Shown here piece by piece: positions 1 through 64,000 of a DNA stretch of 64,000 nt. This stretch comes from a candidate division WOR-1 bacterium RIFOXYB2_FULL_37_13 (GTDB taxonomy: Bacteria > Margulisbacteria > WOR-1 > XYC2-FULL-46-14 > XYC2-FULL-37-10). The notes beneath the pieces are model-generated. The model did no database searches. It was not told where the DNA came from and was given only the letters and a program-made list of their open reading frames with translations. The DNA lies in NCBI GenBank assembly GCA_001771535.1, contig MEUB01000036.1, positions 842-64,841 of the forward strand. The letters run 5' to 3'. How positions within the stretch are numbered: position 1 is the stretch's first letter; each line of letters starts with the position of its first letter. The position numbers and the translations under genes were made by a program.

Positions 1-249
1 TTGCATTCGCACCAAACTCTACTTATTTAATTATCAAAGATCGTGAAGCAGACTCAAAAAAGACAAAAAAACCCTTTCTCCTACTTTTAGGATTTTCAGG
101 TGTTTTTCTTTTGAATCAACCTGAGGATTATTACCTCTTAAGCATGTTTAGTATATCATCACTATTCCTTTTGTCAAGAGGGATTTTTATCGCCTTCTAT
201 TTTCTAGGATTCTTTGACTAATTTTCGCCACCAGAGTATGATTTACTGT

Positions 250-822
250 ATGGAAACACTTTTAGTTGCTACTTTAAATAAACATAAGCTCTACGAAATC
301 GGAAAAATCTTGAAAGGTTTTAAGATTTACGGCAAAGGAATAGAGGTAAATGAAGATGGTAAAACTTTTGAGGAAAATGCCCTAAAGAAAGCTGCCGCGG
401 TTTTTAAAAAGTTTAAGAAGCTTACGATAGCAGATGATTCAGGGCTAGTTATTGATTGCTTAGACGGAAAACCAGGGATCAAATCCGCAAGGTTTGCAAC
501 TCCGCCAACACCGCAAAATCTTTGCAGGAAAGTTCTTGATAAAATGAAAAAATGCAAAAGCAGGCAAGCTCACTTTGTTTGCTCTATGGCAATAATTTTT
601 CATACAGGCAAAATCAAAATAATAAATGGGTTCGTATACGGAGAAATTGCAAATGAGATGAGAGGAGAAAATGGATTCGGTTATGATTCCATTTTTATTC
701 CGTCTGGTTTTACAAAGACATTCGGCGAGATGACCGATACAGAAAAAAACAAAGTAAGCCACAGAGCAAGAGCCCTCGCGAAAGTTAAAGAAATTTTCAG
801 TAAAGCAGATAAAACAAAATGA
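250..822 (+). CDS. rdgB: Non-canonical purine NTP pyrophosphatase (RdgB/Ham1 family)
   Basis: ORF 214..822; conserved LVATLNKHKL N-terminus and SHRARAL C-terminal motif typical of Ham1/RdgB; start placed at METLL (250) by homology to family N-termini, 214 is an alternative. Confidence 0.8.
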   Translation: METLLVATLNKHKLYEIGKILKGFKIYGKGIEVNEDGKTFEENALKKAAAVFKKFKKLTIADDSGLVIDCLDGKPGIKSARFATPPTPQNLCRKVLDKMKKCKSRQAHFVCSMAIIFHTGKIKIINGFVYGEIANEMRGENGFGYDSIFIPSGFTKTFGEMTDTEKNKVSHRARALAKVKEIFSKADKTK

Positions 823-1391
823 ATCTTTTGCCATTTATTACATCGTTTTTTATAATATCAGCCGCAGAGCTTGGTGATAAAACCCAGCTTTTAATCCTTG
901 GACTCGCCACAAAATACAATCCGATAAAAGTAATTGCAGCAGTAAGTCTCGCTTCAGGAACCCTTATGGCAATAGCTGTTGTTTTTGGCGGAATCGTAAA
1001 TCAATTTATCCCTGACGTTTATTTGCAAATAATTGCGGGTCTTTTATTTATAGGCTTTGGTGTATGGACATTATATGAAAAAGGGAAAGAGGAAGAAGAG
1101 ATCCTTCTAGATAGAGGAAACAAAAATGAATTCCTAATAGTTTTCTCAGCTTTTTTTATTGCGGAACTTGGAGACAAAACACAAATCGCAACCCTTGCCT
1201 TATCAGCACAATACGGAGCTCCTTTTAAAGTCTGGCTTGGCGCAACGCTTGGGATGATCTTCATCAATGCATTAGCCCTTATTGTCGGAATTTATCTCAA
1301 AAAATTTATTCCTGAAGAGAAGATAAAAGTTTTTGGCGGTATAATTTTTGTTGTATTCGGGGTTTTAACTCTTATGCAATTATTGTTTTAA
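819..1391 (+). CDS. UPF0016 / GDT1 (TMEM165) family membrane protein, putative cation (Mn/Ca):H+ exchanger
   Basis: Two copies of the E-x-G-D-K-T motif (AELGDKTQ at N-term and again mid-protein), hydrophobic throughout. Confidence 0.8.
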   Translation: MNLLPFITSFFIISAAELGDKTQLLILGLATKYNPIKVIAAVSLASGTLMAIAVVFGGIVNQFIPDVYLQIIAGLLFIGFGVWTLYEKGKEEEEILLDRGNKNEFLIVFSAFFIAELGDKTQIATLALSAQYGAPFKVWLGATLGMIFINALALIVGIYLKKFIPEEKIKVFGGIIFVVFGVLTLMQLLF

Positions 1392-1473
1392 TACTTTCAA
1401 AAAAATCAGCATATATTTCTCACGCTCTGATATTTTTGAAAAAGAAGTTCCCACATGTTATAATTTAAAAATA

Positions 1474-2211
1474 ATGCAAACCCGCATGGAAAAAATATTA
1501 TCCGGAATTATTGAAAATCAAAGGATCTCCAACGCATATCTCTTCTGCGGAGGGAACCACAGCCAAAAAGTTGAAGCAGCTGTGAATTTTGCCTCCAAAC
1601 TAAATTGCAAGGGAAATCCATCTCCCTGCCATGAATGTCTGCATTGTGAAAAAATCAAAAAGGGAAAACATCCAGATGTGATTTTCATTCAAAAAGAAAA
1701 TTCATCCATAAAAATAAATCAAATAAGATTTTTAAAAGAAATAACAAAATACGGTCCTTCCGAAGGAGCATGGCAAGTTGTAATTATAGATGAGGCGGAT
1801 ACAATTACAAATGAAGCGGCAAACAGTTTTTTAAAAATACTGGAAGAGCCTTCCTGCAATGTGGTTTTTATTCTAATCAGTGAACGCGAAGGCTCTTTAC
1901 CAAAAACAATTTTGTCAAGATGCCAAAAATTTATTTTTGAAGAGCTCCCTCCCCTGCCTCCATCAGAAATGGCCTGTAAAATACATAAAAAAATAGAAGA
2001 AAAACCTTTTAATTACATTGATATTTCACAAATGCTTTCAGACAAAAAAACAGCTAAAGAAATTTTGCAGGAAATATATAATATTTTCGCTATTGCGAAA
2101 AATGCCCAAAAAGCAAAAGTTGTCTTAGAAACATTAAAAGGAATAGAGAAAAATGCCAATCACAAGCTGGTAATAGATTTTCTCTGCTTTAATTTATGGA
2201 ACAAAAACTAG
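1474..2211 (+). CDS. holB: DNA polymerase III delta-prime subunit (AAA+ clamp-loader subunit)
   Basis: N-terminal clamp-loader-like region, Zn-module-like CHECLHC, VIIDEAD box, gene order holB-PSP1 as in many bacteria. Confidence 0.75.
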   Translation: MQTRMEKILSGIIENQRISNAYLFCGGNHSQKVEAAVNFASKLNCKGNPSPCHECLHCEKIKKGKHPDVIFIQKENSSIKINQIRFLKEITKYGPSEGAWQVVIIDEADTITNEAANSFLKILEEPSCNVVFILISEREGSLPKTILSRCQKFIFEELPPLPPSEMACKIHKKIEEKPFNYIDISQMLSDKKTAKEILQEIYNIFAIAKNAQKAKVVLETLKGIEKNANHKLVIDFLCFNLWNKN

Positions 2212-2858
2212 CAGTTAAACTAAGAAAATTTAATAGGATATGTCCCATAAAGGGATATAAAGAAGACAGCATAAGAATTGGCGCCCCTGTTATTGTCAAA
2301 ACCGACAGAGGAGAAGAATTTGGCACTATTATTTCTTTTGTTAAAAATGTCCCTGAAGGGACTTCTGACGTCAGTCTAAAAAAAGTTCTTCGTTATGCGA
2401 CGGAAAATGATTTAAAAACCGCAAACTTTCTTCCGGAAAAAGAGGCAAAAGCATATCAATTAGCCAATGAGAAGATAAGAGAATATGAACTTCCAATAAA
2501 AATTGTTGAAGTTGAATATTTATTTGATAACAAAAAAATCAACCTCTATTATAAAATCGCTAAAGACAAAAAAATCTCGGATTTAAAGCCATTTAGAAAG
2601 GATTTATCCGGCATCTTAAAAGCTGAAGTCATAATGCGGTCTGTTACCCCCAGAGATGAGGCAAAAATAATCGGAGGGCTTGGCCCATGCGGAAAGACCT
2701 TATGCTGCTGCTCATGGCTGCAAAAGCCCAAACACATAACGGTAAAAATGGTCAAAGATCAAGGGGTTCAAATTTCCCCTACAAAAACATCCGGTATATG
2801 CGGACGCTTAATGTGTTGTTTTGAATATGAATTAGGGAAACAGGATAAAAATATATAA
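2196..2858 (+). CDS. PSP1 C-terminal domain protein (RicT/YaaT-like)
   Basis: GPCGKTLCCCSW and GRLMCCFEYE cysteine motifs characteristic of PSP1/YaaT; follows holB. Confidence 0.75.
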   Translation: MEQKLAVKLRKFNRICPIKGYKEDSIRIGAPVIVKTDRGEEFGTIISFVKNVPEGTSDVSLKKVLRYATENDLKTANFLPEKEAKAYQLANEKIREYELPIKIVEVEYLFDNKKINLYYKIAKDKKISDLKPFRKDLSGILKAEVIMRSVTPRDEAKIIGGLGPCGKTLCCCSWLQKPKHITVKMVKDQGVQISPTKTSGICGRLMCCFEYELGKQDKNI

Positions 2859-2877
2859 AGGGAAGAAGGCGCAAAAA

Positions 2878-3222
2878 GTGAATGAATGTATTTTTTGTAA
2901 GATGGTCGAAAAAAAAATTCCCGTAGAAATCGTAGATGAAGATGAAGACATTCTTGCTTTTAAAGATATTAAGCCGCAAGCTCCCATACATGTATTGGTT
3001 ATTCCGAAAATTCACATACCATCTATCACATCAATAACAAAAGAACATTCAAGAATTATGATGAAAATAATAAAAAGCATCCAGAATATTGCAAAAAAAA
3101 CTGATATAATAGATAGTGGTTTTAGAATTGTTGTAAACAATGGGGAAAATGCAGGGCAAGCCGTCGACCATTTGCATTTTCATATTCTCGGAGGAAGATC
3201 GTTAAAATGGCCTCCCGGATAA
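2878..3222 (+). CDS. HIT family histidine-triad nucleotide hydrolase
   Basis: CIFC N-terminus and HxHxH-like HLHFHILGG motif; GTG start inferred. Confidence 0.85.
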   Translation: MNECIFCKMVEKKIPVEIVDEDEDILAFKDIKPQAPIHVLVIPKIHIPSITSITKEHSRIMMKIIKSIQNIAKKTDIIDSGFRIVVNNGENAGQAVDHLHFHILGGRSLKWPPG

Positions 3223-3276
3223 CAAATAGCAATAATCATAAAAAATGATTTTCTAACAAAGGATGGTGAAATAAAA

Positions 3277-3471
3277 ATGACAAAGATCAATGTTTCAAAA
3301 GATGAATCTATTGATAAAGTTCTTAGAAAATTTAAAATGAAGATGCGGCGTGAAGGGGTTATTGATGAAATCAAGAGAAGAGAATTTTATGAAAAACCCA
3401 GCGATAGACGCCGTAAAAATAAGGCAAAAGCCATTAGAAGAGAACAAAAACGACAACGTGAAGAAGATTGA
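3277..3471 (+). CDS. rpsU: 30S ribosomal protein S21
   Basis: 64-aa highly basic protein, FKxxxRREG and C-terminal RRRK/KRQ-rich tail typical of S21. Confidence 0.9.
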   Translation: MTKINVSKDESIDKVLRKFKMKMRREGVIDEIKRREFYEKPSDRRRKNKAKAIRREQKRQREED

Positions 3472-4541
3472 AAATTCTTGACAGATATTTAATCAAAGAA
3501 ACTTTTGTCCCTTTCCTTTTGGGGATTGTCGGATTTGTTTTGGTAATGATTGTAGATCTGCTTTTTACGTTTGTTGATCTGATAATTAATAAAGGAATTG
3601 ATTTCTCTTCAGTTTTACAACTGATGCTTTATAAACTTCCATATATTATGGTAATGACTTTCCCTGTAGCAACCCTTTTTGGTGTTTCCATGGCAATGGG
3701 AAGAATGGGAAAAGACAATGAAATTACCGCGTTAAGAACGTCAGGAATATCTTTTAAAAGAATCGCAAGACCAATAATAATTTTATCAATTCTTGTATCA
3801 GCCTTGGCTTTTTTAATAAATGAAAAACTTGTTCCATATGCCAACCAACAATCTCAAACAATAATCAGAGAAATAGTAATGAAACAACCGCTTCCCGAAA
3901 TAAAAGAAGATGTTTTTTTTAAAGATGCTTACAACCGTTATTTTTATGTCAAAAAAATAAACAATAAGGATAAAATCCTTGAAAATATTATGGTCTATGA
4001 ATTAACAGGTGAAGATATCCCAAGGATTACAACTGCTCAAAAATCAAAAATTGAAGGGTTGAAAATAATTTTATATAACGGAAGTATCCATAATTTCGAT
4101 AAATCAGGCCGATTGGCTTATGAGGCTATATTTAAAGAAATAGAATTAAACTTAAATGAAGATCCTTTTGCCGTCTCAAATTATAAAACATCCGAACAAA
4201 TGGACTCAACGGAACTTGTAGACAAAATAAACACACTTGAAAAAAGCGGTGTCAGCACGCAAGCATTGAAAACCGATTATCTAATGAAATTTTCTATCCC
4301 ATTAGCTTCGTTTGTATTTGCAATTATCGGGATCCCCCTTTCTCTTCCGACATTAAAAAGCAATCGAGCATGGGGAATGATTGTGACAATTATTATAATG
4401 TTTACTTTTTATGTATTTGCTTCTGTTTTCAGGTCTTTTGGAAGAGGAGGAATTGTTTCTCCACTCTTTGCAGCATGGACACCACAATTTCTTTTTGGTA
4501 TATTAGGAGCAGCTTTGCTTTTTAGAGAGGCCAACAAATGA
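3468..4541 (+). CDS. LptF/LptG (YjgP/YjgQ) family permease
   Basis: MKILDRYLxKE N-terminus, 6 TM topology with large periplasmic loop; family-level call only. Confidence 0.7.
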   Translation: MKILDRYLIKETFVPFLLGIVGFVLVMIVDLLFTFVDLIINKGIDFSSVLQLMLYKLPYIMVMTFPVATLFGVSMAMGRMGKDNEITALRTSGISFKRIARPIIILSILVSALAFLINEKLVPYANQQSQTIIREIVMKQPLPEIKEDVFFKDAYNRYFYVKKINNKDKILENIMVYELTGEDIPRITTAQKSKIEGLKIILYNGSIHNFDKSGRLAYEAIFKEIELNLNEDPFAVSNYKTSEQMDSTELVDKINTLEKSGVSTQALKTDYLMKFSIPLASFVFAIIGIPLSLPTLKSNRAWGMIVTIIIMFTFYVFASVFRSFGRGGIVSPLFAAWTPQFLFGILGAALLFREANK

Positions 4542-6901
4542 ACGCGGAACAGGAAAATCTGACAAAACAACTGCAAAAACAGCCTCGCAACCCAATGCTT
4601 ATAAAAAACCTGGGCAGGCATTATCTTATAAACGGATATTTCAAGCAGGCCAGAGAAGAGTATAAGCTCGCGCGATTGTTTTCCCCTCATGTCGTATCGG
4701 CAATCATGCTTGACCATGAAGAGGCTATATTTAAAAACCCTTCAAATATACAGGCAAGGCTTTCTATGATAAGTTTTTGCATTGATAATCAGGATATAGA
4801 TGCCGCAATAATTGAAGCAGAAGAACTCCTAGAAATAGATCCGTTAAATTTACAGGCATATAACCTTTTGGGCCGAATTTTTATAAAACAGGAAAAAATA
4901 GACGAAACAATGGCTCTCCTTGAAAATGCCCTTAAGCTTGGAATAAAAGATATTGCTATTTCTGAAATGCTGGCTTCTGTTTATCTTGAAAAAGGCAGAC
5001 TGCATGATGCTATAAAATTTTATGAGGAGCTTCCTTCTGACAAAAAAACCTTAAGAATGCTGGGAGAACTGTATTTAAGAACTGAAGATTATGAAAAAGC
5101 CGCGGAGAAATATTCTTTAATGTATGAAGATGATCCAGAAGTTGCAAATGAAGTTATAACCAAATTAGAAGAGCTTCTTCTTAGAAAAATTGATTCTATC
5201 CGCATACGGGAATTACTCGCAAAAACTTACTGCAAATCCCTAAAACCTGAACCAGCCGTCAAAAAGCTTACCGAAATATTCAAAATTGATCCTCAAAAAA
5301 TAGATGATATTATACATAAATTAAAAGATATTCTGAAAAGCTATCCCACTCATCCTGAAGCAACGCTGGCGCTTGCGGAAGTTTTATCCCACAAAGGAAA
5401 CTATAGTGAAGCCGTTGAAGAATATTACAATTTGATTAAAAGCAAACCGGACTACACAGAAAAAGCAATGGAAGGGAGCAAAAATATAATAAAGAAGTTT
5501 CCCGGACAGTTTTTGGCAAGACAATTTCTTATTGAAAACTATTTGAAAGAAGAAAATTTTACTTTAGCCGCAAAAGAAATAAAAGCTCTTTTACAGTCTT
5601 ATCCCGATTCAGCAGAGTGGATAATAGGCAAATGCAAAAATCTTTCCAAAAAAAACATTGAATTACGCGAATGCCTGGGATATGTATATCTTTCAAAAGA
5701 TGACTTCTTCAATGCAAATATTGAAGTCGAAAAAATATTAAAACTTGATGGACAAAGCATCCAAGCATTGCTCCTTCAGGGAGAAATTTTCCTAAAACAA
5801 AAATTATGTCGTAAAGCAAGTGAAACATTTAATAAAGCGTTAAAAATGTCTCCTTTTAATAAAACCGTCCATGAAAAGCACAGACAAGCCCGCCTTAAAG
5901 AAATAGAATTGGAAGCCGAACAAATAAAAAAACGTATTACTGAAGATGAATGGAAAATATCGCTTCATTTAGAATTAGGCAAGATTTATATTGATCTTGG
6001 AGAAAAGGAAAATGCCATAAGAGAGCTCCAAACAGCAAGTAAAGACACGCAAAGAGCCTCTTATGTTTATTTCGTTTTAGGCGGATTTTATTTTGACGGC
6101 GGATTTTACGACCAGGCTTTGGAGTCTTTCCGAAAAAGCCTGCAATTTGCTTCCAATGATTCTGAAGATCAAAATAAAAAAACAAAATTTAAAACAGCTT
6201 TAACCTATGAAGCCCAGGGCAACGTACGTTCTGCCATAAAAATATTGGAAGAAATATTGCAGGAAGACATAGATTATCCAGACATTAAAGAAAAAATACA
6301 GCTTTTAAAAAGGACGAATTTGGGCTCTTTGCAAAATAAATGCCTTGTCCTCACAATAAAAGATTTGGACAATTGGGACAATAAAGAGCTTATAGGAATG
6401 TGGGGTCAAGAATTAAAGAAGAGTATGGAGAAACAGACCCTTTCAATGTCTTTTGGACAAAACTATAACAATAGCGGCCTGGAATTTTTTATCAAAGGGA
6501 TGCATGAAGCAGCCGAAGAAGAATTCAGCCTTGCTGTACAACTTGATCCGCAATATATAGCAGGGATTAACAATCTTGCAGTAGCGCAACTTTCAAACAA
6601 GAAAATTCCGGAAGCTTTAAGCAATCTTCGAAAAGCCTATGAGATAGAACCAGCCTCCCCTATTATACTTAATAACCTAGGATTAGCATTACTGTTAAAC
6701 GGAGCAACAAATGAAGCTAACCATACACTAAACAGGGCGATTGAACTTAATGAAATGCTTCCCGCAGTTAAAATAAATCTTGCTGATGTCTTTTATGCGT
6801 TAGGAAAAGTTAAAGAAGCTTTTGATATATACAAATCAATCGGCGCTTCAGAAATAACCTATGACATAGCAAAAAGACGCCTGCTTTATAAGTTGCCTTA
6901 A
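4538..6901 (+). CDS. TPR-repeat protein (787 aa)
   Basis: Multiple tetratricopeptide-like 34-aa helical repeats (A/Y/L periodicity) along entire length; 4-nt overlap with upstream gene. Confidence 0.7.
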   Translation: MNAEQENLTKQLQKQPRNPMLIKNLGRHYLINGYFKQAREEYKLARLFSPHVVSAIMLDHEEAIFKNPSNIQARLSMISFCIDNQDIDAAIIEAEELLEIDPLNLQAYNLLGRIFIKQEKIDETMALLENALKLGIKDIAISEMLASVYLEKGRLHDAIKFYEELPSDKKTLRMLGELYLRTEDYEKAAEKYSLMYEDDPEVANEVITKLEELLLRKIDSIRIRELLAKTYCKSLKPEPAVKKLTEIFKIDPQKIDDIIHKLKDILKSYPTHPEATLALAEVLSHKGNYSEAVEEYYNLIKSKPDYTEKAMEGSKNIIKKFPGQFLARQFLIENYLKEENFTLAAKEIKALLQSYPDSAEWIIGKCKNLSKKNIELRECLGYVYLSKDDFFNANIEVEKILKLDGQSIQALLLQGEIFLKQKLCRKASETFNKALKMSPFNKTVHEKHRQARLKEIELEAEQIKKRITEDEWKISLHLELGKIYIDLGEKENAIRELQTASKDTQRASYVYFVLGGFYFDGGFYDQALESFRKSLQFASNDSEDQNKKTKFKTALTYEAQGNVRSAIKILEEILQEDIDYPDIKEKIQLLKRTNLGSLQNKCLVLTIKDLDNWDNKELIGMWGQELKKSMEKQTLSMSFGQNYNNSGLEFFIKGMHEAAEEEFSLAVQLDPQYIAGINNLAVAQLSNKKIPEALSNLRKAYEIEPASPIILNNLGLALLLNGATNEANHTLNRAIELNEMLPAVKINLADVFYALGKVKEAFDIYKSIGASEITYDIAKRRLLYKLP

Positions 6902-6922
6902 TTTCTTGAGGTCTATAATTTT

Positions 6923-7996
6923 TTATTCTTCGAGTGAGTCGGAAATTTTCCCTTTTTTCAACAAACTAATACAAGCCTTGTAAAAATTAATTCCTTTATC
7001 AATTATTTTGTATAAAAGGGGATTATAAACAAGATCATAAGCTCCAATATATTTAACAAGTTCTCCGTTAAAACCTTTTTTGAAACGATATACACCCCAT
7101 AACGGATGCTTTTCGCTGGGATTTGATGGAATTCCAAATAAATCATAATCCTTTAAGCCCTTTTCTTTGGCCCATTGGATTATATGCCAATGCAGTGCAT
7201 GATTAGGCATAACATTTCGATGTTTTGAAAGTGACGCGCCGTACATATACCAGAGTCGGGAACCAAATTTGAAAGTATAAACACCTGCGATCGGCTCATC
7301 ATTTAAATAAGCTATAAAAATATTCGCGAGCCCGTGATCAACAAGAAGTTTTTTTATGTTTTGGTAATATTTCAACGGGTGAATTAAAAAATTATCTCGC
7401 TTGCATGTCTCCTGATATATTTTGTAGAAAACTTCAACCCCATCATCGGTGGAAAGCTCTTTTACAACAACCCCTTTTTTGGCAGCCAAGCGGATATTGT
7501 AGCGAGTTTTTTCTTCAAAACTTTTTAGCAATTCGGCAGGTGCTTTAGTAATATCCAAAATAAAAGTCGACCGCGGCTGAATCTGCTTCTTGCAAACCAC
7601 AAATCCCTTTTCTTTTAAAACATTCTGTACACTTTTCACTGTACACGGTTCACTCTCTTTGACTTGCGGATCAATTTTCAATAAAATAGCATTATGCTTT
7701 TTTGCAACTTTTTTAATTTCTGCCAAGAAAAAATCTAAAGCTTGAGTATTTTGAAAATCAACGATAGGCCCTCTGGGGGCATAAAATAAATTCAGTTTTA
7801 CATAAGGGAGTTTGCGTTTAAGAATTGAAATAGCTGCAACAACTTTATTGTCATCTTCGACTGCTAAACGTAAGGGTTCCCAACCATGAAGAGCTTTAAG
7901 TTCTCCCCATTCGTATGATTGGAGAATCGCGGGTTCATCTTGATTAGCAACAAATTCATTCCAAAATTCTTTTGATATGTTATTTATAAGTCGCAT
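6923..7996 (-). CDS. FemAB-family aminoacyl-tRNA-dependent peptidoglycan peptidyltransferase (GNAT fold, two lobes)
   Basis: Family-typical N-terminal SYEWGELK and FYAPRGP motifs, ~350 aa two-domain size. Confidence 0.7.
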   Translation of the reverse strand: MRLINNISKEFWNEFVANQDEPAILQSYEWGELKALHGWEPLRLAVEDDNKVVAAISILKRKLPYVKLNLFYAPRGPIVDFQNTQALDFFLAEIKKVAKKHNAILLKIDPQVKESEPCTVKSVQNVLKEKGFVVCKKQIQPRSTFILDITKAPAELLKSFEEKTRYNIRLAAKKGVVVKELSTDDGVEVFYKIYQETCKRDNFLIHPLKYYQNIKKLLVDHGLANIFIAYLNDEPIAGVYTFKFGSRLWYMYGASLSKHRNVMPNHALHWHIIQWAKEKGLKDYDLFGIPSNPSEKHPLWGVYRFKKGFNGELVKYIGAYDLVYNPLLYKIIDKGINFYKACISLLKKGKISDSLEE

Positions 7997-8320
7997 TCAA
8001 TCCCTCTTTTGCAATGTAGGACAACGGCTTGTCCGTTGCCGTTGCTGCCTATTTCTTCGCATTTGTAGCAAGGAATAAACCTTGCCCTACATCTATCTAG
8101 AAATATATCTATTTAAAAAATATTTGAATTACAATTAAAGAAATTTGCACAACAATCAGGCTATCATCACATAATTCAATATAAGTGAAGAATCACAATA
8201 CTGTTAGTCCAATGACTATTCCCATACTGTTTTATAACTTTTTCAAGTTTTTGTTTAGAATCACAAGAAAAAACTTCCTCAAGATTTATCGGTTCATCAT
8301 CCTTATCTTTTGACATTTTA

Positions 8321-8716
8321 CTAGAAAATAGTTTTTATTAAGCCAGATTTAATGATCTTTTCATCTTTTGTGACTAAACAAGCTTCTTCTTTGAGGAATT
8401 CTTTATAAACTAGGGCTGTAGCACAAATTATTCCATCATGAATATCTAAATTTAGGGGAAGTTTTTCTATAACCGACAAATCAAGAGGATAAATAGTACA
8501 TCTTGTATCAGACTCTAAAACATTTATAATCTTCTCAAGATTTACACTTATCCTTCCTGACTGGCATAAATATTTTATCTCTGCTAATACAATTGAAGGT
8601 ATAACCAACAAATTAACTTCATCTTCTAATATTTCTTTTACTCTTTGACTTAAACGTTTATTCCCCTCAAAAAACCATACAAGAACATGTGTATCAACAA
8701 CAAAATGCATTGTCAC
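8321..8716 (-). CDS. vapC: PIN-domain ribonuclease toxin (VapC-like)
   Basis: VVDTHVLVW start with acidic residues spaced as in PIN domains; 4-nt overlap with upstream small gene. Confidence 0.7.
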   Translation of the reverse strand: MTMHFVVDTHVLVWFFEGNKRLSQRVKEILEDEVNLLVIPSIVLAEIKYLCQSGRISVNLEKIINVLESDTRCTIYPLDLSVIEKLPLNLDIHDGIICATALVYKEFLKEEACLVTKDEKIIKSGLIKTIF

Positions 8717-8937
8717 TCCTTAGTGAATTCATCTTTAATATTTATTTCTGAAGATTTGATTTCCTCAAATGACAAATCAGATTTATCCTTCCATATACCA
8801 TAAAGGCTAGAAAAAGCTTTATTCCCATTAGATGGTTCAATCAAAGCACTGCTCAAAGAAATTATTTGCATCTTGACTATTTTCATTTCATCTTCTAATC
8901 CCCGAATTTTCGCAAAAACAGAAGATTGATTATTCAT
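8713..8937 (-). CDS. Putative antitoxin partner of PIN toxin (VapB-like)
   Basis: 74-79 aa ORF immediately upstream of and overlapping the PIN gene; AGGTGG RBS before ATG at 8937; GTG at 8952 alternative. Confidence 0.5.
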
Positions 8938-8964
8938 CTTAATAAACACCACCTATTTGTTAGT

Positions 8965-8989
8965 AATTATAACATAGTATGTTATAATT
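8965..8989. promoter_or_regulatory. Perfect 11-bp inverted repeat (AATTATAACAT-agt-ATGTTATAATT), putative TA operator overlapping a TATAAT -10
   Basis: Read directly; lies in the 58-bp divergent region between the antitoxin gene and trpG. Confidence 0.45.
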
Positions 8990-8994
8990 TCCTT

Positions 8995-9561
8995 ATGATC
9001 CTGATGATCGATAACTATGATTCGTTTACCTACAATCTGGTTCAATATCTTATGGAGCTTGGGGCAGATATACAAACTTTTCGCAATGATAAGATTACTA
9101 TAGAAGAAATAGAAAAGCTAAAGCCGGAAAAAATCATAATATCCCCCGGCCCTAAAACTCCAAAAGAAGCAGGTGTTTCTGTTGATGTCATTAAACATTT
9201 TGCTGGGAAAATTCCTATTTTAGGAGTTTGTTTAGGGCTTCAATCCATAGGATATGCGTTTGGAGGAAAAATAGTACGGGCAAAAAATCTTATGCATGGA
9301 AAAACTTCCCAAATCTACCATGACGGCAAAACAATTTTCAAAGGGCTTAAAAATCCTTTCACTGCTACAAGATACCATTCTTTAGTTGTTGAAAAAGAAA
9401 GCCTTCCGAAAGTTTTAGAAATATCAGCCTATACAAAAGAAGATGATGAAATTATGGGTCTGCGGCATAAAGAATTAAAAGTTGAAGGGGTTCAGTTTCA
9501 TCCGGAATCTATTTTGACAAGTTCGGGGAAAGAGCTGTTGAAAAACTTTCTTACTGTTTAG
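8995..9561 (+). CDS. trpG: Glutamine amidotransferase component II of anthranilate / aminodeoxychorismate synthase
   Basis: [15 protein letters not shown] start, GVCLGLQ catalytic Cys motif, HPES His-Glu; ORF 8926 trimmed to the ATG at 8995 that sits 8 nt after a TATAAT. Confidence 0.8.
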
Positions 9562-9568
9562 AAGAAGA

Positions 9569-9832
9569 TTATTTTTTATTGCCTGATTTATTTCCAGAAT
9601 CTTTTTTGCCAGTCTCTTTTACTGGCGTATGATGATGATGCTCTCTTTTGTTTCTATAATCCGTTATATGAAATCCGTCACCTTTAAAAACAATACCGGA
9701 AGCGGAAATTAAACGTTGAACTTTGCCTCCTCCGCACTTTATGCAGCTTTTAAGCGGTTTCTCTGTTATCTTTTGATGGTGCTCGTAAACACCACACTCT
9801 TCACATCTATAATCATAAGCCGGCATATACAT
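9569..9832 (-). CDS. FmdB-family zinc-ribbon protein
   Basis: YxCxxCG ... CxxCGG tetracysteine zinc ribbon at N-term, His-rich tail. Confidence 0.65.
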   Translation of the reverse strand: MYMPAYDYRCEECGVYEHHQKITEKPLKSCIKCGGGKVQRLISASGIVFKGDGFHITDYRNKREHHHHTPVKETGKKDSGNKSGNKK

Positions 9833-9866
9833 TAGGATAGCAAAAAAGAGGATAGTTAGTCAAGGC

Positions 9867-10148
9867 TTATATAACATTATCAAAATGTCCAGGTGGCTGA
9901 AAAGTTTGAGTCTCTTTTGTTGAAATGTCAGGCGGATTGTAAAAAACATTATCAGCAACTTTAGTAATATTGGGCGATTGCAAGAAAGCCAAAGAAGCGT
10001 CAAATTGAGTTTGTAAGTCTTTCATTGTGCCAAGAAACGTCATGGGAGGCGCTTCTTCCCCGCCAACTTCATTATCAAGATTATTTGGAATTGTTTTCCC
10101 AACATAATCAATACTGTTAAAAGAAACATTATTAATTGCAGGAAACAT
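9867..10148 (-). CDS. Hypothetical protein (93 aa)
   Basis: ORF only, co-directional between fmdB-like and serS. Confidence 0.35.
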   Translation of the reverse strand: MFPAINNVSFNSIDYVGKTIPNNLDNEVGGEEAPPMTFLGTMKDLQTQFDASLAFLQSPNITKVADNVFYNPPDISTKETQTFQPPGHFDNVI

Positions 10149-10220
10149 AATTTCCCTCTTTAGCAGATGGCAATCTATTGAACTATATATTTAATCGGAA
10201 TAAAGAATAATATTCTTGCA

Positions 10221-11498
10221 TCAATAAACAGCAGAAATTGCATCAATGCCAAGATAAGGCTTTAAAATTTGAGGGATAAGAACCGCACCATCTTCTCTTT
10301 GGCAGTTTTCCAAAATTGCCGCAAATGTCCTTCCAACGGCAAGACCTGAACCATTTAAAGTATGAACATATTCAGGCTTTGATCCCGCATCTTTCTTGAA
10401 TTTAATGCCAGCCCGGCGAGCCTGAAAATCCTCAAAATTTGAACAGGATGAAATCTCTCTATATCTTCCCTCAGACGGGAACCATACTTCTATGTCATAT
10501 GTCCTGGCAGAAGAAAAGCCCAAATCTCCCGTACAAAGTTCAACAACTCTGTATGGAAGGTTTAATTTTTGCAAGATCATTTCGGCATTTTTTGTCAAAG
10601 ATTCCAATTCATCGTAAGATTTCGCAGGATCGGTAAATTTCACCAGCTCCACTTTATTAAACTGATGCTGGCGGATTATTCCTTTTGTATCTTTGCCATA
10701 AGAACCGGCTTCTCTTCTGAAACATGGAGAATAAGAACAATATTTTATAGGTAACTTTTTGTAGTCAATAATTTCGTCTCTGTGTAAATTCGTAACAGAA
10801 ACCTCCGCGGTGGGAATAAGATAAAAATCATCGCTGCATTTAAAAAGATCTTCTTCAAATTTGGGTAATTGACCTGTCCCCAGCAAAGAATGCGCCTTGA
10901 CCAAAACCGGAGCCAAAACTTCTTCATAGCCATTTTCTTTGGTATGAACATCAATCATAAAACTAATTAAAGCCCTCTCTAGCGCAGCTCCCAATTTATG
11001 ATAAACAACAAAACGAGCTCCCGACAATTTAACTGCTTCTTTAAAATTAAGGATACCCAAAGCCACGCCTATTTCATCATGAGCTTTTGGTTTAAAAGAA
11101 AAGCTGGGAATATTTCCCCATTTACGAATTTCTTTGTTTGATGATTCATCTTTACCTACAGGCACAGAACTAAAAGGAATATTTGGAATTTGAAAAAGAA
11201 TTTGGTTTAATTCAACTTCAATAGCTCCTAAATCTTCTTCAATTTTCTTTATCTCATCACCTATCAACCTCGTCTTTTCAAGTAAATCATCCGCAGCTTT
11301 CCCCTCCTTCTTCAGTTTGCCTACTTCTTTTGAATTTTCGTTGCGTTGTTTTTTTAAGGTCTCTGCTTTAAAGACTGCTTCCCTCCATTTTTTATCAATA
11401 ACAGCAACCTTGTCTATTAAAGATGTGTCAAATTGGCGATTTTTAAGAGCAGACATTACCTTTTTCGGGTTTTCACGCAAAAGTTTTGAGTCAAGCAT
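10221..11498 (-). CDS. serS: Seryl-tRNA synthetase
   Basis: N-terminal coiled-coil arm ([11 protein letters not shown]), class II motifs; 425 aa. Confidence 0.95.
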
Positions 11499-11540
11499 AA
11501 AAATAGTATACCTTATTGAAAATTCGAGGTCAAAGAAAAT

Positions 11541-12017
11541 TTAAACTTTTTTATGTATCAAGGCAACCGCATATGCGGCGATTCCTTCTTTTTGCCCCGT
11601 AAACCCCATCCCCTCTTCGGTCTTGCCTTTAATATTGATCCTGCTTGTTTCTATTTCAAGAATTCCTGATAAAATTTCACACATTTTAGAAACATAAAGC
11701 TTGAGCTTGGGTTCTTCACAAACAACAGTTGAATCAATGTTGCTTATCATATAACCATTATCACTAATTTTTCTCACAACTGTTGATAACAGCTCAAGGC
11801 TTGAGATATCTTTATACTTTGGATCGGTATCCGGGAAAAAGTCCCCAATACTACCCAAACCCATCGCACCAATTAAAGCATCGATAATAGCATGAGTTAA
11901 AACATCGGCATCGGAATGTCCAAGTAACCCTTTTTTATGAGGGATTTCAACCCCTCCCAAAATAAGTTTGCGGTCATTTACAAGCTTATGAGCATCGTAG
12001 CCTATCCCTATTCGCAT
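11541..12017 (-). CDS. ispF: 2-C-methyl-D-erythritol 2,4-cyclodiphosphate synthase
   Basis: [12 protein letters not shown] ... [11 protein letters not shown] signature. Confidence 0.95.
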
Positions 12018-13201
12018 TTAACCCTCACAAATTTTCTTTTACCCACTTGAATCACTTTTTCTGACGTTAAATCAATAACGGTTTTTTCATCGTTTAAAAC
12101 TTTTTCGGAAACTTTTACCCCACCTTGTTTTATAAGGCGCTTAGCTTCACCATTTGATTCAGCCAATCCCGATTCTACGATAATTTTCACAATATCAATA
12201 TTTTTCTCTTTAAACGTCTTCAAAACAATATCCGTCGGCAAATTTTTATTAGAAAATACTTTCTCAAATTCTTTTTGAGCTTTTGTCGCATCATTTTCAG
12301 AATAGAACCTTGCAACAATTATTTTCGCAAGACGTTTCTTTGCTTCCATGGGATGCATTGTTTTAACTTCATCCAAAGAGATATCTGTTAAAAGTTCATA
12401 ATATTTAAGCATTAGTGTATCCGATATAGAAAGCACCTTTCCAAAAATTTCGGAAGGCGGCTCTGTGACTCCAATGTAGTTACCTAGCGATTTGCTCATT
12501 TTCTGAACACCGTCTAATCCCTCAAGAATTGGCATTGTTAAAACAACTTGAGATTTTTTGCCATATTCTCTTTGAAGCTGCCTGCCAACAATCATATTAA
12601 ACTTTTGGTCAGTACCACCAACTTCAACATCAGCATCAAGGACAACGGAATCATATCCTTGCATAAGCGGGTAACTAAATTCATGAACAGCTATCGATTG
12701 TTCGTTTTTGAATCTTTTTTCAAAATCGTCCCTTTCAAGCATTCTCGCGACAGTATATTTGCTTGAAAGCTTGATTGAATCTTCAAAGCTCATTTTTTTG
12801 AACCATTCACTATTGTAAACAACTTTTGTTTTTGATTTGTCTAGTATTTTAAAAACTTGAGACTGATAAGTTTTCGCGTTTTTTTCTATATCTTCTTTTG
12901 ATAAAGGCTTTCTTGTCTCAGATTTTCCGGTAGGATCTCCTATCATCGCGGTAAAATCACCGATTAAAAAAACAACTTCATGACCTAAGTCTTGGAATTG
13001 TTTTAGTTTATTTAAAACAACTGTATGGCCCAAATGAATATCAGGAGCAGAAGGATCGGCACCAAACTTTATACGAAGCGGTCTGTTTTCTTTGAGCTTT
13101 TCTACAAGCGCATTTTCCGGGATAAGCTCAACAATCCCCTTTTTTATTATTTTTAATTGACTATCAATTGAATGTTTCATTAAACTTTTAAATTTTAACA
13201 T
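12008..13201 (-). CDS. tyrS: Tyrosyl-tRNA synthetase
   Basis: HLGH (HIGH-type) and KMSKS motifs, C-terminal S4 domain. Confidence 0.95.
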
Positions 13202-13239
13202 ATTTAATGAAAGAAATAAAAGATATCATTTATTTATAA

Positions 13240-16200
13240 CTAAAGGTTAATTTCAACATTGCCGGATAATTCAGAAGTTTTATAGCTCGGAAAGGTACTG
13301 ATTTCCGATTCAGCGCGAACTGCTACATGCAAAAAACTGTAAAAATCATACTTCCCCCTCAAGCTTAAATTAGTCTTTTCGGAATTTGTTCCGACATAAG
13401 ATTTGGCATATGAATAGTTTCCATCCAACCTGAATTGCCCCGGCAAAGAAAAGGTAAATCCGGCACCTGGAGCAAGAGTATATGTGTCTCTATTATCCGC
13501 AAGCAGAAAATTTGTAAGTTGTGAATAAGAATAAGAAGCATTTAATGCCAAAAAACTATTAATATTTAATATCCCTTTAAGGGATATCGTTTGAGTTAAC
13601 AGATTTTGGGCATTATCGAAAGATTCTTCCGTCCCTGTTTTTGAAATCTGGTAAGAGTAATTGCTGTCAATAGCAAATTTTTCGGTAAGGGGGGTTTTGA
13701 TTACCGCGGTTAGTCCCCTGTTTTGGATATTATTTTTTTGATAAGCCGCCGCCTCTGAAGTGGAAGTTAGTATCAAGGAAACCCTATCTTCTTTTGTATA
13801 GTCAAATTCACAGGAAAGAAAATTAAGAGGGGCTGTTTTTATTGAATAAATCGCGGTAGTTGAGTCTTCCACGTTTTGGTTCCTTAAATAGGAAGGGAAA
13901 TCGGTCTTATCAATATTAAAACCGTTTACCGTTTGCAAAGAATAACCTAAAACAGTCGAATTAAATATAAACCAATTAGACTCAATTTGATTGGTCAAAT
14001 TGCTGTAAGCTGGCCTTTGTGTCCTAGTTAATAAAGTCATATTGGGTCTGTAATAATATCGCAGCCTCAAATTACTGAAAGGATTTATCTCAAAACGCAA
14101 AGAACCTTCTTCTTTGCGAACTCCTTCCTCTGTCACTCCAAATGTCTCTTTTAAAGAACTTACCGCATATTGTCCGTCTGTTTTTAAAAATCCAAACAAT
14201 TGCGCCTTATAAGAAAAATCACTGACTTGCGTTATTCCATCTTTTGTATCATCAATATAGTTCAAAGAACCCGCAAGCATGTATTCCCTCGTGGGGGAAG
14301 CCGATAATTTCAAGATATATGTCTTTTTATAGGAATCATTATCATTAAAGGTGCCATCTGTCTCTCTTAATTCCACATTACCGGAGGCCAAGAATTTTTC
14401 CTGAGGTGCTAAAGATATTCCCGCATTTAAAGTTTTGTAAACAATAGTTTCTTCAGTCGGAGTTCTGCTAAGCCTCTTTTCTTTATCTCCCGTTACAGCG
14501 GCTTGAAATATTCCCATATCATGCCTTATTTGCAAAGAATCTTTAATCGTTAAACGATCGATCGGGGTTCCTGAAACAGGATCATTGCTTTCCAGTATTT
14601 CCTTGTAAATATATTCAAAAGAAGGATATGCGGGTTGGGAAAGCCTTACCCTTCCCATCTTATCAACTGTCTTATACCTTGTTTCTTCCTGCAAATAATC
14701 TGAGTTGGAAAACGAGCCTTCCGCCAGCAACACAGAATTAGGCTGAAAACTGAGCAAAGTTAAATATTCCGTTAAATCCTGCCTTGGCTTAGCATCTCCA
14801 ACTGCGGCAAAATTCAATCCTACTCTTTTGAATTTTCCTCTAAGATTAAAAGGGCCAAAGGCAGACACAGCATCAAGTTTTGCGGCGCGCCCAATATCTT
14901 TTAAGTCCGGATCTGATAGTAATTTATTTTTCTTCTGAGAATATGCGACCTCTCCCTGCATATTAATTAAATCCTGATAAGCAAAAGCACCATCCGCCCC
15001 AATAATTAAATGGCTTTGAGGCTCTATGGACGCGCTTTGAGCAATATTTGCGGCATTATTTAAGCTATCCAGATCATTTATGTATGTTGCTCCGATTTTA
15101 AGGTTGGGCAAAGGATAAAGTTTTCCGCGAAGAGCATAAGTTGAATGCTGATAAATAGTCTCCCTAAAATCATAATGTATGCTTATGATCGACTCTTTCG
15201 GAATTGTTTTATTTTTAAAGGTTATAGTTCCTGCCTGATAATCTATATCATAATCATTTCCTCGTTTTTGTGAAATGCCGTTAACTTCAACTCTTTCCGA
15301 ATCTATAACAACAGGGAAAAAACCGAGATTATAAGGGCCTTGAGTTCCATTGCCATACATCTTTATAAATTTGGATTCACCTTTTGGAGCAGCGGCAAGC
15401 ATTTTAAATCCCCATTTGTCATATTCACCCTCAACCCTGACACCGGACAAAACATTATTAATAGAAGAAAATTCAAGATCATCCATTTTCGGAGTATAAT
15501 TGCCAAGGTATGCTTCTGTTGACCCATTCTTTAACAAAATACTGACATTTTCTTCTCTTGAAGAGACTTCGTTAATGCCTAAAACTGAAGAAGAAAAAAA
15601 GGTCGCATCTATATCGGTGTCCTGCAATTTGCCGGCGATGCTGACGCGCAAAGATTCTTCACGGCTAACTCCGGGCAAAAACCCTTCTTTTGTCCCTTCA
15701 ATGTTTTTTGACGAGAAAGAAAAAACACGGTCTCCGCTAATAAGTAATGGAGAAGAACCCTGTTGCGTCAAAGTCTCACTTTCTTTTTCCTTTAAAGTAA
15801 AAAGCGTTGGTTGCCCTTCTATTTGAGACTTTTTTGATAAAGTATCTGACAGAACAGATTCTTCCGGCCCAAAAACCGACATAACATCTTTTACTGTTAC
15901 CTCATCCTCCTTTTTTGCTCCCGATTTGAGAACCTCTTTTATTTCAGTATCAATAGGGAACGCACGATACCACATTTTTCCGACAAAAAGCTTTTCTGCC
16001 TTTTTAGAAGGAGATGGAATGCTAAAAAATTGAAGGAATTTATTATAAGCTGATATATTTTCGATTTCTGTCTTGTATTTGATATGGATAGATAAAAGCC
16101 TCCATCCATAAGGAGGTTTTTTGCTGGCAACAAACTTTCCAACCCATTTTTTGCCTTTTTCCTCGAGTTTTATTTTTTCTCCATTACTTAAGGATAGCCA

Positions 16201-16443
16201 AACTTCATTGGCAGCCAAATCGGTTGCAACCCTAACCTGTGTCTCCTGTCCAATAATAAGAGGATAAACAGGTTGAAAGTTTATTGAAAAGTGAGAAGAG
16301 GAATATTCTTCTTTAAAAGGAATATCCCTAAGGTCGGCAAAAGCAAATGAGCCGCATAAAAGGACAAAAAAACCCGTCAATAAGGCCTTTTTTAAAACTC
16401 TTATAATTACACAACTATTTATTGAAAATAAACTACTGGTCAT
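13240..16443 (-). CDS. Large secreted/outer-membrane-associated protein (1067 aa), unknown family
   Basis: N-terminal signal peptide (LLTGFFVLLCGSFAFA), beta-rich Y/S/T/N composition. Confidence 0.65.
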   Translation of the reverse strand: MTSSLFSINSCVIIRVLKKALLTGFFVLLCGSFAFADLRDIPFKEEYSSSHFSINFQPVYPLIIGQETQVRVATDLAANEVWLSLSNGEKIKLEEKGKKWVGKFVASKKPPYGWRLLSIHIKYKTEIENISAYNKFLQFFSIPSPSKKAEKLFVGKMWYRAFPIDTEIKEVLKSGAKKEDEVTVKDVMSVFGPEESVLSDTLSKKSQIEGQPTLFTLKEKESETLTQQGSSPLLISGDRVFSFSSKNIEGTKEGFLPGVSREESLRVSIAGKLQDTDIDATFFSSSVLGINEVSSREENVSILLKNGSTEAYLGNYTPKMDDLEFSSINNVLSGVRVEGEYDKWGFKMLAAAPKGESKFIKMYGNGTQGPYNLGFFPVVIDSERVEVNGISQKRGNDYDIDYQAGTITFKNKTIPKESIISIHYDFRETIYQHSTYALRGKLYPLPNLKIGATYINDLDSLNNAANIAQSASIEPQSHLIIGADGAFAYQDLINMQGEVAYSQKKNKLLSDPDLKDIGRAAKLDAVSAFGPFNLRGKFKRVGLNFAAVGDAKPRQDLTEYLTLLSFQPNSVLLAEGSFSNSDYLQEETRYKTVDKMGRVRLSQPAYPSFEYIYKEILESNDPVSGTPIDRLTIKDSLQIRHDMGIFQAAVTGDKEKRLSRTPTEETIVYKTLNAGISLAPQEKFLASGNVELRETDGTFNDNDSYKKTYILKLSASPTREYMLAGSLNYIDDTKDGITQVSDFSYKAQLFGFLKTDGQYAVSSLKETFGVTEEGVRKEEGSLRFEINPFSNLRLRYYYRPNMTLLTRTQRPAYSNLTNQIESNWFIFNSTVLGYSLQTVNGFNIDKTDFPSYLRNQNVEDSTTAIYSIKTAPLNFLSCEFDYTKEDRVSLILTSTSEAAAYQKNNIQNRGLTAVIKTPLTEKFAIDSNYSYQISKTGTEESFDNAQNLLTQTISLKGILNINSFLALNASYSYSQLTNFLLADNRDTYTLAPGAGFTFSLPGQFRLDGNYSYAKSYVGTNSEKTNLSLRGKYDFYSFLHVAVRAESEISTFPSYKTSELSGNVEINL

Positions 16444-16475
16444 TTAAAACATGATGTGGTTTTTATTTGGATCAG

Positions 16476-17468
16476 TTAATTATCAGAAGAAAAAATCTTT
16501 AATTTCACTATTCTTTGGTTGTCTGTATCAGCAATATAAATTTCACCGTTTTTGGAAACAGTAATTCCTGTCGGGTTATTAAGCTCCCCTTTTTTATATC
16601 CACGCGCGCCAAAGGAATATAAAAATCTGCCCATTTTATCAAACATCTGCACGCGGTTATTTCTGGAATCAGCAACATAAATATATTTATTGTCTATTGC
16701 GATTCCCTTGGGAGCGTTAAATTCCCCCTTCTCTTTTCCAGCCTTTCCAAAAGAAAAAACGGGCTTCCCATATTCGTCAATTTTTTGGATCCTGTTATTC
16801 CCAGTATCTACAACATAGATTGATCCATCTTGGTCAACAACCACATCAAAGGGGGAATCAAAAAAACCATCACCCCGCCCAAAGCCTCCTATAACTTCTA
16901 CAAAATTCCCCATACTGTCAAATTTTTGGATCCTGTCATTGCCTGAATCAGCAACATAAACATGTCCTGAAGTATCAAGTGCCAACCCTTTTGGATAGAT
17001 AAATTGGCCGTTTTGCTTGCCATAATCGCCAAATTCAAGAACAGGGTTTCCCCTTATATCAAATTTTTGGATCCTGTTGTTTTCCTGATCTGCCACATAA
17101 ATGTAAAAATTGAAATCCACAACAATACCTGACGGGATATTAAATTGGCCGCTTGACGAGCCAAACTTGCCAAATTGATAAGAGAAAATGCCATTACGCT
17201 GCAGTCTTTGAATCCGATTATTGCCTGTGTCTGCGACAAAAAGATCCCCGAGCTGAGTCTCAATATCTCCAACAAAAGAGATATAAACATCCTGCGGAAA
17301 ATAGAATTGTCCGTCTCCTGATCCGGGAAAACCGATTTCATCCACATAAACAATCTCTACCTTATCAGTATGAGACAACGTTGCATTATCCAAAGTGGGT
17401 GCAATACCAAGAGAATATACAGGTAAAACCAAAAAACTCATGAAAATAAAAGCAAACAGATTTCTCAT
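16476..17468 (-). CDS. NHL-repeat beta-propeller protein, secreted
   Basis: Signal peptide; six repeats with the DxxNNRIQKF motif typical of NHL blades. Confidence 0.8.
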   Translation of the reverse strand: MRNLFAFIFMSFLVLPVYSLGIAPTLDNATLSHTDKVEIVYVDEIGFPGSGDGQFYFPQDVYISFVGDIETQLGDLFVADTGNNRIQRLQRNGIFSYQFGKFGSSSGQFNIPSGIVVDFNFYIYVADQENNRIQKFDIRGNPVLEFGDYGKQNGQFIYPKGLALDTSGHVYVADSGNDRIQKFDSMGNFVEVIGGFGRGDGFFDSPFDVVVDQDGSIYVVDTGNNRIQKIDEYGKPVFSFGKAGKEKGEFNAPKGIAIDNKYIYVADSRNNRVQMFDKMGRFLYSFGARGYKKGELNNPTGITVSKNGEIYIADTDNQRIVKLKIFSSDN

Positions 17469-17512
17469 TAACGTTATTTTACCTCTTATGACAGGAAGGT
17501 TGCAACAACATA

Positions 17513-17800
17513 TTATAGGCAGCAGAGGGCGGTAGAAACAGCGCCTTCAATTGAATTAAAAAAACTTTTCAATAAAGGTTTTATATGCGGTTCAGTTTTG
17601 AATTCAGAAAAAATGAAAATATGCTCTTTAAGTTCTAATATAACAGATCTGGCATCTTCCGCGGAATGAGTAATTGATATTTTTGATATTTCTGTAATAA
17701 CCCTATCTTCCAATTCAAACAAATGTTCGGGTTTACTTATTTTAAGCTCTTTTAAAAACTTTACAAACCCTTCTGTCAAACTCTTGTTTTTGGAATTCAT
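17513..17800 (-). CDS. Hypothetical protein (95 aa)
   Basis: ORF only. Confidence 0.35.
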   Translation of the reverse strand: MNSKNKSLTEGFVKFLKELKISKPEHLFELEDRVITEISKISITHSAEDARSVILELKEHIFIFSEFKTEPHIKPLLKSFFNSIEGAVSTALCCL

Positions 17801-17862
17801 AATTCTCTCCTTGTTTCCTACATATATATCGTAAAAAACAAGCGAGAATTTCGGTTTTTTTA

Positions 17863-19215
17863 TTACTCAATACACGGAAGATTTTTTAGTGCCTCTTCAA
17901 CGCTTTCTTTAGGATATTCGTAATCTGTTAGTTTCCCTGAAAGATAGGCTTCATAAGAAGCAAGGTCAAAGTTTCCATGACCTGATAAATTAAATACAAT
18001 AACCTTTTCGCCTCCGGTTTTTGCTTCCTCAATTGCCGCCTTAATAGCATGACTGCTTTCAGGCGCAGGGAGGATTCCTTCCGCTTTTGCAAAAAGCACG
18101 GCCGCTTCAAAACATTCTGTTTGATGATAAGCTTTTGCTTCAACTATTTTGTCTTTTACTAAATTTGCAAGAAGCGGAGCTGTTCCATGATAACGAAGTC
18201 CCCCTGCATGAATTCCAGGAGGCATAAAAGAATGTCCAAGAGTATACATTTTAACAAGAGGGGTCAGCCCTACCGTATCACCAAAATCATATCTAAAGTC
18301 TCCCTTTGTAAGACTTGGGCAGGACATCGGTTCTACTGCTATAAGTTTCATGTCAGGATTCGCATATTTATCTTTTAAAAAAGGAAGAGCAATCCCTGCA
18401 AAGTTAGAGCCTCCACCAACACAGGCAATTATAGCGTCCACTTTCTTTTCGCCTGCAAGCTTAAGTTGTTCTTTGGTTTCCAACCCAATTACGGTTTGAT
18501 GAAGCAATACATGATTTAAAACGCTTCCAAGAGTATATTTGGCGCTAGGATCAGAGACCGCGACTTCAACAGCTTCTGATATAGCAATGCCCAAACTTCC
18601 CAAAGAATTTGCGTCAGCTTCAAGGATTTTTCTTCCCGAATTTGTAAGATTTGAAGGAGATGCATGAACGGTAGCCCCCCACACTTGCATTAAATTCTTA
18701 CGATAAGGCTTTTGCTGATAGCTTACCTTTACCATAAAAACTTCGCAAACAAGTCCGAAAATATTACAGGCAAAAGATAACGCAGAACCCCACTGTCCTG
18801 CACCTGTTTCAGTTGTTAATTTTTTTACGCCTTCCTGCTTATTGTAATAGGCTTGAGGAATTGCCGTGTTAACTTTATGCGAACCCGCAGGAGAAAGACT
18901 TTCGTTTTTATAGTAAATGCGTGCTTTGGTCTTTAATGCCTTTTCCAAATTATATGCGCGATGAAGAGGAGACGGTCTCCATAGTTTATAAATTTCGAGA
19001 ACATCATTAGGAATTTCAATCCAAGGTTCGGGAGACATCTCCTGTTTTATAAGCTCCATGGGAAATAGCAGTGCCAAATCCGCAGGTCCTATTGGCTGAT
19101 GTGTCCCTGGATGAAGCGGAGGCGCAAGAGGAGTTTTTAAATCCGGCAGTGCGTTATACCATCTTTTTGGAATCTCATCCTCACGAAGCACTATTCTATA
19201 TTTATCTGACATCAT
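17863..19215 (-). CDS. trpB: Tryptophan synthase beta chain, TrpB2-type
   Basis: EIPKRWYN N-terminal motif characteristic of TrpB2, PLP-enzyme GGGSN motif; start moved to ATGATG at 19215 (AAGGGGGA RBS) rather than 19278, which lies in the heptamer repeat. Confidence 0.85.
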
Positions 19216-19237
19216 GTCCCCCTTTAAAAAAATACAT

Positions 19238-20038
19238 TCATTGGAAATTGGACATTGGAAATTGGAAATTGTTCCCAAACATCTCTCTCATCTTACCCAA
19301 TACATCTTCACTTTTCAACAAGCTCTCCCCTATTAGGACGGCAGAAAAGCCGGCAGACTTGAGTTCGTCTATTTGAGATTTCTCGCTTATACCGCTTTCA
19401 GAGACCAAAATCCTTGATTTGAGTTCTGGGAATTTATCCAGCAATTTTAAAGAATTATTAAAATCGACTTTTAGAGTATCAAGGTTCCTGTTGTTTATTC
19501 CTACAATATCACAATTTAAAGACAATGCTTTTTCAATATCATATTCATCGTGAGTTTCAAGAAGGACTTGGAGCCCAAGCTCTTTAGCTTTTTCAAGGAA
19601 TCTTGAAAGATCAGGCAATTCTAAAATCCTAGCAATAAGCAGAATTGCATCAGCCCCTGCAATGCGCGATTCTGTTATTTGAAGTTCATCTATTATAAAA
19701 TCTTTGCGGAAAACAGGAAGTTTTACCGCGGCTCTTACCTGTTTTAGAAAGCCTATTTCACCTTGAAAATATGTTTTGTCGGTAAGAACAGATATTGCAA
19801 AGGCACCTGAAGATTCGTACTGTTTGGCAATTGAAACGGGATCAAAGTTTTTGACAATAATACCAGCGGAAGGAGAGGCTTTTTTGATTTCGGCAATAAG
19901 GGAAATTTTATTTTCTTGATTGATGGAAGACTTAAAGTCCCGCAAGTTAGGATCAAACTCCGTCTTAGCTGTTGCCAATCTTTCTTTTAAAGCTTCGATC
20001 TCTTTTCTTTTAGTTAAAATTATTTCATCGAGGATCAT
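19238..20038 (-). CDS. trpC: Indole-3-glycerol phosphate synthase
   Basis: TIM-barrel IGPS motifs ([21 protein letters not shown]); stop codon lies inside the heptamer repeat. Confidence 0.9.
19239..19275. repeat. Heptanucleotide tandem repeat, (TCCAATK)n on the minus strand, ~5 units
   Basis: Read directly: cattggaaattggacattggaaattggaaattg; translated as [11 protein letters not shown]-stop at the trpC C-terminus. Confidence 0.8.
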
Positions 20039-20111
20039 TTAAGGCTATTATAATCAACTTCTTAGCTTGCGTCCATCTCTTATGAAGTTTATAATATATT
20101 AGAGGTGTTTT

Positions 20112-20477
20112 ATGTCAACTTTAGCAGATTATAAAAAGTTTTGGTCAAGAAAATTCAAAGAAGACGAAAAAGCAAAAAAGAAGAAAATAAAACTTTTTAA
20201 GCAGCTTGCATCTGATGCAGCAAATATTTTAATAAAAGATTTTAAAGCCAAAAAGGTTTATCTCTTTGGATCAACTTTGGATGAAAAAATCTTTCATGAA
20301 AAATCAGACATAGATTTGGCAGTTGAAGGATTAAATCCTAAAATACATTTTTCCGCATTATCTGAAATAAAAAAACTGCTTTTTAAAAAAGCAAATGTAG
20401 ATCTTGTCCCTATGGAAGATGCATCGGAAGCACTTAAAGCATTAATTTTCAAAAAGGGAGAAATCTTATATGGCTAA
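20112..20477 (+). CDS. Minimal nucleotidyltransferase (MNT), TA antitoxin-type
   Basis: LFGSxxxxxxxxxSDIDLAV pol-beta-superfamily NTase motif; 121 aa. Confidence 0.7.
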   Translation: MSTLADYKKFWSRKFKEDEKAKKKKIKLFKQLASDAANILIKDFKAKKVYLFGSTLDEKIFHEKSDIDLAVEGLNPKIHFSALSEIKKLLFKKANVDLVPMEDASEALKALIFKKGEILYG

Positions 20478-20943
20478 ATTTGAAGGACTGATTATAGATA
20501 TAGATTTAGAACTTCAAAATCTTGATCGATTAACTATGGAGCTTGGTCAAACAACACAAGAGATAAAAGAGATTCCGGATTATACGCAGATAAGAGCTAT
20601 TGGCAGTATTTTACATGATTTTTATACAGGACTTGAGAAAATTTTTGAAAGAATCGCGTTAACCATAGATGGAGGAGTTCCTGAAGGTGATGATTGGCAT
20701 ATTCAACTTTTACGCCGAATGCTTGCCAATATTCCAGACCGCAGACCTGCCTTATTTACAAAAAATGTTGGAGAGTCTTTAGGCGAATATCTTAGCTTTA
20801 GACATCTTTTTAGAAATATTTATGGTTTTGAATTAAAATGGGAGCGTATGAGTCCTCTTGTTGAAAAATTCCCTTCTGTTTTCAAAGAAGTTGAATCTCA
20901 ACTTATGAAGTTTATAAACTTCATATCAGAAATACAAAATTAA
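20470..20943 (+). CDS. HEPN-like / nucleotidyltransferase substrate-binding (HI0074-like) partner protein
   Basis: 8-nt overlap with the MNT gene, size and helical character fit HEPN partners; motif not confirmed. Confidence 0.45.
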   Translation: MAKFEGLIIDIDLELQNLDRLTMELGQTTQEIKEIPDYTQIRAIGSILHDFYTGLEKIFERIALTIDGGVPEGDDWHIQLLRRMLANIPDRRPALFTKNVGESLGEYLSFRHLFRNIYGFELKWERMSPLVEKFPSVFKEVESQLMKFINFISEIQN

Positions 20944-20984
20944 GTATAAGAATCCTCATTCACTTAATACCTTTTTTAAAAAAT

Positions 20985-21075
20985 AACCTGAAATTTTTCA
21001 AAAACCATCATGATACTCTCACAAGTTAGGGAGGAAGGGGCCAAGAGGAAAAGAAATCAAGGAGGGAACAATGAC
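20985..21075 (+). repeat. Copy A of a ~90-bp duplicated 5' region (paralogous to 25950-26040), followed by a truncated 27-codon ORF
   Basis: ~85% identity to the sequence preceding the 26028 gene, including AAGGAG(G) RBS and an ATG-ACA start. Confidence 0.6.
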
Positions 21076-21236
21076 AAAGCCTGTAACAAAAACATCAAGA
21101 CCTAACCAAAGAACTCAAAGATGGCACAAGGAAAACCATAAAATGTTTTAGGTTGGAGAATGTAGAAATATGGGGGATGAAGAGGACTGCCGTTATGTAT
21201 TTTAGCGAAGCATTATATGACGGGCAGGTAAGGGGA

Positions 21237-21881
21237 TGGAAAAAGATTTAAAAAAAGCAATTGAAAATTTGGAAAGTTTCAAGCTATCAGGCATGAAAGG
21301 GAGTTTTTGGCACAAGAGAAAAAAATGTATGTGGACAAAAGAGCTTTTTGAAAGAGAGGCTGAAAAAATAGTTAATAAACAATTTATTAGAGATATCGTT
21401 GATATTAAGTGAAAAAAACAGGCAAGTAATTTATTTAGAATATGAGATTAACACACAAAAAAAGAATTTTTTGAAAAATACAGTTTTAGGGAAAAGAATC
21501 TTAATAACAAGCCGGCAGGACTGGAATAATGAGGAGATAGTTTTAGCTTATCAGGGGCAAAAGGATGTTGAGTTTGCGTTTAGGCAAATAAAAAATCCAT
21601 TTCATACCTGTATCAGACCTCAATATCATTGGACAGATCAAAAGATAAAAGTTCATGTGCTTTGTTCCATTATTGCATTTACTATTTGCGCTTTAATTGA
21701 AAAGACCGCAAGAGAGAATGATTGTCCTTTTATAATAAACGACATTTTGGATCGCTTATCTTCAATACGAAAAGTAAAATACATAATCCCCAAAACTAAA
21801 AATAAATTCAACATTGAATACGGTATGGAAGAAATCGAAGATGAAGCAACAAGAAAATTATTTGAAGTTTTGATGAAATAA
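21237..21881 (+). pseudogene. Degraded IS1634-family transposase (two frame-shifted fragments)
   Basis: C-terminal fragment carries the IS1634-type motif QGQKDVEFAFRQIKNPF..RPQYHWTDQKIKVHVLCSIIAF; an upstream fragment in another frame; no intact ORF or IRs. Confidence 0.6.
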
Positions 21882-22006
21882 TATATTTTTGGTGTATACA
21901 AGCTGTTCTTCTGAAAGTCAACAATGACAAGCCATGCAGGCTTTTTTATTTCTCCAGCAGTAAACTCACGCTAGCCCCGTTTCATAAAAAACAATTGGCT
22001 CTTTCT

Positions 22007-22474
22007 TTACTTAAAATTAAAAGCCACATTTTTTGTATTTTTAGGATCTATTTTAACAGGAAGAATAGCTCCAACCTGCATAAGATGTATAGCATTAAAA
22101 GGTATTACAAACCCATCTTCAACTATATAAGCAGGATACATAGGTGATGATATTTCTAATTTTATATCCATTACAGGCTGATAATTTAATTGGGTTTTTG
22201 ATGTTGCTATGCTTAATATTTCCCCCTTTCCATCAATCCCTTTTTTTAAAATATCTTTATCCCCAACAAAATTCCTCCAAATTACTTTTAATCCCTTGCT
22301 AAAAAACAACAGCAACAAAAGTATAGGCAGTAAAATTATTGCAATATTTATAATAGGAGTTATGCCAAAGTCTGTAATATTGCCAACATTGGAAAAATTC
22401 AAAATGAAAACTGAAGGAAGAACAAAAAAGATCCCAAAAATGACAAAAATAAGTACAAACTTTTCAGATCTCAT
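22007..22474 (-). CDS. Membrane protein, paralog family member (2 TM + C-terminal beta domain, bacterial PH/DUF304-like?)
   Basis: Paralogous to 32879..33739 and to the split gene 29223/32274 (shared IVEDxFxxPxxxxxLxQxGAxxPVKxDPKNxKxVA motif); conserved upstream promoter block. Confidence 0.65.
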   Translation of the reverse strand: MRSEKFVLIFVIFGIFFVLPSVFILNFSNVGNITDFGITPIINIAIILLPILLLLLFFSKGLKVIWRNFVGDKDILKKGIDGKGEILSIATSKTQLNYQPVMDIKLEISSPMYPAYIVEDGFVIPFNAIHLMQVGAILPVKIDPKNTKNVAFNFK

Positions 22475-22679
22475 TTTCCCACCTCAAGAACAGCTTAAGC
22501 TAGTAGATATGCTTTGTCAATAAGGGCTTAAGCCCCAAGAACCAATTTTTCCTCCAAAATAAATGAAATTTTTTAAAAATGATAATGATAAGGTACTATA
22601 GATATTGTCAGTTTTTGTTTGAAAAATAATTTTCAGGGAGGCATATTTATTATGGTTATAAGTTTAGGTACTATTGTAA

Positions 22680-23900
22680 ATGACTCAAAGTGGAGCAATT
22701 ATTATTCATAATCTCAAAAAAGCGGATGAAGCAGGAGATAATGACGGAGAGATTGATCAGTTGCCAGAAAATGATGAAGTTCAAGCCGCTTTTCGTCAGT
22801 TTCAATTGGAGCATTTAAATGATACAAATGCCTGGTTAGGGTTTTTGGGAATAATGAAAAGTGAAGATTACTCAGAACCAAAAGAGATTATTCCAGAAGT
22901 ATCAACAGAAGAGTTGTATACTATTTTATCTCAAGCAAGCTCTCCTATTGTTGTTGATACGGGAGCATTAGCTTGGTGCGCTGCGTGCAGAAAAGTGTCG
23001 AAAGCCTTAAATGAAATTATTCATAAAGTTACAATAACTGCGAAAAACAATCCATGTAATCCTATTTTGCTAATACAGCCCCCTTCTATAACAATAAAGC
23101 TTCCTCTAATTACAGGAAACAATGTTTTTGAAATTGCAGTAGAAGATATTTATGGGAATGTTCGCAGTCAAAGCTTCAATGCCAATGGAGGAAGATTGGT
23201 TGATGAAAGCAAACAATATATCGCAGAAGCGCTGCCTTCTGGAAACAATTTACCGCTATTACCTGTAATGATATTTGAATTTTCAGATGTAATAAAGTTC
23301 TCTTACTCAAAAGACTTTTCAGAAAAATTTCATTCTGATGCTGAGTTAAAGCAAAGGATGGATATGCTTAAAGCTTTAGTTTTACAATTAAATACAACTA
23401 TCCCGGGATGTAATATTTCTGGTGTAGAAATCGACCCTTCAAAAGAAAATTCTCTTTTTGCCGGAATTATTCCCGACATGAATGACCCAAATAAACAAGT
23501 AATTTTAATATCAGCCTCTAAGCTTGCCATCTATACAGGGGAAAATGAATTGTTGAGCCTGATGGTTGCTGTGGCTGTCGCAAAAAATTTATATGGCAAT
23601 TTAATTTCAGGGAAAGAAAGCGAATGGAATAACTTGGCAATAAAAGCAAGGCAAAACGAAGTGATCCCTTTTTTAGATTGGCCTATATGGGGATTTAAAA
23701 CCCTTGATAGAGCCTATTTCGTAGGAAGAAACACAGAAAAACTTTTTGTAAACGCTTTGAGCCTGATTTTAGTAATGGGAAAGAAATTCGGTGAAACAAT
23801 AGATGATCCAACAACGCTAATAAACAAAATCCCTCTTTCAGAAGAGCAAAAAAAAGTTTTAAGAGAAATAGAAAAATTTGTCAAAGAAATTTTAAAGTGA
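22680..23900 (+). CDS. Hypothetical protein (406 aa), first gene of a 4-gene unit
   Basis: ORF; GTGA overlap with the next gene; a 20-codon upstream mini-ORF with a strong RBS overlaps its start. Confidence 0.55.
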   Translation: MTQSGAIIIHNLKKADEAGDNDGEIDQLPENDEVQAAFRQFQLEHLNDTNAWLGFLGIMKSEDYSEPKEIIPEVSTEELYTILSQASSPIVVDTGALAWCAACRKVSKALNEIIHKVTITAKNNPCNPILLIQPPSITIKLPLITGNNVFEIAVEDIYGNVRSQSFNANGGRLVDESKQYIAEALPSGNNLPLLPVMIFEFSDVIKFSYSKDFSEKFHSDAELKQRMDMLKALVLQLNTTIPGCNISGVEIDPSKENSLFAGIIPDMNDPNKQVILISASKLAIYTGENELLSLMVAVAVAKNLYGNLISGKESEWNNLAIKARQNEVIPFLDWPIWGFKTLDRAYFVGRNTEKLFVNALSLILVMGKKFGETIDDPTTLINKIPLSEEQKKVLREIEKFVKEILK

Positions 23901-25951
23901 TAAACATCTCTTTTGCAATCCCTCGTTCTCTTGCAAGCCTCGTCCACGAACCCAAGCAAGGAAAAAACGAAGAAGAAACAGCAATCAAAGCACTTATGCA
24001 AAATGGGTTTTCCAGAGAAGAGGCAATTGCGGTAATCAATGCTTTAGTAAAAATTCATTTTGGAGAGTTTGACACAGAAGGTGAAAAAAGATTTTTAAGA
24101 AATATGCCCGATTTTTTGAAAGTTTTAAAACGGCCCGCCCTCTTTAGAAGCACATTCCCTAATGGCGTGCACGATGAAAATCTAATAAATTCTTTTATTG
24201 ATTTCTTAATAGCTTTTGGAACAATAAAAAAGGGTTCTAAAGATTTAAAAAATTGCTTGAGCTGTCTAACAATGGACAATAATATTCCCCAAGAAATTAG
24301 CCTTGTTGCTGGTTATTTGTTAGACAGAAAAACTTCTTCTAATTTTGAGCTTATACGCCCTGTAAAAATAAATGGTAAGATTTACCTCCAAATTGAGGCT
24401 TCCTATATGAGAAAGGGAATTTCTCTTCCAGGCAACAATGTTTTAGAAGAGGGTTCTGTGCTATACAGAGATGGAAATTGGTTTTTTACTCCCCCGGTAA
24501 ACAACCAAAGAGACATAAGAACTCTTCCCACTATAAGTGGCGTTAGAATTCGTTCTCTTGCCCTTGCTGTTTCTGCCCCCAAACCAGGCAAATCGTTAGG
24601 TCATGAACTGCTCGCAAATCAACCGATGATCCCAATTTATTTCGATGGTCTGCCCAAAAATGCGCCGGAATATATCTCTTTAAGCCCAACAACAAAAGAA
24701 GTTGCCTTTAGTCTAAGCCAAGGGACTTATCTTGTTTTTGAAATAGGAAATCCATTCATAAAAAATTTTAGGGGTGCCGAAATAACTGTTCATTACACTC
24801 TTTTCCAAAAAGATGGAAATTTAGCCCTTAACCCAACCCTACTGCCCTCTTTTCATATAACAACTCCTGACCGCAAGCCTGTCTCATCCTTATCTATCAA
24901 TCCTCCATCTTTGTCTACGGGAGAACTGTTAAGGATCCAAATAGAGGATGAATTCTCAAGAATTTTTGTTGAATACGGAACTGGGAAAACCGGTTTTTAT
25001 GCAGAAGAAAATTTGGCATTAAATGAGCAAAACACAATCCCTCTTGAAATAAGATTGCAGAATGAAAGCTTTGTTATAAATGAATTTGGGGAATTTATTG
25101 TATTTAATGGGGGAGAAGAAAAAAGAAGAGGTTTCCCATATAACTCAAATTACAATCTGGATTTTACTTTGCCAGTAAGCCTCGAAAAAATCAGAAGTCC
25201 CTATGATCATCTTTCAAGATCAATTTTCGACAATAAAAAAGTAGCTGTTTTCTATGAGAGGGCGCCTATGACAAGAGGCCAAACCTTAGCTCATTTAGCC
25301 CATGCTTATTTATTGCTTCCCCCAATACTGCAAAGACAGATAAAAGTCATTAGATTTTCTTATAAAGAAGGACAAAGGAATAAGAGTGCAACATACAGCT
25401 TGCCAAATACAAGAGAAATAAGAATCAATGAAGGATTTTTCTTCCCCTCTCTTTCCTATCTGTCTGAAAAATTCGAAGCTTTTCGTAAAGAATGGGAAGA
25501 AGGGGTTCCTTCTTATGTAAAATCAGAAGCGCAAACTTTGGGGCTCGGATTTTGTGGCAGGCTTGAACTTATGCCTTTCGGTAACATGCCTAAAGGTTAT
25601 TCAGGAACAAAATCATCTGGCGAAAAAGGAGCTCCTTTCATCGTTACCACAAGACCCGCTTCTGGATTAGTAACTCGAGAACCGATAGATGTGGTAAATT
25701 TATATGCTGAAGCGGCTTACATTCTAGCAAGCAGAGAGCCAAATAGATTTTCTGGGTGGGAAAGAACAGATAAAAAAATAACAATTGCGGAAGATGTAAA
25801 AAACTTTCTTCTTGGGATAATAAGGCTCGAATTTGTATACAGCAAAAAACCTTCTCAAGCAACTTTTATCAAGAATCTGACAATCTTAAAAAGTAACGGC
25901 ATAATTACTGAAACTCAAGAAATACGAGCCAAGGCTTTGATGAAAAAATAA
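23897..25951 (+). CDS. Hypothetical protein (684 aa)
   Basis: Long ORF translationally coupled to the upstream gene; no family recognised. Confidence 0.6.
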   Translation: MINISFAIPRSLASLVHEPKQGKNEEETAIKALMQNGFSREEAIAVINALVKIHFGEFDTEGEKRFLRNMPDFLKVLKRPALFRSTFPNGVHDENLINSFIDFLIAFGTIKKGSKDLKNCLSCLTMDNNIPQEISLVAGYLLDRKTSSNFELIRPVKINGKIYLQIEASYMRKGISLPGNNVLEEGSVLYRDGNWFFTPPVNNQRDIRTLPTISGVRIRSLALAVSAPKPGKSLGHELLANQPMIPIYFDGLPKNAPEYISLSPTTKEVAFSLSQGTYLVFEIGNPFIKNFRGAEITVHYTLFQKDGNLALNPTLLPSFHITTPDRKPVSSLSINPPSLSTGELLRIQIEDEFSRIFVEYGTGKTGFYAEENLALNEQNTIPLEIRLQNESFVINEFGEFIVFNGGEEKRRGFPYNSNYNLDFTLPVSLEKIRSPYDHLSRSIFDNKKVAVFYERAPMTRGQTLAHLAHAYLLLPPILQRQIKVIRFSYKEGQRNKSATYSLPNTREIRINEGFFFPSLSYLSEKFEAFRKEWEEGVPSYVKSEAQTLGLGFCGRLELMPFGNMPKGYSGTKSSGEKGAPFIVTTRPASGLVTREPIDVVNLYAEAAYILASREPNRFSGWERTDKKITIAEDVKNFLLGIIRLEFVYSKKPSQATFIKNLTILKSNGIITETQEIRAKALMKK

Positions 25952-26040
25952 AGTGAAATTTTTCGAAAACCATTATGATACTCTTGCAAGTTAGGGAGAA
26001 AGAGGTCAAGCATTCAAGGAGAAAAAAATGACACAAACTT
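25950..26040 (+). repeat. Copy B of the ~90-bp duplicated 5' region (see 20985-21075)
   Basis: Alignment by eye with copy A. Confidence 0.6.
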
Positions 26041-26540
26041 CCAGCAAAAGCTGTTTACTTTTGGCAATGAGTCGTCACGCTTTTTATGAAATTAACAGGC
26101 ATATTCCCACCACACAAAAAGGTTTGCCAAAAATCTTGAAAAGAAAATTGTATGGCGATGTAATTCCAAGAATAGAAAGAACTCTTTCCACAGCCGACAC
26201 AATAAAAGCCAAAGAAATAATTTCTATCGTTATTGAAACTGTAATGGATTTTTGGAAAAAAGACCCTTCTTTAGAAACGGCAAAAAAATTATCAGAAGAG
26301 CTAGACAATGTTATGTTAATAATCGAAACAGCACACTTTTTTAATCAAGTTATAGGAGAAAATATAGTTAATTTTTCATCTTTGTCTCCCTGTTTAAAAA
26401 TGTTCTCAAATCTACCGATAATAAGGAGATTAAGTCGTATGGTGGAAGATATTAAAGCAACAGCCCAAAAAAGCCCACCTGATTTCGCAATAACACCTGC
26501 TCTTTGGACTGGTTTCAAATCTTCAGAATACGACAATTGA
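26028..26540 (+). CDS. Hypothetical protein (170 aa)
   Basis: ORF with AAGGAG RBS; a truncated paralogous start exists at 21061. Confidence 0.55.
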   Translation: MTQTSSKSCLLLAMSRHAFYEINRHIPTTQKGLPKILKRKLYGDVIPRIERTLSTADTIKAKEIISIVIETVMDFWKKDPSLETAKKLSEELDNVMLIIETAHFFNQVIGENIVNFSSLSPCLKMFSNLPIIRRLSRMVEDIKATAQKSPPDFAITPALWTGFKSSEYDN

Positions 26541-26558
26541 AAAAAGGGGGAATAAAAA

Positions 26559-28661
26559 ATGGCAATGGAAATGGCAGCCTCTGCAATAGCACATGCTAGA
26601 CAACTCGGACAAACAGCTTTAAAAACAGTTTCCCAAGGTCAACACACTGCATCTCTTCGACAACAAGAAGCTTTTTTCCAAGTAATGTTTGATGCAAGTT
26701 TCCCTGCTGCAAAAAGAGTAGCTTACCAACTATATCCAAACAAAACATTGGTTGACAGTCCAAAATATAGGGCAAACTTAGAATTTCAACTGAGAAGAAT
26801 CCCTCCTGCACTACGAACAGCAATTTTCGCTGTATTGCATGCTATGCAACATCCAGTTGTTTTTAATAATATAGTAAACCCTCCAACAAATATACCCCAA
26901 ATAGCAAATTTATTAGGTGTTATTGAATTGGCAGGAAGAATGACGCTTCCATCGCTACTAGATAATCCTCAAATAAGTCCTAATCACTTTTCTATAGTCC
27001 AAAGAAATACTAGCAGAGTTGATTTGACACAATTTGACACCTTTTTTAAAGATGGGAGAATCCCTCGTCAATTTAGAAAAAATGATTTTGTTATAGTCGG
27101 ATCAGGCCCAGGAGGGATAATGACAGCACATATTTTACATGAAAAATACCCAGATGCTCAAATTCTAATAATTGAAGAAGGAGATTATTATCCTGGTAAA
27201 ATTTTCGGCAATTCAACTCCTATAAGAGCTACAGGTGAGTTCTATTCAGAAGGAGGAGTAACTGCTGCTATTGATTTAAAAAATGCAAGTGGAACAGCTG
27301 CCCCTACTGGCAAAGCGGTTGGAGGAAGCATGGAAATTTTTAGTACAACTGCGGCAAGAGTCAGAACCAGCGAGGAGTTTGAGCTTTATGGTTTAAGTAA
27401 ATATATGACTTGGGAAAAATATCAGAAGACAGTTGCTTGGGTAGAAGAGATACATGATGTTGCTGAAAACCCACAGGAAATAATCAACACAATAACCAAG
27501 GAAATGATCAGAGCCGCACAAAATATGCCTAAAGAATCTGGGATTAGAAATGCTGGTCCTACAAAATCATTTAGTGCTCATAAGTGTGGTGGCCTAGGAA
27601 AATGTCCTGTTGGCTGTGATACGGGAGGAAAAGAGACAACAGCTATGGTTCTTTTGCCTGCGCTTTTGGCATCTGGAAAAGTAGGATTAGTTTCAGGAGC
27701 AAAAGTTACTCAAACTATTTTAAGATCAGACAACAGCCCTAAGGCTGTAAAAATATTTTCAATGGAAGGCGTCTCTACCATTGGAATAGAAGATGGTATT
27801 ATTTCAAGTGCCGGTACATTTGGTTCCCCAGTTATAGTACATAACGCAGGGATTCGACTCCCTATGTTAGGCAAAAAATATACTGGGCAAGCAGCATTTG
27901 AACTTTTTGCATTTAATCCAAACAAAAAAATTGATCCCCCTCAACATGTAGGAAAGCCTCAATCTGGTTATATTGAGGTTTACAACACAGATAATGCGTT
28001 AGCTGATCTTGTTGCCACAGTAGACGGATTTATCGGGCTTGGTGAAGGGGCACGTCCTGCTACAGGAATTCTTGCAATGGCAAGGAGACGCTTATATGGA
28101 ACAAATTTAAGAGATTCAATAGAAGGACTTCCTTACACTGGCGTTTTTGGAGGAGTTCTCACTGAAAACATGGAAGATGTTAGGGCCGGTCTTTCAGGAG
28201 GAAATGTATATCCTGGATTGAGTAATATTTTTGGACAAAAAGTGCTAACATACTCATTATCTGAAAGAGATAGAATGAGAAGAAAATTGCTTGCATTAGC
28301 CCTCTTAAAAGTAGCCGCAAATACTCCTCAAGGAGAATATTTAGGAATAGGCCTCAATCATTTTTTTCCAAGTAAAAGCAAGTATGCTAGTTGGGGATTA
28401 TTCCTTTCTTCAGAATTACCTGAATTCGAAAGATATTTATTGCCAAATAAAAAAGTCGACTTGAGTGAAGAAATATTTTTTCATCCTATGGGATCAATGG
28501 GAGATTGTGTCGATAACGAAGGGAAGGTAATAGGCTCAAAAGATTTTTATGTAATAGATGGATCTTTATTTAAGGGCCCTGGAGTAAATCCTACAATTTC
28601 AATATTAACAGTTGCTGCTGAATTAGCTTCAAAAATAAAAAGGAGAAAAAGAATACATTAA
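26559..28661 (+). CDS. GMC-family FAD-dependent oxidoreductase (choline dehydrogenase / cholesterol oxidase-like) with ~170-aa N-terminal extension
   Basis: FVIVGSGPGG Rossmann FAD motif at residue ~178; C-terminal GMC signature (HPMGSMGDCVD...VIDGSLF..NPTISI). Confidence 0.7.
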   Translation: MAMEMAASAIAHARQLGQTALKTVSQGQHTASLRQQEAFFQVMFDASFPAAKRVAYQLYPNKTLVDSPKYRANLEFQLRRIPPALRTAIFAVLHAMQHPVVFNNIVNPPTNIPQIANLLGVIELAGRMTLPSLLDNPQISPNHFSIVQRNTSRVDLTQFDTFFKDGRIPRQFRKNDFVIVGSGPGGIMTAHILHEKYPDAQILIIEEGDYYPGKIFGNSTPIRATGEFYSEGGVTAAIDLKNASGTAAPTGKAVGGSMEIFSTTAARVRTSEEFELYGLSKYMTWEKYQKTVAWVEEIHDVAENPQEIINTITKEMIRAAQNMPKESGIRNAGPTKSFSAHKCGGLGKCPVGCDTGGKETTAMVLLPALLASGKVGLVSGAKVTQTILRSDNSPKAVKIFSMEGVSTIGIEDGIISSAGTFGSPVIVHNAGIRLPMLGKKYTGQAAFELFAFNPNKKIDPPQHVGKPQSGYIEVYNTDNALADLVATVDGFIGLGEGARPATGILAMARRRLYGTNLRDSIEGLPYTGVFGGVLTENMEDVRAGLSGGNVYPGLSNIFGQKVLTYSLSERDRMRRKLLALALLKVAANTPQGEYLGIGLNHFFPSKSKYASWGLFLSSELPEFERYLLPNKKVDLSEEIFFHPMGSMGDCVDNEGKVIGSKDFYVIDGSLFKGPGVNPTISILTVAAELASKIKRRKRIH

Positions 28662-28800
28662 TAAAATTTATTTCTATTCGATAAAAACATATGCGTATAG
28701 TTTTTATAAACACTCTTCCTCCGTATAGAGTTATATAAAACTCAATTGCCCTTCTATCCAAAATCCTATATAATCCCAAACAAGAAAAGGAGTAATTAAT

Positions 28801-29226
28801 ATGTCAGACAAATTATTGATAATTTCAGTTATAATCGCAGGTTTAATTGTTTCTTTATTTATCGTATTTAATAACAACCCTATAAGTAAAACTGTATCCA
28901 CTTTTATGACAGATATAAACAGAATAAAGATTCCAAACAGTTTCCCCAAAGATATTCCAATTTACCCAAATGCAAAAGTTGAAACCTTATCAATTAAAAA
29001 AAGCCAGACCCTTCTTGTCCTTATTTCCAAAGATAGCCCGACACAAATAAACAACTTCTATGCTTTAGAAATAAAAAAATACGGCTGGACATATACATCA
29101 AAAGACATTAATTTCTATGCGTCAACCAAAGAACATCGTGAATTATTTGTTTCTATATCCAAACTCCCTGAAGAGATAAACAAAAATGGACATTATATAG
29201 TAATCAATGAAACAACTAAAGATTAA
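28801..29226 (+). CDS. Small N-terminally membrane-anchored protein, paralog of 32372..32872
   Basis: Shared FPKDxPxYxNxK and NNFY/HNFY..GW motifs with the 32372 protein. Confidence 0.6.
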   Translation: MSDKLLIISVIIAGLIVSLFIVFNNNPISKTVSTFMTDINRIKIPNSFPKDIPIYPNAKVETLSIKKSQTLLVLISKDSPTQINNFYALEIKKYGWTYTSKDINFYASTKEHRELFVSISKLPEEINKNGHYIVINETTKD

Positions 29227-29402
29227 AGCGCAGTTTTTTCCCCTGAAGGATTAATATTCCAGGCATTTATAGCTACCCTTTTTGGGTTTTTTGGATCAAC
29301 CTTAACGGGGATAACGGCTCCCAACTGGATAAGAGAAAGCCCCATTAAAGGAATCAAAAATTTGTTTTCTATAATATAATATTCGAGCTTGTCCGTCAAC
29401 TC
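29223..29402 (-). pseudogene. C-terminal fragment of an IS-disrupted membrane-protein paralog
   Basis: ~150 bp near-identical to 33240-33390 of the intact paralog; homology stops at the outer IS junction (29403). Confidence 0.6.
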
Positions 29403-30001
29403 CCAGTCTTGTCTAATGCAAGATGTCCCTGAAGTAAAGACTGTTTCTAACGCAAAATGTCCCTGAAATGTCATTATCGAGCTTATGAATAAGCTAATAA
29501 TGATGGATCATAAAATAAAAACTGTTTCGAATCTTGAAAATCTTCTAAAAGCTGTGGTGAATTTAGATTTTCAACTAATTGACAAAAAAACTACCTACGA
29601 TTGGATTGATGATATTTTAAAAAGATTCAATTACATGTCTGCTTCAAAGAAACATAAAGGAATTTTAAAGCGTTACATTATGAAAATGACTGGTTATAGC
29701 GGTCGACAAGTTAAAAGGCTCATCAAAAAGCAATTTCAAACTGGAAAATTGACAATAAGTAAAAGTTCTAACCGTTGCAAATTCAAAAATATATACACCA
29801 AAAAAGATATCGCTTTGCTGGTTAAAACGGATAATCTTCACAATCGCTTAAATGGGTTAGCCACTAAAAAGATTTTTGAAACCGAGCATTTTACTTATGG
29901 AAAAAAGAAATATGAAAGGTTAAGTAAAATCTCTATAGCTCATATTTACAACTTGCGAAAAACTACGACATTGATCTTCCCCCCAAAAAGTAGACAGTAA
30001 A

Positions 30002-30862
30002 TTATGCATTCACGAACTTTTTTTCAAAGTTGTCTGGCGACAGAAACCCTATGGACGAGTGCCTTCTCTGTCGATTATAGAACACTTCGATGTAATTGAA
30101 AATGGACTGCCGCGCCTCCTTTCTTGTGGCATATCTTTCAAAATAGACTTGTTCAGTCTTCAATGAATGAAAGAAACTCTCGGTTATAGCATTATCGTAA
30201 CACCTCCCTTTGCGACTCATGCTTTGAATGAAACCATAATTGTTAAGCAATAGTCTCGTATCTCTGGCCGCATATTGAATACCTCGATCAGAATGAAATA
30301 TTATATTTTTGCCTGGCTGGCGGCTCAAGATAGCACCCTTTATGGCCTTGACCACCAATTGGCTTTCTAGGTGCTTTCCCATAGACCATCCGACAATCTT
30401 TCTGGAAAAGACATCAAGAACAACTGCAAGATAAAGCCAGCCCTCCAATGTCCAGATGTATGTAATATCTGATGTCCAGACTCGATTGGCTGATGCTGAA
30501 ACAAAGTTTTGCTTTAGAATATTTGGAGCTACTGGCAAAGTGTGCTGAGAATCAGTTGTCACTCTAAATTTTCTTCTTGTCTTAGCCACAAATTTGCCTT
30601 TCATAAGACGCTCAATCCTTTTTTTATTGTAATGATAACCTTGGCTCTTAAGTTCGGCACAAACTCTGGGCCGACCATAAAGCTCATGGTTTTCAAAAAA
30701 AATCTTCTTGATCTTATCCAGCAAAACCTCATTTTCTGTTTCTCTTTGGCTTTTCTCTCCCCTTAGCCATTTGTAATAGCCGCTTCGTGATACATCTAAC
30801 AACTGGCACATCTTCTCAACCGGAAAGTCGAAGCATTGCTCTCTTACAAACATAAATCTCAT
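30002..30862 (-). CDS. IS3-family transposase OrfB (integrase core, DDE)
   Basis: HSDRGIQY ... CYDNAITESFF motifs. Confidence 0.85.
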   Translation of the reverse strand: MRFMFVREQCFDFPVEKMCQLLDVSRSGYYKWLRGEKSQRETENEVLLDKIKKIFFENHELYGRPRVCAELKSQGYHYNKKRIERLMKGKFVAKTRRKFRVTTDSQHTLPVAPNILKQNFVSASANRVWTSDITYIWTLEGWLYLAVVLDVFSRKIVGWSMGKHLESQLVVKAIKGAILSRQPGKNIIFHSDRGIQYAARDTRLLLNNYGFIQSMSRKGRCYDNAITESFFHSLKTEQVYFERYATRKEARQSIFNYIEVFYNRQRRHSSIGFLSPDNFEKKFVNA

Positions 30863-31158
30863 CTCGGTTGTTTGGAGAAGATGGCCACTGCTTTTTTTAA
30901 AATATCTCGCTCCAACCTGGCCTCTGCCAACTCTTTTCTTAAACGCCTGATTTTAAGAGATTCCTCAATCCCTCCGCTTGTTTCTCCGTCTTCTCCCTCT
31001 CTTCGATCACGTTTTTGCCATCCATACAGCGTACTCGATGACACTCCTAAATCTTTAGCAATTGAGGCTACAGGTCGCTTGCTGGTATTAATTAAATCCA
31101 GCGTTTCCCTAATGAAGTCCTTATCACACCGTTTATATGGTCCTTTCTTTTTCCCCAT
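30859..31158 (-). CDS. IS3-family transposase OrfA (HTH)
   Basis: HTH region, leucine-zipper-like C-terminus; A-run slippery sequence (TTAAAAAAAG) ~35 nt before the stop, consistent with -1 frameshifting into orfB. Confidence 0.8.
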   Translation of the reverse strand: MGKKKGPYKRCDKDFIRETLDLINTSKRPVASIAKDLGVSSSTLYGWQKRDRREGEDGETSGGIEESLKIRRLRKELAEARLERDILKKAVAIFSKQPR

Positions 31159-32022
31159 AAAATCCCCCCCCTCTAATATATTATCAAAATCTCTAATTAC
31201 TGTGTCTACTAAAAGGGGGGAGGGTCACATATCGTGACAGATCAATTACTTTCACCAAGACTAATCCAAGGAAAATTAATATCGGCGAAAGAAAACGCCC
31301 TGAACCTCAAGGCAAGCCAGGCTATATCCGCGTAGATACTGTGCATCAGGGCGATTCCGACAAACAAAAAGGGGTCTATTATATAAATACTGTCGACGAA
31401 GTTACCCAATGGCAGGCAATTGCCGCTGTAGAAAAAATATCTGAAACATATTTACTCGAGGCTCTCTTAGGCTTGCTCAATCAATTTCCATTTGAAATCA
31501 TTGAATTTCATAGCGACAATGGTTCAGAATACATCAACAGACAAGTCGCAGAACTTTTAAACAGACTTTTAATTAAACTTACGAAATCTCGAGCTAGACA
31601 CTGTAATGATAACGCTTTAGTAGAGTCAAAAAATGGGGCTGTAATTAGAAAATGGATGGGCTATGCTCATATTCCTCAGAAACATGCCCAAGACATCAAC
31701 AAATTCTTTAAAAAATATTTTAATTTATATTTAAACTACTACAGACCTTCTATTTTCCCTGAAATTGTATTTTCTGCAAAAAGAAAAGAGGTCAAAAAAT
31801 ACAGATATGAGAATACAATGACCCCTTTCGCAAAACTAAAATCCATTTTTGAATACAAAAAGTTCCTCAAAAAGAATACTTCCGTCGTTGACTTAGAATT
31901 GTTTTTAAGCAATGATAGTCCTAATGAGTTTGCTGAAAAGGTGGTGAAGGCTCAAGATTGTCTCTTTAATGGCATTTCTACCTAACCCTTTTTCAGGGAC
32001 ATTCTTGCATTAGAAAATACTC

Positions 32023-32274
32023 TCCCTTTTCACGAAGCTCCTGATCACTAACCAATGAAGTCCACAGAATCTTAAGAACAGAAATTATAAAAGGAAGAAA
32101 AATCAAGATCGACACAACAGGAATAGCTACGGGTAAAATATCACTCGGTCGCGAACCAAACCCCATAGCAACTCGGCTTCTATACATATCCAAAAAAACA
32201 GCTGGAATTATACCAAAAAAAGCAACGGTAAAAATAAAAATAGAAAAAATAATTATAAATTTTGCTGATCTCAT
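32023..32274 (-). pseudogene. N-terminal (2-TM) fragment of the IS-disrupted membrane-protein paralog
   Basis: First 84 codons match the intact paralog 32879..33739 (MRSxKF...SDQELREKG); last 9 codons come from the IS end. Confidence 0.6.
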
Positions 32275-32313
32275 CTCTCCACCTCAATAACAGCTTAAAT
32301 TAGGAGAAATGCT

Positions 32314-32341
32314 TTGTCAATAAAGGTTTAAGTAGTATAAT
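32314..32341 (+). promoter_or_regulatory. Sigma70-like promoter TTGTCA-16 bp-TATAAT for the 32372 gene, inside a conserved bidirectional promoter block
   Basis: Read directly; AAAGGAG RBS 8 nt before ATG 32372; the same ~60-bp block recurs at 33741-33810 and 22476-22545. Confidence 0.45.
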
Positions 32342-32371
32342 GCCTATACATTTAGTAAAAGGAGTTGTCAT

Positions 32372-32872
32372 ATGAATAAAGGTTTATTGATTGGCGTCAT
32401 AGTTTTGGGATTGATCGCATCTCTGTTTGTAGTCTTTAATTACAACTCAATGTTCGGTCTAGTCGTAGGTTTTATGACAGGGGGAGAAACTACTTGGAAC
32501 AACAATGCTTTAGGAACTAACCAGGGAGGCATAATTCACTTAGCCGCAATGCCGGGGAAAGGAATAAATCCCCCAAAACAGTTTCCAAAAGATTTACCTG
32601 TATATTCAAACAGTAAAATTATTACTCTGCATATAGATACAACACAAACTCCAAACTTGATCAATATAATAATGGAATCTGACGATGATGCAAATACAGT
32701 ACACAATTTTTATAAATCTGAAATGCAAAAGAATGGATGGGCGTTGAAAAGTGAAAATGGTTCAGTTTTTATGACAGATTGGACAAAAGACATCCGCAAA
32801 TTGAGCATTATGATATCTCAAGGCAAACGGGGAAATCCAAATACGCCAGGATGTTCTATAATGATTAATTAA
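32372..32872 (+). CDS. Small N-terminally membrane-anchored protein (166 aa), paralog of 28801..29226
   Basis: Paralogy plus RBS. Confidence 0.6.
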   Translation: MNKGLLIGVIVLGLIASLFVVFNYNSMFGLVVGFMTGGETTWNNNALGTNQGGIIHLAAMPGKGINPPKQFPKDLPVYSNSKIITLHIDTTQTPNLINIIMESDDDANTVHNFYKSEMQKNGWALKSENGSVFMTDWTKDIRKLSIMISQGKRGNPNTPGCSIMIN

Positions 32873-32878
32873 GCCTTA

Positions 32879-33739
32879 TTATATAGGCTTTTGTATACTT
32901 CCAGTCATAGCTATCATGACATGTGTTGGATCATTGTTGTCTATTTCACAAGGATATACAGCTCCCACTCTAATAAGTTGTAAGGCAACATCCGGCAAAG
33001 GCATCTCTTTATCAAGAACATATGGAGTTATTCCTTCTCCGGTTACCTCATATTTAAGAGAATAAACTTTTTGACCATTTTTTGTCTTTTCCGCATCGGC
33101 AAAACCCATTATCCTAGCCTGGCCTTTTTTTCCATTAACCACAACGCCTCGCTCCACATTCCCAGCAACCCCTAAATTTTGAAAATTTACAGGCATCCCT
33201 TGCATTATGGGTTGTCCTTGAAAATTTTGCGCAGTTCTTTTTTCTGAAGGATTAATATTCCAGGCATTTATAGCTACCCTTTTTGGGTTTTTTGGATCAA
33301 CCTTAACGGGGATAACGGCTCCCAACCGGATAAGAGAAAGCCCCATTAAAGGAACCATAAATTTGTCTTCTACAATATAAGGAGGCTGGTTTGAGGTCGA
33401 CACTTCCAGTTTCAGTTTCATCATCGGTTGATTGTTTATTTGCGTTCCGGTCTGAATAACCTCCAAAATTCGCGCTTGCCCGTCAACTCCTTTTTCACGA
33501 AGTTCTTGATCACTAAATATCATTTTCCAGATTATTTTAATAGGGCCAATCAAAGAAGGAATAACAAAAAAAATAATCGCAATAATAAATACTATCGGCA
33601 AAAAATCTATCGGACGCAAACTAAGTCCCATATCGACTCTACTTCTATAAATATTCAGAAAAACGGCCGGAAGAACACCAAAACAAACAACAATAAAAAC
33701 AAAAACAGAAGAAATAATTGCAAATTTTACTGATCTCAT
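32879..33739 (-). CDS. Membrane protein, intact paralog with 2 TM and two tandem copies of the C-terminal beta domain
   Basis: Motif xLxxVGAxxPxxxDxxxP appears twice; N-terminus MRSVKF... shared with the other paralogs. Confidence 0.7.
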   Translation of the reverse strand: MRSVKFAIISSVFVFIVVCFGVLPAVFLNIYRSRVDMGLSLRPIDFLPIVFIIAIIFFVIPSLIGPIKIIWKMIFSDQELREKGVDGQARILEVIQTGTQINNQPMMKLKLEVSTSNQPPYIVEDKFMVPLMGLSLIRLGAVIPVKVDPKNPKRVAINAWNINPSEKRTAQNFQGQPIMQGMPVNFQNLGVAGNVERGVVVNGKKGQARIMGFADAEKTKNGQKVYSLKYEVTGEGITPYVLDKEMPLPDVALQLIRVGAVYPCEIDNNDPTHVMIAMTGSIQKPI

Positions 33740-33777
33740 TTTTTCACCTCAATGACAGCTTAAAATAGTAGAACTGC

Positions 33778-33805
33778 TTTGTCAATAAGGGTTTAAGAAG
33801 TATAA
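33778..33805 (+). promoter_or_regulatory. Sigma70-like promoter TTGTCA-16 bp-TATAAT upstream of rsmH, second copy of the conserved bidirectional block
   Basis: Read directly; TATAAT ends 10 nt before the rsmH ATG. Confidence 0.45.
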
Positions 33806-33815
33806 TGTTTATTAT

Positions 33816-34715
33816 ATGGATACATTCCACCTGCCTGTAATGGCAAAAGAGATAGTTAATTTTCTCTCCCCTCTTAACGGAAAAACAATCGTCGATTGTA
33901 CGGTGGGTGGAGGGGGACACATCTCAAAACTAATATCCAATATCCAATTTCCAATTTCCAATGTCCAATGTCCAATGTCCAATTTCCACATCATAGCTAT
34001 CGACCAAGACCAGGAAGCTCTTGAGTTTGCTAAAAAACGATTGGCTAAATATGACAACATTGAATATATCCATGACAATTTTGGCAACTTGGCAAATATA
34101 ATAAAAGAGTCTGTTGATGCTTTTCTCTTTGATCTTGGCATTTCATCATACCAGATAGACCAGGCTTCCCGCGGTTTTAGCATACGATACGATGCGCCTC
34201 TTGATATGCGAATGGACAAAAGTAAACAGACATCCGCTCGCGAAATAATCCACAATTCAAGCGAGGATGAATTAGCGCAAATTTTCAAAGAGTATGGTGA
34301 AGAGCGGTTTTCAAGAAGAGTTGCCCGCGCGATTGTCTTGGAAAGAGACAAAAAAGAGATAAACACAACATTTGAGCTGAAAGATATAATAGAGAAAGCA
34401 ATCCCCACATGGAAAAAGAGAGAGTCTGTTACCCGCATATTCCAAGCACTCCGAATTGCTGTTAATTCAGAGCTTGATGTTTTAAAAAAAGCTCTGGAAT
34501 CAACAATCCCTTTACTTAAACCGGAAGGGAAAATAATCGTAATGTCGTATCATTCATTGGAAGATCGAATTGTTAAATGGTTTTTCAGAGATAAAGCTAA
34601 AAATGGTATACTTAATATACTTACAAAAAAGCCTGTTCTTGCGACAGAAGAAGAGACTGCAATTAATCCAAGGGCAAAAAGCGCTAAGTTGCGGTGCGCT
34701 GAAAAGAACAACTAA
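33816..34715 (+). CDS. rsmH: 16S rRNA (cytosine1402-N4)-methyltransferase
   Basis: GGGGH SAM-binding motif, DLGISSYQID motif; contains an in-frame heptamer-repeat insertion. Confidence 0.85.
   Translation: MDTFHLPVMAKEIVNFLSPLNGKTIVDCTVGGGGHISKLISNIQFPISNVQCPMSNFHIIAIDQDQEALEFAKKRLAKYDNIEYIHDNFGNLANIIKESVDAFLFDLGISSYQIDQASRGFSIRYDAPLDMRMDKSKQTSAREIIHNSSEDELAQIFKEYGEERFSRRVARAIVLERDKKEINTTFELKDIIEKAIPTWKKRESVTRIFQALRIAVNSELDVLKKALESTIPLLKPEGKIIVMSYHSLEDRIVKWFFRDKAKNGILNILTKKPVLATEEETAINPRAKSAKLRCAEKNN
33935..33990. repeat. Heptanucleotide tandem repeat, (NTCCAAT) x ~7.5 units, inside rsmH
   Basis: Read directly: ATCCAAT ATCCAAT TTCCAAT TTCCAAT GTCCAAT GTCCAAT GTCCAAT TTCCACA; translated in frame as [18 protein letters not shown]. 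Confidence 0.85.
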
Positions 34716-34716
34716 A

Positions 34717-35004
34717 ATGAAAAAAATAAACGACAAATCAAAATATATAATACTTTTAATAGTAATTTTATTTTTGGTTCTGCTTCATTTATACATTCAA
34801 ACAAAAAGCATTACATTAAAATATGAGGGTACAAATTTAAAAATAAAACTTAAAGATATAAAAATTAAAAACAGAATCCTAGCAAGCATGCTGGCAAAGG
34901 AAGAATCCCTGTATAGAATCGAAAAAAGAGCAAAAGAAGAACTCGGCATGTCTTACCCAAAAGATATCAATTACATAATAATCAGGGAGGAAAATAAAAA
35001 ATGA
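34717..35004 (+). CDS. FtsL/FtsB-like cell-division protein (single TM + coiled coil)
   Basis: Immediately follows rsmH as in dcw clusters; start trimmed to MKKIND (34717) just after the rsmH stop. Confidence 0.5.
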   Translation: MKKINDKSKYIILLIVILFLVLLHLYIQTKSITLKYEGTNLKIKLKDIKIKNRILASMLAKEESLYRIEKRAKEELGMSYPKDINYIIIREENKK

Positions 35005-36428
35005 CAGTCCGCACAAGATTTGCTCCAAGCCCCACAGGGGCGCTTCACGTGGGAGGAGCCCGCACCGCTTTGTTTAACTGGTTGTTCGCAAGAAGCCAGG
35101 GCGGAAAATTTATTTTAAGAGTTGAAGATACTGATCAACTCCGATCGACAGATGAAGCTGTAAAAGCAATATATGACGGGATGGACTTTTTAGGCCTTGA
35201 TTGGGACGAAGGACCAAAAGCAGACGGCAGTTTTGGACCATACATGCAAACCGAGCGGCTGCATATTTACAAAGAATATGCCGATAAGCTACTAAAAGAA
35301 GGAAAAGCTTACTATTGTTTTTGTACAACCGAAGAATTGAATAAACAACGAAAAGAAGCGGCAGAAAAAAAAGAAGCTCCAAAATACAACAAGACATGCA
35401 CTAAACTTACGCAGGAAGAAGTACAAAACAGAATAAAAAACGGCCTTCCTTATGTTATAAGATTTGCAATGCCCGAATCAGAAAAAATAGAAATAGACGA
35501 TTTAATAAGAGGAAAAGTTGTCTTTGAAAGCGACCTGCTTGATGATTTTGTCATTATGAAATCGGATGGTTTTCCAACTTACAACTTTGCGGCAGTAGTA
35601 GACGACCACCTGATGCAAATAACCCACATTATCCGTGGAGATGATCATCTGTCAAATACGCCAAGGCAGATTGCCCTTTATGAAGCATTTGCTTTTGAAC
35701 TTCCCAAATTTGCGCATATCCCTATGATTTTGGGAAATGATAAAAAAAGATTATCAAAACGCCATGGTGCAACATCAGTTATTGCTTACAAAGACATGGG
35801 GTATCTACCGGAAGCAATGATAAATTATTTAGCGCGGCTTGGATGGGGACACAAGGATGAAGAAATATTTTCAAGGGAAGAGCTTCTTAAAATGTTCTCA
35901 TTGGATGGAGTTACAAAAAATCCCGCAGTTTTTGATGTTGAAAAATTAAACTGGCTGAATGGGCAATATATAAGAAAAGCCATTCCTGAAAGGATTGTAG
36001 ATTTTTGCGAACCTCTTTTGATAAACGCATATGGAGATCACGACATAAAACACATTTCAAAAATAGTGAGCCTCTTTTTAGACAGGCTTGTTGTTATTCC
36101 CGACATTGTAGAATTGACAGAATATTTTTTTAAAGATAATTTCACATTTACAGAAAAGGCTTTAAATAATTTAAAAAAAGAAGGGGCGCTCCAAATTTTA
36201 AAAGAGCTAAAAGAGAAAATTTCAAATGCTGAATCTTTCAACAAAGAGGAACTTGAGAAGGCTTTTAAAGGTCTTGCGGCGGAAAAAGGGGTAAAACTCG
36301 GAGTAATTATTCACCCCTGCCGCGCCGCTATAACCGGCCGGACAGAATCTCCCGGAATTTACGATGTTATAGAGGTTCTAGGCAAAGAAAAAGTTTTGGA
36401 GAGGATTGATAAGGCGTTGGTTAGTTGA
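35001..36428 (+). CDS. gltX: Glutamyl-tRNA synthetase
   Basis: FAPSPTGALHVGGARTALFNW (HIGH region) and RLSKRHG (KMSKS) motifs. Confidence 0.95.
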   Translation: MTVRTRFAPSPTGALHVGGARTALFNWLFARSQGGKFILRVEDTDQLRSTDEAVKAIYDGMDFLGLDWDEGPKADGSFGPYMQTERLHIYKEYADKLLKEGKAYYCFCTTEELNKQRKEAAEKKEAPKYNKTCTKLTQEEVQNRIKNGLPYVIRFAMPESEKIEIDDLIRGKVVFESDLLDDFVIMKSDGFPTYNFAAVVDDHLMQITHIIRGDDHLSNTPRQIALYEAFAFELPKFAHIPMILGNDKKRLSKRHGATSVIAYKDMGYLPEAMINYLARLGWGHKDEEIFSREELLKMFSLDGVTKNPAVFDVEKLNWLNGQYIRKAIPERIVDFCEPLLINAYGDHDIKHISKIVSLFLDRLVVIPDIVELTEYFFKDNFTFTEKALNNLKKEGALQILKELKEKISNAESFNKEELEKAFKGLAAEKGVKLGVIIHPCRAAITGRTESPGIYDVIEVLGKEKVLERIDKALVS

Positions 36429-36473
36429 TGATTAAATTGATAATTAGGTTGATGATTAGCAAAGCGTTTATTT

Positions 36474-38045
36474 TTAAACATGATAATCCTGCAACGCTTT
36501 CACACTAAAGCCTTTTTTCTTGAACGATTCAAGGCCGTTTACAGTCGCACGGGCTCCCGAGAGGGTCGTAACGATTGGGATCATGCGCATGATGACTTCT
36601 GACCTGATTTTTGATTCGTCTACTTTTGTCTTTTTGTCTCCGGGAGTGTTTATGACAAGCTTAATTTCGTTGTTTTTTATAAGATCCAAAATGTCGGGCC
36701 TGCCCTCCCCCAGTTTTTCAACAACTTCAACCTCCAAGCTGTTCTTTCGCAAAACATCGGCGGTTCCTGATGTTGAAACAATTTTGTAGCCCAAAGTATC
36801 TATCCGTTTTGCAAACCCCACTATCGAACGCTTGTGCTTATCATCAACAGAGATAAATATTTTCCCTTCCATTGGAAGCTTTTGCCCTGCCGCAATTTGA
36901 GCTTTCATATAAGCAAGCCCCAAATCAGGATCAATTCCCATAACCTCTCCGGTCGACTTCATTTCGGGACCAAGAACTGGATCAACCCCAGGAAAACGAC
37001 TAAATGGAAAAACAGCCTCTTTAACAGAAAAATAAGAAGGAATAACTTCTTTTTCAATGCCAAGCTCTTTTAAAGTTTTTCCGATCATAACTTTTGTAGC
37101 AATTTTTGCCCATGGGATCCCTGTCGCTTTGCTTACAAATGGAACAGTTCGAGAGGCTCTCGGATTTACCTCAAGAACATAGAGAATATCCCCTTTTACC
37201 GCATATTGTATGTTCATCAAGCCGACAACGTTTAATTCTTTAGCAAGAGCGTGTGTCGCTTTGCGGATTTTATCCAACATAGTTTTTGAAAGGGAAAAAG
37301 TGGGTAGTGCGCAAGCAGAATCGCCTGAATGGATTCCAGCTTCTTCTATATGCTCCATGACACCGCAAATCACAGTCTCTTTACCGTCTGATACGCTATC
37401 AACATCAACTTCTATTGCGTCTTCTACAAATTTATCGACTAATATAGGCCTTTCTGGAGAAGCTATCACCGCTTTATTCATGTATTCTTCAAGATCTGCG
37501 TCATCATAAACAATCATCATCGCCCGACCACCCAAAACATAAGAAGGCCTAACAATAATAGGGAATCCTATCTCTTCAGCCACTTTTTGAGCCTCAATAA
37601 AAGAGATAGCTGTCCCGTTTGGCGGCTGGGTAAGTTTTAATTTTTTAAGAAGGACTTGAAATAATTTTCGGTCTTCTGCCCTATCTATGGAATCTACAGA
37701 AGTTCCGAGAATAGGCACTCCCGCCTTGTCAAGCCGCCATGATAAGTTGAGCGGGGTTTGCCCTCCAAATTGGACAATAACGCCTGTGGGGTTTTCTTTT
37801 TGCACTACATGGAGAACGTCTTCATATGTTAAAGGCTCAAAATAAAGCCGGTCTGAAGTATCAAAATCGGTGGAAACCGTTTCGGGGTTTGAGTTTATCA
37901 TAATAGCTTCATACCCCTCTTCTTTTAAAGCAAAAGAAGCGTGGCAGCAACAGTAATCAAATTCAATCCCCTGCCCTATGCGATTGGGTCCTCCACCTAA
38001 AACGATAACCCTTTTTTGATTTTGCAGGGGGGAGTAATTGGACAT
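36474..38045 (-). CDS. carB: Carbamoyl-phosphate synthase large subunit, C-terminal half only (second ATP-grasp + MGS-like domain); split carB
   Basis: Begins at the second-half motif VIVLGGGPNRIGQGIEFDYCC; the N-terminal half is absent from the adjacent DNA. Confidence 0.85.
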   Translation of the reverse strand: MSNYSPLQNQKRVIVLGGGPNRIGQGIEFDYCCCHASFALKEEGYEAIMINSNPETVSTDFDTSDRLYFEPLTYEDVLHVVQKENPTGVIVQFGGQTPLNLSWRLDKAGVPILGTSVDSIDRAEDRKLFQVLLKKLKLTQPPNGTAISFIEAQKVAEEIGFPIIVRPSYVLGGRAMMIVYDDADLEEYMNKAVIASPERPILVDKFVEDAIEVDVDSVSDGKETVICGVMEHIEEAGIHSGDSACALPTFSLSKTMLDKIRKATHALAKELNVVGLMNIQYAVKGDILYVLEVNPRASRTVPFVSKATGIPWAKIATKVMIGKTLKELGIEKEVIPSYFSVKEAVFPFSRFPGVDPVLGPEMKSTGEVMGIDPDLGLAYMKAQIAAGQKLPMEGKIFISVDDKHKRSIVGFAKRIDTLGYKIVSTSGTADVLRKNSLEVEVVEKLGEGRPDILDLIKNNEIKLVINTPGDKKTKVDESKIRSEVIMRMIPIVTTLSGARATVNGLESFKKKGFSVKALQDYHV

Positions 38046-38147
38046 ATAAGCATCCTACCAGATTGCGCCATTGCCAGTCAAGATTCGCTTGACAACATAT
38101 AAGCTCAAACAATATACTTAAGGCAATTAAACAAGGAGGGAAAAAGA

Positions 38148-38633
38148 ATGAAAAAATTTGTTATGCTGCTATCTATTTTTGTCGCTGGGGTTATTGTTTT
38201 GGGTTTACCGGTATCTGCCGCATGGAGAGGCACTGAAGGAAGAGAAGCTACGAGGCGAACCGTTGGGAAAGCTGCTGTAAAAGAATCTGGAAAAACAACA
38301 GAAGATATCAGAGGAAGATCAGGGAGAACTGAAGGAAGAAGAGCTGTTGGAAAAGCAGCTGTAAAACAGTCCGGGAAAACAACAGAAGATATCAGAGGCG
38401 TTGAAGGAAGACAGGAGACAAGAAGAACCACCAGTAAAGCGATTCTTAAAGAATCTGGAAAAACAACAGAAGATATCAGAGGAAGATCAGGGAGAACTGA
38501 AGGAAGAAGAGCTGTTGGAAAAGCAGCTGTAAAACAGTCAGGGAAAACAACAGAAGAGATAAGAGGGGTTGAAGGAAGACAAGAATTCAGACAAGAGGTA
38601 GGCAAAGACGTCTACGAAGAGACAAAAGAATAA
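38148..38633 (+). CDS. Secreted repeat protein (161 aa) made of 28-aa tandem repeats
   Basis: Signal peptide; ~4.5 repeats of GRSGRTEGRRAVGKAAVKQSGKTTEDIR-type units. Confidence 0.65.
   Translation: MKKFVMLLSIFVAGVIVLGLPVSAAWRGTEGREATRRTVGKAAVKESGKTTEDIRGRSGRTEGRRAVGKAAVKQSGKTTEDIRGVEGRQETRRTTSKAILKESGKTTEDIRGRSGRTEGRRAVGKAAVKQSGKTTEEIRGVEGRQEFRQEVGKDVYEETKE
38229..38606. repeat. 84-bp tandem repeat array (A-B-C-B-C' pattern; a 168-bp near-perfect direct repeat)
   Basis: Read directly; units abut without spacers and the array is in frame within the CDS. Confidence 0.7.
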
Positions 38634-38661
38634 AAGAACTTAGCGTTATGATGATAAAAAA

Positions 38662-38690
38662 GGCCGGCTTAAAAGCTGGCCTTTTTATTT
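38662..38690 (+). terminator. Rho-independent terminator (GGCCGGC-ttaaaa-GCTGGCC + TTTTTATTT)
   Basis: 7-bp GC-rich stem with one G-U pair followed by a T-run, 29 nt after the repeat-protein stop. Confidence 0.55.
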
Positions 38691-38715
38691 GATAAAATGG
38701 TATAATAGTATCGTT

Positions 38716-39342
38716 ATGAAAAAGCTGATTTTGTTTGTATTGCTATTTTGTTTTTCTTCCGCATGTATTGCTATTACTCCTGCTGACACGCAATATGCAA
38801 ATGAATTAAAATATAAGCGAAATAAGATAGAAATTCTCGTAAAAAAGAGATTTGTTAAAGAGGACTCAGGGTATTCGTCAACTAATTATTCCGCAACAAC
38901 CTACACGCAGGAAGCATATTCGACCACCTGGGGTTATGGGGCGACAACATCAAATCAACGGTCAGAAGTAAAAGAGATAGAAGACTGGATTATAGTTAAA
39001 GGAGGTATTCGAAATCTTTCAGACGATGAATTCCTCTCTATTATAGGAAAACCACGGGAAGCCATTGAAATAAAAGAAAAAGAAGAACACAAAGGAAGAA
39101 TCAGGCTGGCAGGCAATGTTATAAGCTTATTGGGCATAGGATATATGCTGATGGCCGCCGGAACCGGAAATTCTTCGGCATCAATTTCCGCAGGAGGAGT
39201 TGTTACAGCTATTGGTTTTTTAATCAGCGCGTTTAATTCTTCCCAAAAACATTATTTAAATCCTGACTATGCTCAGGAAGAAGCAGATAATTACAATATT
39301 AACCTTAAAAAAGAGCTCAATCTGCCTATCAACTTCGAATAG
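38716..39342 (+). CDS. Putative lipoprotein (unknown function)
   Basis: MKKLILFVLLFCFSSAC lipobox-like signal. Confidence 0.55.
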   Translation: MKKLILFVLLFCFSSACIAITPADTQYANELKYKRNKIEILVKKRFVKEDSGYSSTNYSATTYTQEAYSTTWGYGATTSNQRSEVKEIEDWIIVKGGIRNLSDDEFLSIIGKPREAIEIKEKEEHKGRIRLAGNVISLLGIGYMLMAAGTGNSSASISAGGVVTAIGFLISAFNSSQKHYLNPDYAQEEADNYNINLKKELNLPINFE

Positions 39343-39346
39343 TTAA

Positions 39347-39742
39347 CTATTTGCAAAAGGAACACCACGGTAAAAATTTGGGTTCTTCAAAATAATCCAA
39401 TAACGGATAATTCCTGCAAATAGGCGGCCTTAAAAAATAATTCTTACACTTTCCGTCTTCCCCTCTGTGACTGCAGGAAAATGCCAAATAGTTTCTTTCA
39501 TAATCAACATACAAGAGATAAAAACCGTAGAGCCAGGAAATCCAACGGATTGCGATATTTCTAAAAAACGGATTATTTATCTGCCTGTTTGTCCCGCGAA
39601 GAAGTATTTCTTCACAGCATTTGCCGCACTGTTTGCAATTTCCCCTTATTTTATAACGAGTCGGAAATAACCGCTTGAAACCTTGGACAATAAAATTATC
39701 CAAAAGCATAAATGAAATAATAATACGTTTTAGAATAACCAC
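39347..39742 (-). CDS. YkgJ/UPF0153-family Fe-S/zinc-chelating domain protein
   Basis: CKQCGKCC (CxxCxxCC) motif plus C-terminal Cys pair. Confidence 0.6.
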   Translation of the reverse strand: MVILKRIIISFMLLDNFIVQGFKRLFPTRYKIRGNCKQCGKCCEEILLRGTNRQINNPFFRNIAIRWISWLYGFYLLYVDYERNYLAFSCSHRGEDGKCKNYFLRPPICRNYPLLDYFEEPKFLPWCSFCK

Positions 39743-39803
39743 AATTTATATGGTAGCAGGTACAAGCAGGAAAGTGCAAGAAATTCTGATATAATTATAA
39801 ATA

Positions 39804-40346
39804 ATGATAAATTTTTTAAAATCTTTATTCAGGAAAAAGCAAACTCCCAAAAGAATAGAAATTGACGATAGCGGGTCAGGAGCCCTTTATGGAGGGGTTA
39901 TAATTCTTGTTACAGACGGAAAAAATGATTTTTATCGGGAAATTCCTTTAAAAATCTTCAATATAAAAGATAAAAAGAAAAGGTCTGCCTCTGTCCAAAA
40001 AAATATATACAAAATCATCAGAAAAGGTATTAGAAAATTAAACGCGAAAAAAGAGGCAACTGAAATCTTTATCTGTCAGGGTAATGTATTTGATTTTGCT
40101 GAAAAAGAGCTGAAAAAACAAAAATACATTATCAAAAGAGGCCAAATAAAAGGAAGAACAAATGACCTTGCGGAAGAAATTTTCCATAAACTCCTCAAAG
40201 AAAAATACAACATAAAAACTTATAACCATAAAGATTATAAAGGTGAAAATTTGCGGCAGTACGCTACCTTAAAAAACCGAAGAGATTTTAAAAACGTCAA
40301 GCAAAGCGCTAGAGGCGTAAAAGAGATTGAGACCTTCGGGGAATAA
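39804..40346 (+). CDS. Hypothetical highly basic protein (180 aa)
   Basis: ORF; K/R-rich. Confidence 0.4.
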   Translation: MINFLKSLFRKKQTPKRIEIDDSGSGALYGGVIILVTDGKNDFYREIPLKIFNIKDKKKRSASVQKNIYKIIRKGIRKLNAKKEATEIFICQGNVFDFAEKELKKQKYIIKRGQIKGRTNDLAEEIFHKLLKEKYNIKTYNHKDYKGENLRQYATLKNRRDFKNVKQSARGVKEIETFGE

Positions 40347-40424
40347 TTTTCGAAATTTTAGGTGGCATAATAATTGTAGCTATTATATAATAGCTCAAAG
40401 TAAATTTATACTTTTTAAATTATA

Positions 40425-41642
40425 ATGAAAATTTTATTTATCTCAAATTATTTGTATTTAGACGGTCCTCCGATAGCCCTTTTCCGAATAGTGCGAGAAC
40501 TTGCTAAAATAAGCGGCCTTGAAATAGCCGTATTATCTTACCTTGATGGTTCCATAAAGAAATGGTATGAAAATATAGGGATAAGCCCAATAATTGCGAA
40601 CTGTTATGAGCCGATAATAGAGAATATAAACTCGCTTGTAAAAACAATAAAAGAAGAAAAGCCTGATCTTGTCGTTTCAAATATGCTGGACACGATTAAC
40701 GGATGCTTTGCAGCAAACATTTGCAATCTCCCTTCTGTTTTATATGTTCATGAAGATTGGCCGGCAATTAATTTTTCCACTCTGCATCTGTTTGCATATA
40801 AATTGTCAGACCTAATAGTTTTTCCGTCAAAATACCAGCTGGACGTATACAAACCACTTCTTGACGGGGTAAAAACAAAAGTAATAACAAACGGAATTCC
40901 ATTATCTGAGTTCAGTGCAGCTTCAATAAAACAATCGAAAGAAGAGATAAAAAATAAATACAAACTCCCACTTGATAAAAAAATCGTTTCAACAATAGGG
41001 CTTGTATGCAACCGCAAACGGCAGGATCTTTTTATTTTTGCCGCGCATGAAATCTTAAAATTACGGGATGACATCATCTTTCTTATTGTTGGCAGATACC
41101 ATGAAGATGATAATTATTACAAACTATTAAAAAAATACGTGCAAACAGGGGGGCTGGAAAATAAAATCATATTTGCAGGCGAAAAAGAAGCTATAGGAGA
41201 AATTTACCATATATCCGATTTAATTGCCCACCCTACAAGCAATGATGTCTCCCCTCTTGCAATATCAGAAGCACTTGCTTTCAAAAAGCCTGTCATTGCA
41301 ACTTCGATAGATGGGATTCCTGAACTCATAGAAAACGGACAAAACGGGCTTTTAATTGAACAAAACAATTCCCAACAATTAAAAGAAGGCATCATAAAAA
41401 TTATCGACAATTATCTTTTTTTTCAAAATAATCTGGAAAGAACGCATAAAGAAATACAAAACATAACAACAGCTTCTTCCGATTTTTTTGATGTGATTAA
41501 AAATCTGAAATTCAAAAAGAAAGAGTTTGATGTCAAAATGCTGAAAGATGAAATAGAATTTACAGTTAAAAAAGGCTTTTCATTAAAATTCAAAGAGATT
41601 ACCCCGCTGATAGTCAGAAAACCGGCTTCAAAATTCAAATAA
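40425..41642 (+). CDS. Glycosyltransferase family 1 (GT4-type)
   Basis: C-terminal EALAFKKPVIAT..GIPELIENGQNGLL motif of the GT-B fold. Confidence 0.8.
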   Translation: MKILFISNYLYLDGPPIALFRIVRELAKISGLEIAVLSYLDGSIKKWYENIGISPIIANCYEPIIENINSLVKTIKEEKPDLVVSNMLDTINGCFAANICNLPSVLYVHEDWPAINFSTLHLFAYKLSDLIVFPSKYQLDVYKPLLDGVKTKVITNGIPLSEFSAASIKQSKEEIKNKYKLPLDKKIVSTIGLVCNRKRQDLFIFAAHEILKLRDDIIFLIVGRYHEDDNYYKLLKKYVQTGGLENKIIFAGEKEAIGEIYHISDLIAHPTSNDVSPLAISEALAFKKPVIATSIDGIPELIENGQNGLLIEQNNSQQLKEGIIKIIDNYLFFQNNLERTHKEIQNITTASSDFFDVIKNLKFKKKEFDVKMLKDEIEFTVKKGFSLKFKEITPLIVRKPASKFK

Positions 41643-41654
41643 GCATACCCTGCT

Positions 41655-42758
41655 TTATTTTGAAAGCGCTTCAATTATCTTATCTATGCGATGCCCGCAT
41701 GTATGGCGCGAAAGGACTTTCTTTTGAGCGGCAGATGATATAGTTTGCCTTTCTTTATCGTGTTCCATATAAAAAGCTATCTTTTCTTTTAAATCCTGAG
41801 GTCCTGAAAAAGTAACAATCTCTTTTCCAATCTCAAATAAATCACCAAGATCAGGCCTTAAGTCATCAACCAATTGAAAAGCCCCCAAGCCTCCAAGGAT
41901 AAAAGTCCTGTCATTGGGTGATTTAGCCATAATTTTGTTATTATTGCGATCCATATTGTGGCTAAAGCTGTCACGATGTATATTAAGATTTATTTTTGAT
42001 GCCAATTGATACTTTACGCTTTCTTCATAAGGAACAAACTCTTCTTTTATAAAGCTTTTCAACGTTTCATAATTGCTTAAAGCCCCCTGCCAAGAATCAG
42101 AAAGAACATGCGACCCCAGAAGCTTAACTTTATAGTTTTTTAAAAAACCAGAAAGCTCATCAATTACTTTAACCCTGTAAGAATTTTTAAACGGTGTGCC
42201 GACAAAACAAATATCGCTTTCATAGCTTTTTTCTTTTTGAAAGTTCTCAAATTTTGAAGGAAACGCCAATGGCAAAAAGAAAACATTTTTACACCCATTT
42301 TCCTGATATATAGGAACTGCAGCAGAATCAACCGTAAAAATAAACTCACAAATAGGAGCCATCTCCACGCTCAAATCAGTCCAATATGGGTCGTCAATCT
42401 GCCACATAACCATTTTTCTGCCCAAATCTTTTATTATTTTCAAAACAACCCTGTTTAAATGATGCCCATTCATAAAAAATATAAAATTAGACTTTGAAGA
42501 ATATATCTTTTGAGGGATAAGGGCAGAAGCATATTCTCTTGCAATTTTTATTAACTGATTTAAAGGAGTATCCTTAAATGAGGATTGTAAAAGCTGCCTA
42601 AAAACCAGAGTCTGTTTTGCAAAATCAAAAACTTCAACTTTAATCCCTTTCTCCAAAAAGGCAGCATAAATTACTTCATCCCAAAACTTTTCAACAGGGG
42701 TAATGCCATGCTTTATATAAAAAATTTCCATTTGTGGAGATTCTATCATAAGAATCAA
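41655..42758 (-). CDS. CgeB-like / Glyco_trans_1_2 family glycosyltransferase
   Basis: C-terminal region (HTCGHRIDKIIEAL) typical of CgeB/DUF3880-associated GT; last gene of the minus-strand cluster. Confidence 0.6.
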   Translation of the reverse strand: MILMIESPQMEIFYIKHGITPVEKFWDEVIYAAFLEKGIKVEVFDFAKQTLVFRQLLQSSFKDTPLNQLIKIAREYASALIPQKIYSSKSNFIFFMNGHHLNRVVLKIIKDLGRKMVMWQIDDPYWTDLSVEMAPICEFIFTVDSAAVPIYQENGCKNVFFLPLAFPSKFENFQKEKSYESDICFVGTPFKNSYRVKVIDELSGFLKNYKVKLLGSHVLSDSWQGALSNYETLKSFIKEEFVPYEESVKYQLASKINLNIHRDSFSHNMDRNNNKIMAKSPNDRTFILGGLGAFQLVDDLRPDLGDLFEIGKEIVTFSGPQDLKEKIAFYMEHDKERQTISSAAQKKVLSRHTCGHRIDKIIEALSK

Positions 42759-43181
42759 TTAAACAACAACACCATTTCCTGATGTATCAGGATTAATCAA
42801 TTGACTGCGCATTTGTTTTGCCTTTGATGAAATATTTTCCAACGCGATTAACATTTTATCTATTTCTTTTTTAACAGCGGGATCCGACGAATCCTGTTTT
42901 ATTGTTCGAAGGACACAAATCGCATCTTCTAAATTATTTCCATCCTTAGAACCAGTTAAAAGAGCAACAGCATTTCTTATTTTTTTAGCAATTTCCTTTA
43001 ATTTTTGCTGATTTTCCAGTTTTGCTTCCCCTGTTTCTTTTAAAATCTGAGCCAAAATTTCGTGAAGATCGCGCAATATTTTATTTACCGCCTCGTTGGG
43101 GTCGTTTTTTTCAAAGGCAACCGCAATGTTATTAAGTGACGAAGGATTTATCATTTTACTCATCTCCCTTTGTAATCTCAA
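42759..43181 (-). CDS. Hypothetical helical protein (140 aa)
   Basis: ORF abutting the next gene (stop/start adjacent). Confidence 0.5.
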   Translation of the reverse strand: MRLQREMSKMINPSSLNNIAVAFEKNDPNEAVNKILRDLHEILAQILKETGEAKLENQQKLKEIAKKIRNAVALLTGSKDGNNLEDAICVLRTIKQDSSDPAVKKEIDKMLIALENISSKAKQMRSQLINPDTSGNGVVV

Positions 43182-43187
43182 ACATTA

Positions 43188-44807
43188 TTAAACCGCTTCT
43201 CTTATGTCCTGTGGTCCTCCCGGAATCTGAGAATCAAGATGCGATTCGACTTTCAAGCGTTTCATTAGTTTTAAAATTAAAGACAATCTCTTTTCCAAGT
43301 TTGGATTTTGTGCCCCTTTCACCCTATATTCCAAAGACAAAAACTCATCTTTTGCCGCGTCAAATACTTTAATATTGGCAGAGTCGCGCAAACTATTGAA
43401 TTCTGTTTCATCTATTTCCCAACCCAAACGTTTAAGGTTGCTTAAAATACCTTTAATTTTCTGTTCAACCAGCTTAAATGCCGGCCCGGCCAATTCGTAA
43501 AGAGTTCCTCTTTCTTCCAGCGCGGACGAAAGCATGTCAACCAATCTGAGCCTTGCGGCGGCTATCCCCTCTTTTTCTATATCTTTAAATTCATCGCTTG
43601 AAACACCAAGCTTAATTAATCCGTTCTTTAATTTTGTAACTTTAAAATAGGTCGAAAGAACAGTTGCCATATCTCCGGAAATAGCGCGATGCATGTAAAT
43701 GGCCCGTAATCTGTTTATAAAAAGATCTTTTTCGTCTTCTTTTGAAAACTCATAGGGATTCTTTTTGTTTTTTGACTGTGATCCTAAATCCATATCCCCG
43801 GTTCCTAATGGGATATTGGGCGCAAACATACCGATATCAAATTTCTTTACCTGCCAGTCCTGAGAAAATTCGTTTAAATTAACTCCTACCTTTGTAGCAA
43901 GCTTAAGAAGTTCTTTTAATTCATTTGTAATTTTCTTGTCTGTTTCGGCATCGGCAGCCAAATGTTTGCCAATTAACTTTTCTGCCATCTTCTCTTTGGT
44001 GAAATCTTTAAGGTCAGAAAGCATCTCTTTCTTAATTTCGTCCGCGACCCCTTGCAAAGATTCATTGTCATGCAAGCCGGAAAGCAAGGCAGAATCCAAT
44101 ACAGTGTTTAAAGTTTTGTCTCTGATTATAAGGCCAACACTCTTTTCTTTTGTCAATATCTTTTTAAAAAAAGCGTCCTTTATCTGTTCTCTGACATCCT
44201 GGCGCATGGAATTTTTTACAGTTGTTCTTATGGAAATAAGGTCTTTATTGGTAAATCCTTTTTCGCTGAGCAATTTCTCCAAAGTTTCAAGCTTCTTCTT
44301 AATATCCTGTGAATCATTTACGGCGTATTGGGAATAAAGGGCGGCATATTCTTTGACTGCTTCCTGTGTCTTTGCATCAACTGTAATTTTTAATGCCTGG
44401 TCCTGTCCTTTTTGTCCCTTGCCTCCCTGCTGTTTCTTTTGCTCCCCTGCCTTGCCGACAACATTATTTAATTCTACAAAATCATCAAACTTTTCATCTC
44501 CACGGAACAACTGGCTAAGTTCGTCCTCAAGCTCTCCTTTTGTCTTATCAGATAAACGGTCAGGCTTAAGAGAAACACCGGCTGTTGCCAGTTTTGTAGC
44601 CAATCCGGCCAAGATGTCGAGTCCGGCCTTGCTTGCCGTAACCCCGCTTTGAAGGAGTTTGTCGACATCTGATTTCGCCTCAACTTTTCGAGTTGGAAAA
44701 TCAGATGCCGTTTTTTTATCTATCTGTTTAAGTTCAACAGACAAACTATTGCTCAACGCGACAGCCATTTGCTGCGAAGACGCGTTATCTACAATGTTAA
44801 CTCCCAT
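43188..44807 (-). CDS. Hypothetical protein (539 aa), predicted all-helical, K/E-rich
   Basis: Long ORF in operon context. Confidence 0.6.
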   Translation of the reverse strand: MGVNIVDNASSQQMAVALSNSLSVELKQIDKKTASDFPTRKVEAKSDVDKLLQSGVTASKAGLDILAGLATKLATAGVSLKPDRLSDKTKGELEDELSQLFRGDEKFDDFVELNNVVGKAGEQKKQQGGKGQKGQDQALKITVDAKTQEAVKEYAALYSQYAVNDSQDIKKKLETLEKLLSEKGFTNKDLISIRTTVKNSMRQDVREQIKDAFFKKILTKEKSVGLIIRDKTLNTVLDSALLSGLHDNESLQGVADEIKKEMLSDLKDFTKEKMAEKLIGKHLAADAETDKKITNELKELLKLATKVGVNLNEFSQDWQVKKFDIGMFAPNIPLGTGDMDLGSQSKNKKNPYEFSKEDEKDLFINRLRAIYMHRAISGDMATVLSTYFKVTKLKNGLIKLGVSSDEFKDIEKEGIAAARLRLVDMLSSALEERGTLYELAGPAFKLVEQKIKGILSNLKRLGWEIDETEFNSLRDSANIKVFDAAKDEFLSLEYRVKGAQNPNLEKRLSLILKLMKRLKVESHLDSQIPGGPQDIREAV

Positions 44808-44979
44808 CTTATTTTCACCCTATCCTTTTTTCTTGCCTTCCTCTCCCCAAATGATTTTATTGACCGAGTTTGATTTTAGTTTTTCTGTAAGCCTTGCCAT
44901 CACCACGTTTGACCACTGATTCTGCTGGGCTTTGGAAAGTTTTTCATCAGTAGGTTTCACAGAATCCGAAAGTTTAGGA

Positions 44980-46086
44980 TTATAAGTGCTCGCCATTTGA
45001 ATCAACCTCCTTTTTTAATTGTTCAATCCTAGCCTTTAATTTTGGATCAGGATAAAAATCGTAAGCAATTGTAAATTCCCTCAATGCGTCTTGTTTTTTT
45101 TGACCCATTAAATATGCGCTACCAAGATAAAAATGCGGAAAATAAGTATAATCTTTGATATTAAAACCGTTTAAAGCATTTTTGGGCGGGGATAATTTAC
45201 TTGCGTGCTCAAAAACATGGATAGCATCTTTGGTCTGTTTTGTGAACAGGTAAATAACACCCATCATGTTATAAGCCTCGGCATTAAACGGCTCCAACGC
45301 GATAACTTCTTTTAAGGTTTCAAAAGCTTGCGCGTATTTGCTCTGTTCCATAAGCATCTTTGACATCCTCATCCTTGAGACAACCGAGATAGGATCTTTG
45401 GGCGCAATTGAGACAACCGTAGAATATTCAGAAAACGCGGTTGTCTTGTCTCCAACGTCAAAATAGTTATTTGCCAAAAGGAAGTGGCAATGAAAATCAT
45501 TTTGGTCTTTTTGCAAAGCCTCTTTTAGTATCCGGAAATTTCTCTCCTTCTTTTCCTTTGCCTTCTCCTCACCCAAATCCTTCCCCCAATGAAAAACTTT
45601 AATATCTTGCAAAAATTCCCCTTTGAGCAATTCTCCCGAGGCAGCATAAACCTGCTCATTAAAAGAACGCCCAAAATGAATTCCTTTATTATTTTTAAAA
45701 ACTTTCAGCCTTGAATAAAATCTGGAGCCTTCCTCTGTTCCGAATTGAGCCTGATATATAGGCAAATAATATGCCTCTTTGTCACTCTTCTCTAAAATCT
45801 GGCGAAGCGTATCAAGCGTTTTCTCATTTATAAACTCATCAGCGTCTACCCATATAATCCAATCACCCAAAGCGTGTTTGAGCGATTCATTTCTAGCCGC
45901 CGAAAAATCATCGATCCAAGAAAAAGTATGAATTTTCGCCCCCAGTTTTTTGGCGATTTCAATTGTATTGTCCGTTGATCCGGTATCAACCAAAACAATT
46001 TCATCAACTTTTTTTGCAAGAAGAGGCAAAGTTTTTTCAAGAACTTTTTCTTCGTTTTTTACTATCATACAAACTGAGAGTTTCAT
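44980..46086 (-). CDS. Glycosyltransferase family 2 fused to TPR repeats
   Basis: MKLSVCMIVKNEE..VDTGSTDNT..DADE GT2 motifs, then TPR-like C-terminal half. Confidence 0.8.
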   Translation of the reverse strand: MKLSVCMIVKNEEKVLEKTLPLLAKKVDEIVLVDTGSTDNTIEIAKKLGAKIHTFSWIDDFSAARNESLKHALGDWIIWVDADEFINEKTLDTLRQILEKSDKEAYYLPIYQAQFGTEEGSRFYSRLKVFKNNKGIHFGRSFNEQVYAASGELLKGEFLQDIKVFHWGKDLGEEKAKEKKERNFRILKEALQKDQNDFHCHFLLANNYFDVGDKTTAFSEYSTVVSIAPKDPISVVSRMRMSKMLMEQSKYAQAFETLKEVIALEPFNAEAYNMMGVIYLFTKQTKDAIHVFEHASKLSPPKNALNGFNIKDYTYFPHFYLGSAYLMGQKKQDALREFTIAYDFYPDPKLKARIEQLKKEVDSNGEHL

Positions 46087-46476
46087 TTAATTTTCTCCTA
46101 CAGAAACCGATATTCTACTCTTAGTCAAAAATTTTTCTATTTTCTCCTTTTCTTCATTCTGAGTCTTAAAAACTTTCCCAAAATATTTCTTGTACATATC
46201 AAGCAGCCTTTCAGCCCGCTTTATATATATTTCAAGTTTTTCAAGTTTTATCAAAACTTCTTTTTTATCTGTCCCCAATACTTGCATCTCATATTCAATA
46301 TTTGACCTTTCAGAATAAAAAGATAAAAGATGATTCTTTAACGCGTCATATTCCATCTCTTTTATTTTTATCGGATTATAATCATCTTTCACTCCCAGCT
46401 TGTCGGCTTGGATCAAAAGCTGATTTTCAAGCTCTTGAAAAACTCTCATTTGAGCTTTTATTTTTTTACTGCTCAT
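46087..46476 (-). CDS. Hypothetical coiled-coil protein (129 aa)
   Basis: ORF with start/stop overlap on both sides. Confidence 0.5.
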   Translation of the reverse strand: MSSKKIKAQMRVFQELENQLLIQADKLGVKDDYNPIKIKEMEYDALKNHLLSFYSERSNIEYEMQVLGTDKKEVLIKLEKLEIYIKRAERLLDMYKKYFGKVFKTQNEEKEKIEKFLTKSRISVSVGEN

Positions 46477-47024
46477 ACAATTTTTGCCCCCGTAACAATC
46501 CCAAACAATGCCTTTTCACTTGCGACCTGTGCCAGGCCATTTTTAACAGCAATATTTTTTTCTTCTCTTGCTTTTGACATTAATTTTTCTATTTCAGCAG
46601 GGCTTATGCCAAGCAATCCCATTTGAAAAGTAATTACCCCAACCCCCATTTTAGAAAGTTCGGCCACAAAAAAATTATGGCTGAAAGTATCCATTGCAAG
46701 CTTAACCATCTTATTTTTAAGAACCTGCAAAGTTTTATCCCTGAATCTCAAATTATTATTTTTTGATAACGATTCAACTTCATCTTCTGCCAAAGCCGAA
46801 GATGCGGCGGCAAGATAGACGGTATCCTGCATTCCGACTTTATAAGTTTTGCTTCCATCTTTTCCCTCAACTGTTTCCCACACTAAAGAGGACATTTGTT
46901 GTGTCCCTTCGTTCTGTTTTTCTTTGGGAACTTCTTCTTTTAATTTTTGGTATGCGGCTTTTTGCGCCGAGAACATTTTGTCCTGGCTTAAATTAGCCGC
47001 AATTGTTGGCGCTTCATATGCCAT
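46473..47024 (-). CDS. Hypothetical protein (183 aa)
   Basis: ORF in operon. Confidence 0.5.
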   Translation of the reverse strand: MAYEAPTIAANLSQDKMFSAQKAAYQKLKEEVPKEKQNEGTQQMSSLVWETVEGKDGSKTYKVGMQDTVYLAAASSALAEDEVESLSKNNNLRFRDKTLQVLKNKMVKLAMDTFSHNFFVAELSKMGVGVITFQMGLLGISPAEIEKLMSKAREEKNIAVKNGLAQVASEKALFGIVTGAKIV

Positions 47025-47108
47025 AAATTATACCTTCCCCTATGTATAAATCGTATTAAATAGGGAAAAACTTGCATTTAAACTAAGAAATAAAAAGAGG
47101 ATTAACCT

Positions 47109-49388
47109 TTACTTGTTTTTCTTTTTCTGGCCGCCCTTACGTTCTTCCATCCGTTTTCGCTGCACTTTAGAACTTGACTCCTTATTTCCCATTTTTTGTA
47201 ATTCTTCTCTTCGTTTTTGGGCTTTGGCCGCGGATTGAGCAATTCCGGCCCTGATCTCGGCATCCTTTTTTTGTTCTTGACCTTTATCAATGGCTTCCTG
47301 ATATCTCAACTCCATTTTTCTCTCATGGTAGGCTGCCATATCTTTTTTATAATCCAGGCGGTCTCTCCTATTGCGGACATTGTTAGCAATTGTTCTGCCG
47401 ACATCCTTGTCACCAAATCTTAAAAGCCCCATAACATCGTAAACCGCCCAGTTATTCATATTAACAGCTTCATTGCCATTTTCATCATAAGCAATTCCTG
47501 ACCTATTTCCTGAAAGATTTATTCCCATAAGCTGTGAAGGAAAATATTTTGGATGAGGCCCTCCGGAATCACTGGCTATTTTATTGTTGTTTGGGCCATC
47601 TTTAATCGTTGACGATGTTTCACTATCAGGATTCCAGATACTGCCTTTAGCGCTGTAAAAATCCCACCCCGCACGTTTTCCCAGTTCGTTGTCATCATTT
47701 TTCGTTCTTATGTAAGGCTGAGAATCATAAACACTACCATAACTATCGGTATTAGGGTTTGGATTGTCTATTCCAAAATATTCATACATCAGATTTTGAA
47801 CGTCACCTTGATATTCATCTATTCCGTAATAATCGTCATCATCTACTCCTTGATAATTTTCATCTTTCGCAAGCGACCCAAGATAATTTTTATATGTTTG
47901 CGTATTATTATATAGCCAGTCGTTAAATCTTATAAACGCCAGCTGATCTTTACCCGAAAAGAGCCATCCCGGAAGTCCTCCGCTTTTATCGGTCGGCTTA
48001 AAAAGAAATTCCGAGGGATTAAATCCATACGCGGGAAAAACTGATCTGAAAGAATGCTGCATAGAAATAAAAAGGTTAAGAAAAGCAAGATTATGCGAAT
48101 CTGCCATAAGCCCTCGCATAGGATCAGAACGCCATTTATCAAAAGAGCCGCGCAACGCGGCATCATCTGGAGTTGCTGTTACTGTTACCGTCCCATCGCT
48201 ATTGGTAACATATGTCAAACGGCCTATATCGCTATTGCTCCCAAAGATCTCTGTCATGGCGCTATAAATTCTACGGCGTGATTCGAGCATTCCAAGCATC
48301 AGCTTAAATGCCCCTTCCCCATGATCTCCAGCTTGCAGGTCATAATCAAATAGGCCGCTATTAAAAGAATCGCGTCCTGTGGTAAATGTTTCGCCATCTC
48401 CGCTTTTCCAGTTATTATTGTTATTCCAGTCACTGTCTCCCTTCCATCTTATGTTTTCCCCATCGGTAACCCCATCGCTCCCTGCCTCAATTTTTGCCCC
48501 TTTTTTAAATCCCGACATTATAATTTCATAGTAACTTTCGTCTCCATAATCTTCAAGATTTTTTAAAATACCGTCAGATAATGCTTTAATCGGAGTTCCT
48601 TTTTTTTCTTTATCTTCTTTATTGTAAAAATTGAGCCCTTCATCCCAAATATCAGAATAGGTTTCTGGATTAAAAATTCCCAGTGATAATGGGTTTAAAA
48701 AATGAAATAAATTATCGTAATTTATAGGGCCATTAAGAGATGAGCCCTGATACGTCTCAATAAGATCATGAGCTTTTTTTTCAATTCCATAATGTTTCTT
48801 GTCATTTTGATTAACATCGAAGTGGTTGAATTGGGATACTGACGGATGAAAATCTAGGTTTTCCGCCCTACTCCCTTCAAAAAATCCCCAAGGCAACCCA
48901 TCCCCCTGAGTTCTTGGAACTCTATGCCATGAGCCAAAGTTATCTCTTGTATATCCACGCCCTGCATCGCTATCCCAGACATCGTTAAAACGGGTATGCA
49001 CAGGATTTCCATCTTCATCCAACAGATAATACGGATTTTTATCGTCAGTCCCGTTCCATTGCGGAATATCCTCAGGATCTCCTTCCCATAAAGTCGGAAG
49101 TGGATCGTTGCCCTCCCAAAATGAAGAGCCTTCCGCATATCCGAATTCCGTCAAAGCATCGTAAAACTCTTCTGATGATTCTCCCGCGTAACCTACCTGT
49201 TCAAATCTTGGCAGAAATTTCATCATCTCCATAAGAAAATTAACGCGGCTGCCCAGCCATTGGAAAGAAGAGGGAGTTTCAACCCCATCATGGAGATAAA
49301 ATCTGGAATAATCAGGATTGTCTACTTTCAACGGCTTACGAGGTTTTGGCAGTGTCTCACTATTTCCAAAGGAGTTCATAAAAAACAT
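47109..49388 (-). CDS. Hypothetical protein (759 aa), D/N/G/W/Y-rich body with a lysine-rich basic C-terminal tail
   Basis: Long ORF; no signal peptide obvious; composition suggests a beta-rich / carbohydrate- or metal-binding surface protein. Confidence 0.6.
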   Translation of the reverse strand: MFFMNSFGNSETLPKPRKPLKVDNPDYSRFYLHDGVETPSSFQWLGSRVNFLMEMMKFLPRFEQVGYAGESSEEFYDALTEFGYAEGSSFWEGNDPLPTLWEGDPEDIPQWNGTDDKNPYYLLDEDGNPVHTRFNDVWDSDAGRGYTRDNFGSWHRVPRTQGDGLPWGFFEGSRAENLDFHPSVSQFNHFDVNQNDKKHYGIEKKAHDLIETYQGSSLNGPINYDNLFHFLNPLSLGIFNPETYSDIWDEGLNFYNKEDKEKKGTPIKALSDGILKNLEDYGDESYYEIIMSGFKKGAKIEAGSDGVTDGENIRWKGDSDWNNNNNWKSGDGETFTTGRDSFNSGLFDYDLQAGDHGEGAFKLMLGMLESRRRIYSAMTEIFGSNSDIGRLTYVTNSDGTVTVTATPDDAALRGSFDKWRSDPMRGLMADSHNLAFLNLFISMQHSFRSVFPAYGFNPSEFLFKPTDKSGGLPGWLFSGKDQLAFIRFNDWLYNNTQTYKNYLGSLAKDENYQGVDDDDYYGIDEYQGDVQNLMYEYFGIDNPNPNTDSYGSVYDSQPYIRTKNDDNELGKRAGWDFYSAKGSIWNPDSETSSTIKDGPNNNKIASDSGGPHPKYFPSQLMGINLSGNRSGIAYDENGNEAVNMNNWAVYDVMGLLRFGDKDVGRTIANNVRNRRDRLDYKKDMAAYHERKMELRYQEAIDKGQEQKKDAEIRAGIAQSAAKAQKRREELQKMGNKESSSKVQRKRMEERKGGQKKKNK

Positions 49389-49411
49389 AATCTGCCTTCC
49401 TCCTGATTTTT

Positions 49412-49735
49412 CTACATTGAACTTAAGCGATCTTCAAGTTTGCGCACATTATTCCAAATATCCAAAATCGCGGATTGCGCCTGATCTATTTTTGCCATGC
49501 GATCTTCAAGCAGCAATGATGTTGAAGAAGAATTTACATTTGCTCCGTTTACATAATTATTTCCTATTTTCAAAGTTTTAGTAGGATCCGGATTCACTGA
49601 TAATTCCGCGTAATTTTTTATAAGATCAGCCATTTCAGTATAAAAACTTTTAACAGTTTTTATAACGTCCACATCAGGTGAATGATTGATCTCCCCTCCC
49701 AACGGTGAAAAAAATTTAACATTAAAAAATGCCAT
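49412..49735 (-). CDS. Hypothetical small protein (107 aa)
   Basis: ORF with AAGGAGG RBS. Confidence 0.5.
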   Translation of the reverse strand: MAFFNVKFFSPLGGEINHSPDVDVIKTVKSFYTEMADLIKNYAELSVNPDPTKTLKIGNNYVNGANVNSSSTSLLLEDRMAKIDQAQSAILDIWNNVRKLEDRLSSM

Positions 49736-49794
49736 TTTTTTATTCCTCCTTTTATATCCTCTTCTAAAAAATCAATTATCTGTTTTTTTAGAAG

Positions 49795-49818
49795 AGCCCC
49801 CCGGCAAGCCGGGGGGCT
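49795..49818. promoter_or_regulatory. Perfect 11-bp GC-rich hairpin (AGCCCCCCGGC-aa-GCCGGGGGGCT) in an AT-rich intergenic region
   Basis: Read directly; flanked symmetrically by a T-run upstream and an A-run downstream; lies between two small minus-strand genes. Confidence 0.4.
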
Positions 49819-49836
49819 AGAAAAAAGTTTATAATA

Positions 49837-50145
49837 TTAGCTTCTAACAATTTGACGGGTCCTTTCCGCCATTTGATTCTTCTTGGATACAGCGCTTGCA
49901 GCTGTCTGCTCAATTGTCGATAGTTTACTAAGATAACTATCTAAAACAAGAGCCCCTCCACCACTTGATACGTCTATGTCTGTCCCTCCAACATTCACAT
50001 TTATTGTTGTGTCTTCAATCGTATCATTCTCCCCATCAACTGCAATAGCACTTTTGATATCTTCCATCAGTTGATCTATGCTATTATCACAAGAACTTGC
50101 CACATCATAAGCATTCTGTTCAATCGTATTAGGAGTATCTGCCAT
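49837..50145 (-). CDS. Hypothetical small acidic protein (102 aa)
   Basis: ORF. Confidence 0.45.
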   Translation of the reverse strand: MADTPNTIEQNAYDVASSCDNSIDQLMEDIKSAIAVDGENDTIEDTTINVNVGGTDIDVSSGGGALVLDSYLSKLSTIEQTAASAVSKKNQMAERTRQIVRS

Positions 50146-50186
50146 ATATTCTCACCTCCTTTTACACACATATAGTCTTAAACCGT

Positions 50187-64000: not shown

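What the first reader, a model, noticed from the sequence alone, without database searches (positions are those of the whole stretch)
22680..28661. Unknown 4-gene plus-strand unit ending in a GMC-type flavoprotein with a 170-aa N-terminal extension, embedded between IS debris and duplicated modules
Genes of 406, 684, 170 and 700 aa run co-directionally, with a GTGA overlap between the first two. A strong RBS serves a 20-codon mini-ORF (22651-22713) that overlaps the start of the first gene, which looks like a leader peptide or translational-coupling device. Only the last product is recognisable: a GMC oxidoreductase (FAD GxGxxG at residue ~178; C-terminal HPMGS...NPTISI signature). Its FAD motif begins ~165 residues later than is usual for the family. 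The unit sits in an accessory region between IS1634 remnants (21.2-21.9 kb) and IS-disrupted paralog modules (28.8-33.7 kb). The 170-aa gene has a truncated duplicate of its start at 21061.
Basis: partly seen in the sequence, partly recalled or inferred. Interest (0 to 1): 0.7.

Follow-up and report, generated by a model that had tools for sequence, protein, structure and literature searches.

The report
Orphan four-gene unit with Fe-S flavoenzyme
A groundwater Saganbacteria genome carries four real genes with almost no relatives anywhere: the last two look like a small helper protein and a sugar/alcohol dehydrogenase that probably carries FAD and an iron-sulfur cluster, and a co-occurring relative has a very different version of that pair behind the same upstream DNA.

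Summary
Four co-directional ORFs (406, 684, 170 and 700 aa) lie at 22680-28661 in a variable region of candidate division WOR-1 (Saganbacteria) bacterium RIFOXYB2_FULL_37_13. All four have host-like codon usage.

The 406- and 684-aa proteins matched only themselves in a full HMMER scan of 1.84 billion cluster representatives. The 170-aa protein and the 173-residue N-terminal extension of the flavoprotein also found no relatives.

New findings:
- **Shared upstream element.** A 27-nt element precedes both gene pairs and a third, dead copy, so there are probably two co-regulated transcription units.
- **Second version.** Short contigs from the same aquifer carry the same 684-aa gene tail (92% aa, first 82 nt identical) and the same element. 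After that come a 129-aa homologue of the small protein (30%) and an N-extended flavoprotein homologue (23%). The small-protein/flavoprotein pair is therefore a conserved, co-diverging cassette.
- **Cysteine triad.** The flavoprotein keeps the His/Asn catalytic pair. Its invariant C-x5-C-x3-C triad has the spacing that binds the 3Fe-4S cluster in Burkholderia FAD-glucose dehydrogenase, which also has a 168-aa small subunit.
- **Thioredoxin hint.** The 406-aa protein has a weak thioredoxin-like WCAAC signal.

Best reading: a cytoplasmic, cytochrome-less variant of the small-subunit/GMC Fe-S dehydrogenases, plus two orphan partners. Substrate and electron acceptor are unknown. Interest is moderate.

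The parts
20978..21151 (+). Dead third copy of the shared upstream region. It holds the 27-nt element at 20989-21015, a ribosome-binding site, and an ATG at 21071 opening a 26-codon ORF. The IS1634 remnant follows.
   Evidence: The 68-nt repeat is 87% identical to 25943-26010. The element matches exactly. ORF translated. Its first 10 nt (ATGACAAAGC) are identical to the start of the variant-2 small gene.
22564..22590 (+). 27-nt element TGAAATTTTTTAAAAATGATAATGATA upstream of the 406-aa gene. It is a candidate promoter or operator and contains a near-palindrome, TGAAA-TT-TTT(C/T)A.
   Evidence: Three matches in the window against 0.00 expected in shuffles. No conserved RNA structure. A DNA-level role is inferred.
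22635..22711 (+). AGGGAGG Shine-Dalgarno sequence (22635-22641) and the 19-codon mini-ORF (22652-22711). The mini-ORF overlaps the 406-aa gene start in another frame.
   Evidence: No comparable Shine-Dalgarno sequence precedes the ATG at 22680. A TAA at 22677-22679 closes the 406-aa frame just upstream of that ATG.
22680..23900 (+). Gene 1, 406 aa (GenBank OGC21731.1, A2310_00295). Orphan, acidic, with no signal peptide or membrane segment. Possible thioredoxin-like domain at residues ~74-165, with W-C100-A-A-C103.
   Evidence: Full HMMER scan found only itself. All 30 PDB hits at E<10 for residues 61-190 are thioredoxins with the CxxC aligned, best E 0.011. Pfam Thioredoxin E 0.02, below cut-off. 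Hydropathy.
23897..25951 (+). Gene 2, 684 aa (OGC21732.1, A2310_00300). Orphan, basic, with no signal peptide or membrane segment. C120-L-S-C123 motif. Start overlaps the stop of gene 1 (GTGA).
   Evidence: Only its last 63 residues are seen elsewhere, in variant 2 (92% identity). One assembly has a patch of 10 SNPs at 24221-24476.
25954..25980 (+). 27-nt element upstream of the 170-aa gene, conserved in variant 2.
26028..26540 (+). Gene 3, 170 aa (OGC21733.1, A2310_00305). Small basic protein without a Tat or Sec signal. Candidate small subunit of the flavoprotein.
   Evidence: No family or homologue hits. Homologous to the 129-aa protein of variant 2 in the same position (30% identity, pairwise E 1e-10).
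26559..27077 (+). N-terminal extension (residues 1-173) of the flavoprotein.
   Evidence: Absent from P0002 and P0003. No homologues found by the word-index homologue search or in PDB. Homologous to the extension of the variant-2 protein (26% over 93 aa, pairwise E 3e-6). Scores as coding (0.14). No Cys, His or Met is conserved between the two versions apart from Met1.
27078..28661 (+). GMC-fold core of gene 4 (700 aa in all; OGC21734.1, A2310_00310). FAD motif GSGPGG at residues 181-186. Cys triad C343/C349/C353 at nt 27585-27617. Catalytic His642 at nt 28482-28484 and Asn677 at nt 28587-28589.
   Evidence: Pfam hits. A four-sequence profile matches PDB GMC enzymes at E 6e-25 to 1e-16. His and Asn align with the catalytic pair of cholesterol oxidase. 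The Cys triad is invariant in all four family members.

Best explanation
This is a lineage-restricted accessory redox unit of a groundwater Saganbacteria population, organised as two gene pairs behind the same 27-nt upstream element.

**Second pair (170 aa + 700 aa).** It most likely encodes a two-subunit dehydrogenase. The 700-aa protein is a GMC-fold enzyme that binds FAD and oxidises a hydroxyl group with a His/Asn pair; a sugar, glycoside or other alcohol is the most likely substrate. It probably passes the electrons to a 3Fe-4S cluster held by C343-x5-C349-x3-C353. This is how the catalytic subunit of the bacterial FAD-dependent dehydrogenase complexes works. The 170-aa protein would be the counterpart of their small subunit. 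It would bind and stabilise the catalytic subunit, perhaps together with the unique 173-residue N-terminal domain.

**Differences from the known complexes.** Nothing here carries a Tat or Sec signal, and there is no cytochrome c gene. The enzyme should therefore work in the cytoplasm and hand electrons to a different acceptor.

**First pair (406 aa + 684 aa).** These are the candidate acceptors or partners. Each has a CxxC motif, and the 406-aa protein has a weak thioredoxin-like signal.

**Population level.** The small-protein/flavoprotein pair exists in at least two deeply diverged versions behind the same upstream gene and element. It therefore behaves as an exchangeable cassette whose two proteins co-evolve.

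**Shown.** The genes are real. They are orphans. The protein belongs to the GMC superfamily. The FAD, His/Asn and Cys-triad motifs are present. The upstream element is shared. The second version exists.

**Inferred.** Cofactor binding, the small-subunit role, the cytoplasmic location, the electron path to the CxxC proteins, and the substrate class.
For: **GMC membership and catalytic residues.**
- Pfam GMC_oxred_N and GMC_oxred_C both score above their cut-offs.
- A profile of the four family members hits PDB GMC enzymes at E 6e-25 to 1e-16. These include the glucose dehydrogenase alpha subunit 6a2u_B (3e-17) and the fructose dehydrogenase large subunit 7w2j_A (7e-16).
- HPMG and VNPT align with the catalytic His/Asn of cholesterol oxidase.

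**Cys triad.**
- C343, C349 and C353 are invariant in the window protein, variant 2, P0002 and P0003.
- The spacing C-x5-C-x3-C equals Cys212/Cys218/Cys222, which coordinate the 3Fe-4S cluster of BcGDH alpha (PMC6719666).
- P0003 also keeps the following Pro (+1) and Ala (+4), as in BcGDH Pro223 and Ala226.
- P0002 has a full ferredoxin-type CxxCxxCxxxCP motif.
- A profile of this segment matches 6a2u_B residues 197-297 (E 0.11) and ferredoxin-type 4Fe-4S proteins (E 0.002-0.1).

**Small partner.**
- A 170-aa gene ends 18 nt upstream of the flavoprotein gene. The BcGDH gamma subunit is 168 aa, helical, and needed for functional expression.
- In variant 2 a 129-aa homologue occupies the same place, followed by an N-extended GMC homologue.
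- Both proteins diverged to 23-30% identity while staying adjacent.

**Cytoplasmic location.** No hydrophobic N-terminus or membrane segment was found (maximum 19-residue hydropathy 0.9-1.6). Neither small protein has a twin-arginine motif.

**Co-regulation.** The 27-nt element occurs three times against 0 expected and is conserved in variant 2.

**Thiol partners.** WCAAC sits in a thioredoxin-like context. CLSC is present in the 684-aa protein.

**Host context.** Saganbacteria are mostly anaerobic heterotrophs that use ferredoxin-linked redox chemistry (PMC6349859). This fits a dehydrogenase better than an O2-dependent oxidase.
Against: - No cofactor binding has been shown; the 3Fe-4S assignment rests on motif spacing and a weak segment match (E 0.11).
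- The 170-aa protein has no detectable similarity to any known family, including the known small subunits, and has no Tat signal. The analogy rests on size, position and co-divergence only.
- The GMC signature around GGS is atypical (GGSMEIF instead of GGSSxIN). Variant 2 has GAGAGA instead of GxGxxG.
- Nothing links the 406- and 684-aa proteins functionally to the flavoprotein except adjacency and the shared element.
- Single-sequence AlphaFold2 models of both are unusable (pLDDT 35), so there is no structural evidence.
- The population variation is too sparse to demonstrate purifying selection (4 synonymous against 6 non-synonymous changes).
Confidence: 0.45

Rival explanations
1. The unit is cargo of a conflict or defence island. 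Under this reading it is a new anti-phage or inter-strain competition system, and the flavoenzyme and its small partner are kept in very different versions by frequency-dependent selection.
For: - It lies next to an MntA/HepT toxin-antitoxin pair and among IS1634 and IS3 remnants and duplicated modules.
- It is restricted to one population and its proteins are orphans.
- There is a sharp jump from 90% nucleotide identity to 23-30% protein identity at the cassette boundary, with a recombination-like gradient.
- There is a dead third copy of the upstream region.
Against: - None of the products, nor five neighbouring ORFs scanned with them, matches any PADLOC model, and PHROGs gives only marginal hits (E >= 0.006).
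- No nuclease, ATPase, protease, NTase or sensor domain was detected.
- Codon usage is host-like, unlike the IS3 gene.
- GMC-fold dehydrogenases are not known defence effectors (my own knowledge).
- Dimorphism also occurs in ordinary accessory metabolism.
Confidence: 0.2
2. The 700-aa protein is an ordinary secreted or periplasmic GMC oxidase, cholesterol-oxidase-like or sugar-oxidase-like, and the other three genes are unrelated neighbours.
For: The best single-sequence PDB matches are cholesterol oxidases (E 4e-5). The weak NCBIfam hits are to choline dehydrogenase and cholesterol oxidase.
Against: - These matches cover only the C-terminal 50-60 residues and score far below the family cut-offs (24-27 bits against 605-850).
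- There is no signal peptide.
- An Fe-S-type Cys triad is present.
- The small gene and the flavoprotein stay together in variant 2.
- The host lineage is mainly anaerobic.
Confidence: 0.08
3. This is a peptide-maturation cluster. The 19-residue mini-ORF product (…SKWSNYYS) would be a precursor peptide modified by the flavoprotein and the thiol proteins, loosely like mycofactocin and its GMC enzyme MftG.
For: The only canonical Shine-Dalgarno sequence at the head of the unit serves the mini-ORF. There are weak NCBIfam hits to MftG models (E 5e-6 to 5e-3).
Against: - The MftG scores are 16-26 bits against cut-offs of 300-400.
- No radical-SAM enzyme, peptide-recognition protein or peptidase was found.
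- The mini-ORF scores as non-coding (-0.06), although it is too short to judge.
- No second example of the mini-ORF is available for comparison.
Confidence: 0.05
4. These are decaying or functionless lineage-specific ORFs with no current role.
For: - No homologues were found.
- The genes sit in an IS-rich, rearranged region.
- The population SNPs are mostly non-synonymous (6 of 10 in the 24221-24476 patch).
Against: - There are four intact ORFs of up to 700 codons in AT-rich DNA, with a host-like coding signal.
- They are tightly packed, with an overlap and an 18-nt spacer.
- The FAD, His/Asn and Cys motifs are intact.
- The homologous pair is kept intact at 23-30% identity in variant 2.
- The sequence is near-identical (>=99.9%, apart from one older error-prone scaffold) in more than ten assemblies.
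Confidence: 0.07

Closest known systems
Bacterial FAD-dependent dehydrogenase complexes: Burkholderia cepacia FAD-glucose dehydrogenase gamma-alpha-beta, Gluconobacter fructose dehydrogenase, 2-keto-D-gluconate dehydrogenase and sorbitol dehydrogenase
   Same: - GMC-fold FAD catalytic subunit with a His/Asn pair.
- A Cys triad with identical C-x5-C-x3-C spacing at the equivalent place in the fold. In BcGDH it binds a 3Fe-4S cluster that takes electrons from FAD.
- A small protein of about 170 aa next to the catalytic subunit gene here, matching the 168-aa BcGDH gamma subunit in size.
   Different: - No Tat signal on the small protein and no detectable sequence similarity to the known small subunits.
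- No multihaem cytochrome c subunit.
- An extra 173-residue N-terminal domain.
- Predicted cytoplasmic location in a mainly anaerobic lineage.
- Overall similarity is no closer than to other GMC enzymes.
Cholesterol oxidase (class I, GMC fold; e.g. PDB 1b4v)
   Same: Best single-sequence PDB match. The C-terminal substrate-domain motifs, with the catalytic His and Asn, are conserved.
   Different: - The match is confined to about 57 residues.
- The NCBIfam cholesterol oxidase model scores 24 bits against a cut-off of 850.
- The window protein has no secretion signal.
- To my knowledge cholesterol oxidases have no Fe-S Cys triad and no small partner.
Cellobiose dehydrogenase (N-terminal cytochrome domain fused to a GMC flavodomain)
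   Same: A domain of about 190 residues precedes the GMC flavodomain. It is the top hit of the family profile in PDB (4qi7_A, E 6e-25).
   Different: - The PDB match is to the flavodomain only.
- The extension here has no similarity to any PDB chain.
- No His, Met or Cys is conserved between the two versions apart from the initiator Met, so a haem site is unlikely.
Thioredoxin-fold proteins
   Same: The 406-aa protein has W-C-A-A-C preceded by a hydrophobic strand (PIVVD) and followed by a helix. HMMER aligns this with WCGPC of many thioredoxins.
   Different: - Scores are below the curated threshold (Pfam 15.3 bits against 23.5).
- Only the first half of the fold aligns.
- The domain sits inside a 406-aa protein whose remaining ~300 residues are unknown.

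Membership tests
GMC oxidoreductase superfamily | N-terminal Rossmann-type FAD-binding motif (GxGxxG followed by an acidic residue at the end of the second strand) and a match to the GMC_oxred_N model | tested here: met
   VIVGSGPGG at residues 178-186 and IIEEG at 203-208. PF00732 scores 42.1 bits against a cut-off of 23.
GMC oxidoreductase superfamily | C-terminal substrate-binding domain (GMC_oxred_C) carrying the catalytic His and a His/Asn partner | tested here: met
   PF05199 scores 25.3 bits against a cut-off of 24.6. His642 and Asn677 align with the catalytic pair region of cholesterol oxidase. The pair type is as listed for GMC enzymes in PMC6719666.
GMC oxidoreductase superfamily | Full-length similarity to solved GMC enzymes | tested here: met
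   A profile of four family members gives 188 PDB matches, all of the best 60 being GMC-fold enzymes at E 6e-25 to 8e-16.
FAD-dependent dehydrogenase complex (BcGDH / FDH type) | Cys-rich motif in the catalytic subunit that binds a 3Fe-4S cluster | tested here: inconclusive
   The C-x5-C-x3-C spacing is identical to Cys212/218/222 and invariant in all four relatives. The segment profile matches 6a2u_B residues 197-297 only at E 0.11. Cluster binding itself cannot be tested here.
FAD-dependent dehydrogenase complex (BcGDH / FDH type) | Small 'hitchhiker' subunit with a twin-arginine signal, needed for expression and export of the catalytic subunit | tested here: not met
   A 170-aa gene is adjacent. 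It has no twin-arginine motif or hydrophobic signal region, and no family model matches it even at E<=10.
FAD-dependent dehydrogenase complex (BcGDH / FDH type) | Multihaem cytochrome c electron-transfer subunit encoded with the other two | tested here: not met
   No cytochrome family hit in the ORFs scanned around the unit (20112-20943, 21399-33739). The CxxC motifs in the 406- and 684-aa proteins are followed by R and L, not H.
Thioredoxin family (406-aa protein) | Significant match to the thioredoxin model, with the CxxC at the start of helix 1 | tested here: inconclusive
   The CxxC aligns with WCGPC, and all 30 PDB hits at E<10 are thioredoxins (best E 0.011).
Mycofactocin system GMC oxidoreductase MftG | Score above the equivalog cut-off and presence of the mft genes | tested here: not met
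   TIGR04542 scores 25.9 bits against 400, TIGR03970 22.9 against 387 and NF038210 15.9 against 300. No radical-SAM or other mft-type hit in the ORFs scanned around the unit.
Cholesterol oxidase / choline dehydrogenase equivalogs | Score above the NCBIfam cut-off | tested here: not met
   NF058674 scores 24.1 bits against 850. NF002550 scores 27 bits against 605.
Known anti-phage defence systems (PADLOC-DB v2) | Any component matching a defence model | tested here: not met
   No hits at E<=0.1 for the four products or for five neighbouring ORFs.

The most novel reading that the evidence does not exclude
The four genes form a previously undescribed cytoplasmic electron-transfer system. A small-subunit/GMC dehydrogenase would feed substrate-derived electrons through a 3Fe-4S cluster to dedicated CxxC proteins (Fe-S to disulfide), instead of to cytochrome c or O2. 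The enzyme and its small subunit would be kept as deeply divergent, exchangeable cassettes within one population, because the system is involved in strain-level conflict or in niche-specific substrate use.
Probability: 0.12. Interest if true: 0.7.

Novelty: new variant of a known kind. Interest (0 to 1): 0.42.

Why it matters
If the reading is right, the Fe-S-containing GMC dehydrogenases would no longer be only periplasmic, Tat-exported, cytochrome-c-linked enzymes of aerobic Proteobacteria. They would also include a cytoplasmic, cytochrome-less form in an anaerobic lineage sibling to the Cyanobacteria, with a new N-terminal domain and a new small partner. These enzymes are studied mainly because they transfer electrons directly to biosensor electrodes.

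The unit also gives a clean natural example of an enzyme and its small subunit diverging together to 23-30% identity behind the same upstream gene and regulatory DNA. This is useful for studying subunit co-evolution and cassette exchange in uncultivated bacteria.

The two large orphan proteins have no relative among about 15 billion predicted proteins, so they are candidates for new folds. Orphan genes are common in such genomes, however, and no function has been shown, so the case is interesting rather than striking.

Tried and rejected
**Family and homologue searches that found nothing new**
- Pfam, NCBIfam, PADLOC and PHROGs scans of the 406-, 684- and 170-aa proteins gave no credible family match, whole or in seven domain-sized pieces at E up to 10. 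The exception is the weak thioredoxin signal.
- A full HMMER scan of 1.84 billion representatives with the 406- and 684-aa proteins concatenated found only themselves.
- Word-index searches with the 700-aa protein, the 170-aa protein and the N-terminal extension found only the query itself, plus two weak GMC relatives for the 700-aa protein.
- A tblastn search of the GMC core against plasmids gave only 23-28% matches to the N-terminal half of generic GMC genes.

**Structure**
- PDB sequence searches gave nothing for the 684-aa protein, the 170-aa protein or the extension.
- Single-sequence AlphaFold2 models of the 406- and 684-aa proteins have mean pLDDT 34.9 and 35.0. I therefore ran no fold searches.

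**Genome and contig searches**
- A GTDB genome scan for the flavoprotein found no relative.
- A second scan with the neighbouring trpB gave only cross-phylum hits of 58-70% identity, which are useless for synteny.
- Look-ups of neighbouring genes for alternative contexts returned only near-identical copies of the window locus.
- The truncated 'variants' P0007 and P0010: P0010 traces to an old scaffold with gaps and indels, not a disruption; P0007 was not traced.

**Ideas rejected**
- The 170-aa protein and the 173-residue extension are duplicates of each other: no similarity.
- The 406- and 684-aa proteins are paralogues: no similarity.
- The extension is a cytochrome domain as in cellobiose dehydrogenase: no conserved His, Met or Cys.
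- The shared 5' regions form an RNA element: no conserved structure and no Rfam hit.
- The unit is a compositionally foreign island: G+C content and codon usage are host-like.
- The unit was inserted into one of the membrane-protein paralogues: the order of the fragments does not fit.

Full report
**1. What is there**

The window comes from candidate division WOR-1 (Candidatus Saganbacteria) bacterium RIFOXYB2_FULL_37_13, a groundwater metagenome-assembled genome from the Rifle aquifer.
- 22680-23900, 406 aa
- 23897-25951, 684 aa, with a GTG start and a GTGA overlap
- 26028-26540, 170 aa
- 26559-28661, 700 aa

GenBank lists all four as hypothetical proteins, locus tags A2310_00295 to A2310_00310. 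They are real genes. Open frames of 400-700 codons cannot arise by chance in DNA of 36% G+C. A codon model trained on the window's housekeeping genes scores each ORF as coding in the annotated frame only, at 0.15-0.28. Housekeeping genes score 0.21-0.30 and the IS3 transposase scores 0.02. The same locus is at least 99.9% identical in more than ten independent assemblies of Rifle samples, apart from one older scaffold with gaps and indels.

**2. Context**

The unit lies in a 13.8-kb variable stretch between trpC and mraW. This stretch also holds:
- an MntA/HepT toxin-antitoxin pair at 20112-20943;
- the C-terminal remnant of an IS1634 transposase at 21399-21881 (E 9e-22);
- an IS3 element and an integrase fragment;
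- several full and truncated copies of two membrane-protein families, of 155/286/93/83 aa and 141/166 aa.

Neither G+C content nor codon usage separates the four genes from the chromosome. The region is accessory by arrangement, not by composition.

**3. Orphan status**

- The 406- and 684-aa proteins were searched together with full HMMER against 1.84 billion cluster representatives of about 15 billion proteins. They matched only themselves.
- The 170-aa protein and the first 175 residues of the 700-aa protein found no relatives.
- The 700-aa protein found only two GMC proteins at 24-25% identity.
- Pfam, NCBIfam, PADLOC and PHROGs gave no credible match for the first three proteins.
- PDB sequence searches gave nothing for the 684-aa protein, the 170-aa protein or the extension.
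- Single-sequence AlphaFold2 models of the two large orphans were unusable (pLDDT 35), so I ran no fold search.

**4. The flavoprotein**

Residues 174-700 form a complete GMC-fold core:
- Both Pfam GMC domains score above their cut-offs.
- The FAD motif is at residues 178-186.
- A profile built from the four family members hits solved GMC enzymes at E 6e-25 to 1e-16.
- The C-terminal motifs align with the catalytic His/Asn region of cholesterol oxidase.

No curated equivalog is approached. Cholesterol oxidase, choline dehydrogenase and MftG score 16-27 bits against cut-offs of 300-850. The N-terminal extension of 173 residues is real, because the two nearest relatives start at the FAD motif.

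Three cysteines, C343-x5-C349-x3-C353, are invariant in all four members. Their spacing is that of Cys212/Cys218/Cys222, which hold the 3Fe-4S cluster of the Burkholderia cepacia FAD-glucose dehydrogenase catalytic subunit (PMC6719666). One relative has the full ferredoxin-type CxxCxxCxxxCP motif at this position. A profile of this segment matches residues 197-297 of that dehydrogenase, weakly (E 0.11), and also ferredoxin-type 4Fe-4S proteins.

In that enzyme class the cluster takes electrons from FAD and passes them to a partner subunit. A 168-aa helical small subunit is needed for functional expression of the catalytic subunit.

**5. A second version of the unit**

Aligning the regions upstream of the 406-aa gene, the 170-aa gene and the short ORF at 21071 showed a shared 27-nt element, TGAAATTTTTYRAAAAYSATNATGATA. 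It occurs three times against zero expected. Scanning public metagenome contigs for it returned one short contig. Exact look-up of the 129-aa protein encoded there gave two more contigs, one of them from the same sample as a window-type contig. Together they show, in order:
- the last 63 residues of a 684-aa-type gene at 92% identity, with 90% nucleotide identity over 278 nt, the first 82 nt identical, and mismatches increasing towards the cassette;
- the same 27-nt element;
- a 129-aa protein homologous to the 170-aa protein (30% identity, pairwise E 1e-10);
- a 23-nt ribosome-binding region at 96% identity;
- a protein of at least 602 aa with the same architecture as the 700-aa protein, at 23% identity over 462 residues (E 2e-16). 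It has an N-terminal extension (26% identity, E 3e-6), an FAD motif and the Cys triad.

Three conclusions follow. First, the extension is an integral, inherited domain of this small subfamily. Second, the small protein and the flavoprotein are a conserved pair that diverged together, as expected for proteins that bind each other. Third, the abrupt change from near-identity to saturation at the start codon of the small gene implies recombination at the conserved upstream region, that is, cassette replacement. The dead copy at 20978-21151 starts with the same 10 nt (ATGACAAAGC) as the variant-2 small gene, which differs from the resident 170-aa gene after ATGACA. It therefore looks like the relic of another such cassette, cut off beside the IS1634 remnant. 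These data cannot tell whether variant 2 is an allele in a co-occurring strain or a paralogue.

**6. The first gene pair**

The 406-aa protein has W-C100-A-A-C103. HMMER aligns this with the WCGPC active site of thioredoxins. All 30 PDB matches below E 10 for residues 61-190 are thioredoxins, the best at E 0.011.

The 684-aa protein has C120-L-S-C123 and a marginal UBA-like helix. One assembly has ten SNPs clustered at 24221-24476 around that motif, four synonymous and six not. None of the four proteins has a signal peptide or a membrane segment.

**7. The mini-ORF**

The only canonical Shine-Dalgarno sequence at the head of the unit (AGGGAGG, 22635-22641) serves a 19-codon ORF at 22652-22711. 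It overlaps the 406-aa start at 22680 in another frame. The 406-aa frame is closed by a TAA immediately upstream of its ATG. In the alignment with the other two copies of the upstream region, the mini-ORF's Shine-Dalgarno sequence lines up with theirs and its ATG follows downstream of it as theirs does. Translational coupling is a reasonable reading but cannot be tested here. The shared 5' regions show no conserved RNA structure and the window has no Rfam hit.

**8. Interpretation**

The best-supported model (confidence about 0.45) is a cytoplasmic, cytochrome-less variant of the small-subunit/GMC Fe-S dehydrogenases. It would oxidise an unknown hydroxylated substrate and pass electrons through the cluster to an unknown acceptor. 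The two orphan CxxC proteins, which share the 27-nt upstream element, are candidate partners.

This suits a lineage described as mostly anaerobic and ferredoxin-based (PMC6349859). Membership of the known complex family is not claimed. The Tat-signal small subunit and the cytochrome c subunit were tested and are absent, and Fe-S binding is inferred from a motif.

The main rival (about 0.2) is a conflict or defence cassette, suggested by the neighbours and the deep dimorphism. No known defence model or typical effector domain supports it. Lesser rivals are an ordinary secreted oxidase, a peptide-maturation cluster and decaying ORFs.

**9. Verdict**

The finding is a new variant of a known kind (Fe-S GMC dehydrogenase with a small partner) attached to two true orphans, with an unusual population-level cassette dimorphism. 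Orphan genes are common in uncultivated phyla and no function has been demonstrated, so I score interest as moderate (0.42).

Noticed in passing
window 33932-33988 (+) and 19240-19271 (opposite orientation): Arrays of a 7-nt repeat (TCCAATN; 8.1 and 4.6 copies) occur only at these two places in the window. One lies inside the mraW/rsmH coding sequence just after its GGGGH motif. The other lies in the trpC-trpB spacer. Together they bracket the variable region. One assembly (ERZ27254748) has one unit fewer, which breaks the mraW frame, so the gene is called at 246 aa instead of 299 aa. This could be phase variation of a 16S rRNA methyltransferase or an assembly artefact.
   Followed up: partly
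window 20112-20943: An MntA-type nucleotidyltransferase antitoxin (121 aa) and a HepT-like toxin (157 aa) form an overlapping type VII toxin-antitoxin pair directly upstream of the dead copy of the shared upstream region.
   Followed up: no
window 22007-22474 (-), 29223-29474 (-), 31993-32274 (-), 32879-33739 (-); 28801-29226 (+), 32372-32872 (+): Two families of small membrane or signal-anchored proteins occur in several full and truncated copies around the unit. One has 155/83/93/286 aa members and the other 141/166 aa members; the 166-aa member is tagged PF27226 AF_1845. About 110 nt of shared 5' and upstream sequence accompanies them. Their function is unknown.
   Followed up: partly
window 24221-24476, compared with L085: One assembly differs from the window by ten SNPs, all within 256 nt of the 684-aa gene around its CLSC motif, and by none in the other 11.4 kb. 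This patch suggests a short recombination tract between strains.
   Followed up: partly
window 13240-16443 (-), 43188-44807 (-), 47109-49388 (-), 50785-55356 (-): Four further large ORFs (1067, 539, 759 and 1523 aa) have no Pfam match. The 1067-aa product has only a marginal hit to a phage distal tail protein family (E 8.5e-4) and sits next to an NHL-repeat protein.
   Followed up: no
window 38262-38566: An 84-nt tandem repeat (3.6 copies, 72% matches) lies within overlapping ORFs on both strands at 38105-38633.
   Followed up: no
window 25877-25905: A good sigma-70-like site (CTGACA-17-CATAAT, 10 of 12) lies inside the 3' end of the 684-aa gene, 49 nt upstream of the 27-nt element, and is conserved in variant 2. 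The 27-nt element may therefore be an operator or 5'-leader element rather than the promoter itself.
   Followed up: no

What the first reader, a model, noticed from the sequence alone, without database searches (positions are those of the whole stretch)
28801..33810. Duplicated two-gene membrane module with its own portable bidirectional promoter; one copy inactivated by nested IS insertions
The module is a small plus-strand TM-anchored protein (28801-29226; 32372-32872) paired convergently with a minus-strand 2-TM protein carrying one or two copies of a ~90-aa beta domain (motif IVEDxF..P..GLSLIxLGAVIPVKVDPKNPKRVAIN). Its fold is possibly bacterial-PH/DUF304-like. A ~60-bp block is conserved at 22476-22545, 32276-32345 and 33741-33810 (CACCTCAA.ACAGCTTAA..TAG.AGA..TGCTTTGTCAATAAGGGTTTAAG.AGTATAAT). 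It supplies TTGACA/TAAGCT plus a GAGGTG RBS for the minus-strand gene, and TTGTCA-16-TATAAT for the divergent plus-strand gene, including rsmH at 33816. The -35 elements of the two strands overlap as a palindrome-like TTGTCAA. Copies at 29223-29405 and 32023-32274 are the two halves of one gene split by an IS. They are ~97% identical at the DNA level to the intact copy over ~150 bp, apart from an ~85-bp indel.
Basis: seen in the sequence. Interest (0 to 1): 0.62.

Follow-up and report, generated by a model that had tools for sequence, protein, structure and literature searches.

The report
Duplicated membrane-gene units sharing a promoter block
A variable stretch next to the cell-division gene rsmH in an uncultured groundwater bacterium holds three diverged copies of a membrane-protein gene of unknown function, each copied along with its short promoter region, and one copy is dead; this is ordinary gene-family growth and decay, not a new kind of system.

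Summary
The window comes from candidate division WOR-1 (Saganbacteria). It has three paralogs of a protein with two membrane helices plus a beta domain: A 22007-22474, pseudogene B, and C 32879-33739. It also has two paralogous small anchored proteins and three copies of a ~50-nt upstream block (0 expected by chance). B is split by an IS3-family element nested inside a second IS, both with target-site duplications, and it carries an 86-nt frameshifting deletion.

- The beta domain is a divergent DUF3592 domain with an OB-like barrel fold. It is not PH/DUF304-like.
- The small proteins belong to Pfam AF_1845 (PF27226).
- The block is the intergenic control region between divergent genes. It was copied by segmental duplication and is 86-90% identical, against 54-60% for the coding DNA.
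- It reads as two back-to-back sigma70-type promoters whose -35 hexamers overlap. This is predicted, not shown.
- No copies were found outside this gene family.
- In the sister genome there is only one DUF3592 gene, the two small genes lie in tandem, and a repeat element splits the minus-strand promoter.
- Distant DUF3592 homologs have no such partner gene.

Protein function remains unknown. Interest is low.

The parts
22007..22474 (-). Paralog A: 155-aa protein with a two-helix membrane hairpin and one DUF3592-like beta domain
   Evidence: ORF. 37% identical to C. Matches the family HMM at 2.3e-25.
22480..22529 (.). Block copy A. On the minus strand: SD GAGGTG at 22480-22485, -10 TAAGCT at 22492-22497, -35 TTGACA at 22515-22520. 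There is no plus-strand TATAAT.
28801..29226 (+). 141-aa small N-anchored protein, paralog of the 166-aa AF_1845-family protein
   Evidence: 83% identical to the sister-genome ortholog.
29223..29404 (-). 3' remnant of pseudogene B (end of its single beta domain). 94% identical to C over 152 nt. Carries an 86-nt frameshifting deletion relative to C.
   Evidence: (D3).
29405..32021 (+). Outer IS with an rve/DDE transposase. It has imperfect terminal inverted repeats (AGTCTTGTCTAATGCAAGATGTCCCTGAA and its counterpart) and the 5-bp target duplication CTCCC at 29400-29404 and 32022-26.
   Evidence: rve domain. The IS481 model scores below its cut-off.
29972..31227 (-). Inner IS3-family element (orfA 30859-31158, orfB 30002-30862) nested in the outer transposase gene. 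It has TGA...TCA ends and the 3-bp duplication CAT.
   Evidence: NCBIfam transpos_IS3 scores 340 bits against a cut-off of 160.
32027..32274 (-). 5' part of pseudogene B (membrane hairpin up to ELREKG). 75% identical in DNA to C.
32280..32341 (.). Block copy B. Minus strand: SD 32280-32285, -10 TAAGCT 32292-32297, -35 TTGACA 32315-32320. Plus strand: TTGTCA 32314-32319, 16-nt spacer, TATAAT 32336-32341.
32372..32872 (+). 166-aa small N-anchored protein of the AF_1845 (PF27226) family. The model shows an alpha/beta domain after the anchor, placed outside the cell by topology inference.
32879..33739 (-). Paralog C: 286-aa protein with a two-helix membrane hairpin and two DUF3592-like OB-type barrels
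33745..33806 (.). Block copy C. Minus strand: SD 33745-33750, -10 33757-33762, -35 33780-33785. Plus strand: TTGTCA 33779-33784, 16-nt spacer, TATAAT 33801-33806. The TATAAT ends 9 nt before the rsmH ATG.
33816..34715 (+). rsmH (MraW methyltransferase). It is the divergent neighbour of C and has no SD, so its mRNA is probably leaderless.
   Evidence: Pfam Methyltransf_5 at 6e-98. Sequence. The ortholog in L001 has TATAAT 6 nt before its ATG.

Best explanation
The interval between trpC and rsmH in this WOR-1 (Saganbacteria) genome is a rearrangement-prone region. It holds a head-to-tail array of three units. Each unit is a minus-strand gene for a DUF3592-family membrane protein, a ~50-60-nt control block, and a divergent plus-strand gene: <-A | block | (four genes) 141-aa gene-> <-B | block | 166-aa gene-> <-C | block | rsmH->.

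The units arose by segmental duplication that copied the 5' control region along with the gene. The block is most likely two back-to-back sigma70-type promoters:
- TTGACA-17-TAAGCT followed directly by the SD GAGGTG, for the DUF3592 gene.
- The near-consensus TTGTCA-16-TATAAT, for the divergent gene. For rsmH this would give a leaderless mRNA.

The two -35 hexamers share 5 bp (TTGTCAA), so the two promoters probably compete for RNA polymerase. The block has been kept by purifying selection while the coding sequences diverged. This would keep the paralogs under common control.

Copy B is a pseudogene. It has an 86-nt frameshifting deletion, an IS insertion, a second IS inside that IS, and a recent conversion tract shared with C.

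The proteins:
- DUF3592 protein: an N-in membrane hairpin with one or two OB-like barrels, inferred to be cytoplasmic.
- Small protein: a signal-anchored alpha/beta domain, inferred to be exported.
- Their biochemical role is unknown. My best guess is an accessory function at the cell envelope.

Shown: the anatomy, homology, fold class, conservation, IS junctions and comparative arrangements. Inferred: promoter activity, promoter competition, membrane topology and protein function.
For: **Block and promoters**
- Three exact pattern matches against 0 expected.
- The first 50 nt of the block are 86-90% identical. The coding DNA is 54-60% identical between A and B/C, with third positions at 38-42%, so silent sites look close to saturated.
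- The variable columns are the same in all pairs (block positions 9-10, 20-21, 25, 29-30). This fits constraint better than recent homogenisation.
- The plus-strand promoter scores 11 of 12 at copies B and C.
- In the sister genome L001 the plus half survives upstream of both the 167-aa gene and rsmH. At the 167-aa gene there is no divergent DUF3592 gene.
- Copy A keeps only the minus half. So each half is conserved on its own where only one gene needs it.

**Proteins**
- The family has 2935 representatives at E <= 0.001.
- 38 of 47 relatives match PF12158.
- The AlphaFold model has pLDDT 84.5, with barrels above 90. Top fold matches are OB folds.
- K/R counts across 43 family members give an N-in/C-in topology.
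- The small proteins carry PF27226.

**Pseudogene and rearrangements**
- IS junctions and target duplications; IS3-family assignment.
- The trpC and rsmH anchors bracket 13.8 kb here and 3.3 kb in L001.
- Strain-level junction differences occur at window positions 32354 and 33343.
Against: - There are no transcript data, so promoter activity is only predicted.
- The minus-strand -10 TAAGCT matches 3 of 6 positions and was not called by the scanner.
- A start site 7 nt after that -10 falls on the first base of the SD. This leaves only about an 11-nt leader.
- In L001 an ~86-nt REP-like insertion separates the minus-strand -35 from its -10, yet the 297-aa gene is intact. That promoter is therefore either dispensable or replaced there.
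- Conservation of 12 of 17 spacer positions is more than a plain promoter needs. It hints at an extra binding site.
- The genome-wide copy number of the block could not be measured, because the source genome is absent from both scanned collections.
- The sequence is a metagenome-assembled contig.
Confidence: 0.6

Rival explanations
1. The block is conserved because it carries something more than core promoter elements. One option is an operator for a dimeric regulator, using the inverted repeat CTTAAR-N27-YTTAAG around the -35 hexamers and the invariant spacer bases. The other is a 5'-UTR hairpin in which CCCTTA pairs with the SD region. Either could coexist with the promoters.
For: - 12 of 17 spacer positions are invariant, and the variable dinucleotides recur about every 10 bp.
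- The inverted repeat is kept in copy A by a change on both sides, A-U to G-C.
- A minus-strand hairpin that sequesters the SD is predicted at -8 kcal/mol.
Against: - There are only three sequences and a single compensatory change.
- The right arm of the inverted repeat is not kept upstream of rsmH in L001, which reads GGGACTAAAAG.
- The hairpin needs a start site upstream of the -35, and no good promoter is found there.
- There is no Rfam match.
- No regulator gene is evident next to the locus.
Confidence: 0.2
2. The block's high identity comes from gene conversion among the paralogs, not from selection. Its promoter-like hexamers would then carry no special meaning beyond the ancestral intergenic region.
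For: Conversion does happen at this locus. The 3' remnant of B is 94% identical to C, with about 85 nt identical in a row, while the 5' half of B is 75% identical. A 99.5%-identical strain carries B-type bases in its C gene.
Against: - No pair of blocks is near 100% identical (86, 86 and 90%).
- The differences fall in the same few columns in every pair.
- Copy A lies 10 kb away and shares no other conversion tract.
- The orthologous block in L001 keeps the same invariant core.
Confidence: 0.12
3. The block is a self-contained portable promoter cassette, in the first reader's sense. It moves on its own and drives whatever gene it lands beside.
For: The same block sits upstream of three different plus-strand contexts: an operon 150 nt downstream of copy A, the 166-aa gene and rsmH.
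Against: - Every copy is attached to a DUF3592 paralog and continues into its coding sequence (D1 and D2).
- The block has no terminal repeats or target duplications of its own.
- No extra copies occur in the 64-kb window.
- None were found in the two public collections beyond the orthologous locus.
Confidence: 0.04
4. The arrangement is partly an assembly artefact of a metagenome-assembled genome, with paralogous or strain-variant segments joined wrongly.
For: Contigs from a 99.5%-identical strain break or diverge at window positions 32354 and 33343. Repeats and IS copies are classic causes of misassembly.
Against: - Both IS insertions have clean target-site duplications and restore open reading frames when removed.
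- The paralogs are too diverged (54-75% DNA identity) to be collapsed or swapped by an assembler.
- L001 independently shows the C-block-rsmH and promoter-167 junctions.
Confidence: 0.04

Closest known systems
DUF3592 (Pfam PF12158) membrane proteins
   Same: Membrane helices next to a small beta domain of about 85-90 aa with the G..V.V.YDP.NP-type ending. 38 of 47 profile relatives of the window protein match PF12158. One direct relative carries it. The function is unknown in the literature (PMC12482557; bioRxiv 10.64898/2026.07.15.738315).
   Different: The window proteins score below Pfam's cut-off themselves (14.6 against 25.3 bits). This branch has both membrane helices at the N-terminus, followed by one or two barrels.
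AF_1845 family (Pfam PF27226)
   Same: Proteins 99% and 77% identical to the 166-aa protein carry a precomputed PF27226 hit.
   Different: The 141-aa paralog has no hit on record. The local Pfam copy returned no PF27226 match, so the model is probably absent from it. No function or solved structure is available. Only weak fold similarity was found, to the BamC N-domain, the Tli4/TplEi immunity proteins and LpqH, all at E > 0.1.
Classical back-to-back divergent sigma70 promoters in a shared intergenic region
   Same: Two oppositely oriented -35/-10 pairs lie in about 60 bp between divergent genes. Their upstream elements overlap, so the two RNA polymerase binding sites overlap.
   Different: The arrangement is unproven here. 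The same region has also been triplicated together with its gene.
Bidirectional promoters in the sense of Warman et al. (bioRxiv 10.1101/2020.01.31.928960)
   Same: Divergent transcription arising from sequence symmetry in promoter elements.
   Different: Those have overlapping -10 elements and start sites 7-25 bp apart, most often 18 bp. Here the -35 elements overlap and the predicted start sites are about 63 bp apart.
IS3-family insertion sequence nested in another IS
   Same: orfA/orfB with HTH and rve domains, TG...CA-type ends and a 3-bp duplication. The NCBIfam IS3 model scores well above its cut-off.
   Different: The host IS has an rve transposase that fits no curated IS family model (IS481 model 54.7 bits against a cut-off of 224).

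Membership tests
DUF3592 (PF12158) | Protein scores above Pfam's gathering threshold | tested here: not met
   C scores 14.6 bits against a cut-off of 25.3 (E 0.055). A has no hit.
DUF3592 (PF12158) | Significant homology to proteins that do match PF12158 | tested here: met
   P0003 (E 2.6e-6 to C) carries PF12158. 38 of 47 full-length profile hits match PF12158, best E 4.9e-12.
DUF3592 (PF12158) | Small beta domain anchored to the membrane by adjacent transmembrane helices | tested here: met
   The AlphaFold model has helices 2-36 and 43-83 followed by two barrels with pLDDT above 90. Hydropathy scan.
   No such Pfam hit at E <= 0.1. The best structural matches are OB folds: Teb1 AB at 8e-4, RPA, SSB, eS28, CsaA and DUF2500.
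AF_1845 (PF27226) | Pfam PF27226 match | tested here: inconclusive
   Precomputed hits exist on P0004 (99% identical) and P0005 (77% identical). The local Pfam copy gave no hit for the window proteins. The 141-aa paralog has none on record.
Back-to-back divergent sigma70 promoters | -35 and -10 hexamers with 16-18 nt spacing on both strands | tested here: inconclusive
   The plus strand scores 11 of 12 at copies B and C and has no site at A. The minus strand reads TTGACA-17-TAAGCT (9 of 12, with the -10 at 3 of 6), which is below the scanner's rule.
Back-to-back divergent sigma70 promoters | Mapped transcription start sites on both strands | not testable with these tools
   No transcript data are available.
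Warman-type bidirectional promoter | Overlapping -10 elements with divergent start sites 7-25 bp apart | tested here: not met
   The -10 elements lie about 39 bp apart (32292-32297 and 32336-32341). The -35 elements are what overlap. Definition taken.
IS3 family (inner element) | Transposase above the curated cut-off, orfA/orfB layout, short target duplication | tested here: met
   NCBIfam transpos_IS3 scores 340 bits against 160. HTH_Tnp_1 plus rve domains. 3-bp duplication CAT and TGA...TCA ends.
IS481 family (outer element) | Transposase above the curated cut-off | tested here: not met
   54.7 bits against a cut-off of 224. Only the rve domain is recognised.

The most novel reading that the evidence does not exclude
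The block may be a dedicated switch rather than a plain promoter. Its two -35 hexamers overlap, and extra invariant bases (a possible operator) surround them. Together these would make transcription of a DUF3592 membrane protein and of the divergent gene mutually exclusive. At copy C the divergent gene is rsmH, which in many bacteria (general knowledge, not tested here) opens the cell-division/cell-wall (dcw) cluster. That would tie a DUF3592/AF_1845 envelope pair to division-gene expression in Saganbacteria.
Probability: 0.1. Interest if true: 0.45.

Novelty: new member of a known kind. Interest (0 to 1): 0.2.

Why it matters
The direct value is modest.
- It gives a clear example of a control region staying 86-90% identical across paralogs whose coding DNA has drifted to 54-60%. 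This marks about 50 nt as a functional regulatory element in a phylum with no genetics.
- It predicts a leaderless rsmH mRNA.
- It assigns two 'hypothetical' gene sets to DUF3592 and AF_1845, and gives a fold (OB-like barrels, probably cytoplasmic) for a divergent DUF3592 branch.

It does not reveal a new system. The pairing with the small protein was seen only in this WOR-1 clade and is unstable even between close strains.

Tried and rejected
- **Genome-wide block count.** The pattern TAGNANANNTNCTTTGTCAATAARGG was scanned against genome contigs and metagenome contigs. Genome contigs gave three chance hits in Bacteroidota. Metagenome contigs gave two chance hits plus the L001-type contig twice. 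The source genome is in neither collection, so its copy number stays unknown.
- **PH/DUF304 fold.** Rejected.
- **Defence system or named family.** There are no PADLOC or NCBIfam hits for the module or for the four genes between A and the 141-aa gene.
- **Known RNA family in the block.** No Rfam match at E <= 1.
- **Sequence match to solved structures.** Nothing meaningful for either protein.
- **Conserved gene pairing in other lineages.** Three loci of distant DUF3592-like proteins had readable flanks on both sides, and two short contigs had a convergent ORF. None shows an AF_1845-like neighbour or a block-like upstream sequence.
- **Wider family of the small protein.** Word-indexed searches reached only WOR-1 sequences.
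- **Literature.** DUF3592 has no established function. A search for AF_1845 found nothing relevant.

Full report
**Source and observation**

The 286-aa protein encoded at 32879-33739 is identical to a hypothetical protein of candidate division WOR-1 bacterium RIFOXYC2_FULL_37_10, a groundwater metagenome-assembled genome.

Two small plus-strand proteins lie at 28801-29226 (141 aa) and 32372-32872 (166 aa). Each has one N-terminal hydrophobic helix, and they are 34% identical, E 9e-23. Two intact minus-strand paralogs are A (22007-22474, 155 aa) and C (286 aa). They are 37% identical, and C carries a second copy of the beta domain. The block pattern occurs exactly three times, at 22480, 32280 and 33745, each directly upstream of one paralog. 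Shuffled sequence gives no matches.

**The dead copy**

Paralog B is split at 29404/32027. The outer insertion (29405-32021) has imperfect terminal inverted repeats and a 5-bp target duplication, CTCCC. Inside its transposase gene sits a 1256-bp IS3-family element (29972-31227) with TGA...TCA ends and a 3-bp duplication, CAT. Removing the inner element gives one continuous reading frame for the outer rve transposase, about 413 aa when joined at the exact ends. The inner transposase passes the curated IS3 model, and the outer fits no curated IS family.

With the IS removed, B still goes out of frame after ...VDGQARIL, because 86 nt present in C, A and the sister-genome ortholog are missing. The 3' remnant of B is 94% identical to C over 152 nt, whereas the 5' half is 75% identical. 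This indicates a recent conversion tract. Before it decayed, B was a one-domain protein like A.

**What the proteins are**

An exhaustive profile search found 2935 cluster representatives at E <= 0.001. Most are 250-290 aa and align end to end, so two helices plus two barrels is the common architecture. Of 47 such relatives, 38 match Pfam DUF3592. The window proteins themselves fall below the Pfam cut-off.

The AlphaFold model built from that alignment has mean pLDDT 84.5. It shows a helical hairpin (residues 2-36 and 43-83) and two barrels with pLDDT above 90. Its best matches among solved structures are OB folds: Teb1 tandem OB, RPA, SSB, eS28, CsaA and DUF2500. This rules out the suggested PH/DUF304 fold.

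Across 43 family members the loop between the two helices is short and poor in K/R (mean 0.4). The N-terminal tail (1.8) and the 15 residues after helix 2 (3.2) are rich in K/R. By the positive-inside rule the barrels are cytoplasmic. This is an inference.

Close relatives of the 166-aa protein carry Pfam PF27226, named AF_1845. Its model (pLDDT 80, above 90 after residue 70) is an alpha/beta domain behind an N-terminal anchor. It has only weak similarity to the BamC N-domain, the Tli4/TplEi immunity proteins and LpqH, all at E > 0.1. There are no defence-system or NCBIfam hits. The literature gives DUF3592 no function. One preprint predicts a mycobacterial member to be a cofactor of the MptB mannosyltransferase.

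**The block**

The first 50 nt of the block are 86% (A-B, A-C) and 90% (B-C) identical. The coding DNA is 54-60% identical between A and B/C, with third positions at 38-42%. The few variable columns are the same in every pair (block positions 9-10, 20-21, 25, 29-30). This fits purifying selection better than recent homogenisation.

On the minus strand the block reads TTGACA, 17 nt, TAAGCT, 6 nt, GAGGTG, 5-6 nt, ATG. On the plus strand it reads TTGTCA, 16 nt, TATAAT, which scores 11 of 12 at copies B and C. Copy A lacks the TATAAT. The two -35 hexamers share 5 bp.

The rsmH ATG lies 9 nt after the TATAAT with no SD, and 6 nt after it in the sister genome. A leaderless rsmH mRNA is therefore predicted. 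This layout is a classical back-to-back promoter pair. It is not the -10-symmetric bidirectional promoter of Warman et al., in which start sites lie 7-25 bp apart.

There are caveats. The minus-strand -10 is weak and was not called by the scanner. The implied leader is only about 11 nt. Twelve of the 17 spacer bases are invariant, which suggests an additional binding site. A small inverted repeat (CTTAAR...YTTAAG) shows one compensatory change, and a weak hairpin could sequester the SD. There is no Rfam match.

**Comparative evidence**

The sister genome, WOR-1 RIFOXYA2_FULL_36_21 (L001 and identical contigs), shares the anchors trpC and rsmH. Between them it has only 3.3 kb, against 13.8 kb in the window. 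Its gene order is: a 270-aa gene (minus strand), a promoter, the 167-aa gene, the 141-aa gene, a single two-domain DUF3592 gene (minus strand), the block, then rsmH.

Upstream of the 167-aa gene only the plus half of the block survives (TTTGTCAATAAAGGTTTAAGTGGTATAAT), and there is no divergent DUF3592 gene. Upstream of rsmH the plus promoter is intact. However, an ~86-nt REP-like hairpin element with TTAA flanks lies between the minus-strand -35 and -10. That element family is abundant in L001 (12 matches in 20 kb) and absent from the window.

So each half of the block persists where its gene persists, and the minus promoter is not inviolable. In the N-terminal 92 aa, B and C are each closer to the single L001 gene (65% and 68%) than to each other (58%). 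The B/C duplication is therefore at least as old as the split between the two genomes, and L001 has lost one copy.

Contigs from a strain 99.5% identical to the window over 32354-33520 have a different sequence upstream of the 166-aa gene. It contains the end of a third small paralog and its own TTGCAC-17-TATAAT. One of these contigs also has foreign sequence breaking gene C at window position 33343.

Three loci of distant DUF3592-like proteins had readable flanks on both sides, and two short contigs had a convergent ORF. None shows an AF_1845-like neighbour or a block-like upstream sequence. Pattern scans of the genome and metagenome collections returned only chance hits plus the L001-type contig. 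The source genome is not in those collections.

**Conclusion**

The locus is a clade-specific, unstable tandem array of units, each consisting of a DUF3592 gene, a control block and a divergent gene. It grew by segmental duplication and is now being eroded by IS elements, deletion and conversion. The block is a real conserved regulatory element, most likely a back-to-back promoter pair, possibly with an operator. It is portable only in the sense that duplications carried it along with its gene. The gene products belong to two known families of unknown function. This is a new member of known kinds and of low interest. The one mildly novel possibility is that promoter competition links a DUF3592 gene to rsmH expression.

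Noticed in passing
window 33932-33987: A 14-nt tandem repeat (CCAATnTCCAATnT...) lies inside rsmH. It encodes an insert ([19 protein letters not shown]) that the sister-genome ortholog replaces with an unrelated stretch (D5, 17).
   Followed up: partly
window 33801-33818; L001 12169-12184: rsmH has no Shine-Dalgarno sequence, and its ATG lies 9 nt (6 nt in L001) after a consensus TATAAT. This predicts a leaderless mRNA.
   Followed up: partly
window 20978-21045 and 25943-26010: A second duplicated intergenic block: 68 nt, 87% identical, ending in a GGGAGG-like SD. One copy precedes the 170-aa gene at 26028. The other lies between a HepT-like toxin gene and transposase fragments (D4).
   Followed up: no
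window 19238-33816 versus L001 8096-12182: The trpC-to-rsmH interval is 13.8 kb here and 3.3 kb in the sister genome. The extra DNA includes a HepT-like toxin gene with an overlapping upstream ORF that may be its antitoxin (20112-20943), transposase fragments (21236-21881), and four plus-strand genes at 22680-28661. Three of those have no family hit, and the fourth is a 700-aa GMC-oxidoreductase-like protein.
   Followed up: partly
L001 9856-9880, 10579-10602, 12043-12128 and elsewhere: A REP/MITE-like hairpin repeat (AACCCCGATTA...TAATCGGGGTT) is abundant in the intergenic regions of the sister genome: 12 matches in 20 kb against 0.4 expected. It is absent from the window. One copy with TTAA flanks splits the block upstream of rsmH.
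   Followed up: partly
L024/L025 1-232; L026 1083-1136: Contigs from a strain 99.5% identical to window 32354-33520 carry a third small-protein paralog upstream of the 166-aa gene. They also carry foreign sequence, possibly another IS end, that interrupts gene C at window position 33343.
   Followed up: partly
window 29412-29433 and 29446-29467: The left end of the outer IS holds two direct copies of a 22-nt motif (TCTAAYGCAARATGTCCCTGAA) 34 nt apart, which may be repeated transposase-binding sites (D16, 77).
   Followed up: no

What the first reader, a model, noticed from the sequence alone, without database searches (positions are those of the whole stretch)
33935..33990. In-frame heptanucleotide tandem repeat (TCCAATN)n inside rsmH, and a second copy at the trpC stop / trpB2 start (19239-19275)
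About 7.5 tandem 7-mers (ATCCAAT, TTCCAAT, GTCCAAT variants) are translated as [18 protein letters not shown] in the linker between the RsmH GGGH motif and the conserved IAIDxD segment; that linker looks several residues longer than typical RsmH here. The same repeat (5 units) provides the last 11 codons and the TGA stop of trpC ([11 protein letters not shown]). It would also encode SNFQCPISN if trpB2 started at the upstream GTG/ATG. A 7-bp unit shifts the frame with every gain or loss of one unit, which is the classic architecture of contingency (phase-variable) loci. These, however, are housekeeping genes. Heptamer tandem repeats of this kind are also used as dispersed genomic repeats in some lineages (cf. 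cyanobacterial STRR elements), so this may be a lineage-specific small dispersed repeat that invades tolerant coding loops.
Basis: seen in the sequence. Interest (0 to 1): 0.6.

Follow-up and report, generated by a model that had tools for sequence, protein, structure and literature searches.

The report
Frame-shifting 7-base repeat inside rsmH
A run of eight 7-base repeats sits inside a ribosome-modifying gene (rsmH) of an uncultured groundwater bacterium, and natural populations carry both the intact 8-copy version and a 7-copy version that breaks the gene, so it behaves as a slippage-driven on/off mutational hotspot of a known general kind in an unusual gene and lineage.

Summary
Window 33932-33988 holds 8.1 tandem NTCCAAT units inside rsmH, and 19240-19271 holds 4.6 units at the trpC stop, just upstream of trpB2. 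The organism is a Saganbacteria (WOR-1) groundwater MAG. The rsmH array encodes a low-confidence surface loop, 10-13 residues longer than in solved RsmH structures.

The key result is a length polymorphism. In one near-clonal population, 11 contigs plus the window carry 8 units. Three independent assemblies carry 7 units, and in two of them this is the only indel in 11-21 kb. The 7-unit allele stops RsmH at codon 58. Only 5, 8 or 11 units keep the frame.

Four of the five species examined in this clade have a period-7 array in the same loop, each with a different unit. The sister species keeps only remnants. This points to growth and turnover in place rather than insertion of a mobile repeat.

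NTCCAAT arrays also occur in many phyla. They are less than twice as common as composition-matched heptamers, and they occur in genomes rich in many heptamer families, which is a documented phenomenon.

Verdict: a slippage-prone heptanucleotide repeat acting as a frameshift switch, mechanistically like E. coli neuO. Whether the switching is selected is unproven. New member of a known kind; moderate interest.

The parts
33932..33988 (+). Heptanucleotide tandem array (NTCCAAT) x 8.1 inside rsmH, covering codons 39-58. It encodes the loop [18 protein letters not shown].
   Evidence: The loop is a coil with pLDDT about 57 in the AF2 model. The array is polymorphic, with 8 or 7 units, among assemblies.
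33957..33977 (+). Run of three perfect GTCCAAT units. One of them is missing in the 7-unit allele; the exact unit lost cannot be assigned within the run.
   Evidence: Alignment A1. BLAST places the 7-bp deletion at about 33957, and it is the only indel in 20.7 kb (L007) and 11.4 kb (L008).
33816..34715 (+). rsmH, encoding 16S rRNA m4C1402 methyltransferase (299 aa). This is the ON allele with 8 units.
   Evidence: PDB hits 1m6y at 9.6e-63 and 3tka at 1.5e-49. Pfam PF01795 on the product. Named RsmH in NCBI records OGC21744.1 and OGC32605.1. AF2 mean pLDDT 90.9.
33975..33977 (+). ATG (M54) created by a GTCCAAT unit. Gene callers start the truncated 246-aa product here on the 7-unit contigs. That product lacks motif I (GGGGH).
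   Evidence: P0003 begins MSNFHIIAID. Frame analysis.
19240..19271 (-). Second array of the same unit, (TCCAATN) x 4.6 on the coding strand of trpC. It supplies the last 11 codons of TrpC and its TGA stop, and lies 24 nt upstream of the trpB2 start.
   Evidence: It is invariant on 22 contigs. Two Logan contigs end exactly at it (L016 at 19241, L026 at 19239). Loss of one unit would fuse TrpC to TrpB2 in frame, and gain of one unit gives a 273-aa TrpC.
19238..20038 (-). trpC, encoding indole-3-glycerol-phosphate synthase (266 aa). Homology to solved IGPS structures ends by about residue 255-257.
   Evidence: 6bma at 1.6e-52. Pfam IGPS on the product.
17863..19215 (-). trpB2-type tryptophan synthase beta chain. 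The real start is at the Met-Met at 19215 or 19212, downstream of the array.
   Evidence: homology to 6hul_B and 4qys_B starts at residue 25-31 of the 471-aa ORF. The gene is called as 449 or 450 aa on other contigs.

Best explanation
The feature is a slippage-prone heptanucleotide simple-sequence repeat that arose and is continually remodelled in place, inside a structurally permissive surface loop of RsmH between SAM-binding motif I and strand beta2.

The unit NTCCAAT has no stop codon in any of the six reading frames. An array can therefore persist in coding DNA as long as its length keeps the frame, which here means 5, 8 or 11 units. Because 7 is not a multiple of 3, each single-unit gain or loss by replication slippage shifts the frame. 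The 8-unit allele makes full-length RsmH. The 7-unit allele terminates after 57 codons and is a null allele. Both alleles are present in natural populations of this Saganbacteria species, so rsmH is a de facto mutational on/off locus.

The second array, at the trpC stop, uses the genome's same favoured unit. It sits where length changes only alter a non-homologous C-terminal tail, or fuse TrpC to TrpB2.

Shown: the repeat, its position in the protein, the 7/8 polymorphism and its coding consequence, period-7 arrays in the same loop in relatives, and the general abundance of heptamer arrays. Inferred: slipped-strand mispairing as the mechanism; that persistence is driven mainly by mutational dynamics plus tolerance rather than by selection for switching; and that the OFF allele abolishes m4C1402 methylation.
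For: Array and statistics.

Loop position: the array lies between GGGGH and IIAID, with 10-13 extra residues against solved RsmH. In the AF2 model, residues 43-57 are a coil with pLDDT about 57 in an otherwise 90.9 model.

Polymorphism: identical 8-unit RsmH occurs on 10 contigs, plus L151. Three assemblies from three ENA samples lack exactly one GTCCAAT. This is the only indel in 20.7 kb and 11.4 kb of otherwise at least 99.9% identical sequence. A census through the invariant downstream gene gives 11 contigs with 8 units, 3 with 7 units and 1 not covering the array, with no other alleles.

Consequence: the 7-unit allele stops at codon 58, and only 5, 8 or 11 units are in frame.

In-place origin: the same loop carries (AATGTCA)x4.4 in L150, an imperfect AATGNCA/AATTTCC array in L243 and (AACTCCN)x7 in L241. 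The sister species L152 keeps two isolated units, the 3' one in register with the window's last unit. None of 80 unselected rsmH loci from other bacteria has a loop array.

Stop-free unit.

General heptamer excess and the slippage hypothesis in the literature: PMC4692102 and PMC4679880, and my own period spectra.

Tolerability of rsmH loss: E. coli delta-rsmH is viable with a 15% longer doubling time (PMC2831307).
Against: No reads were available, so I could not measure within-sample heterogeneity, switching rate or reversibility.

All three 7-unit contigs come from one assembly pipeline (MEGAHIT k141 contig names), and none from the JGI or original Rifle assemblies. However, a fourth contig from that pipeline has 8 units. 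By my own enumeration of the array (not a tool run), every 21-mer across it is unique, so a collapse in the assembly graph is not expected.

A purely neutral repeat would be expected to decay, yet period-7 arrays persist in this loop across species whose RsmH is only about 60% identical. The OFF allele is also the assembled consensus in three samples. Both facts fit selection for switching at least as well as neutrality.

Reuse of one unit at separate loci in a genome (two in the window, three in L243) is not explained by independent local slippage alone.
Confidence: 0.68

Rival explanations
1. rsmH is a true contingency (phase-variable) locus. The repeat is maintained by second-order selection because stochastic, reversible loss of m4C1402 methylation produces a subpopulation with altered ribosome P-site behaviour (start-codon stringency, UGA read-through) that is favoured under some conditions.
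For: All the structural hallmarks are present: a unit length not divisible by 3, a position in the 5' fifth of the gene (codons 39-58 of 299), a one-step ON/OFF polymorphism in nature, and an OFF allele that is the assembled consensus in three samples. A period-7 array is retained at the same loop in 4 of 5 species despite about 60% protein identity, with the units homogenised within each array. Saganbacteria loci are not otherwise heptamer-rich (4.7 arrays per 100 kb, as in unselected DNA), and 2 of their 3 strong arrays are in this loop. The 7- and 8-unit alleles are not tied to one SNP background. Loss of RsmH changes non-AUG initiation and UGA read-through in E. coli.
Against: There is no evidence of reversibility, rate or phenotype. 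Only two alleles have been seen. The sister species has lost the array without losing the gene. The same genome carries the same unit at the trpC end, where switching has no obvious use. L243 carries such arrays in argC, argJ and at gene junctions, which suggests a general mutational process rather than a dedicated switch. No paper in the library links rsmH and phase variation.
Confidence: 0.2
2. The arrays are copies of a small mobile or actively seeded dispersed repeat (STRR-like, MITE-like, or generated by an unknown sequence-specific activity) that inserts into tolerant sites.
For: The same unit occurs at two unlinked loci in the window. Three CGAATNN arrays occur at separate loci in 21 kb of L243. 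[quoted passage not shown] Two Logan contigs end exactly at the trpC array, as expected if its k-mers recur elsewhere in the genome. NTCCAAT arrays occur in many phyla, often 2-3 per 8 kb.
Against: Orthologous positions carry arrays of different units, and the sister species keeps in-register remnants, which argues for descent and turnover in place. I saw no terminal inverted repeats, target duplications or conserved flanks at the array edges in the sequences I read. NTCCAAT is less than twice as common as composition-matched heptamers (54 against 27-33 stretches). The genomes that carry it hold 163 other heptamer classes, so there is no sign of one specific element spreading.
Confidence: 0.1
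3. The repeat is a static, harmless loop insertion, and the 7-unit 'allele' is an assembly or sequencing artefact. There is no real hypermutability.
For: All three 7-unit contigs have MEGAHIT-style k141 names, and none of the JGI, original Rifle, NCBI or Logan records shows 7 units. The trpC array shows no variation on 22 contigs.
Against: Three separate samples give the identical 7-unit structure, while a fourth assembly from the same pipeline gives 8 units (L004). The deletion is the only indel in 11-21 kb, and other repeats on the same contigs (the 84-bp tandem array and the trpC array) are intact. The array is 57 bp, much shorter than k=141. By my own enumeration of the sequence, it contains no repeated 21-mer, so there is no graph loop to collapse.
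Confidence: 0.1

Closest known systems
neuO of E. coli K1 (prophage CUS-3 O-acetyltransferase): heptanucleotide (AAGACTC)n repeat in the 5' coding region
   Same: A 7-nt unit lies in frame in the 5' part of a coding sequence. Slipped-strand changes of one unit switch translation off, and the full-length product is made only in one of three unit-number classes. ON and OFF genotypes coexist in natural isolates (PMC13001214).
   Different: neuO is a prophage-borne surface-modification gene of a pathogen, with 3-53 repeats and measured switching. Here the gene is a chromosomal housekeeping rRNA methyltransferase of a groundwater bacterium. It has 7-8 units, sits in an internal loop rather than at the N-terminus, and no rate or phenotype is known.
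Cyanobacterial heptanucleotide tandem repeats: the three tandemly repetitive heptanucleotides of Calothrix PCC 7601 (STRR; name and consensus from memory) and GGGGA(T/C)T repeats of Nostoc PCC 7120
   Same: These are genome-specific favoured heptamers repeated in tandem at many loci, with unknown function. The host phylum here is the sister group of Cyanobacteria. Heptamer over-representation and the polymerase-slippage idea are described in PMC4692102.
   Different: The unit sequences differ. The published arrays are reported as over-represented in intergenic regions and number in the tens to hundreds per genome. Here both arrays overlap coding sequence, and the density in the available Saganbacteria DNA is no higher than in unselected bacterial DNA.
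TAACTGA direct repeats of marine Beggiatoaceae, some Cyanobacteria and Bacteroidetes (PMC4679880)
   Same: One favoured heptamer per genome occurs in sets of 2-6 units, scattered across distant phyla with no evident transfer mechanism. The arrays often lie at gene starts and ends, and the translated arrays are considered as parts of proteins.
   Different: TAACTGA contains stop codons in the forward orientation and is mostly intergenic, upstream of start codons. NTCCAAT is open in all six frames and is embedded in ORFs.
Phase-variable DNA methyltransferases (phasevarions; Mod and Type I hsdS/hsdM with simple-sequence repeats)
   Same: A methyltransferase gene is switched on and off by a change in repeat number, with potentially global downstream effects (PMC7383803 and PMC10123105, listed).
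   Different: Those enzymes methylate DNA, occur in host-adapted pathogens and use 1-5-nt units. Here the target is 16S rRNA C1402 and the unit is 7 nt. No regulon effect is known.
In-frame small repeats in housekeeping genes, such as Rickettsia palindromic elements (from memory, not checked here)
   Same: Repeat-derived peptide segments are tolerated in surface loops of conserved enzymes.
   Different: Those are mobile palindromic elements of about 100-150 bp with defined ends. Here the segment is a simple tandem array that grew in place, with no element boundaries.

Membership tests
Repeat-mediated phase-variable (contingency) locus | Tandem simple-sequence repeat, with unit length not a multiple of 3, inside the ORF or its promoter | tested here: met
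   7-nt unit, 8.1 copies, codons 39-58 of rsmH.
Repeat-mediated phase-variable (contingency) locus | Unit number varies among cells or strains of one population | tested here: met
   8 units on 11 contigs plus the window, and 7 units on 3 contigs from 3 samples, in a background at least 99.7% identical. This is at assembly level only, with no reads.
Repeat-mediated phase-variable (contingency) locus | Unit-number change switches expression of a functional product on and off | tested here: met
   By translation, 7 units give a stop at codon 58, and only 5, 8 or 11 units are in frame. Loss of activity is inferred from loss of everything after motif I.
Repeat-mediated phase-variable (contingency) locus | High-frequency, reversible switching | not testable with these tools
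   This needs read-level allele spectra or culture. Weak hint only: the alleles are not confined to one SNP background.
Repeat-mediated phase-variable (contingency) locus | Switching confers a selectable phenotype | not testable with these tools
   Only the E. coli delta-rsmH phenotype is known: a 15% slower doubling and altered initiation and read-through (PMC2831307).
Cyanobacterial STRR / genome-specific heptamer repeat families | Tandem repeats of a 7-nt unit | tested here: met
Cyanobacterial STRR / genome-specific heptamer repeat families | The same favoured unit recurs at many dispersed loci of one genome | tested here: inconclusive
   There are two loci in 64 kb of the window. Three CGAATNN arrays occur in 21 kb of relative L243. 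The whole genome was not available, and the peptide search found nothing.
Cyanobacterial STRR / genome-specific heptamer repeat families | Published STRR unit sequences and a cyanobacterial host | tested here: not met
   The unit is NTCCAAT and the host is candidate division WOR-1 / Saganbacteria. The STRR consensus sequences are recalled from memory, not retrieved.
Cyanobacterial STRR / genome-specific heptamer repeat families | Over-representation in intergenic regions, as reported for heptameric repeats in Xanthomonas and Nostoc | tested here: not met
   Both window arrays overlap coding sequence. All six L243 arrays overlap ORFs or gene junctions.
Small mobile dispersed repeat (MITE, RPE or SDR type) | Discrete element with defined ends (terminal inverted repeats or target duplication), inserted as a unit and absent from orthologous empty sites | tested here: not met
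   The array edges grade into native sequence. The sister species keeps in-register single units, and orthologous loops hold arrays of other units. No element-like flanks were seen in the sequences read.
RsmH / MraW 16S rRNA m4C1402 methyltransferase (Pfam PF01795) | Full-length similarity to solved RsmH structures, including SAM-binding motif I (GGGGH) and the acidic residue at the end of beta2 | tested here: met
   1m6y at 9.6e-63 over residues 4-297. G31-H35, D63 and D65 are invariant in 40 relatives. AF2 pLDDT 90.9. Enzymatic activity was not tested.
Programmed ribosomal frameshift site | Slippery X XXY YYZ heptamer with a downstream stimulatory structure, rescuing the out-of-frame allele | tested here: not met
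   By inspection, the unit NTCCAAT has no X XXY YYZ pattern in any register. Rfam finds no RNA element in the window. No folding test was run.

The most novel reading that the evidence does not exclude
rsmH is a conserved, selected contingency locus in Saganbacteria and Margulisbacteria. On this reading, a heptanucleotide array has been kept in the same loop across deep species divergence, with its unit sequence turning over by concerted evolution. The reason would be that stochastic on/off switching of m4C1402 methylation creates ribosome heterogeneity (altered start-codon stringency and UGA read-through) as a bet-hedging strategy in free-living, uncultured groundwater bacteria. That would extend phase variation from surface and restriction-modification genes of pathogens to the translation apparatus itself.
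Probability: 0.17. Interest if true: 0.75.

Novelty: new member of a known kind. Interest (0 to 1): 0.5.

Why it matters
If the polymorphism is confirmed at read level, this is a natural case of a housekeeping ribosome-modification gene being switched off and, potentially, back on by repeat slippage. It would be in an environmental, uncultured lineage, outside the pathogen surface-antigen context where phase variation is usually studied. It also gives a concrete and tractable example for the long-noted but unexplained excess of heptanucleotide repeats in bacteria: an array whose orthologues can be followed across species, showing persistence at one site with turnover of the unit sequence. There is a practical side as well. 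Such arrays create real frameshift alleles and contig breaks in metagenome assemblies, which can be misread as pseudogenes or annotation errors.

Tried and rejected
1. The truncated RsmH of the sister species (P0126, 262 aa, starting in the same linker) looked like a second frame-shifted allele. It is an artefact: an N-run scaffold gap in L159 and a contig end in L160.

I re-used these loci as an unselected control set.

3. A protein search with the repeat-encoded peptide, meant to list other host proteins, found nothing. Only 2 candidates shared words with the query, and none scored.

4. P0002, the 305-aa relative, was not on record in the contig index. Its cluster-mate P0125 was used instead.

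5. I tested whether the common 12-aa loop of the clade is itself array-derived. Amino-acid identity at offset 7 is the highest (0.17-0.19 against 0.03-0.125 at other offsets), but alpha-helical periodicity and lysine richness could produce the same signal, so the test is inconclusive.

6. The idea that NTCCAAT is a special cross-phylum element was rejected. Composition-matched heptamers give 27-33 stretches against 54, and the carrier genomes hold 163 other heptamer classes.

7. Being stop-free in all six frames as an explanation on its own: about 30% of fixed heptamers of similar GC content share the property, although only 4 of 90 arrangements of these six bases do so for every N. The property is permissive rather than sufficient.

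8. Rfam found no RNA family in the window.

9. A literature search for the repeat sequence itself returned only two incidental, unrelated matches. None of the listed hits of a search combining rsmH with phase variation held both terms, and none of the listed hits of a search combining Saganbacteria or Margulisbacteria with repeat terms mentioned either lineage.

10. The contig-break region at window 15903-15986 is not a repeat.
Full report
**1. The observation**

The repeat exists as described. Tandem Repeats Finder reports window 33932-33988 as 8.1 copies of a 7-nt unit (94% matches, score 79). It reports 19240-19271 as 4.6 copies of the same unit on the other strand (sequences). TCCAATNTCCAAT with up to one mismatch occurs 10 times against 0.97 expected, and no shuffle out of 100 reaches that number.

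The first array is in frame in a 299-aa ORF (33816-34715, +) and reads [33 protein letters not shown]. The second provides the last 11 codons and the TGA of a 266-aa ORF on the minus strand (19238-20038), reading ...[11 protein letters not shown]. It is also open in the frame of the following ORF.

**2. The genes and the organism**

The 299-aa protein is RsmH, matching T. maritima 1m6y at E = 9.6e-63 and E. coli 3tka at 1.5e-49. Against these solved structures, the segment between motif I and the beta2 strand is 10-13 residues longer. TrpC homology to solved IGPS structures ends by residue 255-257 of 266, so the repeat supplies a non-homologous tail. TrpB2 homology starts at residue 25-31 of the long ORF, and other assemblies call the gene from the Met-Met at 19215 or 19212. 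The second array is therefore TrpC tail plus the leader of trpB2.

The closest RsmH relatives are named Candidatus Saganbacteria, candidate division WOR-1 or Margulisiibacteriota. The exact proteins are OGC21744.1 and OGC32605.1 (RsmH) and OGC12597.1 and others (TrpC), from candidate division WOR-1 bacterium RIFOXYC2_FULL_37_10 and sibling MAGs. An AlphaFold2 model built with 40 relatives is confident overall (mean pLDDT 90.9). Residues 43-57 are the exception: they form a coil between helix 34-42 and strand 58-63, with a block pLDDT of about 57. The repeat therefore encodes a low-confidence, probably flexible surface loop.

**3. Length polymorphism**

The exact 299-aa protein is encoded on 10 contigs from JGI, ENA and other sources. 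A 246-aa protein identical to its C-terminal part (P0003) starts at M54, an ATG created by a GTCCAAT unit. It is encoded on three contigs from three ENA samples.

Aligning the DNA shows that these three contigs lack exactly one GTCCAAT unit and are otherwise identical over the 221 bases aligned. Over the full loci, the 7-bp deletion is the only indel in 20.7 kb (L007, plus 1 mismatch) and in 11.4 kb (L008, no mismatch).

The 7-unit allele reads ...NVQCPISTS* and stops after 57 codons. Simulated alleles show that only 5, 8 or 11 units keep the frame, while 6, 7, 9 and 10 units stop at codons 58-72.

A census through the invariant FtsL/DivIC-like gene immediately downstream finds 15 contigs: 11 with 8 units, 3 with 7 units and 1 that does not reach the array. 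No other allele is on record. The 90% cluster of RsmH holds no 292-aa or 306-aa in-frame variants.

The SNP at 41319 is T in the 8-unit contigs L001 and L002 and in the 7-unit contig L007, but C in the 8-unit window. The 7-unit contig L009 has three private SNPs. The alleles are therefore not tied to one background, although the markers are few.

One caveat applies. The three 7-unit contigs all carry MEGAHIT-style k141 names. A fourth contig from the same series has 8 units (L004). By my own enumeration of the sequence (not a tool run), the 57-bp array contains no repeated 21-mer, so I see no route to an assembly collapse. Reads were not available to confirm this.

By contrast, the trpC array is identical on 22 contigs. 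Two Logan contigs end exactly at it.

**4. Origin of the rsmH array**

Among 92 RsmH relatives of this clade, the linker between GGGGH and the beta2 motif has a modal length of 12 aa but ranges from 9 to 51 aa. It is a hypervariable loop. At the DNA level:

| Locus | Species / RsmH identity to the window | Loop DNA |
|---|---|---|
| window | – | (NTCCAAT)x8 |
| L150 | another Saganbacteria, GCA_016223245.1, 60% | (AATGTCA)x4.4 |
| L243-L245 | 59%, identical in three samples | AATGACA AATGTCA AATTTCC AATGTCA AATTA |
| L241, L242 | 59% | (AACTCCN)x7 |
| L152 | sister species, 86% | no array; two isolated units, AATGTCC and AATATCC |

In L152 the 3' isolated unit is in register with the window's last unit.

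Four of the five species thus have a period-7 array in the same loop, but with different units, and the units within each array are more alike than units between arrays. In 106 kb of Saganbacteria DNA (window, L150, L152) there are only three strong heptamer arrays, and two of them lie in this loop. None of 80 rsmH loci from unrelated bacteria has one. I read this as descent from an ancestral proto-array, with expansion, contraction and homogenisation in place, rather than insertion of a ready-made element.

The trpC 3' end shows the same behaviour. In L243 the trpC TGA is the start of (CGAATNN)x4. L150 and L152 have none there.

**5. The broader class**

The hits fall in Chloroflexota, Patescibacteria, Bacteroidota, Acidobacteriota, Proteobacteria, Verrucomicrobiota and other phyla. 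Arrays are mostly 3-6 units long and reach 25 units, and several 8-kb loci hold 2-3 arrays.

This is not a special element. In the 850 kb around those hits there are 397 distinct period-7 arrays (46.7 per 100 kb). Of these, 236 have other units, falling into 163 classes, and 88 of 120 loci have at least one. Unselected bacterial DNA has 4.7 per 100 kb, which is still the commonest period between 5 and 12, and the Saganbacteria loci also have 4.7. In viral contigs, NTCCAAT x3 gives 54 stretches against 27, 30, 33 and 31 for four composition-matched heptamers.

The literature already records that heptameric repeats are over-represented among long simple-sequence repeats in many bacteria, and proposes polymerase slippage favoured at 7 nt as a reason. 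It also records that genomes have favoured heptamers: GGGAATC in Xanthomonas, GGGGA(T/C)T in Nostoc, three heptanucleotides in Calothrix, and TAACTGA in Beggiatoaceae, Cyanobacteria and Bacteroidetes. For TAACTGA, 'no mechanism is evident' for its spread (PMC4692102 and PMC4679880).

The window fits that pattern, with one unit at two loci. So does L243, with three CGAATNN arrays in 21 kb. Together with the other arrays in that locus, these overlap the ArgC start and AMMECR1 stop, an internal ArgC loop, ArgJ, the TrpC stop and HIT start, and the RsmH loop.

In other phyla, arrays lying inside long ORFs sit in real proteins, typically at linkers. Examples are a class A penicillin-binding protein, two ABC ATPases, ThyX and an FAD/NAD oxidoreductase.

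NTCCAAT is open in all six reading frames for every N. Only 4 of the 90 arrangements of these six bases share that property. This explains why the unit can live in coding DNA in either orientation.

**6. Mechanism**

Best supported: this is a slippage-prone heptanucleotide repeat in a permissive loop. Single-unit changes toggle the reading frame, with 8 units ON and 7 units OFF.

An OFF state is plausible in nature because RsmH is dispensable in E. coli. There, delta-rsmH lengthens the doubling time by 15%, increases initiation at AUU and changes UGA read-through (PMC2831307).

The closest worked example is neuO of E. coli K1, where an (AAGACTC)n array in the 5' coding region gives full-length protein only when n is divisible by three, and where ON and OFF genotypes coexist (PMC13001214).

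What is not shown here is the rate, the reversibility or any benefit of switching. Two facts lean towards selection: the persistence of arrays in this loop across deep divergence, and the OFF allele being the assembled consensus in three samples. Three facts lean towards a general mutational process that is merely tolerated: the sister species has lost the array, the trpC array is stable, and similar arrays are scattered through argC, argJ and gene junctions in L243.

I put the plain hypermutable-repeat reading at about 0.68 and the selected contingency locus at about 0.2. I put a mobile or seeded repeat at about 0.1, and an artefactual polymorphism at about 0.1.

**7. Novelty and verdict**

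Heptanucleotide repeat families and heptanucleotide-driven translational switching are both known. No paper in the searchable library holds this repeat sequence in a relevant context. None of the listed hits of the rsmH and phase-variation search holds both terms, and none of the listed hits of the repeat search mentions Saganbacteria or Margulisbacteria.

The feature is therefore a new member of a known kind. The unusual aspects are the target (a ribosome-modifying housekeeping gene), the host (an uncultured groundwater lineage sister to Cyanobacteria) and the orthologous persistence with turnover of the unit. Interest is moderate at 0.5. It would rise substantially if read-level data showed genuine within-population switching.

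Noticed in passing
window 29228-29379 and 33229-33380: A 152-bp segment is repeated at 94% identity (9 mismatches, no gaps). One copy lies inside the 286-aa ORF immediately upstream of rsmH (32879-33739, minus strand) and the other about 4 kb away. It is seen in every contig that covers both sites.
   Followed up: no
window 38262-38566: An 84-bp tandem repeat of 3.6 copies (72% matches, score 363), which would encode 28-aa repeats if translated. Its internal 134-bp copies are 97% identical, and it shows no length difference among the assemblies compared.
   Followed up: no
window about 30002-31985 (from L001 gene calls shifted by 23815): IS3-type transposase genes (HTH_Tnp_1 plus rve, and a second rve ORF) lie between trpC and rsmH. 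In two other Saganbacteria/Margulisbacteria genomes (L150, L243), trpC and rsmH are adjacent and divergent. The 14-kb separation in the window therefore looks like a rearrangement or insertion.
   Followed up: partly
window 20112-20943: An overlapping gene pair encodes a Polbeta-type nucleotidyltransferase (121 aa) and a HepT-like protein (157 aa). This is the arrangement of an MNT/HepT toxin-antitoxin pair, directly upstream of and divergent from trpC.
   Followed up: no
window 15903-15986 and about 11814-12025: Several assemblies break or differ here. L011 lacks about 33 bp at 15904-15931 inside the 1067-aa ORF, giving 1056 aa. L013 (NCBI MAG) has gaps at both places. L015 starts at 15932. 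L011 also has a 5-bp deletion at about 11840 that splits ispF. No repeat explains the 159xx site.
   Followed up: partly
L243 9169-9199, 18755-18787, 19529-19560: In a related Margulisbacteria-type genome, the heptamer unit CGAATNN supplies both stop and start codons at gene junctions (TrpC TGA and HIT ATG; AMMECR1 stop and ArgC ATG). It encodes the same peptide motif MPNAEL/MPNDEL at two protein N-termini and in an internal ArgC loop.
   Followed up: partly
RsmH relatives P0008, P0018, P0048, P0057, P0066, P0102: Other members of the clade carry quite different long insertions in the same RsmH loop (up to 51 aa), rich in 'SPSP.GRGG'-like peptides. They look like translations of another kind of small GC-rich repeat. 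Their DNA was not examined.
   Followed up: no
L183 6934-6965, L197 1869-1970, L229 3782-3804: In unrelated bacteria from the control set, period-7 arrays lie immediately next to rsmH (just after its stop or just before its start), although not in the loop.
   Followed up: no
P0123 (308 aa, SRR3989339) and P0001/L151: Some RsmH sequences combine the window-type N-terminal part, including the 8-unit loop, with the sister-species-type C-terminal part. L151 has 17 clustered SNPs at 34315-34622. This indicates either recombination between the two co-occurring species or chimeric assembly.
   Followed up: no
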